40,207 nt of DNA from Pseudomonadota bacterium (GTDB lineage: Bacteria; Bdellovibrionota; FAC87; UBA2466): assembly GCA_043718025.1 (NCBI GenBank), contig JAYSWN010000042.1, forward strand, positions 1 to 40,207, given 5' to 3'. The position numbers and the translations under genes were made by a program. Under the pieces are notes generated by a model. It was not told where the DNA came from, searched no databases, and worked only from the letters and a program-made list of their open reading frames with translations. Shown here in pieces: positions 1-40,207 of the stretch; within the stretch, counting starts at the first letter, position 1; each line of letters starts with the position of its first letter.

Positions 1-228
1 CCGTCGTGGTCCTCGGGCATTGAAGTTATTATTGCCCAAAAATCTGCTGTTCAACCCGGTGAAAGCGCTACCCTCGGTACCGAAATCGACATCGGCACCG
101 ACTATGCGGTTTACCAGAATTTTAATCTTGGTCTGAACCTCGGCTACTTGTTCGCTGGCGATGGGCTGCGCAAACCTAGTCCAAATGGTGTTTTTGGCCT
201 GCGCATCATGGCCGGTCTGAAGTTCTAA
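1..228 (+). CDS. 3' end of an outer-membrane beta-barrel protein (partial, runs off the left edge)
   Basis: Frame 1 reads PSWSSGIEVIIAQKSAVQPGESATLGTEIDIGTDYAVYQNFNLGLNLGYLFAGDGLRKPSPNGVFGLRIMAGLKF-stop (TAA 226-228). It shows amphipathic beta-strands, LGTEID and GYLFAGD motifs typical of alginate-export-like barrels, and a terminal Phe (BAM signal). Not in the ORF track. Confidence 0.75.
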   Translation, partial: PSWSSGIEVIIAQKSAVQPGESATLGTEIDIGTDYAVYQNFNLGLNLGYLFAGDGLRKPSPNGVFGLRIMAGLKF

Positions 229-280
229 ACAATAATTTTTGTGAGGAGAGGACATTCAAAATCAACACGTCAGTCGTAGA

Positions 281-1183
281 TTGATTTTGAGTTTTCTCTC
301 CTGCTTTATTTCTGTCCCCCTTTTTTCTACCGACTACTCTGAGGCTCTAAAAAAAAATGAGACCGAGTTAGCGGCTGACCCTCTCAGCCAAAAGCTCCTA
401 TTTCAGGTTAGCGACCTGCAGCTGCTAACGGCGGGCCATACCGCAAGCCGAAAGTTATTGACCCAAACTTTGCAAAATGGGCGTTTCGCCATGAGTTCTG
501 ATTTGGTGGCGGCAATAGAGCAAAAGCTGGTGGCGTCACTTAATCGATTTCGATTGGAGGAGGCTCAGTCGTTATATCTGCGCGGAGAGATTCAAAAAAA
601 TAACGGTGATCACACGGCGGCCCTGTCGCTATTTAGCCAGGCCTTGCGCCTAGAGCCCGAGAACTTGGTCCTTCTCAAAGTGAAGTGCATGACCGAGTTC
701 GACCTGGGGCAATACTCTGCGTACTACCAATCGCTCATTGCGATCTCTTCACTAATTCCCTTTGAAAAAGAGTGGCGCATTTCGCTTCTGGAGGCGCAAG
801 TGAAGTTTAAGGCTTACGCCAAGATAACCGCGGTTTTGACCGCCATTCCCTATGGGCATTCCACTCGCGAAGACCTAGCCCTTGCCACCGCCTATTTAGA
901 GACCGGTGAGGCCGATCACGCCATGCCGTTACTCCGGACTCTAAGCTCTCAAGCCCGCGATTCGAGTCAATTTTTCTTAGTGCAGTTCAACTTAGGCAAA
1001 GCCTACTCGCAATTAGAGCACCCCAATTTGGCCAAACTGCATTTGCTGCGGGCACAGCGCCTCTCCAAACAGCTGCCTTTGCGCCGGTGGGATCCTTACG
1101 ATCTTTCAGATAAGGCCAAAGAGACATCACAATGGCTCGAGAAACTCGATACCGAGATGAAACGCGCTAACTCTAGCTCTTAA
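281..1183 (+). CDS. Exported tetratricopeptide-repeat protein
   Basis: Hydrophobic N-terminus. TPR-like segments AQSLYLRGEIQKNNGDHTAALSLFSQALRLEPEN, LALATAYLETGEADHA and VQFNLGKAYSQLEHPNLAKLHL. The TTG start is uncertain. Confidence 0.7.
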   Translation: MILSFLSCFISVPLFSTDYSEALKKNETELAADPLSQKLLFQVSDLQLLTAGHTASRKLLTQTLQNGRFAMSSDLVAAIEQKLVASLNRFRLEEAQSLYLRGEIQKNNGDHTAALSLFSQALRLEPENLVLLKVKCMTEFDLGQYSAYYQSLIAISSLIPFEKEWRISLLEAQVKFKAYAKITAVLTAIPYGHSTREDLALATAYLETGEADHAMPLLRTLSSQARDSSQFFLVQFNLGKAYSQLEHPNLAKLHLLRAQRLSKQLPLRRWDPYDLSDKAKETSQWLEKLDTEMKRANSSS

Positions 1184-1373
1184 CGTGACATTTCTCGTCA
1201 CCGTGCCCAGCCATTCAACAGCCCTTTACGCCCACGTTCCCGCTTAAGTGGCCGTAGACCCTCTGTTTTCATCCTGGCTAACCACTTGCACAACGCAGTG
1301 TTGGGACGACACGCCCGGCCTTCATCCGACGGTTACGGGGTCTGCGAATTTTAAGCCAACTGGGGCCATAACG

Positions 1374-2420
1374 ATGATGCGATTAAACAGATTTACTACG
1401 GTTTTTAGCTTGATGATGGCACTTAGTATTTTACTGAGCGGCTGCGGAAATAAAGACTCTTTTGTTTCGGTAGGTGTCACAAACGACTTCACCCAAGATT
1501 TAAATCCACCTTACGTGGACATTTTGTGGATGGTGAACGACCGTTCGCCGATGAACTCAGCCCTATCAACGTTGTTGCCGGAGGCCACCGAATTTTTTAA
1601 ACGCTTGGACAGCAACACCCAAAGCTATCGCATGGCATTTGCCAGCGCCGACATGGAAATTCGTCCCGCTCAGCTACGACCTATTGGCACCTCAGAACCC
1701 ATGGTTAAGGAAACCACCGCCACCAATACCTTAGAGCAACGTGCGGCCTCTTTCCGTTCTATTCTGGGCCGTTATATCAACCTTTCGACGGGCGCTAAAG
1801 AGATGGGCTTAGACAGCGTAATCGCCATTTTGAACGGCCCCTTTGTGCCCCGCCCCAACGTTCCTTTGGTCGTGATATTTGTGTCTGACTCTTTTGATGT
1901 ATCGACGGGAGTATCGACGGGAGTAACGGCTGGACAAAACGCGGTAGATTATTACGAAAATCAGCTATTGGCCTTAAAAGGCGGCAACCGCTCGTTGATT
2001 CGAGTCTACTCGATCAATTACAAACCTTTGGCTCCGGGTGAGACAATCAATGCGGCCAATCGCTGCGCTACTTACTACAATGCGGACGTAGACAAACGTC
2101 CTGACTCAACAGAACGGTATTTCAAACTGGCGAAAAAATTTGCCGTCGACTTACCCAACCCCGATCAGGCTACGGGCACGCTGTGCAAACCCTTCGCAAA
2201 TCAAATTGATATTTCTGGATTGAGATTGAAAGAATTCGCGAAACGCTTTTCGCTGAAAGCACGCCCCAAAACCGACACCTTGCAGGTAGCGGTTTTTCTG
2301 CGCGGAACCGACACAAAGTTCGATGTTAAGTGGGCATTCGATCCGGCGACCAATGAAGTGGTTTTCGAGACGGCACCACCCGAAGGCTCGAATATTCGAA
2401 TCTCTTACTTCCCCGGCTAG
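1374..2420 (+). CDS. Lipoprotein with a vWA-like domain (degenerate MIDAS)
   Basis: Start moved from 1248 to ATG 1374, which gives a signal peptide and lipobox LLSG-C. VDILWMVNDRSPM resembles vWA beta1/MIDAS and LVVIFVSD resembles vWA beta4. The C-terminus WAFDPATNEVVFETAPPEGSNIRISY resembles myxobacterial/Bdellovibrio vWA lipoproteins. Confidence 0.7.
   Translation: MMRLNRFTTVFSLMMALSILLSGCGNKDSFVSVGVTNDFTQDLNPPYVDILWMVNDRSPMNSALSTLLPEATEFFKRLDSNTQSYRMAFASADMEIRPAQLRPIGTSEPMVKETTATNTLEQRAASFRSILGRYINLSTGAKEMGLDSVIAILNGPFVPRPNVPLVVIFVSDSFDVSTGVSTGVTAGQNAVDYYENQLLALKGGNRSLIRVYSINYKPLAPGETINAANRCATYYNADVDKRPDSTERYFKLAKKFAVDLPNPDQATGTLCKPFANQIDISGLRLKEFAKRFSLKARPKTDTLQVAVFLRGTDTKFDVKWAFDPATNEVVFETAPPEGSNIRISYFPG
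1899..1925 (+). repeat. In-frame 12-bp tandem duplication GTATCGACGGGA x2 (+GTA)
   Basis: gtatcgacggga gtatcgacggga gta encodes VSTG-VSTG-V in the lipoprotein. Confidence 0.85.
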
Positions 2421-2432
2421 TTCTCGGGGGGG

Positions 2433-2924
2433 CTAGTTATTTTCAGAAGAGAGTTTATTGGCAAGTATTCGTAACGAAACGTCGAGACTCTTTAGCTTCA
2501 TGATGAGTTCATCCTCAATACAATGAGCCATCGATTCTACGTCTCCCGCTTCGCGGTACCGGCAAACTTCACGAATCAACTCCAAACATTCATTTCGGCG
2601 CTTCACCGTTGCCGCGAACTCCAAAAAACCAACCCCATCAGTTTCAGTAGCACCGGCGCTCAAAGGCCACTGGCCAAACAGCTGGCTCAGAGTTTCCAAG
2701 CAATGTCGCAACAACTTTTGCCCCTCAAGAGTTGCCCCACTATAGAAAAGGTGGGCGATGCGCGAAAAACTCTGGGGTAATCGCTCGATCCGCGAAATCG
2801 AACCCTCAACTTGGTTCAGTTGGGCCCACGGATCTTTGGGCACCGAGGGGCGCAAAACTTCGCTTGGAATCGATGTCGAGAGCAAGCCGAATGCAGTCTG
2901 AGAGTCCCCATCGGTTTCAAACAT
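2433..2924 (-). CDS. Hypothetical alpha-helical protein
   Basis: 163-aa ORF whose start overlaps the stop of the upstream TPR gene. The C-terminal AGDVESMAHCIEDEL resembles helical-bundle proteins often found near flagellar genes (inference). Confidence 0.6.
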   Translation of the reverse strand: MFETDGDSQTAFGLLSTSIPSEVLRPSVPKDPWAQLNQVEGSISRIERLPQSFSRIAHLFYSGATLEGQKLLRHCLETLSQLFGQWPLSAGATETDGVGFLEFAATVKRRNECLELIREVCRYREAGDVESMAHCIEDELIMKLKSLDVSLRILANKLSSENN

Positions 2925-3612
2925 GAGCGCCCCTTTGTGGTCTTGTTTTTAGAAAATCTTCACTTACTTTAAAGTCCGAAATGGCCATGTCGGCCTGCGC
3001 GGCATCGAGTCGGGTCAACCCACGGCGCCAAAAAATCCGCCCCAGCAATTCAGATGCGGCGTCGGCTTCGGCGTCATTGAAGAAGGGACCAAACTCGGGA
3101 AGTCCGCCTTTTGCCGAGTGGGCCCACACGGTGGAAAAGTGATGCTTCGCCAATTCATCGTCTTTGGGTTCGGCGTGAGCTAACGCCGGAATCCCGGTAA
3201 ACATGAGGCTAAAGAGCGGTGAGTTACCGACCAAGTAGCGGTCGTAGGAAGGAACTAGTTTCAAACATTCGGCCATTCTTTCGTAATCGCCCAACACCAG
3301 AAAAAGGCGGGCAAGCATAAAGGCAGTTTGCGGGCGGCGGGTCTGAATCCAGTGAGTCTCCAAACTGCGCCGGGCCTGCGTCCAATTCCCTAAGTGGAAT
3401 TCGCAAAGCCCTAAAAGCCATTGAAATTTGGCCTCGTAAGGCTCCATTTTGTTGAGGACCCTAAGCAACGTACGCGCAAGCACTGCGTCACCACAGTCCA
3501 TTAGGGACTTGGCAAAGGCGAACACGTTACGTTGAAGGGGGCGAGTGAGAACTTGGCCACGGCGCAGAGCCGTCATGACCTGAGAAGCTATCAATTCAAG
3601 TTGTGTTGTCAT
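2917..3612 (-). CDS. TPR-like protein
   Basis: Likely start ATG 3612 (MTTQLEL; ORF track gives GTG 3651). TPR-like segments FQWLLGLCEFHLGNWTQARRSL, AFMLARLFLVLGDYERMAECL and LLGRIFWRRG...AISDF. Confidence 0.6.
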   Translation of the reverse strand: MTTQLELIASQVMTALRRGQVLTRPLQRNVFAFAKSLMDCGDAVLARTLLRVLNKMEPYEAKFQWLLGLCEFHLGNWTQARRSLETHWIQTRRPQTAFMLARLFLVLGDYERMAECLKLVPSYDRYLVGNSPLFSLMFTGIPALAHAEPKDDELAKHHFSTVWAHSAKGGLPEFGPFFNDAEADAASELLGRIFWRRGLTRLDAAQADMAISDFKVSEDFLKTRPQRGAHV

Positions 3613-3769
3613 GGCAGAAGATTCACAAGAGCAATCCTTGTGCCATGACACAACGGCGTTTCGGCAGAAATTTCCGCACGAAACTAAAAAACGATCGTCA
3701 AGAATCCGACGGTCACGTCACATCACTGACTGACGCAAAAAGTCGATACCCTCGTTAACGAATCAAAAA

Positions 3770-4180
3770 TCAGTTTTGCTTTTCAAGCTTGGGTTCAACC
3801 GAAAGGTCGAGGGGCAGGTCGGCACTGGTCTGGGTGAGTTCCAAAATACGTTCCGATTTGATCTCATCGATTCGAGCAATCAGTTCAAGATCGAGGTCAA
3901 CAATACGGCGAACCAACTGTTCCCGTTTCCGGAAATGTTCTTTTACCAAGGGTTGGTAAAAAACCACTTCATCCGCGGATAAATGGACACTCGAAAATTT
4001 CTGAGCAATTTTCGATTCAAAGGTGTGAATCATATCAAGAACGCGTTCACGGTCTTCGGTAAATTGATTTACCCGAGACCAAAGGTTCTTTTTGGCTCTA
4101 CCTAAAAAGTCTTCGGTCATCGTCAAAAGCTTTTCAAAGAATTGGTTCTTCAGCTCTAAATAATAGAGAACTTCTTCCAT
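3770..4180 (-). CDS. FliT/FlgN-like helical chaperone (flagellar export chaperone-like)
   Basis: Start likely ATG 4180 (MEEVLYYLELKNQFFEKLL), preceded by AGGAG. The 136-aa product is all-helical, and the pattern V.QF..DRERVL..I...E resembles FliT. Confidence 0.5.
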   Translation of the reverse strand: MEEVLYYLELKNQFFEKLLTMTEDFLGRAKKNLWSRVNQFTEDRERVLDMIHTFESKIAQKFSSVHLSADEVVFYQPLVKEHFRKREQLVRRIVDLDLELIARIDEIKSERILELTQTSADLPLDLSVEPKLEKQN

Positions 4181-4370
4181 GGTCGGGACTCCTGTTTCAA
4201 TGCAATCGAAAGTGGAATTGGAAACGATCTGCTTGGATGGTGATGGGCTACTCTCTAAATTATAGGGTAGTCGTAAAAACGTCGCTACCCTCAGTTGGGG
4301 GAGGCCGTGCAAATTCTCCAAGAATCCTTTCTGGAGTTGACGCGCCTTCCTTTGAAGGCGAAACGTAGCC

Positions 4371-5291
4371 ATGGACCGGTGGCACCGCAGCGTACTATTA
4401 AACGAAACCTTAGAGCTTCTTGGCGAGCTAAAAGGCGGTGTGTTTGCCGATCTTACCTTCGGAGAGGGTGGGCACACCGAAGCAATTTTAGAGCGTGGAG
4501 CCAAACAGGTATTGGCGGTAGACCGCGATAGCGAAGCTATACAGCGTTACTTAAAGGATGGCGCCCTGCGGAACGACCCCCGTCTAAAGATTTTTCACGG
4601 CAACCTCTCCAGCTTTCCGGACATGGGCTCGGAAATGGGGTTGGTTGAACCGCTCAATGGTATTTTGATGGATTTGGGCGTGAGTACACGCCAATTGCTC
4701 GAAGGTAATCGCGGGTTCTCCTTTGCCGAAAGCGGCCCTCTCGACATGCGTATGAATCGTAGCGAGGGACCAACCTTAGAAGAACTACTGGCGCAGATCG
4801 AAGCCCCGCAACTGGCCGACATCATTTACGAGAATACCGACTTGCGAACCTCTCGTAAGGTGGCGAGGCAAATTCTATTTGCCTACGAAAAGGGGAATCT
4901 AAAGACCACTGAAGACCTAGCCAAGCTTTTTGCCTTCGCAAAACCAAGACCCAACGATAAAAACCCAGCCACCGTCATTTTTTTGGCGCTCAGAATGTGG
5001 GTAAATCAAGAAGGACGAGAGGTCAGAGAAACCATCCCCCGGCTAATCCCAATGCTGAAGCCTGGCGGTCGCCTTGCCGTGATCACCTTTCATTCTTCAG
5101 AAGACCGTTGGGTGAAAAATATATTTCAAAGCCTGGCTGGTCAGTGTGTTTGCTTCAAGAACCCGTGTGAATGTAAACGAGAACAGCAAGTTAAGTTTGT
5201 CACCCGCAAAGCCATTGGCCCCTCTGACGATGAGAAGAGAGACAACGCCCGATCGCGAAGTGCGCTTTTGAGGTGCGTTGAACGCTTATAA
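4371..5291 (+). CDS. rsmH: 16S rRNA m4C1402 methyltransferase
   Basis: HRSVLLNE, DLTFGEGGH, MDLGVS, GPLDMRM, ITFHSSEDR and NARSRSA motifs; first gene of the dcw cluster here. Confidence 0.97.
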   Translation: MDRWHRSVLLNETLELLGELKGGVFADLTFGEGGHTEAILERGAKQVLAVDRDSEAIQRYLKDGALRNDPRLKIFHGNLSSFPDMGSEMGLVEPLNGILMDLGVSTRQLLEGNRGFSFAESGPLDMRMNRSEGPTLEELLAQIEAPQLADIIYENTDLRTSRKVARQILFAYEKGNLKTTEDLAKLFAFAKPRPNDKNPATVIFLALRMWVNQEGREVRETIPRLIPMLKPGGRLAVITFHSSEDRWVKNIFQSLAGQCVCFKNPCECKREQQVKFVTRKAIGPSDDEKRDNARSRSALLRCVERL

Positions 5292-5356
5292 TGTTAAAAT
5301 AGCCCTTAAGTGCCCTAGCGGCTTCCCATCACATAGCAAAGATTCTCTGAGCTTAA

Positions 5357-5653
5357 ATGACTAAACGTCTCGAAGGCCTAATTTGGGTCGCTTTGATTTT
5401 TGGCGCCACCTACGTACTTATTTCGGTGCGCACGGAAACCGTGAATGCCACCTACGAATATGTAAAAATTGAGAAACAGTTGAAAATTGAAGAGCAAAGT
5501 TTACAAAATCTTCGCGTGGAGTGGCTAAGACTAACCTCACCCAAGCACCTGCTCTCGCTAGCCCGTCGTCTTGGTTTACAAGCCCCTATTTTCAATCAGG
5601 TGATCCGTTATGATCCGCATGAAACCACCATCCACGCCGCCCGCGTTCAGTGA
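5357..5653 (+). CDS. ftsL: Cell division protein FtsL
   Basis: Short N-tail, one TM helix, coiled coil ending LRVEWLRLTSPKHLLSLARRLGL; lies between rsmH and ftsI. Confidence 0.85.
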   Translation: MTKRLEGLIWVALIFGATYVLISVRTETVNATYEYVKIEKQLKIEEQSLQNLRVEWLRLTSPKHLLSLARRLGLQAPIFNQVIRYDPHETTIHAARVQ

Positions 5654-7583
5654 GCGTCAGCCTGCAGTTTCCTCGGCCGCGCGAACCCGCTTTCTGTTTT
5701 GCTGCCTTTTGGCCTTTCTTGCCGCAATCGGCCTGCGCCTTTTCCGTCTCCAGATCGTGGGTAGTGAGGAGCTGGAGTCGCTCGCGCAGAAACAATTTCA
5801 GAAAGCGGGAACGACTGCCCCTTACCGGGCATCGCTCTTAGATAGAAATGGCGAAGAGTTGGCGGTAAGCCTTAGCTCGAGCTCCATTTTCGCCCGCCCT
5901 CGCCTAATCCGGAATAAGAGAAAGACCGCCAGTGCTTTGGCCAAAACACTCGGTGGCAGCCAAGAAAAATGGCTGAGCCGAATCGATACCGTTAAATCCT
6001 TCGTTTGGATTCAGCGACAAGTTGAGCCCGACGTGGCCGCCAAGATTTCTCGTTTGAACCTTCCCGGCCTATTCATCGAATCAGAAAACCGACGCGTTTA
6101 CCCAAATGGACGACTGGCGGCAAATCTCATCGGTTTTACCGACATAGATGGCAATGGGCTCACCGGTCTCGAACTGGGGCTAAACTCCACGCTCGTTGAA
6201 AAAGGGCACCGCTACTCCGTGGTTCCCGACGGCAAAGGCAACGCCTCGTACATCGAAAAGCCAAAGGAAAAGCCGGCAGAAAGGACGCCACCAATTCGGC
6301 TGACGATAGAACGTCACCTTCAGCACGTCGTTGAAGAAGAACTTGAGCAGACACTAAAAGAGACCGGTAGTAAGTTTGCTTACGCCATTGTGATGGACCC
6401 GAAAAACGGTGAGATCCTCGCGTGGGGGCAGGCTCCTACATTCGACCCAAACCGAGCCAACGAGTCGCCTTTAGAAACCCATCCGCTGCGCTCCTTTTCG
6501 ACAGCCTATGAACCCGGTTCGATTCTAAAACCAATTTTTGTGGCTGAGGCACTTCAGCAAGGTAAGCTCGATTCCAATGCTCTAATCGACTGCGGGGCCG
6601 GCAGCATCAAAGTAGGTAAAGAGACAATTCGCGAGGCCGAGTCTCACGAAAAATTTGGTTTCATTTCACTCGAAAGAATCCTTGTCGTGTCTAGCAACGT
6701 CGGGGCAGTTCGGGTTGGACAAGCCCTTGGACCAGAACTCATTCGTCAGGGGTTAGATCGTTTTGGGCTGCTCAGCAAGATGAACCTTCCGTTGCCAGGT
6801 GAAGCGTCGTCGCACATTAAATGGGATGACTATTTGAAAAATCCAATGCACCTGGCCACCGTTTCGTTCGGACAAGGCGCCGCCTTTAATCTCACGAACG
6901 TAGTTGCCGCGTACGCTCCATTCGCCAATGGTGGATTCCGTGTAATTCCACACGTAACGCCCCCCGCCGCGCCCTCCGAGCCTCAACGAATCTTAAGCCC
7001 ACGGGTGGCTGAAAAGCTTCGCAGTTACCTTACGTCGGCGGTGGAATCAAAAGACGGCACCGGGAAACGGGCGGCCATACCGGGAATTCGCGTGGCCGGA
7101 AAAACGGGAACAGCACAGAAGTACATGACGGGCGTCGGCTATGGAGGAAAAAATTACCTCTCGTCATTTATTGGGTTTTTACCAGCCGAGGCGCCCGAGT
7201 TGTTGATCGGCATCATGGTTGATGAGCCCAAAGGCAAATTTTATGCTGCGGATGTGGCGGTCCCAACTTTTCAACGCTTGGGACTAAAGGCATTGCAGAT
7301 TTTGAATCGCATCCCGAAACAACCGTTTGTCCCCTCCAATGAGTTGGTACTCTCTCCTCAGGCGGGGAACGAAAACCGGATTGTAAAAAAGGACGAAAAA
7401 GGGCGGCTACTCATGCCCGAACTTCGAGGCAATTCGCTTCGCGAAGCCATTGAACAGCTGGGAATGGCTGCGGTTCCGATCAAGATTCAAGGAACCGGCT
7501 ACGTCCAGCGCCAAAAACCTCAAGCGGGAACGCCCCTCACCGCCCAATCTGCCATCGAGCTTGCGTTCTCGCCAGCTGGCTGA
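5610..7583 (+). CDS. ftsI: Class B PBP FtsI/PBP3 with C-terminal PASTA domain
   Basis: RASLLDRNG, RRVYPNG, GLTGLE, EPGSILK (SxxK), SSN (SxN) and KTGTAQ motifs; PASTA-like MPELRGNSLREA...GTGYVQRQKP. Confidence 0.95.
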   Translation: MIRMKPPSTPPAFSERQPAVSSAARTRFLFCCLLAFLAAIGLRLFRLQIVGSEELESLAQKQFQKAGTTAPYRASLLDRNGEELAVSLSSSSIFARPRLIRNKRKTASALAKTLGGSQEKWLSRIDTVKSFVWIQRQVEPDVAAKISRLNLPGLFIESENRRVYPNGRLAANLIGFTDIDGNGLTGLELGLNSTLVEKGHRYSVVPDGKGNASYIEKPKEKPAERTPPIRLTIERHLQHVVEEELEQTLKETGSKFAYAIVMDPKNGEILAWGQAPTFDPNRANESPLETHPLRSFSTAYEPGSILKPIFVAEALQQGKLDSNALIDCGAGSIKVGKETIREAESHEKFGFISLERILVVSSNVGAVRVGQALGPELIRQGLDRFGLLSKMNLPLPGEASSHIKWDDYLKNPMHLATVSFGQGAAFNLTNVVAAYAPFANGGFRVIPHVTPPAAPSEPQRILSPRVAEKLRSYLTSAVESKDGTGKRAAIPGIRVAGKTGTAQKYMTGVGYGGKNYLSSFIGFLPAEAPELLIGIMVDEPKGKFYAADVAVPTFQRLGLKALQILNRIPKQPFVPSNELVLSPQAGNENRIVKKDEKGRLLMPELRGNSLREAIEQLGMAAVPIKIQGTGYVQRQKPQAGTPLTAQSAIELAFSPAG

Positions 7584-7591
7584 TTCTTTAT

Positions 7592-8869
7592 ATGACAGAC
7601 ATGTTTCAACCGACCGAAGAATTTAAAAAATTTGCCGCATTGGATGCACGTCTAGTCGAGATCTGTAAAAAAGTTAAAATCCTGTCGCAGCTCGCGTGGC
7701 CTACCGGCATGGACGAAGTCTTTCTTGATGGCTGGAAAAAACAGAATCCCAAAAACCCGCTTCCTGTTTTTCGCCTGGTAAATCTTACTGATGAAAGCCG
7801 CATTTTAGAAAAAATTATTAAAGAGTGCGACATCAGCCATCCCATCGGAAACTACTTGGCCGAAACTGCACAGAGCTACTTCGTGGCCACCCAACTGTTG
7901 GCCACGCAAGGCACCCCCGCGTTTACCGAGTGCTCAGCTACTCTTTATGGAAAACCGACCGATCGCATTGAATCTTCCGGTCTCACTCACCTTGATGCCG
8001 CCCAAAAATTTATTGAGACGACACAAAACTCCATGGAGGCTTTTCAAGATGGCGATGCGGACTATTGTCTGACTGCCGAAACTGTGGCGAAAGAGCTAAA
8101 GGATCGTCTTGGGGCATTTTTTTCCGATGATAAGATCAATGTAATCGTCGATAATGAGCTAAACGCCAAGGCCGCGGCCGGTGCCCAGAAAGTGCGCTTA
8201 CGCGGCAAAACTTGTTTCTCCCATCTTGAGTTAGATCAGTTGATTCAGCACGAGGGATTCGTGCACATGCTCACCGCCATCAATGGGCGTCGTCAAAAAG
8301 ACTTTGCCTCATTAGGATTAGGTTCCCCGCGCACGACCCGCACTCAAGAGGGGTTGGCCACTTTTTCGGAGCTAATTACTGGAACGATGGATTTGAATCG
8401 ATTGCGACGGATTGCCCTTCGTATTCCCGCCGTGCAGATGGGGTTGGACGGGGCCGATTTCATCGACGTCTTCCGTTTCTTTTTGGAGGCGGGGCAAACC
8501 GAGAAAGAGAGTTTCCAGTCGGCGGCCCGGGTTTTCCGAGGTGGCCAGCCTGCGGGAGGCGGAATCGTTTTCACCAAAGACTCTGTTTACATTCAGGGGC
8601 TTATTTATACCCATCTATTTCTGCTTAAGAGCATCGAGGAAAATAAATTTTTCTTCGCCGAGCATCTTTTCACGGGCCGCCTTACTTTGGGCGACATAGT
8701 TCGCTTGGAACCGTTCATCGAAAAACAGTGGATGTCGCCGCCACGGTATCTGCCGCCGTGGCTTCGCAATCGTCAGAAGCTGGCGGCTTTTTTGACCTAC
8801 TCCTCGTTCATTAATCAGATTGCGCTAAAAGAATTTACGCTTGAGGACTTCGCGAAACGCGGAATTTGA
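7592..8869 (+). CDS. QEGLA-motif / DUF1704 (MATCAP-family) metallopeptidase
   Basis: HEGFVH (HExxxH), TRTQEGLA, RVFRG and FTKDSVYIQG match the QEGLA-motif protein family (TIGR02421/DUF1704). Confidence 0.88.
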   Translation: MTDMFQPTEEFKKFAALDARLVEICKKVKILSQLAWPTGMDEVFLDGWKKQNPKNPLPVFRLVNLTDESRILEKIIKECDISHPIGNYLAETAQSYFVATQLLATQGTPAFTECSATLYGKPTDRIESSGLTHLDAAQKFIETTQNSMEAFQDGDADYCLTAETVAKELKDRLGAFFSDDKINVIVDNELNAKAAAGAQKVRLRGKTCFSHLELDQLIQHEGFVHMLTAINGRRQKDFASLGLGSPRTTRTQEGLATFSELITGTMDLNRLRRIALRIPAVQMGLDGADFIDVFRFFLEAGQTEKESFQSAARVFRGGQPAGGGIVFTKDSVYIQGLIYTHLFLLKSIEENKFFFAEHLFTGRLTLGDIVRLEPFIEKQWMSPPRYLPPWLRNRQKLAAFLTYSSFINQIALKEFTLEDFAKRGI

Positions 8870-8903
8870 CCGCCCCCCGCCCGTAGAATAGTTGTCTTTG
8901 GGC

Positions 8904-10385
8904 ATGAGCCGCCCTCAATTCCCTCTTTTTAATAGAGTTACTTTAAAAACTAAAGTGCCTCCACATATCATTTTTTCCAATCTAACCAACAATTCACGGG
9001 CGGCGACCAATGGCACCCTGTTTTTCTGTATTCGCGGAACGCTGCGTGACGGCAACCAGTTTATTTCTGAGGTAAATGCTCAGGGGGCTGCAGCCGTTGT
9101 GGTCGAAGATGAATTAATTTTCGACGCCACGCCGAATGCGATTTTGGTAACCAACGTTCGTGAGGCTTACGCCCTGGCCTGTGCTGATTGGTTTGGCCAC
9201 CCCTCGCAAAAAGTCAAAGTCGTTGCAGTAACCGGCACCAACGGCAAAACCACTACTTCGTTTTTGATAACTGAGCTGCTGGAGAGCTGGGGATGGAAAA
9301 TGGGTCTGCTCGGAACCGTAGAATACCGGTCGGGGAAAACCACGGTGGGATCAAACTTGACCACCCCCGACGCCTGGCTGCTACAAGAAAACTTGGCATC
9401 AATGGCTCAAAACAAGGTACCGGCGGTGGCGCTCGAGGCCTCTTCGATAGCCTTGCATCAGCATAGACTAACTGGCACCGACGTCCAGGTGGCCGTATTT
9501 ACGAATCTCACCCAAGATCACTTGGACTACCACCACACCTGGGAAAATTATTTCGACGCCAAGTGCCGCCTATTTTTCGAAATGCGTCCGCACTGGAGCG
9601 TGGTGAATCTCGATGATTCTTGGGGGCAAAAACTTGCCGGCAGGGTTTCAGAAAATCAATTGTTCACTTTTTCTGCTAGCGGTAACCAAAAAGCAAGACT
9701 TCGGGCTCACGACTGTCGCATGAGCTCGCGAGGCACCCTCGGAAAGATCACCCACCAGAACGAAACACTAGATTTTGAATTACAGCTGATCGGGCAACAC
9801 AACATCGCAAACGCATTAGCTGCGGTGGGCGCTGCCCTAACCTTGGGGATGCCTTTCAAAAATATTATTACTGCACTCCCTGTGCTCAAAGGGGCGCCAG
9901 GCCGCCTTGAACGCGTGCCCCTTCCGCCCGCGGCGCCGCAGGTTTTTGTAGATTATGCCCATAGTCCAGATGCGCTTGAAAAAGTGACTCAGACCCTAAA
10001 ATCGGTTGTGCCGACAGGGGGGAGACTACTCACAGTCTTTGGGGCCGGGGGTGATCGCGATAGAAGTAAACGCCCACTGATGGCGGCAGCGGTGGCCGCA
10101 GTCAGCGACGTGGTGATTATCACTTCAGACAACCCACGCACCGAGTCGGCCGAGGCAATTATTGAAGACCTCATCGTTGGCATGGGGGATAAACCATTTC
10201 AAAGGCAAAGCGACCGGGCACGGGCCATAGCATTAGCTTTAGAGTTAGCCACCCCTAAAGACCTGGTACTTATCGCCGGAAAAGGGCACGAAACTTACCA
10301 AATTATCGGCACTGAAAAGCGCGACTTTGACGATCGCAAAGTGGTATCCGCCGCTTACTTCGCTCAAAATCGTGTGTTACGATAA
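8904..10385 (+). CDS. murE: UDP-MurNAc-dipeptide:meso-DAP ligase
   Basis: VTGTNGKTT, LTTPD, EASS, NLTQDHLDYH, VDYAHSPD, GAGGDRD, SDNPR (DAP specificity) and AGKGHE. Start ATG 8904 (or TTG 8892). Confidence 0.96.
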   Translation: MSRPQFPLFNRVTLKTKVPPHIIFSNLTNNSRAATNGTLFFCIRGTLRDGNQFISEVNAQGAAAVVVEDELIFDATPNAILVTNVREAYALACADWFGHPSQKVKVVAVTGTNGKTTTSFLITELLESWGWKMGLLGTVEYRSGKTTVGSNLTTPDAWLLQENLASMAQNKVPAVALEASSIALHQHRLTGTDVQVAVFTNLTQDHLDYHHTWENYFDAKCRLFFEMRPHWSVVNLDDSWGQKLAGRVSENQLFTFSASGNQKARLRAHDCRMSSRGTLGKITHQNETLDFELQLIGQHNIANALAAVGAALTLGMPFKNIITALPVLKGAPGRLERVPLPPAAPQVFVDYAHSPDALEKVTQTLKSVVPTGGRLLTVFGAGGDRDRSKRPLMAAAVAAVSDVVIITSDNPRTESAEAIIEDLIVGMGDKPFQRQSDRARAIALALELATPKDLVLIAGKGHETYQIIGTEKRDFDDRKVVSAAYFAQNRVLR

Positions 10386-10532
10386 CGTTCGGTTTTGACA
10401 CGCTGCCACACGATAAGGCACGGGGTATTGGGTCCCTGGAGAAGAAGCAAATCACTGAAATTTCGTTAGGTTATGAGTTTCTTCTTGCTGCTCTGAACCC
10501 TTTTCGCTAAACCATCGCCGGGAGAAAAAAAC

Positions 10533-11609
10533 TTGCTCTATCATCTGCTGTTTCCGTTGGCCGGACACATTCATGTCTTCAACGTAATTCAGTACATCAC
10601 GTTTCGCGCATTGATGGCGGGTTTGACTGCACTAGCTATGAGTTTGGCGCTGGGTCCGGTTTTCATTCGGATTCTAAGAGGCCATCAACTTGGACAATCG
10701 GTGAGAGACGACGGTCCAAAATCTCATTTGAAAAAGCAGGGAACGCCGACCATGGGAGGAATCTTGATTCTTCTCACCGTCACTGCGTCGACTTTGTTAT
10801 GGGCTGATTTACACAATTCCCTTGTTTGGATCGTCTTAGGCGTCATGTTGGGATTTGGCTTCATTGGCTGGCTTGATGACTATAAAAAGATCAAGTTTAA
10901 GAATTCAAAGGGGCTTTCCGAACGCTCCAAGATCATTTTTCAGACCCTGGTCGCCATGACTGCGATCGGATATGTGTTTTTAGTTAAGGGTTTCGACAGC
11001 CACCTATACGTTCCTTTTTTCCGAAATGTTACACCTGATTTAGGAGTGGGTTACCTGGTGTTTGCCTGGTTCGTGATCGTGGGAACTTCAAATTCTGTTA
11101 ACTTAACGGATGGACTCGATGGACTCGCCATTGGCCCCGTTATCAGTACAGCCCTCACCTTCGGAATCTTTGCCTACTTGGCCGGTAACGCGCGTTTTGC
11201 CGACTACCTTTACGTGGCCCGAGTGAACGAAGCTGGCGAACTTGCTATCCTTTGTACCTCGATTGTTTGCGCTGGAATGGGTTTTTTGTGGTTTAACACC
11301 TACCCCGCCCAGGTGTTCATGGGCGATGTAGGGGCCCTCGCTTTGGGGGCTGCGCTCGGTACGGTTGCGTTACTTGTTAAGCAAGAGTTGCTTCTGGTGA
11401 TTGTTGGCGGAATTTTTGTGGTAGAAGCCATCTCCGTAATTACCCAGCGCATTTCGTATAAGACGACGCGCAAGAGGGTTTTTAAGATGGCTCCTATTCA
11501 CCATCACTTCGAGTTGTCGGGATGGGCGGAGCCACAAGTTACGGTTCGATTTTGGATAATTTCTGTCGTGTTGGCCATGCTGGGCTTAGCGACGCTGAAA
11601 TTAAGGTAA
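10533..11609 (+). CDS. mraY: Phospho-MurNAc-pentapeptide transferase
   Basis: KQGTPTMGG, GWLDDY, NSVNLTDGLDGL, FMGDVG and MAPIHHHFE; GGAG RBS before the TTG start. Confidence 0.98.
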   Translation: MLYHLLFPLAGHIHVFNVIQYITFRALMAGLTALAMSLALGPVFIRILRGHQLGQSVRDDGPKSHLKKQGTPTMGGILILLTVTASTLLWADLHNSLVWIVLGVMLGFGFIGWLDDYKKIKFKNSKGLSERSKIIFQTLVAMTAIGYVFLVKGFDSHLYVPFFRNVTPDLGVGYLVFAWFVIVGTSNSVNLTDGLDGLAIGPVISTALTFGIFAYLAGNARFADYLYVARVNEAGELAILCTSIVCAGMGFLWFNTYPAQVFMGDVGALALGAALGTVALLVKQELLLVIVGGIFVVEAISVITQRISYKTTRKRVFKMAPIHHHFELSGWAEPQVTVRFWIISVVLAMLGLATLKLR

Positions 11610-11631
11610 TTGGTAAGGGAGAGAAGAAGAG

Positions 11632-13014
11632 ATGATCAAAGTTAAAAAAGGCATGAAAGCCTTAGTGGTTGGTCTCGGCCGCAGCGGCGCCGCAGCCACT
11701 AAATTGCTGAGTAAAAAAGGCATCAAAGTTACTGTCACCGATGAACTCAACAAGAGCGATTTAAAAGCCTCGTTGGACTCTTTAGAAGGTTACGAATTTG
11801 AAGCCGAGTTAGGAAAGCACGTCCTTAAGTCGTTCTGTGATGCTGACTTTATTGTGGTGAGCCCCGGTGTCCGTTTGGATATCAAGCCTTTGCAAACCGC
11901 AGAAAAATCGAAAGTGCCGATCATCAGTGAAATTGAGTTGGCTTGCCAGTTCATCTCGGAGCCAATCATTGCGGTTACCGGAACTAATGGCAAAACCACC
12001 ACTTCTACATTGATCGCTGAAATCATCCAGGCTGGCGGAAAAACCGCTTTCTTGGGTGGTAATGTGGGCATACCGCTTTCTGAGTACGTACTTCGCCGCG
12101 ATAAATGCGACTACGTGGTGGCAGAGATTTCGAGCTTCCAGCTCGACGCCACTTATTCACTGAAGCCGCATATTGCTCTCTTTCTCAATGTGGCTCCCGA
12201 CCATTTGGATCGGTACCCAAGTTACGATGCTTATGTAAATGCGAAGATGCGCCTCATTCAAAATATGACGGAAGAGGATTACGTCATCACCAACCTGCGA
12301 GATCAAAAGCTGATGCCGATGCTGTCTTCGCAAAAGCCTAAACTTTTGACTTTTACGTCGGATCCGGTGGCAAAGATTCCTCCGCATTTCTTAGAAAAAT
12401 TTCAAGGATCGCATCTGGATCCAGCCACTCAAATGAATTTGAGGGTGAGCCGCTGGAAAGAGCATAATTTTTCGTTGCAAAACATCACGCTTCGCGGAAT
12501 TCACAACAAAGAAAACATGATGGCGGCCACTCTAGCCGCAAAGCTGGCGGGAATTACCAACGAGTCTATTCAAAAGGTGCTCACCACCTTTAAACCACTT
12601 CCCCATCGTATGGAGTTCGTGGCGAAAAAGAATCAGGTCTCGTTTTATAACGATTCGAAGGGAACTAACGTTCACTCGTTAATCCGTTCTCTCGAGAGCT
12701 TTAAGGAACCCGTTATCCTAATCGCCGGTGGAAAAGATAAAGGGGAAGATTACGGTCCATTGGCTTTGCCTATCCGCCGACACGTAAAGAACTTGATTCT
12801 CGTTGGCGAAGCCAAAGAAAAAATCAACCGTTCGATCGGTGACTATAGCGAAACCTTTTTAGTGGGAACTTTTGAAGAGGCCGTTTATTTGGCCTACCAA
12901 AAATCTCGCTCGGGCGACGTGATTTTATTATCTCCCGGCTGTGCGAGCCAAGACATGTTCAAGAATTACGAAGAGCGCGGCGACTACTTCAAAAAAATCG
13001 TAGCCCGTTTCTAA
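11632..13014 (+). CDS. murD: UDP-MurNAc-L-Ala:D-Glu ligase
   Basis: VVGLGRSG, VSPG, VTGTNGKTTT, EISSFQL, DHLDRY, PHRME, NDSKGTN and LSPGCASQDMF. Confidence 0.97.
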   Translation: MIKVKKGMKALVVGLGRSGAAATKLLSKKGIKVTVTDELNKSDLKASLDSLEGYEFEAELGKHVLKSFCDADFIVVSPGVRLDIKPLQTAEKSKVPIISEIELACQFISEPIIAVTGTNGKTTTSTLIAEIIQAGGKTAFLGGNVGIPLSEYVLRRDKCDYVVAEISSFQLDATYSLKPHIALFLNVAPDHLDRYPSYDAYVNAKMRLIQNMTEEDYVITNLRDQKLMPMLSSQKPKLLTFTSDPVAKIPPHFLEKFQGSHLDPATQMNLRVSRWKEHNFSLQNITLRGIHNKENMMAATLAAKLAGITNESIQKVLTTFKPLPHRMEFVAKKNQVSFYNDSKGTNVHSLIRSLESFKEPVILIAGGKDKGEDYGPLALPIRRHVKNLILVGEAKEKINRSIGDYSETFLVGTFEEAVYLAYQKSRSGDVILLSPGCASQDMFKNYEERGDYFKKIVARF

Positions 13015-13027
13015 CCCTTTTTTGTGT

Positions 13028-13058
13028 CTGCAAGCCTAAACAATGTTTAGGCTTGCAG
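13028..13058. repeat. Perfect 15-bp inverted repeat (31-bp palindrome) after murD
   Basis: CTGCAAGCCTAAACA-A-TGTTTAGGCTTGCAG; no U-tract follows it on either strand. Confidence 0.85.
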
Positions 13059-13165
13059 GACAAGACACCCCACCGAATAGACAGTAGAATAATAGATAGG
13101 CCCTCCGGCCACCACAAGACACACCTCTACTCATCGCGTTAATTAATGGGCGGTTAAACTCAAAA

Positions 13166-14167
13166 ATGAAATGTTCTATTTCAATTTTGATTACTTATTA
13201 CAACGAAAAAGAGCTGCTAACACGCTGCATTAACTCGCTTTTGTCTCAGACAATTCCGATATACGAAATCCTGATTCACGACGATGCCTCAAAATTTTGC
13301 GCAGACCAGTATTTTGAACCGGCTCCCCATATTCGCGTCATCCGTAGCAATAGCAATCGCGGGCCGAGCGCCGCTCGTAACTTACTGTTATCTCAAGCAC
13401 GCGGAAACTATATTCATTTTCATGACGCGGATGATTTCTTCGATTCTAACTGGGCAGAAAAAGTAGAATCTAAGATCAAAGAGACAGATACTGACGTGGT
13501 GTTCACCGAAGTTGACTCCTACCGTCACGGGAACCTGCATCGGGAGAAAATTCTAGATCTTAAAAAAATTCAAAATGGCATGAGTCTGGTGGATTTTAGC
13601 CTAAACCACGCTTTGCTTCCCTTGTCTGGAACCTATCGACGTTCACTAATAAAGAGACTTGGCGGATATCGGGAGGAACTTTGGCAATCAGAAGACTTTG
13701 AATTCCATGTTCGCCTCGCACTTTCGGAAGCTCGCTTTGAAATCATTTCCCGATCCCTTGCATTTATTGACATCCGAGACGACTCTCGAAGTCAAAAACA
13801 ACTAGAGGTCTGGCAATGGCGCTTGAGTGCACTTCGTCTGTTATTCCTAGACCTTCCTCCGCAATTCTACCCAACTTTCATTGAAGCCCTCTGCGCAACG
13901 GCCCATAAACTATTCGAATTGAGAGACCATCACTCCTCGAGTCTAGCGTACAACCTGATAATGCAGCTGGGAACCCCCCGCTACTCAGGAAGGTCCCTTT
14001 TGTTCCGACTGCTTGCAAAATTCTTTGGACCTTTCAAAACTGAAATCATTGGAAAATCTTATCGAAACTTTCTACCGGAATCCGTGCGCCGAAGGCTTAG
14101 AGGACCAGACTATGAAATCAAATTCCCTCCTGACTCAGTCATCGACGATCACAGAAAAGCCTCTTAG
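13166..14167 (+). CDS. Glycosyltransferase family 2
   Basis: SILITYYN, EILIHDDAS, NRGPSAARN, FHDADD and SEDFEF motifs. Confidence 0.92.
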   Translation: MKCSISILITYYNEKELLTRCINSLLSQTIPIYEILIHDDASKFCADQYFEPAPHIRVIRSNSNRGPSAARNLLLSQARGNYIHFHDADDFFDSNWAEKVESKIKETDTDVVFTEVDSYRHGNLHREKILDLKKIQNGMSLVDFSLNHALLPLSGTYRRSLIKRLGGYREELWQSEDFEFHVRLALSEARFEIISRSLAFIDIRDDSRSQKQLEVWQWRLSALRLLFLDLPPQFYPTFIEALCATAHKLFELRDHHSSSLAYNLIMQLGTPRYSGRSLLFRLLAKFFGPFKTEIIGKSYRNFLPESVRRRLRGPDYEIKFPPDSVIDDHRKAS

Positions 14168-15284
14168 CGTAATTGTCGATTGGAGGGTGTTTTATGAACA
14201 AAAAGGGGGGAACTTCCGAAATTTGAGCGAGATATTTCCACGCCTTATAAAGTATGCAAACATAACCCTTAGGTCCCTGCATCGGGCAAAACACAACCCG
14301 ATACCCAAGGGAATGCCACTCGTACCAATTGACCTTCCCTTATTATTGCGACGATTTCCCGAGAACGCATTGAAAGAAAAAATCTGGGGATGGAAGCTTC
14401 GCGATTTTAAAAATTCAGTTTTTCACTCGCTCTACTATTCCCTTCCTCCAAATCCAAACCTACCCCTAGTTGTGTCATTTCTTGATGTCATACCTGAGCT
14501 TTTCCCGGAATTAAGTACTGGACCAAATTTTAATAGACTGAGAAAGCGAAAAGAATTTTTGGCAAAGCACGCCTCGCGAATCCTTGCAATCTCGAACACG
14601 ACAAAATGTTCAGTAAGTGACTACTTTCAAATTGATCCAGAAAAGATTGATGTAGCTTCTTGTGGAGTAGACTTTCCCTTCTTTTCGAAATTAATTTCAG
14701 ACCAACGGGTAAAAGAATGGCGAGACAGATGGAAAATGCCACACCCATTTATTCTTATCGTCGGTGGAAGAGAATCGCACAAAAACGTCCGCGCTTTTTT
14801 GGAAGGATACTCTCAAACTAATCTCAAAAGGGATTTTCATTTAGTTCTGGCCGGAGAACCGTTGAGTAAAGTAGAAATTGCCTACGTTAACGCTCTAGGC
14901 ATTGATAACCACATCACCAATTTAGTTTTTCCAACCGATGAGGAACTTCAAGCACTTTACAAAACCGCCGAGGCCTTCGTTTACCCCTCACTTTGCGAGG
15001 GCTTCGGACTGCCTCAAATCGAGGCTATGGCTGCCGGAACTCCAGTAGCTCTCTCCAGAACTGCAATCACGTTAGAGGTCGCCGGCGACTCAGGGTTCTA
15101 CTTCGATCCTCGAAGCCCAAGTGACATGGCTAGAGTCGTTCGCAAAGCGATCGAGTCGGGAAAACAATGTCAGAATGTAAAAATCGGTATCGATCGAGCT
15201 CAGCAGTTCACCTGGGAAAAAGCCGCAGAAGACACAGCAAAATGCTACCAGAAAGCTTGGGCCCAAGGAGGGCGAAAAGAATGA
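14112..15284 (+). CDS. Glycosyltransferase family 4 (mannosyltransferase-like)
   Basis: ILAIS, VGGRESHKN and FVYPSLCEGFGLPQIEAMAAGTPV. Start likely ATG 14112, after GGAC/AGAGG; the ORF is open from 14013. Confidence 0.92.
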   Translation: MKSNSLLTQSSTITEKPLSVIVDWRVFYEQKGGNFRNLSEIFPRLIKYANITLRSLHRAKHNPIPKGMPLVPIDLPLLLRRFPENALKEKIWGWKLRDFKNSVFHSLYYSLPPNPNLPLVVSFLDVIPELFPELSTGPNFNRLRKRKEFLAKHASRILAISNTTKCSVSDYFQIDPEKIDVASCGVDFPFFSKLISDQRVKEWRDRWKMPHPFILIVGGRESHKNVRAFLEGYSQTNLKRDFHLVLAGEPLSKVEIAYVNALGIDNHITNLVFPTDEELQALYKTAEAFVYPSLCEGFGLPQIEAMAAGTPVALSRTAITLEVAGDSGFYFDPRSPSDMARVVRKAIESGKQCQNVKIGIDRAQQFTWEKAAEDTAKCYQKAWAQGGRKE

Positions 15285-16939
15285 TGCGGACAGAAAAAAT
15301 TGAGAATCTGTTGAATCAATGGAAGAAGCAGTTTTCCTTACCATCGCGCGAAGAGGCACTGAATCGCATTTCTCCGATGACCAGATCAGGCAAGAAAGGA
15401 CTCTTGTTTTTCCCTTCCCACGAAGACCATACGGACTTCGGAAGCGAACGTTTTTTTAGCATCCATAAAGAACTTAATAAAATTCTCCCGACGATGGCCG
15501 TGATCGAAGATCCTGCCCAACTGGATGCTGCACATTCAGCGGGAAATAGAATTCTAATTTCGCCGGATTTTCCGGAAATAATCCTGACGGCAATTCGTTC
15601 AGCTGCCTGGATTATCGCTTTTGATGATGCGTTAAGGGAAATTGCCACCCACTACGGAATCCCCTATTTCACTGAAGATTTGTTACCCAAGGGTGAGAAT
15701 GAAGCTGATACTGCTTCGGCCTGGGCAAGGACGGTCAGTGAAAAGACCAATCACGAATACAACGCCAAAACGCTACCGGGGAAATTCGAATATGGAATTT
15801 GCACAGTCGTTGACCAAAAGTACGTGGGTTTCTTTTTTGGGCTCATGGAGAACCTTATTCGAGTAACCAAAGGTCCATGGAAAACTTATGTGTTGGCGCT
15901 GGATCTTGAAACAAAGTTACTCATAGAGAAACAGTATCCCAACATGGCCATATCCATTACTTTGGCCAATGAAATATTTACGGGGGATGAGTGGGCGGAC
16001 TTTGAGAGGCGCCCAGTTGCTGAAAGGGCCTATGCCTGTAAGCCCCAGACTATGCTCGCCGCACTAAAGGAGGCTCCTGATTTCCCTGTCTATCTTTGCG
16101 ACGTTGATATCTATTTTTATGATTCGCCTTGCTCACTAAACCATCATCTGCAAGCAAATCAAATTCTCCTCATGCCCCAATGGTCGGATGTATTCGCGTG
16201 GTCTCGTTTCTATGGAATGTATAATTCGGGACTAATGGGAGCCACATCGGAGGCGACCAATTTCTTTAGATGGTGGTCAGAGATGTGTTTCTCGTTCTCC
16301 TCGGTAAACCCGACGCGAGGATATTTCACGGACCAGGGCATGTTAGAAATGGGTACCTGGCTATTCGGCACCATGGGCGTCTATCGTGAATTAGATCACA
16401 ACGTAGCGCCCTGGAATCGAAAGACACTCGGTGTAAATCGACCAAATGAATTCAGCGGCACCCTAGTCCTAAAAGATGGTCGCCGAGTTAAAAGCTACCA
16501 TGCCGCCGGTTCCGACTCAGACGGCTTCTTTCAACTTAAATTTTGTTGGGATCAACTAGCTAGTTTCTTTTCAATTCTCCCGAGCGCAGATGATTTAGAG
16601 CCGCTTTTTCAGAACACCTTAGATCAACAACTGGTCAACTGGCCCAACCTTCGCTCAAGAATTGCGGCTCGCAAGGATTGGGCCCGCCGACTCCACCTAA
16701 AGAAGCAAGTGTTTGGATTCGCGGAAGTTCGCAAACTTCTTCGATCGAACAGGAGCGCTACCGACTCCATCTTGGGACTTTTAAATTGGCTTTTGGCGAC
16801 TTACCGAAAGATCCTTGGAAAAGAGGAGTACTTCGACCCGGCTTCGACGCAAGAGCAAACGTCGCTGGTTGCCATCCAGCAAAAATATACCTTTGGCCCA
16901 ATGAAACCCTCTTTTCTTAAGGAAGCGGTTTCTAGTTGA
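15281..16939 (+). CDS. Two-domain putative glycosyltransferase (GT-B-like N-terminal fragment + GT-A DxD domain)
   Basis: Start ATG 15281 overlaps the GT4 stop and follows AGGAGG. GT-A features: CTVVDQKY, KP, YLCDVDIYFY (DxD), YNSG, WW..C, TDQG and NVAPWN. Paralogue of 23339-25294. Confidence 0.75.
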   Translation: MMRTEKIENLLNQWKKQFSLPSREEALNRISPMTRSGKKGLLFFPSHEDHTDFGSERFFSIHKELNKILPTMAVIEDPAQLDAAHSAGNRILISPDFPEIILTAIRSAAWIIAFDDALREIATHYGIPYFTEDLLPKGENEADTASAWARTVSEKTNHEYNAKTLPGKFEYGICTVVDQKYVGFFFGLMENLIRVTKGPWKTYVLALDLETKLLIEKQYPNMAISITLANEIFTGDEWADFERRPVAERAYACKPQTMLAALKEAPDFPVYLCDVDIYFYDSPCSLNHHLQANQILLMPQWSDVFAWSRFYGMYNSGLMGATSEATNFFRWWSEMCFSFSSVNPTRGYFTDQGMLEMGTWLFGTMGVYRELDHNVAPWNRKTLGVNRPNEFSGTLVLKDGRRVKSYHAAGSDSDGFFQLKFCWDQLASFFSILPSADDLEPLFQNTLDQQLVNWPNLRSRIAARKDWARRLHLKKQVFGFAEVRKLLRSNRSATDSILGLLNWLLATYRKILGKEEYFDPASTQEQTSLVAIQQKYTFGPMKPSFLKEAVSS

Positions 16940-16977
16940 GGGATTACCTAACCCTAGATAGGATGCGCTGCTTCTCC

Positions 16978-17051
16978 TGGCGGATCGTCTAATGGTAGGA
17001 CTGCAGACTCTGACTCTGCTAATCTAGGTTCGAATCCTAGTCCGCCAACCA
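16978..17051 (+). tRNA. tRNA-Gln (anticodon CTG), CCA encoded
   Basis: Acceptor stem TGGCGGA/TCCGCCA; D-loop TAATGGTA; anticodon arm GCAGA-CT-CTG-AC-TCTGC; T arm CTAGG-TTCGAAT-CCTAG; 3' ACCA. Confidence 0.97.
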
Positions 17052-17138
17052 ATTCATTTGGTAACGCTTCTTTTCGTCACCAACCTAAATCGATTTACTT
17101 AATCGGCGACTATTCCTACGTTCCCCACGGGGGATTCG

Positions 17139-18320
17139 ATGCTTAAATTCTTAGCTTATTTTTGCTGCCTTGGGTTGGCGACGTCACCCCTATTTGCCCA
17201 GTGTGTCCCCTTCAACTCATCGGTTTTAATGTTCGACGAGATCGACGTCATAGGCTGTCCGGCTCAGCTCGAGGCTGAAAAAACTCTAGGAAATAGGCGA
17301 ATCAACCTGCTCTTCACAGCCAGATTTCTAATCGACGAAAGCCAAAAGTTAACTAACTACTGTTTCGCCACCGAAGGGAAGGCGTGCGACCCCTTGACCG
17401 ATGAACTACTGGAACGCATGAAGGGCCACTGGGCCAATTGCTTACACGCCGCAACAGAGCGGAACTTAGACATTTCGGTATACGTTCAGATTGACGACGC
17501 TGGAAAATCAAATCTGTGGCGTAACAACTTGAAGTTTGACCCACTCGAAAAACACAATGGCTACTCGTACGACGACATCCTTATCAAGCCGTTGGCCGAA
17601 CTGGCGGCCAAGATAGTCAAACCGACGAACTCGATCGAATTTAGCCTACAGGGAGAAATGGGAGCGACGTTAGCCTTCCAACCGCGCTCATACGTGGATT
17701 TGATTCGGCTAACGAAAGAAAGGCTGGCCCCTCGCAAAAATATTGAGGTAGGGGTGAACGTAAATTTTGGCGCCGTGCTCGGTTTTGGCACGAAGCTGAG
17801 TGAAGCCATGATTCCCGAGGTTCAAGCACTCTTGTACGCCATCGATTTTTTGGGAGTGTCAGCTTACCACGACGTCATGGTTCCGGTGCAAGCAGTCAAC
17901 TTCCGCGACTCTTTCGATCAAGCCGCCGAGGAATTAAAGATACTTGGGGTCGGGTTACCGGCTAACAAGGCGCTTCGCATTTCTGAAATAGGAATGGGGG
18001 GAGGATCATTGTCTGGCGATGGGGTGAAGCCCGCTAAAGACGTTATCGAAGCTGCCGCTTCCCTTTGGTCGGGGGTTCTAGGCCCCTACAACAAACTGTC
18101 CGATCCTTTTCAAAATAAAGCGATCTTTGCTTTTCGTCGGGATTTTTACCGGGAGTTACTCGCGTTTCTCAAAAGCCCACCGACTGACCTAAACATGCGT
18201 TCGGCATATTTATGGAACACTGACTCTTGGGACGTACAAGGATTCTACCCAAAAACAACGGGATACCGTGACCAGGTCATTGTTGACGCCATTCGTAGGC
18301 AAAACGCCAACTGCAACTAG
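17139..18320 (+). CDS. Secreted TIM-barrel glycoside hydrolase-like protein (clan GH-A-like)
   Basis: Signal peptide ending LFA. SLQGEMG, DFLGVSAY and RISEIG resemble the beta4 acid/base, beta6 and beta7 nucleophile motifs of GH113/GH5-like enzymes. Confidence 0.55.
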   Translation: MLKFLAYFCCLGLATSPLFAQCVPFNSSVLMFDEIDVIGCPAQLEAEKTLGNRRINLLFTARFLIDESQKLTNYCFATEGKACDPLTDELLERMKGHWANCLHAATERNLDISVYVQIDDAGKSNLWRNNLKFDPLEKHNGYSYDDILIKPLAELAAKIVKPTNSIEFSLQGEMGATLAFQPRSYVDLIRLTKERLAPRKNIEVGVNVNFGAVLGFGTKLSEAMIPEVQALLYAIDFLGVSAYHDVMVPVQAVNFRDSFDQAAEELKILGVGLPANKALRISEIGMGGGSLSGDGVKPAKDVIEAAASLWSGVLGPYNKLSDPFQNKAIFAFRRDFYRELLAFLKSPPTDLNMRSAYLWNTDSWDVQGFYPKTTGYRDQVIVDAIRRQNANCN

Positions 18321-18430
18321 AAGCCCTTTTCTCAGCACTTTGGAATGAACGCTGGCCCTACGCGTCACAGCATTCCAAAACACCGTCATTATCTTGATCA
18401 GAAATGACGATACCTCTTTGAGGAAAATTC

Positions 18431-19363
18431 ATGGCAAACGTGCTCGCTTTTTCAAAACAAGATTCAACTGCTTCATTAAATCCCCTAAAGGATGCGCTTA
18501 CGGACTTTCTTCAAGGAAAAGATAAGGTTACCGAGGCAATTCTCTGCGCATTACTTGCCGAGGGTCACCTTCTATTCGAAGACATTCCTGGGGTCGGCAA
18601 AACTACTTTAATAAAAGCGCTGTCGCAATGGCTCGGGTTGTCCATGGCTCGAATCCAGTGCACCAGCGATCTTTTACCATCAGATATATTAGGCGTAGAA
18701 ATCTATCAAAACTCTACCGAGGCTTTCGCTTTTCAACCCGGGCCAGTCTTTTCAAATCTGGTTTTTGTCGATGAATTAAATCGTGCCTCGCCGCGTACCC
18801 AGTCGGCACTTTTAGAGGCGATGGCCGAGGGAGTCGTAACGGTTCAGAAAAAGACTTACCCACTGCCCAAGCCTTTTCTGCTTTTCGCCGCCCAGAATCC
18901 CTCGACCGCTTTGGGAACCTATGCCTTGCCCGAATCGCAATGGGATCGATTTTCAATCTGCCTTAGCCTTGGCTACCCCAGCGAAGCAAAAGAGCTGTCG
19001 ATTCTCGAAGCGTCTTCAAAAGATCATTTAGGTAAGGTGCAAGAAAAACTTGTAGATCCGGCAACGCTCATTGCCCTGCAGAATAGAACCAATCAGGTCA
19101 CTTCCAACCGAAGAGTTTCGAGTTATGCGCGACGAGTTTTAGAAAATAGCCGACGCGATTTTTCACCAGGCCTCTCCACCCGGGCAGGGGTACTTTGGAT
19201 GCGGTTGGCCAAGGCGCGGGCGGTACTTCTCGGCCGCGACTACGTGATTCCCGATGATCTGATCGAAATGGCGGTTCCCTGTCTGAGTCACCGAGTTCCC
19301 GCAAAAGACTTAGACGGCAGCGCGAGGATTAATGAACTGCTGCAAAAAACTGCGATTGATTAA
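18431..19363 (+). CDS. moxR: MoxR-family AAA+ ATPase
   Basis: GHLLFEDIPGVGKT, RIQCTSDLLPSDILG, DELNRASPRTQSALLEAM, AQNP and GTYALPESQWDRF. Confidence 0.95.
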   Translation: MANVLAFSKQDSTASLNPLKDALTDFLQGKDKVTEAILCALLAEGHLLFEDIPGVGKTTLIKALSQWLGLSMARIQCTSDLLPSDILGVEIYQNSTEAFAFQPGPVFSNLVFVDELNRASPRTQSALLEAMAEGVVTVQKKTYPLPKPFLLFAAQNPSTALGTYALPESQWDRFSICLSLGYPSEAKELSILEASSKDHLGKVQEKLVDPATLIALQNRTNQVTSNRRVSSYARRVLENSRRDFSPGLSTRAGVLWMRLAKARAVLLGRDYVIPDDLIEMAVPCLSHRVPAKDLDGSARINELLQKTAID

Positions 19364-20391
19364 TGTATTACAAATCCGTTAACCGAGGAATCTCATTCAC
19401 AAAATCGGGCACCTACACGCTCTGTTTTGTGATGTTGCTTGGCATCCTCGCTGCCGCGTCTGGTTACAACTCACTCTTTCTCGCCCTGGCCTTCGGTTCA
19501 GGCCTTCTCATCACCTCTGGTTTACTATCGGAGCGCTCGATAAAGCCAATTGAAGTTTTCGGACAACAGCGCACATTTGCCGAAGCCGAATCGGCATTTC
19601 GTTTAAAGGTGATGATAAAGAACGCAAATAAGAAATCTCCTCTCTTTGGTACCGAAGTTGTGGTCACCGAGAAAATTCCGCGGTTTCGTCTCTTTCATCC
19701 TGAGCTTCCAGCAATAGGGCTTTCGCACTTCTTGCGCCTTATTGCGGGAGAAGAACGACTTGCTCTGATCCCTTGTACAGGGCTGGCTCGGGGTATCTAC
19801 CGCGAGCTACCGTTAGTGCTGCGCACGATTTATCCTTTCGGATTAATTTCGAAATTTAAGGTTAGTACCGTGCCTGCGCCCCTCATTGTCTATCCCAAAG
19901 TGGACGGCGCTTTCCAAAACCAACTTTTGCAAGAACTTCGCTCGGCCATGGTGGCGGGGCAAAGCCACCCTGAATTTCACAGCCACCGAAATTACCTCTC
20001 CGAAGACTCCGCGCGAAAGATCGACTGGAAAAAGAGTGCGGGAAAAGGAATCACAGACTGGTCGATAAAAGTATTTTTCACCCCGGCTGAAAATTTTTTG
20101 TTCGTCGTCAGCCCCGATTGGGGGCAAATCGCGACCAGCCCGGGCACCGTGCAACGCGAGATCTTTCTCTCCCGTGTGCTGACGGCGTGCGAAACCCTCT
20201 GCATCCAGGCACCGCAATTTTTTCTTCGTCTTCCGCACGGCGCAGGGTTTCTGCAAGGAGCTGAGTCCGTACGTGAGTATTTGGCGGACTATCCAGCCCT
20301 TTCACCGCATTCGGCGAGCCTACCGGCCCACCAACTTTTGAATTTAGTCGTTCAGATGAATTCTCACCGCTGGGAGAGCAGCGATGGGTAA
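19363..20391 (+). CDS. DUF58-domain membrane protein (MoxR partner)
   Basis: N-terminal TM pair, RG.Y, YPFGL, LIVYP and EFHSHRNY...KIDWKKSA; translationally coupled to moxR. Confidence 0.85.
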   Translation: MYYKSVNRGISFTKSGTYTLCFVMLLGILAAASGYNSLFLALAFGSGLLITSGLLSERSIKPIEVFGQQRTFAEAESAFRLKVMIKNANKKSPLFGTEVVVTEKIPRFRLFHPELPAIGLSHFLRLIAGEERLALIPCTGLARGIYRELPLVLRTIYPFGLISKFKVSTVPAPLIVYPKVDGAFQNQLLQELRSAMVAGQSHPEFHSHRNYLSEDSARKIDWKKSAGKGITDWSIKVFFTPAENFLFVVSPDWGQIATSPGTVQREIFLSRVLTACETLCIQAPQFFLRLPHGAGFLQGAESVREYLADYPALSPHSASLPAHQLLNLVVQMNSHRWESSDG

Positions 20392-22315
20392 GCGCCCCTC
20401 CATCCGCCGCTACCATGAGCTCACTCTCGCACTGGTCATCGGCTTGTCATTTTCAATTGGCTTAAGTTCTGCGGTTTTCCCGGCCTGGGCCGGCCTGACA
20501 TTTCTCCTCCTATCCGCAGCGCTCAGGGCACAGAAACAAAACCTCCGCTTTTACCGCGCAATGGCGGTGTTCGTTACCGTTGCGAGCTTCATGTGCTCGC
20601 TCTTCATTGCGTTTACGACTTACCGCGAAACCCAAGACATTGTTTTCTTTTTCGGCCCAATTTTTAGTTCGTGCGTTAGCCTCGCCTTGATGTTTCACGT
20701 ACCCCACGGGCTCGATTGGAAAATTAGCGCCAGCACCATGATGCTGGCCATCACCTCGGTCATAGGCGGTGGTGAAGTGGTCGACCATTTTTTCTTCATC
20801 CTATTCTGCGCGGCGTTCGTGTTTTATCTAAACGCTACCTACTTCATAGAACGTGAGCCTACCGAACAACTTCCGGAGGGCTACTTTCGCCCCTTTGTGA
20901 TCTGTCTCTTTGCTGGTTGGAGCTTCGGAATTTTTATCTTTGTGTTTTTCCCGCGAACTATTCAGTGGAGTAACCCGTTCGGCCTTCGTGACCGTCAGGT
21001 GCTAACGGGGTACTCGGGGGCTCTTAGTCTGAACGGAAGCGGCCCAACCCCCTCTTCCTCGCTGGCGTTGGTCGTTGAGCCATTAGACGCCACGGTAAGA
21101 ACTTGGTTAACCTTAAACGGACCTGATCTTTACTTCCGTGGCAATGCCCTAGACCAATTTGACGGGCTAAAGTGGAATCAGACTCTCTTAGCGGCAACGC
21201 CATTAAAACTTCATCGCCCGAGAAAACCCACGGGCATAGTTTACGGTATAAAAATTTATCGCGAACCTCACTCCAATCCCTGGATTGTCTATCCGGGCAG
21301 CCTCTGGAACTTAGATATTCCGTATGCCACCACTGGCCGGCCATTGATTGATGAAGCGGGAAACGTGCTCCGATCCATTACCGGATACCTCCGTTACTCC
21401 TACACTATTGATTTTGAAGAGACCCCACTCTTCACTTACGAAATGAACCCCGAGTTGACGTCACGGGAGTTTGAACTTTACACCGGGGTTCCTCCTTCAA
21501 TCGCTGAGGCAACCTACTTCAAGGTTTGGTTAGAAAATTTTTCGTCAACGAAAAAGGCGGAACCATTAATTGAGCGTTTAGCGGCAGTTTCGAAATATTT
21601 TCAAAGTAATTATAAAGCGGTATTGGCCAAAAACTCCCTATCATTAGAAAAGTTTTTGACCGCAGATAAGGAAGGTCACTGCGAATACTTTGCCACTGTA
21701 ACCGCACTCTCTCTCCGCAGTTGGGGGTTCCCCGCGCGGGTAGTGCTTGGCTACCGTGGGGGACAGTTTAACCGCCATTCACAGGTTCTCGAAGTACGCG
21801 ACGAGAATGCCCACGCTTGGGTTGAGGTATTCTTGCCAAAACGCGGCTGGCTTCGCTACGACCCCACGCCTCTGGTACGGAGGCAGCCACGTTTCGCGTG
21901 GATGCAAGAAATGGAGTTATGGACCGGTGCGGCCAAATACTGGTTCAGTCGCTACGTGGTCGATTACAACTCCAAAACCCAAACCGAGCTAATTCTCAAC
22001 TTCGGCAAAAATGGTTTGTTTGGATTCAAAAAACGGGCAATGCCCAAAACCCGCCATTTGCTTCTAGCGCTTGTGGGGGGATTGCTGATCGTATTCGCGG
22101 CGAGCCTGAAGTGGCGTAGACGCCAGTCAGCCCGCCAAAACGCAATCCCGCCGTACTACCGCGACTTCAAAAGAAAGCTGCGCCGGTTTGGTTTCATTCG
22201 ACGTCCGAATGAAACTTACCGCCTATTTCATTCTCGAATTGTTCACCGCGAAATTTCCCAACAAACGCTCAGCGACATAGATCGCCGCCTTGAAAAAGAT
22301 CTCTACGCCGCGTAA
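20384..22315 (+). CDS. DUF3488 / transglutaminase-like membrane protein (TgpA-like)
   Basis: Multi-TM N-terminus, FVFFPR, YFRG.ALD.FDG..W, and triad motifs GHCEYFA, AHAWVEV and YDPTP. Confidence 0.92.
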   Translation: MGKRPSIRRYHELTLALVIGLSFSIGLSSAVFPAWAGLTFLLLSAALRAQKQNLRFYRAMAVFVTVASFMCSLFIAFTTYRETQDIVFFFGPIFSSCVSLALMFHVPHGLDWKISASTMMLAITSVIGGGEVVDHFFFILFCAAFVFYLNATYFIEREPTEQLPEGYFRPFVICLFAGWSFGIFIFVFFPRTIQWSNPFGLRDRQVLTGYSGALSLNGSGPTPSSSLALVVEPLDATVRTWLTLNGPDLYFRGNALDQFDGLKWNQTLLAATPLKLHRPRKPTGIVYGIKIYREPHSNPWIVYPGSLWNLDIPYATTGRPLIDEAGNVLRSITGYLRYSYTIDFEETPLFTYEMNPELTSREFELYTGVPPSIAEATYFKVWLENFSSTKKAEPLIERLAAVSKYFQSNYKAVLAKNSLSLEKFLTADKEGHCEYFATVTALSLRSWGFPARVVLGYRGGQFNRHSQVLEVRDENAHAWVEVFLPKRGWLRYDPTPLVRRQPRFAWMQEMELWTGAAKYWFSRYVVDYNSKTQTELILNFGKNGLFGFKKRAMPKTRHLLLALVGGLLIVFAASLKWRRRQSARQNAIPPYYRDFKRKLRRFGFIRRPNETYRLFHSRIVHREISQQTLSDIDRRLEKDLYAA

Positions 22316-22413
22316 TCGCGTCGCGTTTTTTTGACAAATTTAGGATAATATTCAGGTAGGGACTTATCCTGTCCCACCGACTTCCTTTCTCTCCAGCAAA
22401 CGAGGTAAAAAGA

Positions 22414-23355
22414 GTGAAACTCGCCATTTCCGGTGCATCCGGTTTTCTGGGTCGTGAGGCCATTGACTACCTTTCCGCCGATCCTAAACTCACTATTCAC
22501 GCCCTTTGTAGTTCAACGGCCCAGCCCCTAGCCGAAGTTGATGGGCTCAAAGTCTTTAGTGGCTCACTGGCTGATTCAAAAACGGTTAAGGAATGGCTCT
22601 CCGGCTGCGATGCGGTTTTGCATTTGGCCGAACGGGGGATGCCCTCACAGGTGGTAGAGCGTCCCGATACCCAAATCACCCGCAACATTACCAACGCCGT
22701 CTGCCTAACCAGCGCGATGAGGGACTTGGGAATCAAGAACATGATTTACGCTTCAAGTGGAGGAGCACTCTACGAAGGAGTTTCAAGGGAGGGGGATCGC
22801 CTTAACGAAAAAAGTCCGATTTCTTTGAGAAATCCATATGCGATCAGTAAGTACTTCGTTGAACAGCATTGTGAACGTCTAAACCACGAAGAGTCATGGA
22901 ATATCTCGATACTACGAATTTCAAATCCCTACGGCATTCACCAAATTGGCCGCACACGACAGGGCATCATCGGGCTAGCCATCGAGAAAATTTATTTTGG
23001 CAAAGGGATTCCACTGTGGGTCTCACAAAAAACTGCGAAAGATTTTTTGTACGTGACTGATTTGTGCCGCGCCTTCGAGCTATTCTCCAAAAAACCCACC
23101 GCCGGCGTTTTTAATATTGGTAGTGGGCAAAGCACGACGCTTGAAACTCTGTTTCGCAATCTAGAAAAAATTACCGGACGAAAACCCAACATCTGCACCA
23201 CACCCAAACCCTTAAACGAACCGCAAATTACCGCGCTTGATTGCCTGAAAGCAAAGACGGCGGTGGGTTGGGAGTGCTCAGTTTCTCTTGAGTCAGGACT
23301 AGTTCAATTGTGGGATTGGCGCTGTAAAAAAGCACCGCTTACGCGGGCCGCTTAA
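22414..23355 (+). CDS. NAD-dependent epimerase/dehydratase
   Basis: ISGASGFLG, HLA, YASSGG, YAISK (YxxxK), RISNPYG, KDFLYV.D and FNIGSG. Confidence 0.92.
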   Translation: MKLAISGASGFLGREAIDYLSADPKLTIHALCSSTAQPLAEVDGLKVFSGSLADSKTVKEWLSGCDAVLHLAERGMPSQVVERPDTQITRNITNAVCLTSAMRDLGIKNMIYASSGGALYEGVSREGDRLNEKSPISLRNPYAISKYFVEQHCERLNHEESWNISILRISNPYGIHQIGRTRQGIIGLAIEKIYFGKGIPLWVSQKTAKDFLYVTDLCRAFELFSKKPTAGVFNIGSGQSTTLETLFRNLEKITGRKPNICTTPKPLNEPQITALDCLKAKTAVGWECSVSLESGLVQLWDWRCKKAPLTRAA

Positions 23356-25294
23356 GCTTCAACTCCAACTTTTGACCGGTATCGGAGTTTAAAAGTTCAA
23401 AATGCCTTCGGTTCGCCTTGATCCATGGGTCTCGGCTCTCGGGCAGAAGTGGCGGCGTAGGATTCCATTCCACTTTCCTTCTCCCCGCCAAAAAGGAAAG
23501 CAGCTGCCTTCCGCTAAGACCCATTGCCCACCTAAGCCACGACGCGTTAAAACTTCGATCCCAAGACAGCTTCGATCCTAAAGCGAGCCAACGCGAGAGA
23601 TTCAGCCAGTGCTTAGCTTGTTGTTGCAGCGAAAGCTGAAAAACTGGGAGGGGAATCTGGAGGCCCGAAAAGTCGGGCGAAAAGAAATGATTTAGTGCAT
23701 CCCATCCGCATTTGATTTCGAATAACCCTAGCGAATCCACGAAAGCATTGTGATAGGTGCGTACCGGTTCACCGTTTAGAATTCGCGGTTCAGGAGGATA
23801 TTTCTCGTTCCAGTGCACGCCCAGCGATTGCAAGTTCCAACGCGCCACATCGTGATCGCCGCGCCGGTAAGATTTCACCGAATCGAAAAGAGCGGGCCCA
23901 AAATCCAAATAGCCTTGGTCGGCCACCACGCCATCGTTCATGCCAAAATTAGCATTTTCCCAGCAACGCTCCGCCCACCAGTCCAAGAAATCGACTCCTT
24001 TTGGGGAGGCAACCACCATACCGGCATTAAATAAACCATCGGTACGTGAACATTCAAAGGTGTCGTTCCAGTGGGGAAACAGCAGAATGCCATTTGCGCT
24101 GGCCTCATCCCAAAGTGTATCGGGCGGAGAGAAAAAGTAGACGTCGGAGTCAGCGTAGAAAACCGTTCCTTTAGTCTCCTTCATCGCTCGCCGGATCAAT
24201 AATGGCTTAGATGAAAACGCCTGTACGCCAATCGAGCGTCGTAGGATTTCCGGAAGTTGGCCAGTTGTCCACAAATCTGCGAGTTCCACGATTCGGATCT
24301 CACATTGCCCGTTCATTCGCTTCATCAGCCTGGGTCGCACTTTTTCGTCCAACGCCAAGACGTAAACGCAAAGTTCCGCGCCAGAATAGAGATCTAATAA
24401 GTTGGCAATATAACCTTCGAGAAAAGGCACGTAGTCGTGACTCGAAATCGTAGCAAAGGTTCTCTTCTCTTTATGCACAGGTACTTTTGAAGCTCTGACC
24501 AGACGCGCCAAAGTCACTTCAAGCGCCTTTTTCTCTCTGTGGAATTCTGGTGGGGCGGGACGTTTTGTGGCTCGATGCGAAATTTGCTTCTTAATCTCGA
24601 TGACCAGCGCTTCGCCAAGGCCAAAACCCGGAGGCAGTATGACAAGGTCCCATTTTGCGGCGAGCTTTTTTTGTTCTTCACCATCCGCAATCCAAACGGT
24701 GGGAATTCCCGACCCACGTGCCGCCAAACAAGGTAGCAATCGCCTAGACACCACAAAGGAGGCCGACCCTATCGCCCGCCCATGAAAGTGAGGTGAGCGT
24801 GGCGTAAAGAGCGTCTGCGGCCCAGGATTCGCGATGCCATCGAGGTCATCAGGATGATTCGCTAAGAAAAGTAGCGGACCAAAGGTGCTTTCGAGCTGCT
24901 GCAGAATCGGGAGATCGGCTTTTCCTCCGCCACAAAACACACCGCGCGGGGTCGAAGCGGGCAACGGCCTCAAGCAAGCGGCATAGGCAAAGAATTCTTC
25001 AGAAAAAGAGTTTTCCAGCACCGTTGCGCTGCGCCGAGTCGCAGAAACGATTTCAAGGGGCTGATGGCCGCTGATGCCTCGCGCTTCACCCGAAACGTGC
25101 CTCCAATCAAAGCCTGTCAGCAACTCGCAAGCACCAAGATAGGAAAAAACGGAGTCGGGACTTTTTATATCCCAATCCAAAGCGATGACGTCGAGTTGGT
25201 ATGTATTCACGATATAATAAAGTTTAACAGAGCGGCCTCTCGCTTTCTTTGGACTCGATGAGTCAAGCGCCAAACCAAACCAGGCAACCCTCAC
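23339..25294 (-). CDS. Two-domain putative glycosyltransferase (polysaccharide-pyruvyltransferase-like N-domain + GT-A DxD domain)
   Basis: N-domain MRVAWFG ... ASFVVSRRLLPCLAARGSGIPTVWI. C-domain FATISSHDY, SKP, YADSDVYFF, FNAG, WWAERC, ADQGYLD and DVARWN. Paralogue of 15281-16939. Confidence 0.75.
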   Translation of the reverse strand: MRVAWFGLALDSSSPKKARGRSVKLYYIVNTYQLDVIALDWDIKSPDSVFSYLGACELLTGFDWRHVSGEARGISGHQPLEIVSATRRSATVLENSFSEEFFAYAACLRPLPASTPRGVFCGGGKADLPILQQLESTFGPLLFLANHPDDLDGIANPGPQTLFTPRSPHFHGRAIGSASFVVSRRLLPCLAARGSGIPTVWIADGEEQKKLAAKWDLVILPPGFGLGEALVIEIKKQISHRATKRPAPPEFHREKKALEVTLARLVRASKVPVHKEKRTFATISSHDYVPFLEGYIANLLDLYSGAELCVYVLALDEKVRPRLMKRMNGQCEIRIVELADLWTTGQLPEILRRSIGVQAFSSKPLLIRRAMKETKGTVFYADSDVYFFSPPDTLWDEASANGILLFPHWNDTFECSRTDGLFNAGMVVASPKGVDFLDWWAERCWENANFGMNDGVVADQGYLDFGPALFDSVKSYRRGDHDVARWNLQSLGVHWNEKYPPEPRILNGEPVRTYHNAFVDSLGLFEIKCGWDALNHFFSPDFSGLQIPLPVFQLSLQQQAKHWLNLSRWLALGSKLSWDRSFNASWLRWAMGLSGRQLLSFLAGRRKVEWNPTPPLLPESRDPWIKANRRHFELLNSDTGQKLELKLKRPA

Positions 25295-25324
25295 TTTTTG
25301 TTCACTTTGTTCCGATAAAACTTT

Positions 25325-26128
25325 ATGGCATTAAAACGATCCCTCGCTAGCGCCACAAAAGCCAATCCGACCCCGTGGCGCAATAAAGAAAAAAAAGTGT
25401 GGGTCGTTTTGCCTGCTTTTAACGAAGGCCCAAATTTAAGCGGATTACTTGAAAAAATTGATGAAGCAATGTGGGAAGACAATTCCCCTTACGAGATTAT
25501 TGTCGTCGATGATGGAAGTTCAGACCATACGCCCCAAGTGGTCAACGCTTACTCCAAAACTTTGCCAATTCATTCCCTCCGCCACGAAATTAATCAAGGG
25601 TTGGGTGCCACCATTCGTGATGGGTTGAAGTACGCTACCAAAGCTTGCTCTGAAGATGACATCATCGTGGCGATGGATGCAGACAACAGCCACACCCCTC
25701 ACCTTATTCGCTCGATGGTCCGTGGAATTCGCGAAGGCAACGATGTGGTGATTGCCTCTCGTTTCCAGAACGGCGCTTACGTTCGTGGTGTGCCCTTCTA
25801 CCGAATCATCCTTAGTTACTGCGCCCGATTTTTTTCAACTCTGCTTTTCCCTATTCCTGGCGTGCGTGACTATACTTGTGGCTTTAGAGCCTACCGAAGC
25901 GTAGTGCTCAAAGCCGCCTTCAACAAATACGGTGAGCAATTCATTAGCAACAATGGCTTCGAATCAATGCTCGATATTTTGTTGAAGCTCAGAGATATGG
26001 ATGCCATTTTCCGCGAAGTCCCCCTAATTCTTCGTTACGATCAAAAAAAGGGGGCGAGCAAGATGCACGTCTTCCGCACTATGCAGCGAAGTCTCGGCTT
26101 GCTGCTCAAAAGAAAATTTTTCCGTTAA
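25325..26128 (+). CDS. GT2, polyprenol-phosphate glycosyltransferase (DPM1-like)
   Basis: VVLPAFNE, VVDDGSSD, NQGLG, MDADNSH, VIASRF and DYTCGFRAYR. Exact start uncertain. Confidence 0.9.
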   Translation: MALKRSLASATKANPTPWRNKEKKVWVVLPAFNEGPNLSGLLEKIDEAMWEDNSPYEIIVVDDGSSDHTPQVVNAYSKTLPIHSLRHEINQGLGATIRDGLKYATKACSEDDIIVAMDADNSHTPHLIRSMVRGIREGNDVVIASRFQNGAYVRGVPFYRIILSYCARFFSTLLFPIPGVRDYTCGFRAYRSVVLKAAFNKYGEQFISNNGFESMLDILLKLRDMDAIFREVPLILRYDQKKGASKMHVFRTMQRSLGLLLKRKFFR

Positions 26129-27144
26129 AGAAGCCCGAGACTCTGCACTCGAACCAGCTCTTGGCGAAGTTCATTCGGCGTCACCACGGACGCACCGATT
26201 TGCCCCACCACAATCCCGGCGGCAGCGTTCGCCACCCTTAGGCAAAGCGGCAGGGGATTTCCCATGGAATACATCATCGCAATTACCGCCACCACCGTAT
26301 CGCCGGCACCAGTTACGTCAAAAACATCCCGCGCAAACGTGGGGATTTTCGAAAGTTCACTCTCGCCGGCGGTCAAACTGACCATGCCGAACTCACCGCA
26401 CGTGATTACCGCGTGGCTTGAGTTAGTGGCACGCAATATCTCTGCGGCCATCTGCCCCAGACGTTCACTATTCTTTCCGGCGATGCGAGAAGGCTCATTT
26501 GGAAAACGGCATAGTGTTTCCGCTTCGAGTAAATTTGGCGTCAGCAAAGTCACGCCCTGGTACAACGAAAGCGCTGACTGACGGTTGGGGTCGACAAACA
26601 CCGGAATCTTTTTCTCGCGCGCCTTTTTCACAAAGCTCATCGTATCGGCATTCCATATGCCCTTGCCATAATCCTGCACTATCACCCCCTGAACACCGTC
26701 TAAACGTTTTTCAATTTTTTGGGTGAGTTGCTGGGCAAGATCGGGTGCCAACTTGTGCGACCGCTCGTAATCCACGCGCACAACGTGTTGCTTCTGCGCT
26801 AACACGCGAACTTTTCGCAAGGTAGGCCGCGACGGATCCACCACAAACTCACAATCAGTGACCCCTGCGTGAGCCAACATCTCTTTCAATTGAGACGCGT
26901 CCGCATCCTCACCGCAAACAGAAAGCAGGCTAACCCGGCCTCCCAATGAGGCAATGTTCTGGGCTACGTTGCCCGACAAACCGAGTTTAAAGGTTCGCGA
27001 GTCGACTTCAACCACTGGTACCGGCGCCTCAGGGCTAATCCTGCGGCATTCACCCCACAGGTACTCGTCAATACCCACTTCACCCACCACCAAAATGTGA
27101 GTGTCGGAAAATTTTTCAATAAAATCAAAAGGCATATTCAGCAT
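26125..27144 (-). CDS. rfaE1: D-glycero-beta-D-manno-heptose-7-phosphate kinase (stand-alone HldE kinase domain)
   Basis: RISPEAPVPVV, GNVAQNIASLG, QDYGKG, TPN..EA, DVFDVTGAGDTV and NAAAGIVV. Confidence 0.92.
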   Translation of the reverse strand: MLNMPFDFIEKFSDTHILVVGEVGIDEYLWGECRRISPEAPVPVVEVDSRTFKLGLSGNVAQNIASLGGRVSLLSVCGEDADASQLKEMLAHAGVTDCEFVVDPSRPTLRKVRVLAQKQHVVRVDYERSHKLAPDLAQQLTQKIEKRLDGVQGVIVQDYGKGIWNADTMSFVKKAREKKIPVFVDPNRQSALSLYQGVTLLTPNLLEAETLCRFPNEPSRIAGKNSERLGQMAAEILRATNSSHAVITCGEFGMVSLTAGESELSKIPTFARDVFDVTGAGDTVVAVIAMMYSMGNPLPLCLRVANAAAGIVVGQIGASVVTPNELRQELVRVQSLGLL

Positions 27145-27156
27145 AGTAATAACTCT

Positions 27157-28188
27157 TTAGATAAAATCACCGGCTTTTCCCAAAAGCAAATCCCACTGCG
27201 CTTTTTCCATGCAGGGATATGCCGCACAACGGCCGCCCAAGCACTCCTTGGTTCCCGGACAATCAACTTCCGGGGTTAGAACAAGGCTTCGACCTTCACC
27301 CCCCCAGGGCTGCCAACGCAGAGGGCGGTGACTTCGCACCGGCGAGAAAAGACCCAGGGTTGCCGTTCCAACGTAATGAGCCAAGTGAAGTGGACCGGTA
27401 CTGGGTGCCACCACTATTTGCGCTAATCTAAACAGTTCGCGCAGCACTCCCAATGAAACAGCGGGAAACGTTTTTGCATCAGGAAAACGAAGAGTTAAGT
27501 CATCAACCAAGGTTTGATCCGAAGGCGCCGGCCCCTTTGAAAACACCAATGGAAATTGAAAAGACTTTTGAAAAAAAACCAAGAGTTCCTGATATTTCTC
27601 CACCGATAAATTGAGTGCGCTACCGCCCATGCCAGGATGTACCACGGCAAACTTCGCTGGCAGGTCCAGTTCCTTTAAAACTAAATGGGCCATTTCAACG
27701 TCGGCCAAATCGCTAGGAATCGTAATGGCCGAATATTCATCAGCAAATCGAACCGCTCTAGAAGGTTCCAGCTTTTTCAAAAAGGCTTCCGCCAATTCGC
27801 CGTTAAAAACCCCTTCGGATCGATCGGCCTTCGAACGGCGCTGCCTTACCCCTCCATTCAGAAACAAAAGACTGGGCACGGATGAACGCATTCCAAACCT
27901 AAAGGGCACTCGCGAAGAATAGGCCTCTCGGTAGACCGCGCCTGGCGCATTCAGAATTAAAATGGCGTCTACACGGTTATTGATCAAAAAGGGCCGAATT
28001 GATTCCGAGGTCGTGACCACCGCTTTGATTCCGATTTCGTCCAGAAAGGGGCGAACCGCCGGATATACCATTTGGCTAAGGGCAAAAAAATGCTGCGCGT
28101 CAGGCAGAGCCCGCTTCAAAAATTCGATAGCCGGTAAACTTAAAAGCACATCGCCGAGTCGATCCATTCTGACCGTCAAAATCTTCAT
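27157..28188 (-). CDS. Glycosyltransferase family 9 (LPS heptosyltransferase-like)
   Basis: Start ATG 28188 (MKILTVRMDRLGDVLLSLP), VVHPG, STGPLHLA and RWQPWG; adjacent to the heptose kinase. Confidence 0.9.
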   Translation of the reverse strand: MKILTVRMDRLGDVLLSLPAIEFLKRALPDAQHFFALSQMVYPAVRPFLDEIGIKAVVTTSESIRPFLINNRVDAILILNAPGAVYREAYSSRVPFRFGMRSSVPSLLFLNGGVRQRRSKADRSEGVFNGELAEAFLKKLEPSRAVRFADEYSAITIPSDLADVEMAHLVLKELDLPAKFAVVHPGMGGSALNLSVEKYQELLVFFQKSFQFPLVFSKGPAPSDQTLVDDLTLRFPDAKTFPAVSLGVLRELFRLAQIVVAPSTGPLHLAHYVGTATLGLFSPVRSHRPLRWQPWGGEGRSLVLTPEVDCPGTKECLGGRCAAYPCMEKAQWDLLLGKAGDFI

Positions 28189-28195
28189 GAGGGTG

Positions 28196-29122
28196 TTACG
28201 ACAACCCCATCTTTTCTTTGGATAGCGCTTTTTGAAAAGCTCGAAAGGCCGCATAAGGTGACGTTGCCGTAAGGTCCTGCTTCTCGGCCCATTTCGCAGC
28301 TAAATCCAAAACGTAACCGGCCACTAGAGCCTGACATAGTTTCTTAGGAACTGAGGCTCGCCGATCGGCGCGCAATTTTTGATTGTCGCTAAACCATTTA
28401 TCGAGGGTTACCGACAACGCCTTTCGGCTGGCCGGGTCTTTTTCTGAGGTAGCGCAAATCACCGGCATTTTTTTGCCCGACTCTCGAAAAGTGGATTCCA
28501 GCTCACGAAGCAGGCCTTCGCCCCGACCTTCTTCATTTTTATTCACCACGATGATGTCAGCCAATTCCAAAACTCCGGCCTTAATCGCCTGAATGCCATC
28601 GCCGGAATCAGGGGTCAAAACCAGCACCGTGACGTCGGTCCAACGGCTGATCTCGTGTTCGTTTTGCCCAACCCCCACACTTTCGACAAATAAGTAATCA
28701 AACCCAAAACTTTCCACCAAAGAAATACTTTGGGGCGTCGCCAGTGAAATCCCGCCCAAACGGCCTCGCGTGCTCACACTCCGAATAAAAACTCCCGGGT
28801 CATTAAAATGGTCGGTTAAGCGGATGCGGTCTCCTAGAACAGCCCCCCCCGAGATCGGGCTGGTGGGATCCACTGCCAATACGGCCACCCTCTTCTGAGC
28901 GGAACGCAGAGGCTCAATAAAAGCACTAATCAAGCTACTCTTGCCCGCTCCAGGAGGCCCGGTAATTCCCAAAACGCGCGCCCGCCGTTCCGTCTTCGAT
29001 AGCAGCTCCATTGCTGAAAAGGCTTCCAAATCTTCGTTCTCCGCCAGAGAAATCAATTTGGTAAGGGCGCGAATTTCATGATGCTGAAAATCTTCCACCA
29101 ATTTTTTGGTCACCGCGTTCAT
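28196..29122 (-). CDS. meaB: MeaB/ArgK-family GTPase (B12 mutase chaperone family)
   Basis: GITGPPGAGKSS, VDPTSP.SGGAVLGDRIR, FIRS..TRG.LGG, ESVGVGQ.E, GDGIQAIKAG and VVNK. Confidence 0.9.
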   Translation of the reverse strand: MNAVTKKLVEDFQHHEIRALTKLISLAENEDLEAFSAMELLSKTERRARVLGITGPPGAGKSSLISAFIEPLRSAQKRVAVLAVDPTSPISGGAVLGDRIRLTDHFNDPGVFIRSVSTRGRLGGISLATPQSISLVESFGFDYLFVESVGVGQNEHEISRWTDVTVLVLTPDSGDGIQAIKAGVLELADIIVVNKNEEGRGEGLLRELESTFRESGKKMPVICATSEKDPASRKALSVTLDKWFSDNQKLRADRRASVPKKLCQALVAGYVLDLAAKWAEKQDLTATSPYAAFRAFQKALSKEKMGLS

Positions 29123-30597
29123 TTGCGCTTTCCCAACCGTTTTTTAGCCTGTGTCTTTTTGCTCTTCAATTTCCCGTTAGTCTTTTCTATCTTTTGGAGT
29201 CTCTTGTTCGAAAGTTTCGCTTTTGATGCGGTCACCTTCCGCGGCACCTTTTCCTTTGGATCCCCAATTTTCAGAGCCGATTTTTTTTCGCCTCCCATAA
29301 ACTGCTTCTTTAACAGAGCGACCCCTTCTGCTCTAGATTTGACGGTGCCTTCTAAAATCGCGTCTTCCACGAACCTGAGCATTTTAGAAAACTCTGGCCC
29401 CGGTTTAAAGCCCAGTTTTATTAGATCACCACCGGTCACCAACTTGAGAGAAGGCGGAGGCAATTGCTGAAACTCCGTCCATTTCTGTTTGGTAAAATGA
29501 TAAGCCTCGAGTTTTTTGTGGCTCGCCAGACAATCGAGGCGGTGAAGTTCAAGGTGTAAATCAAATCGTGGTAACGAAAGAAATCTCTTTAACGTCGACT
29601 GTTTCATTTGAAAGGCGTCTTTAAACCGCAAATGCTGCGCCACCAGTTCACGAATCAGTACAGTCTGGCCGTTAGAAAAAGAAAGCCTTTTACAAATCTT
29701 CACCGACTCTTCTGCCCCAATGGTGTCGTGGCCATGAAAGCGAATGCGATCAGGGGCGCGCACAAAAGTTTGTGGCTTAGCAATATCGTGCAGCAAAGCT
29801 CCCATCGCCAATTCCAACGGCGCATGTTTAAGCCCCTTCATCAGGAGTAGAGTGTGAACGAAAACATCACCTTCCGGATGATGTTCCATTGGTTGTTCGA
29901 CGCCCTTAAGTAACTCTACCTCGGGTAAAAACACCTGCAGCAGCTTGGCTTCATCCAACAGCAAAATACCCCGCTCCGGATCCTCCGAAGTTAAAATTTT
30001 TGAAAACTCGTCACGAATGCGCTCGATGCTAACCCCGGCGATCAAGGGCGCCATTTCACAAACTGCCCGCCATGTTCGATCTTCGATTTGAAATCCCAGT
30101 TGTACGGCAAAGCGCACGGCCCGCATCAAGCGTAGGTGGTCTTCTGCAAACCTTTGCTTTGGGTCACCAATGGTGCGGATGATTTTAGCTTTGATGTCTC
30201 GGGCACCCTCAACAAAGTCGAGAATTTTTTTGCTCTCCACGTCAAAGTACAGGCCGTTCACTGTAAAATCGCGGCGTTTAGAATCTTCTTCCACCGTCGC
30301 AAAACTCACCTCTGACGGCCGGCGCCCATCAAGATATTTAGATTCGGTCCTGAAGGTCGCCACCTCAAAAGGAGTGCTCTCCTCCACCACGATCACCACC
30401 CCAAACTGAACGCCAACGGGAATGGTTTTTTTAAAGAGGGACTGCACTTTTTCAGGAAGCGCTGAAGTAGCAATGTCAAAGTCTTTGGGCACGGAACCGC
30501 GCAGCCGGTCTCTCACGCAACCACCGGCTAAGTAAGCTTCATGGCCACTGCGCTGCAGTTTACGAATAATGCTTTCGGCCAATTCCGCTTTGTTCAT
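29119..30597 (-). CDS. cca: tRNA nucleotidyltransferase (class II CCA-type) with HD domain and Lys-rich tail
   Basis: Start likely ATG 30597 (MNKAELAE). AGGCVRD, DFDIAT, EVATFR, RRDFTVN, EDHLRLMRAVRF and ERIRDE motifs; HD region HHPEGDVFVHT...LLHDIAK. Confidence 0.9.
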   Translation of the reverse strand: MNKAELAESIIRKLQRSGHEAYLAGGCVRDRLRGSVPKDFDIATSALPEKVQSLFKKTIPVGVQFGVVIVVEESTPFEVATFRTESKYLDGRRPSEVSFATVEEDSKRRDFTVNGLYFDVESKKILDFVEGARDIKAKIIRTIGDPKQRFAEDHLRLMRAVRFAVQLGFQIEDRTWRAVCEMAPLIAGVSIERIRDEFSKILTSEDPERGILLLDEAKLLQVFLPEVELLKGVEQPMEHHPEGDVFVHTLLLMKGLKHAPLELAMGALLHDIAKPQTFVRAPDRIRFHGHDTIGAEESVKICKRLSFSNGQTVLIRELVAQHLRFKDAFQMKQSTLKRFLSLPRFDLHLELHRLDCLASHKKLEAYHFTKQKWTEFQQLPPPSLKLVTGGDLIKLGFKPGPEFSKMLRFVEDAILEGTVKSRAEGVALLKKQFMGGEKKSALKIGDPKEKVPRKVTASKAKLSNKRLQKIEKTNGKLKSKKTQAKKRLGKRK

Positions 30598-30806
30598 TCT
30601 TTGTTTTGCGAACCAGCCGATTAAATTGGGCAGGGTGCCGATCGCAATTCCTCTTTCCAGTTGATAGTCGAAACCAACTCCAATGGGGATATGTAGCCCA
30701 ATGGCACCGCCGCTTGCAAAGACCAAACCTAAACCGACTTCAAAACCGGTTGAAAACGGCTAACTCGCAATATACACCGATCTTTTTAGAGAAGAAAACA
30801 GCCGCA

Positions 30807-31901
30807 ATGAGCCCGTTCCTTCGCGCCGTACCTATTTTTGCGATTCTAATCATTACTGAGTGGGCTCTCGCCCGTTGGCAAAAAAGAAAACTCTTTCAAT
30901 TTGAAGATTCGATTAGAAACTTGAGCTGCGGTGTAATCGAAGAGCTGGTGGCCGTTCTCTCGCGGTTCCTAACGGCGGGCGTTTACGTTTACCTATTCAA
31001 TCACCATGCGCTCGCAAAGATCAAACCAAGCCTAGGGAGTTGGTTCCTAGCCCTGATCGGCGTCGATTTTTTTTACTACTGGTTTCACCGGGCTAGCCAT
31101 CGGGTAGGAGCTCTTTGGGCAATGCATTCCGTCCACCACCAAAGCGAGTTTTACAACCTTACCGTTGCGCTGCGCCAAAGCGCCTTCGGCGGTTTTTTCA
31201 GTTGGATTTTTTATCTTCCTCTCGCTCTGATCGGGGTGCCTCCGGAAATGACCGCGGCTGCGTATGCCCTTAATCTGCTCTACCAGTTTTGGATTCATAC
31301 TGAGGTGATCAAGACGATGGGCTGGCTCGAGGGACCGTTGAACACGCCGTCGCATCACCGCGTACACCACGGCCGCAACCCCCGCTACCTCGACAAGAAT
31401 TATGCTGGCGCGTTGATTTGTTGGGACAAATGGTTTGGGACTTTCACTCATGAAACTGAACCGGTCGACTACGGAGTGGTCAACCGACTGCGGAGTGAAA
31501 ACCCAGTTTCGGTTAACTGTGAAGGCTGGACCAACCTCTGGAATAAATCAAAACGGGCCCTAACCGTTCCACAAAAAATCTATTCCTGGGTGGCCCCTCC
31601 CGAATGGGAACCTAACTCCTCAACGCAAAAACTTGAATTGGCTCGCACGCCCTTAGACCGATTAAGCCCGCGGCAACGACGGTACGTTGGCCTTAATTTC
31701 ACCGCCACCCTAATTCTAGGCATCGGCTACTTCTTAATGGACGGCCAGATCACCAACCCCCAGGCCACGGTGGCCTCGATTTGGCTCATTTGCTCCTTCG
31801 GAAGTTTGGGAGCGATGATGAACGGGGCTCGATGGTCCAATAGGTCAGAGTCCCTACGCTATTTCATCCTCGCCGGCATCCTCACTTGGGTCATCCTTTG
31901 A
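30807..31901 (+). CDS. Sterol desaturase / fatty acid hydroxylase family (alkylglycerol monooxygenase-like)
   Basis: His boxes YYWFHRASH, HSVHHQS, QFWIH and TPSHHRVHH; DKNYAG..I.WDK.FGTF. Start likely ATG 30807. Confidence 0.9.
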   Translation: MSPFLRAVPIFAILIITEWALARWQKRKLFQFEDSIRNLSCGVIEELVAVLSRFLTAGVYVYLFNHHALAKIKPSLGSWFLALIGVDFFYYWFHRASHRVGALWAMHSVHHQSEFYNLTVALRQSAFGGFFSWIFYLPLALIGVPPEMTAAAYALNLLYQFWIHTEVIKTMGWLEGPLNTPSHHRVHHGRNPRYLDKNYAGALICWDKWFGTFTHETEPVDYGVVNRLRSENPVSVNCEGWTNLWNKSKRALTVPQKIYSWVAPPEWEPNSSTQKLELARTPLDRLSPRQRRYVGLNFTATLILGIGYFLMDGQITNPQATVASIWLICSFGSLGAMMNGARWSNRSESLRYFILAGILTWVIL

Positions 31902-32874
31902 AGTGCTCCCAGCCAAGTGGCTCCAACTCTCTTTTCCCCCCCGACAAAGTGTGAAGCACTAAGCCGCACTCTTTAGAAACCACCTCTCCTATTTCTCGGT
32001 GGTCAATTGGCGGGCATCCAGCTTTCCGATCAAATGTAAAAAGCAATTCGTAATCCTCACCTCCGTGCAGCATCCATTTGCTCAGATCTTGATTCTGCTC
32101 GGAAGCGTACGTTTTCGTTGCGGACAAGACGGGAAGTTTGCTCTCTTCAATGAGAACCCCCACCTGACTCGCTTTGGCGACGTGACCCAATTCGGATGCC
32201 AAGCCGTCGCTCACATCCATCGCGCTAGTAACGCCGCCCCACTTGGCAAGCCTCATGCCCTCGTAAATTCGGGGCTGGGGCCTGAGTTGCGCCCAGGCTA
32301 GCGCAGGATGTTTTTTTACGGCGTTCCGCCCTAAGTTTCTTAGTGCGTGAAGTCCTGCGGCGGCCGCCCCCAAAGTACCTGTCACCGCCACCACGTCTCC
32401 GGCTCTAGCCCCTGACCTGCTAAATGCCTTACCCACGGGAGCCCCCATCGCCACGATGTCGATTACTAATGAGTGGGGAGACTTCGTTAAGTTCCCACCC
32501 ACCAAACTCAAACCAAAAGCCTTCGTAAGCACTTCAAAGCCATAAAATAGGCGATTTAAAAACTCTGAATTTAGCCCGGGCCGAATTCCCAATGAGGCCA
32601 AGATAAACTTTGGTTGCCCCCCCATGGCCGCAATGTCGCTCAAATTTACCGCGATGGACTTAACGCCAAGATCTTCGGGCTCGAAATAATCCAAATCGAA
32701 ATGCACCCCCTCCATTAGCATGTCTACCGTCACCAAGGAGCCCGCCGGAGACACCGCCAAATGCGCCGCATCATCCCCAATTCCCAAAAAAACCCCTTCG
32801 TCCGAAGATTTAAACCGTTTTCGAACGCCCTCAATAAATCCGAACTCACTAAATTCAGCTTTACTTTCAAACAC
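31891..32874 (-). CDS. thiL: Thiamine-monophosphate kinase
   Basis: SEFGFI, GIGDDAA, EGVHF, VNLSDIAAMGG, MDVSDGL and GGEDYELLFT. Confidence 0.96.
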   Translation of the reverse strand: MFESKAEFSEFGFIEGVRKRFKSSDEGVFLGIGDDAAHLAVSPAGSLVTVDMLMEGVHFDLDYFEPEDLGVKSIAVNLSDIAAMGGQPKFILASLGIRPGLNSEFLNRLFYGFEVLTKAFGLSLVGGNLTKSPHSLVIDIVAMGAPVGKAFSRSGARAGDVVAVTGTLGAAAAGLHALRNLGRNAVKKHPALAWAQLRPQPRIYEGMRLAKWGGVTSAMDVSDGLASELGHVAKASQVGVLIEESKLPVLSATKTYASEQNQDLSKWMLHGGEDYELLFTFDRKAGCPPIDHREIGEVVSKECGLVLHTLSGGKRELEPLGWEHFKG

Positions 32875-33100
32875 TTAATTACCCTCGGTCTTCATTTTTT
32901 TCCTTAGCACCCTAATTGTGACGCCGAGTTATTCTAGGCTAAAACCGGGGAGTTCCCTACCTCTTAGGGGGGCACTTTTACGGATAGGGCTACAAGTTCG
33001 GCGCCGATTTAAAGGCGGATACCAGAATCGGTTTGCGCCTTGGGTAATGGTCAAATGTCTCGTAGTGCACGAAGAGCCGATTCAAGTACCGATCACTTCG

Positions 33101-33727
33101 TTATCGTCCGCTAGCAACGGCTAAATACCCGTTGATCATAAACTGAACGGCCATGGCGCAAAGTAAAAAACCCATGATTCGGGTCAATACCTTTACGCCC
33201 GTGAGTCCGATCACTTTTAAAATCTTCCCCGCTGATCGCAGAATCAAATAGGTGATAAGCAAAGTTGCAATCACCGAGGTGATAATGTTCAGGTATTGCC
33301 ACTGACCGCCCCGTCCCGAGAGCATGATTACCGTAGCAATCGAAGCGGGCCCAGAGAGCATGGGAATGGCGAGGGGGATAATCGAAATGTCATCGCGCCG
33401 CACGCCTTCCGATTGTTCAGACTTGGTAATCTTCTCACCAACCTCAATCACCTTAAGCATTTCAAATCCGATCACCAAAAGAATGAGGCCACCTGAAATT
33501 TGAACCGCGGCAAGGGTCACCCCAAACAAAGCCAACAAGCGACTTCCCAGCAGAGTGAACAGGGTCAAAACAATGAAGGCCGTGGCGCAGGCCCGCTTCA
33601 ACATTTCACGTTGCCGGGCCGGTTTATCGTCTGCCGTCAGAGAAATAAAAATGGGAATGTAGCCAAACGGATCAACAATCGCAAAAATGGCGCTAAAAGT
33701 TTGTAACCAATCACTCAAATGGTTCAT
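33101..33727 (-). CDS. marC: MarC-family integral membrane protein
   Basis: FAIVDPFG, ISGGLILL, IIPLAIPMLSGP and TRIMGFLL..MAVQF. Confidence 0.92.
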   Translation of the reverse strand: MNHLSDWLQTFSAIFAIVDPFGYIPIFISLTADDKPARQREMLKRACATAFIVLTLFTLLGSRLLALFGVTLAAVQISGGLILLVIGFEMLKVIEVGEKITKSEQSEGVRRDDISIIPLAIPMLSGPASIATVIMLSGRGGQWQYLNIITSVIATLLITYLILRSAGKILKVIGLTGVKVLTRIMGFLLCAMAVQFMINGYLAVASGR

Positions 33728-33740
33728 GACACGTCCGCAG

Positions 33741-35186
33741 TCAGTCTTTTTTCTGCACCCAGAACTCCGGCGTCAGTTCGATGTTTCCAAAAGTCGCCGC
33801 AATAGAAGAAACTTTTGTCCACGGCAAAACAAAGTAGCCATCGCTGCAAAAATCTTCGGGCGTGGATCCCACCGACTGGTAAAGAAAAACACCCATGCTA
33901 TCTTTCATCATCGGCCTGGCTTGCGTCTTCAGCTGACTAAAATGGGCTTCTTTCATCCGTTCGTCCTGGCCTGACACCAGAGGAAAACTCGACACTCTAA
34001 ACCGGCTACCTTTGCGCCGAAATAAAAGGTCGTCCACTTTCGTCAATCCGAACTGGTTCTTCAGCATCACCCGAAAAGACTCATCCGAGAGTTCGCGATG
34101 TACTTCTAGAGTAACAATCAATTTGCTCTTAGTCGGTTTCGATTCTTCTAAAATCTCCCTGATGCTTTCTTCCAACCCCACGATTTTGGGATGCATATAA
34201 ACCTGCGCATACATTTGGAACAGACTAAACATGAAGTCGTCCAATACGTGCTGGTTCTTAATTTTTGAAACCAAAACCACTTCGCGGGGTTCACCCGGAT
34301 TGCCCTTGTGATCGGCGAGGCACGGAATCAGTTTCTTCACAATTCTCGGCCATTCGATACCGCCGATGTGAACTCCGGTATTTCGCCCATCCCGCTGGAT
34401 GTAGTCCATGCGATCCACGTCAAAGGGGCCAGAAATAATTGGCCGCATCAGACGATGAAAATCTAGACCACCGTAGTAGCCCGCCGCGGCCAATTGCTTT
34501 TCAATTTCGACGTCGAGCAGGGCGGTTTCCCCGCGCCATGAAAACTTCGGGTTAATTAACGCCGCAACGCAAAGAGAATAGAGATGGCTGTTGGTCAGAA
34601 TGCCATCTTTTTCCAGGTCGGTAAAAATCCGGTGCACGTAAAGCACCGAAATGTCCTCGTGCACGAGCTTCTTTTTGGCTTTAAGTTTGGCGTCGAAGTA
34701 ACCGCGTACCGGCCCTTTCAGCTCGGCAATAACGTGGCTAAAGTCCTGCGCCAAATCCAGCATTTCGAATGAATGGCTCCAAGGCCCGTGACCTACGTCA
34801 TGCAAGAGCGCGGCAAGCCCTACCAGTTGCCGCCAAAATTCCAGAGAGGGGGGGTGCGACGCCACTTTCTGAAAAAGCTCAGCCGTCTCTTTGCTTAAAA
34901 ATTGGGTGCTGTTGATCTTCCCGTTGAAACGAAACGGGTCGGTTAGCCACGCTTCAACAATTCCACGAAAATACTCCTGCGCCAGATATGAGGCGCCGAT
35001 GCAATGCTGAAAGCGGGTGTGGGTAGCGCAAGGAAAAACATATTCAGCTAACCCTAATTGCTTAATATACCGCAAGCGCTGGACACACTCGTGATCGATT
35101 ACTGCTCGAAACAAGCGATCGAACGAGATGTCGCCGTGAATTTCGTCACGCAGCACCAATGGTTTGTGTCGGAGAATAGCGCGCAT
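33741..35186 (-). CDS. HD-domain phosphohydrolase, SAMHD1/dNTP triphosphohydrolase-like
   Basis: RDEIHG, QRLRYIKQLG, ATHTRFQH, AALLHDVGHGPWSH, HED and DVDRMDYIQRD. Start likely ATG 35186 (TTG 35222 possible). Confidence 0.9.
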   Translation of the reverse strand: MRAILRHKPLVLRDEIHGDISFDRLFRAVIDHECVQRLRYIKQLGLAEYVFPCATHTRFQHCIGASYLAQEYFRGIVEAWLTDPFRFNGKINSTQFLSKETAELFQKVASHPPSLEFWRQLVGLAALLHDVGHGPWSHSFEMLDLAQDFSHVIAELKGPVRGYFDAKLKAKKKLVHEDISVLYVHRIFTDLEKDGILTNSHLYSLCVAALINPKFSWRGETALLDVEIEKQLAAAGYYGGLDFHRLMRPIISGPFDVDRMDYIQRDGRNTGVHIGGIEWPRIVKKLIPCLADHKGNPGEPREVVLVSKIKNQHVLDDFMFSLFQMYAQVYMHPKIVGLEESIREILEESKPTKSKLIVTLEVHRELSDESFRVMLKNQFGLTKVDDLLFRRKGSRFRVSSFPLVSGQDERMKEAHFSQLKTQARPMMKDSMGVFLYQSVGSTPEDFCSDGYFVLPWTKVSSIAATFGNIELTPEFWVQKKD

Positions 35187-35230
35187 GTTTCTTTTGCGAC
35201 TCGAATGTAAGTTTCTATTCAAATGCTTAT

Positions 35231-36634
35231 TCAGGCTTCTGGGGCGCTCAGAAGGCTGAGCACCCTCTCTACTCTTCGGATAACCGTTGGTTTTCCTTGA
35301 ACTTCAAGCATATCAAACAGGCCGGGGCTTATCCGTCCGCCGGTGACGGCGAAGCGCAATGCTTTTGCGTAAACCGCAAGCTTTTCGCCGCGAGCGGTCA
35401 CCAGTTCCTTGACTCTATGCTCCATGCTGGCCGCTTTGAACTCTCCGTCCCGAAGAAGGGGCTCTACCAGCTTGATTGCATCGGCCATCGCCTTTTTCTC
35501 TTCCGCCGTGGCCGGAAGGTTCTTGAAATCAGGATCAGCGCCAAAAAGACAGTCCAACTGATCCAACAACTCGGGAATATTCTTTACCTTAGCCTGCACC
35601 ACCGCCACGCCATGTTCGAAACGCGCCGGATCCACGTTAGCGGCAAAAGCGATCCCTTCGGCAAAATATTTTTGGAGGTAGCTCACCAAATCTTTTGCCG
35701 GCGTGTCCTTAAAGTAGTGGCCGCTAACCCAATTCAATTTTTCAGGATTGAAAATGGCGTTTGCCTTTCCAATTTTATCGAGTGAAAAAACTTTAGTCAG
35801 GGTTTCACGAGAAATAATCTCTTGATCGCCGTAACTCCAACCAAGACGAACCAAAAAATTAATCATCGCATCTGGCAAGTACCCTTGCGTCCGGTATTCT
35901 AAAGTAGAGGCGGCGCCATGGCGCTTGCTCAGCTTCGTTTTATCGGCGCCCATAATCATGGGCAAATGAGCAAAACTGGGAACGGTTAACCCCAACATTT
36001 TGTAGAGCTGTATCTGTTTGGGAGTGTTGTTGATATGGTCGTCGCCACGCAATATGTGGGTAATCTTTTGATCCGCATCGTCGATAACTACGCAAAAATT
36101 GTAAGTTGGGCTGTCGTCGGAACGAAGGATCACCCAGTCATCGGTGTCTTTATTCTGAAACGTAATCTCACCGCGAATCAGATCTTTGAAGCTGGTTTCA
36201 CCCTCCAGCAGCACCCGTACGCGGGTCACCGCCCCTCCCTTGGGCAGGTTTTTGTCACGGCAAGTTCCGGGATAGCGAAATGGCTTCTTGTCTTTCTCAC
36301 ACTGAGCGCGAATTGCATTTAGGGTTTCCGGCGAGCAGTTGCAACGGTAGGCCAGCCCCTTTTCGACCAGGTCATGGGCCACCGCTTGATAGCGTACGAA
36401 ACGATCGTGCTGAAATACCGGCTCTTCATCCCAATCCAGACCGAGCCACTTAAGTGACTCCATAATGTCGTTAACGTAACGCTCTTCGGATCGTTCCCGA
36501 TCGGTATCTTCAATCCGGAGCAAAAACTTCCCCCCCTGTGACTTGGCGTACAGCCAATTAAAAAGGGCGGTTCTAGCACCACCGATGTGAAGGAAGCCGG
36601 TTGGAGAGGGGGCAAAACGTACGCGAACACTCAT
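35231..36634 (-). CDS. gltX: Glutamate--tRNA ligase
   Basis: Start ATG 36634 (MSVRVRFAPSPTGFLHIGG); LRIEDTD, RGDDH and KLSKRHG. Confidence 0.97.
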   Translation of the reverse strand: MSVRVRFAPSPTGFLHIGGARTALFNWLYAKSQGGKFLLRIEDTDRERSEERYVNDIMESLKWLGLDWDEEPVFQHDRFVRYQAVAHDLVEKGLAYRCNCSPETLNAIRAQCEKDKKPFRYPGTCRDKNLPKGGAVTRVRVLLEGETSFKDLIRGEITFQNKDTDDWVILRSDDSPTYNFCVVIDDADQKITHILRGDDHINNTPKQIQLYKMLGLTVPSFAHLPMIMGADKTKLSKRHGAASTLEYRTQGYLPDAMINFLVRLGWSYGDQEIISRETLTKVFSLDKIGKANAIFNPEKLNWVSGHYFKDTPAKDLVSYLQKYFAEGIAFAANVDPARFEHGVAVVQAKVKNIPELLDQLDCLFGADPDFKNLPATAEEKKAMADAIKLVEPLLRDGEFKAASMEHRVKELVTARGEKLAVYAKALRFAVTGGRISPGLFDMLEVQGKPTVIRRVERVLSLLSAPEA

Positions 36635-36991
36635 GGGGTATTCATATACTCTGAAGCGTAGTGTTATCAAGGTAAGCCAACATCGCTAACGCCATGGGCC
36701 GCCAGTTGGTAGCCCTGCCCTTCTTTTTCCAAGTGATGGAGATCGCAGGAGCTTATCTCATCATTCTGCCCCCAACCTGCCTGCCGCACGAGCTCGCCAC
36801 CTCACTGATTCGTCTCAGTCGCCAACTGTAAGAACCAAGATTGATAACGGAAACTAGCCTTCCCACCGCAACTAGTTATTGACAGGGCGCTTCCGTTTGG
36901 CGAAACAAGAACGCTTCAAATAAGGTGCGTTGAACCTACGAGAAGCGGGTCGCAACCGCCCGAAAAGGCAAGAAATCCGCAGTTTTGGCGG

Positions 36992-37020
36992 TTGACTTTA
37001 CTTGGCGCGTTGGTTATAGC
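36992..37020 (+). promoter_or_regulatory. Putative sigma70 promoter of the str operon
   Basis: TTGACT-17 nt-TATAGC, ending about 80 bp upstream of rpsL. Confidence 0.5.
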
Positions 37021-37099
37021 TGCTTGGTTTTTTAACCCAACGCAATGATATTTTTTAGCAAGGTCTTTTAAATAGAGATCGAGAAGGGGAAGAGGCTTC

Positions 37100-37471
37100 A
37101 TGCCGACGATTAATCAGTTAGTTCGAGAAGGGCGTGCCCGTCAGAAAACAAAGACGAAGGCCCCTGCACTTGACCGATGCCCACAACGCCGCGGCGTTTG
37201 CGTACGTGTCTACACAACGACTCCAAAAAAACCAAATTCAGCTTTACGCAAAGTGGCTCGCGTTCGTCTAACTAACGGCTTCGAAGTTACGTCTTACATC
37301 CCTGGCGAAGGGCACAATCTTCAAGAGCATTCCGTGGTTCTCGTACGAGGAGGTCGTGTGAAAGACCTTCCAGGCGTTCGTTACCACATCGTACGCGGTT
37401 CCCTAGACACCACTGGTGTCGATAAACGCAAACAGTCGCGCTCCAAGTACGGCGCTAAGGTAGGTAAGTAA
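37100..37471 (+). CDS. rpsL: 30S ribosomal protein S12
   Basis: [21 protein letters not shown] and [13 protein letters not shown]. Confidence 0.99.
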
Positions 37472-37941
37472 TGGCACGACGTGGAAATACCCCTCACCGG
37501 GACGTCAACGCAGACCCGAAGTATAACGAAAAGTTGGTCACCAAGTTTATCAACACCGTTATGAAAGATGGCAAAAAGAGCACTGCTCAGAGTGCCGTCT
37601 ATGCTGCTTTTGAATCGATTCACAATAAGACTAAAGATGACCCGATGAAGGTCTTCAAAAAGGCTATGGGCAATCTTCGCCCTGCCGTTGAAGTGAAATC
37701 TCGCCGCGTCGGTGGATCAACCTATCAGGTGCCCATCGAAGTGCGCCCCGATCGTCGAAATGCTCTGGCGTTGCGTTGGTTAGTTGATCATTCTAAGTCC
37801 CGCAAAGGCGGCTCGTTGGCTGAAAAACTGGCTAACGAAATTTTCGACGCTGCTGAAAATCGCGGCGAAGCAGTTAAAAAACGCGAAGACGTACACCGCA
37901 TGGCAGAAGCTAATAAAGCTTTTGCTCACTATCGTTGGTAA
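37471..37941 (+). CDS. rpsG: 30S ribosomal protein S7
   Basis: [22 protein letters not shown] and [15 protein letters not shown]. Confidence 0.99.
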
Positions 37942-37947
37942 ACACCT

Positions 37948-40044
37948 ATGGCTGACCCGCTCATCACAGACCTCACAAAGATTCGCAACACTGGAATTAT
38001 TGCTCACATTGACGCCGGTAAAACTACCTGCACAGAGCGCATTCTCTATTACACCGGTGTTACCCATAAAATCGGCGAAGTGCACGACGGCGAAACCACC
38101 ATGGATTACATGGTTCAAGAGCGCGAACGCGGAATCACGATCACTTCGGCCGCGACCACTTGCCATTGGAAAGACTGCCGAATCAACATTATCGACACGC
38201 CAGGCCACGTAGACTTCACGATTGAAGTTGAGCGTTCCCTGCGAGTTCTCGATGGAGCCTGCGTTTTATTTGACGGCGTCGCCGGAGTGCAACCGCAATC
38301 TGAAACGGTTTGGCGTCAGGCGAACCGTTATGGGGTTCCTCGCATCTGTTTCATCAATAAGTTAGACCGAGTTGGTGCTGACTATGAAAAGTCGGTGCAC
38401 TCGATTGTTGAAAAATTAAATGGCCGCCCGATCATGTTCAATTACCCCATCGGTTTGGAAGACAAACTGCTAGGTGTTGTTGATCTCGTAACGCAAAAGG
38501 CTCTAATTTGGGATGTTGAAGCTAACAAGGGCGACGAATACCGCATTGCTGAAATCCCTGAAGACATGAAGGAAAAGTGCGCCAAATTACGCGACAAACT
38601 TATCGACGCAGTGGCAGAAGAAGATGAAGTGCTCCTCAGCAAGTATCTTGATGGCGCAGAGTGCTCGATTGAAGAGATTAAACGAGCCGCCCGTAAAGCG
38701 TGCATCGGCCTAAGGATTCAACCAGTATTTGCAGGCAGTGCCTTTAAGAACAAAGGGGTTCAGCCACTCCTTGATGCGATGTTAGACTATTTGCCATCGC
38801 CCTTAGATAAACCGCCGATTAAAGGCGTCAATCCTTCGAACACTGAAGAAATTTTAGACCGCGAAACTAAATCGGAAGCGCCGTTTAGCGCTCTGGCGTT
38901 CAAAATTCTCACTGACCCATATGTGGGCCAACTCACATTTTTTCGAGTTTACTCTGGTTCCCTTGATGCTGGGTCGTACGTTCTGAACGCACGCCAAAAC
39001 AAGAAAGAACGCATTGGCCGTCTGCTACAAATGCACGCCAATAAGCAAATCGAAATCAAGTCAGTCAAGTGCGGCGATATCGCGGCGGCAGTCGGTCTCA
39101 AGTTTAGCCGCACCGGTGATACCCTATGCGATGAGAATCATCCCATTTCATTGGAATCAATGCATTTTCCGGAACCCGTTATCTCGATTGCGATTGAGCC
39201 AAAGTCGAAAGCAGATCAAGAAAAACTTGGCATATCGCTCCAGAAGTTGGCCGTCGAGGATCCTAGTTTCCGTCTTCGTGTAGACCCAGAAACCAACCAA
39301 ACGATCATTTCTGGTATGGGTGAGCTTCATCTTGAAATCATCGTGGACCGTTTGCTTCGGGAATTTAAAGTAGAGGCAAATGTCGGTAAGCCACAAGTGG
39401 CCTACAAAGAAACAATTACGAAAAAGATCGAACAAGAAGGCAAGTACATCAAGCAAACCGGTGGCCGTGGACAGTACGGCCATTGCTGGTTGCGTATCGA
39501 ACCTCAGCCGCCCGGAACCGGTTACATTTTCGAAAATGACACCAAAGGTGGATCAGTTCCCCGCGAGTTTATTCCCGCCATCGACAAAGGGATTAAAGAA
39601 GCACTGGATGCTGGCATCAATGCTGGCTACCACGTAGTGGACATTAAGGTGTCCGTTTTCGACGGTTCTTACCATGACGTCGATTCGAGTGAGATCGCTT
39701 TCAAGATTGCCGCTTCAATGGCTTTCAAGGATGGCTGTAAGCGCGCCAACCCTATTATTCTCGAACCCATCATGAAATGCGAAGTGGCTTGTCCTGACGC
39801 CTACATGGGCGATGTCATCGGCGATCTAAATTCTCGTCGAGGCAAAATAATGCAGATGGAACCCCAAGGGAGCATTCAACTAATTCAGGCTGAAGTCCCC
39901 TTGGCAGAGATGTTTGGTTATGCTACTCAAGTACGTTCTTTAAGTCAGGGTCGCGCGACTTATACCATGGAATTTGGCCATTACGAGCCAGTGCCAGCCA
40001 ACATCGCGAATGAAATCATTGCGAAGGTATCAGGAGGAAAATAA
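37948..40044 (+). CDS. fusA: Elongation factor G
   Basis: [34 protein letters not shown] and GMGELHL. Confidence 0.99.
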
Positions 40045-40130
40045 TGGCAAAGGCAAAGTTTGAACGCACAAAACCCCACGTGAACGTGGGAACCATCGGT
40101 CACGTTGACCATGGCAGGTGGCGATCGTGA
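40044..40130 (+). pseudogene. tuf: Elongation factor Tu, first 24 codons only; frame then reads RWRS-stop (probably an assembly chimera rather than a true pseudogene)
   Basis: [24 protein letters not shown] (40044-40115), with the ATG overlapping the fusA TAA. The expected KTTLT is absent. Confidence 0.9.
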
Positions 40131-40206
40131 TTCCACGCTCTTTCTCTTCGGGAGCCGCGTCGATCTGATCGTAACGCTTGGCTTCCGCCCACCCTTTTTT
40201 TGCTAA
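40111..40206 (-). other. tuf: Inverted internal fragment of tuf
   Basis: The minus strand reads [32 protein letters not shown], the EF-Tu switch I region (about residues 36-67). Confidence 0.92.
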
Positions 40207-40207
40207 T

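Follow-up and report, generated by a model that had tools for sequence, protein, structure and literature searches.

A MATCAP-family metallocarboxypeptidase gene behind ftsI, probably a passenger in a bacterial dcw segment

Why should a gene for a relative of MATCAP, the eukaryotic tubulin carboxypeptidase, stand between ftsI and murE in a bacterial dcw operon? The question arises from a 40,207-nucleotide stretch of DNA (contig JAYSWN010000042.1 of assembly GCA_043718025.1), the whole of which is called the window here. A conserved place in the dcw operon would have offered a first clue to what the bacterial MATCAP proteins do, and a preliminary description of this locus had read it as a possible sign of a role in division or peptidoglycan metabolism. 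The clue is weak here, because the junction that holds the gene is probably the end of a transcription unit, where insertions are tolerated.

The dcw segment in the window is short, and its genes lie on the plus strand. It is opened by rsmH (4371..5291; TIGR00006, 256 bits against a cut-off of 154), followed by an FtsL-like ORF of 94 amino acids (5357..5641), by ftsI, which encodes PBP3 with PBP_dimer, Transpeptidase and PASTA domains (5610..7583; PF03717, PF00905 and PF03793), by the gene in question (7592..8869), by murE (8904..10385; TIGR01085, 488 bits against 257) and then, according to family scans, by mraY (10533-11609), murD (11632-13014) and glycosyltransferase genes. Other contigs carry murF, murC and ftsA-ftsZ/ddl. 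The FtsL-like ORF yields nothing above cut-off in the family scan and is named by its position and conservation; it is kept at the same place in relatives, with 40-77% identity, and one of these gives a weak match to DivIC (E 0.0025). In the three readable genomes of the genus, murF is absent between murE and mraY (window 10385-10533), where most relatives retain it; in the source genome (G000) it stands alone on another contig (C47:8962-10368). Divergence within the genus is much faster in FtsI (70-83% identity), which also forms a long branch, and in MurE (58-64%) than in MurD (90-92%).

The ORF at 7592-8869 starts with ATG, codes for 425 amino acids with the motifs HEGFVH (residues 220-225, codons 8249..8266) and QEGLA (residues 252-256, codons 8345..8359), and is the sole match to PF08014 (MATCAP / DUF1704) in the whole genome. 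It begins 8 bp past the ftsI stop codon, which ends at 7583, and is separated by 34 bp from the murE ATG at 8904; murE could also start at an in-frame TTG at 8892. These positions confirm the preliminary description. An assembly artefact was ruled out by further contigs and by the same gene order in relatives: the whole region is spanned by contigs of two sequencing runs (possibly the source runs), and the QEGLA-murE junction (8721-9056) is bridged by a contig from a separate study. A recent transfer into the source genome was also rejected, since the GC3 of the gene matches that of its neighbours (0.55 versus 0.54-0.56 in G000, and 0.73 versus 0.76-0.80 in the related genome G001).

The product, P0001, is a member of PF08014 (352 bits, E 4e-105, gathering cut-off 27), and its top clusters in the ESM Atlas are 99-100% PF08014 (score 0.99). 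With the TIGR02421 QEGLA equivalog it shares the motifs, and its close homologues are so named by NCBI and JGI, but its 291 bits are under the curated cut-off of 338.65. Judged by its sequence, P0001 belongs to a divergent, stand-alone QEGLA subfamily of about 420 amino acids that shares the TIGR02421 motif and fold and differs from the equivalog in its wandering gene context. The family name is tied to Pseudomonas aeruginosa PA3697. Regulation of fhp by PA3697 has been described (PMC8070244).

A PDB search with the single sequence of P0001 gave no real match, and MATCAP was found by profile. An AlphaFold model, built on an alignment of 118 rows (two short sequences were dropped from the 120 listed homologues), has a pLDDT of 94.3. 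Its top structural match is human MATCAP (MATCAP1/TMCP1, KIAA0895L; PDB 7Z5G and 7Z6S), with a Foldseek E of 3.6e-9, TM scores of 0.57/0.72 and, in a structure comparison by VIA, a Z of 23.7 and an rmsd of 3.1 Å over 294 residues. The next structural neighbours, DUF885 (Z 16-19) and the M32 carboxypeptidases (Z 9-10), are larger, 8-14% identical and far weaker matches. In the profile alignment MATCAP H280/E281/H285/E316 correspond to P0001 H220/E221/H225/E253, that is, to two metal ligands and the predicted catalytic base in HEGFVH and the predicted third metal ligand in QEGLA, and MATCAP R334/R373/R376/K389/D390/Y393 correspond to P0001 R273/R313/R316/K329/D330/Y333. All eight of H220, E221, H225, E253, R313, R316, K329 and Y333 are invariant among the 118 aligned homologues, as is the Q252, E253, G254 triplet. 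The homology with MATCAP claimed earlier is therefore borne out, and P0001 has in common with MATCAP1/TMCP1 and TMCP2 the gluzincin fold, the HExxxH motif with a downstream Glu, and the further matching residues just listed. However, it is 16-18% identical to MATCAP, lacks the disordered N-terminal extension, has QEG instead of EEG, and belongs to a host with neither tubulin nor an EE-tailed division protein.

In gluzincins, a metal and a Glu base activate water, and basic residues bind the terminal carboxylate of the substrate. The matched residues of P0001 presumably take the substrate-binding role that they have in MATCAP, an assignment drawn from the alignment. Because the gene is under purifying selection within the genus (dN 0.07-0.21, with synonymous sites saturated or nearly so) and the catalytic residues are intact, P0001 is likely to be an active enzyme. 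Neither a signal peptide nor a transmembrane segment was found in it (the Kyte-Doolittle maximum over 19-residue windows is 0.94), in agreement with the cytoplasmic location predicted before.

Bacterial MATCAP-family proteins are widespread. PF08014 comprises 3,151 clusters at 50% identity and is present in 113 of 301 sampled genomes of the phylum. Full-text searches, judged by titles and abstract openings and with most subscription papers beyond their reach, returned no biochemical study of a bacterial QEGLA/MATCAP enzyme and none of such an enzyme in dcw; the term DUF1704 came up there in a Plasmodium context alone. A fusion of QEGLA with a glutathione S-transferase domain is seen in one database protein (P0472), and four loci of the phylum have a glutathione S-transferase-like gene beside QEGLA (e.g. 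L259:811-1416).

How far does the position behind ftsI extend? The class comprises 38 genomes in this study, and the closest relatives are MAGs labelled Bdellovibrionota, Deltaproteobacteria or Pseudomonadota by NCBI. A single QEGLA gene per genome is present in 32 of the 38, and six are QEGLA-less. The ftsI-QEGLA pair occurs in all four genomes of the genus (G000-G003); murE follows in three (G000, G001 and G002), and in G003 the contig ends. These four are the only ones with a dcw-positioned gene among the 32 QEGLA-bearing genomes, and thus the position is not kept across the class. A scan of the genome contigs matched the three genus relatives and, weakly, one more. The 80 best of 189 metagenome loci that hold near homologues have a median length of 5.8 kb, and 79 of them show no dcw gene. 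The exception, L062, has the order rsmH-ftsL-ftsI-QEGLA; its FtsI is just 44.5% identical to ours, and the remaining 12 codons of the locus are unlike MurE. The position therefore extends beyond this assembly and beyond a single genus. In the gap between ftsI and QEGLA of L062 (2535-2719) there are nested inverted repeats, whose arms of 35 and 27 nt are 97% and 100% complementary, respectively (fold z -10.7); they resemble a REP-type or miniature mobile element.

The genus groups with L062 and six database proteins in a single clade of the QEGLA tree (SH-aLRT 82), hereafter the dcw clade. Seven of 122 QEGLA entries are on a contig of exactly the same size in base pairs as that of an FtsI entry (120 were compared); shifted sizes predict 0.48 such cases. 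All seven fall in the dcw clade, four of them outside the genus (on contigs of 4.1, 12.6, 42.8 and 176 kb), and the size of the 12.6-kb contig also equals that of a MurE entry; three further members of the clade are on contigs too short for this matching. A QEGLA/MurE pairing at 3,175 bp (P0013/P0346) was taken as chance, its MurE lying outside the class clade. Outside the genus, adjacency of ftsI and QEGLA is read directly in L062 only, and for the four other lineages we infer a shared contig. The seven QEGLA-linked FtsI proteins, three from the genus and four from outside at 44-52% identity, are compatible with a single clade. A first FtsI tree was unresolved, and a FastTree of 104 rows placed the FtsI of the genus on a long branch, apart from the other linked ones; a tree constrained to hold the linked FtsI together gained 11.7 log units over the free quick tree, but with a p-AU of 0.74 it does not prove the clade. 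The simplest reading of these data is that QEGLA was inserted behind ftsI once and inherited by several genera. An insertion limited to one genus is refuted by L062 and by the contigs of matching size. Thirty conserved positions that cover the active site show no difference among the 12 rows of the dcw clade and are near-invariant in 54 other close homologues, and a single column is diagnostic of the clade.

The preliminary description had also relied on a highly conserved adjacency of ftsI and murE. The gene order of dcw clusters is in general well conserved (PMC10214165). This conservation does not hold at the ftsI-murE junction in the present class. In a survey of 20 murE loci, out of 35 matches, ftsI is directly upstream of murE in six, unrelated genes separate the two in seven, and no ftsI was found in the flank of the other seven (about 6 kb, but 2.9 and 1.5 kb in two). 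The seven inserts, four of which are on the same strand, comprise a protein-arginine-deiminase (PAD)-like pair (twice), a Na:solute symporter (twice), a TerC set, an unknown protein of 540 amino acids and another of 148; the last, in G010, likewise starts 8 bp past the ftsI stop codon. The PAD-like gene (PF03068), secreted-looking and with a small partner, is antisense between ftsI and murE in the sister genus g4 (L038:7380-8978 and L054:2811-4412). Two genomes of the sister family have a gene for an M14 zinc carboxypeptidase, its N-terminus signal-like, immediately before murE and on the strand of murE (L042:4704-6149 and L051:4543-5988).

A predicted promoter of murE, TTGACC - 17 nt - TAGTTG (8866..8894, +), would explain this break in the dcw order, and the stop codon of QEGLA (TGA in the window) shares bases with its -35 box in G000-G002. 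The pattern T.GAC.-N17-TA precedes murE in 11 of 23 genomes, representing 7 of 14 genera, as compared with none of 69 in-gene windows, 0.49 expected from shuffles and 0-3 for other spacers; it was picked after eight of the 11 cases had been seen and therefore remains a prediction, and a generic sigma-70 scan does not call the promoter in the window. Some 6-15 nt separate it from the murE start, and the final T usual in a -10 box is mostly absent; the placement suggests very short murE leaders. Given this promoter-like motif, murE probably starts a transcription unit of its own and QEGLA closes that of ftsI, and the promoter would also account for the tolerance of the junction to insertions. 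Neither gap flanking QEGLA has a stable hairpin (RNA-fold z +1.3 and -0.3 versus shuffles), as noted before, and no inverted repeat was found in 8800-8960. A terminator-like consensus inside the QEGLA gene (8770-8786) is at chance level, the region having 23 in total against 20.7 expected. Of the co-transcription proposed earlier, the part with ftsI stands as likely, the sequence suggesting read-through from ftsI, while murE probably has a separate promoter. With unrelated inserts in seven of 20 relatives and a likely promoter of murE, the reading of the position as a signal of a role in division or peptidoglycan metabolism is not supported.

Elsewhere, the orthologues adjoin RlmI-like genes, rplM-rpsI, FGase or GshB-like ligases, which is the kind of distribution that the preliminary description had named as speaking against its own proposal. 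A distant-clade QEGLA (31-35% identity) stands beside an RlmI-like gene in 21 of the 24 QEGLA-bearing genomes of the family outside the genus, in a slot usually preceded by a Glu/Leu/Phe/Val dehydrogenase gene. Six genomes (G000-G003, G006 and G016) have the RlmI slot without QEGLA and carry instead a QEGLA of a second clade, which is behind ftsI in the genus and divergent from FGase in g4. The dcw copy apparently replaced the distant QEGLA of the family's RlmI slot. In the 30 best-scoring loci of the phylum, QEGLA is next to a PPIase gene in 20 and within 1.5 kb of rpsI in 11, and is beside ftsI or murE in none; three of them have a divergent, non-FtsI transpeptidase-domain gene on the opposite strand. 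The neighbours are scattered in near homologues from metagenomes, where 77 of 123 flanking ORFs were scanned.

QEGLA forms an operon with FGase and a GshB-like ligase (FGase-QEGLA-PRK12458) in two of four annotated plasmid regions, on rhizobial plasmids of Aminobacter and Shinella. G000 has a ligase that probably belongs to the same subfamily: its best family is PRK12458 (360 bits against a cut-off of 408), and it is 41% identical to the plasmid operon partner, as compared with 26% for the canonical GshB of G000. However, the genes are unlinked in G000, its ligase being on contig C51; no FGase was found in the four genomes G000-G003; and the QEGLA of the operon type is 622 amino acids long and 29% identical. 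Neither the ligase nor FGase occurs in any of the 80 near-homologue metagenome loci (the best 80 of 189), and the PRK12458-type ligase is present in 37 of the 38 class genomes, including all six that are QEGLA-less. The ligase belongs to a class-wide run of genes for a PilZ/histidine-kinase-like protein, the ligase, ddl and aminopeptidase P, seen on C51 of G000 (L232:11051-15857, minus strand) and in L213-L231. In 20 loci chosen for the ligase, ddl is in the same locus in 19 and directly downstream in 18, the PilZ protein is found in 17 and aminopeptidase P in 16.

P0001 is, we think, probably a cytoplasmic housekeeping metallocarboxypeptidase whose gene rides as a passenger on the rsmH-ftsL-ftsI unit, and not a division enzyme. 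This reading follows from the lability of the junction, the predicted promoter of murE and the unchanged active site of the dcw clade. The metal, held by H220, H225 and E253, would activate water together with E221, and the basic residues would hold the terminal carboxylate of the substrate, so that one C-terminal residue might be freed per round. The substrates may be Glu-containing peptides or protein tails, most likely products of the PRK12458 GshB-like ligase. Gene loss in an ancestor would have emptied the amino-acid dehydrogenase/RlmI slot of its older QEGLA; a copy of the second clade would have been acquired, would have settled behind ftsI once and would be expressed from the ftsI unit. 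Against the passenger reading, the link with ftsI has lasted across genera, whereas the other inserts at the junction look genus-level; the partnership with the ligase is borrowed from a longer and quite different QEGLA subfamily; and a housekeeping role leaves the ligase-ddl adjacency across the class unaccounted for. The position of the gene is nevertheless real, conserved and lineage-specific, and is best read as hitchhiking.

A rather unlikely alternative is that the enzyme trims the tails of ribosomal proteins or of tagged nascent chains, as an eraser of RimK-type glutamylation. The neighbours of QEGLA are recurrently translation genes, namely the RlmI-like gene and rpsI in the counts given above and rsmH at the head of the present unit, but the counts lack independence, as the genomes are related. 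In Photobacterium damselae, a QEGLA gene (27.5-fold) and rimK are both up at low salt (PMC10308900). G000, however, has no RimK-grade match, its best match to PF08443 being the PRK12458 protein (E 3e-14), and its S6 protein ends in GLGASF and lacks a Glu-Glu end.

It is also unlikely that P0001 edits peptidoglycan precursors or recycling products in the manner of LdcA or MpaA, perhaps paired with the PRK12458 ligase. The position behind ftsI is kept in the genus and probably in four other lineages, an Mpl-like ligase (with matches under the TIGR01081 cut-off) is found in 35 of the 38 class genomes and S66 LdcA in just one, and ddl shares its locus with the ligase in 19 of 20 cases. However, all six QEGLA-less genomes have the Mpl-like gene, and S66 was not found in them, so that QEGLA is not a needed substitute; the active site is the same as in homologues outside dcw; and in most members of the class QEGLA is far from wall genes. 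Furthermore, MATCAP cuts L-L peptide bonds, whereas LdcA-type cleavage frees D-Ala.

A quite improbable form of this idea is an add-and-trim pair with both arms tied to wall genes, the ligase sharing an operon with ddl and aminopeptidase P and the MATCAP-type peptidase being retained after ftsI through several genera of one sub-lineage. The two would add and remove an amino acid on cytoplasmic peptidoglycan precursors or recycled stems, in a proofreading cycle that replaces the missing LdcA. If true, it would give the bacterial MATCAP proteins their first substrate. The link to the wall is kept open because the PRK12458 ligase adjoins ddl across the class, an operon that makes the link testable. 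An ATP-grasp ligase opposed by a peptidase is also what the RimK/RimB and RloABC pairs of Pseudomonas present, and rlo mutants have cell-shape and beta-lactam phenotypes (PMC12239564). The peptidases in those pairs are retropepsins, however, and RimK itself has no counterpart of that grade in G000; the word QEGLA is absent from PMC12239564.

That P0001 edits the tails of FtsZ or FtsA, as a bacterial counterpart of tubulin detyrosination, is very unlikely despite the structural homology with MATCAP and the tail variants of the genus (FtsZ with Pro at -3 in three complete sequences, FtsA with WIE[ED]VF in four of four), because no penultimate Glu is found in the 28 complete FtsZ tails or the 30 FtsA tails and the endings are alike with or without QEGLA. 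The FtsZ tails (28 of 28 complete ones, from 30 loci) end in ...PTFLRR-x-x-D, including those of the six QEGLA-less genomes, the FtsA tails end in VF in 30 of 30, and in the source genome ftsA-ftsZ is on a different contig from QEGLA. The residue taken off by human TMCP1 may be Tyr, Ala, Glu or Gly, but the enzyme requires a penultimate Glu and is inactive on tails with a penultimate Asp or Gln (PMC10499314), and it binds acidic tails electrostatically (PMC12612596). The FtsZ editing suggested in the preliminary description thus finds no footing in these tails.

Three minor observations concern other parts of the material. An unannotated Pseudomonas phage record (OQ572403.1:63458-64684) contains a full-length match to QEGLA with 31% identity, which could be host DNA. 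Positions 18431-22315 of the window hold a tandem of a MoxR-type AAA gene, a 342-aa ORF without a Pfam match and a TgpA-like transglutaminase gene. Two related ORFs of approximately 600 amino acids without Pfam matches (15167-16939, plus strand, and 23339-25294, minus strand) are situated amid LPS-type glycosyltransferase genes, and a stretch resembling this pair is located near murE in G015.
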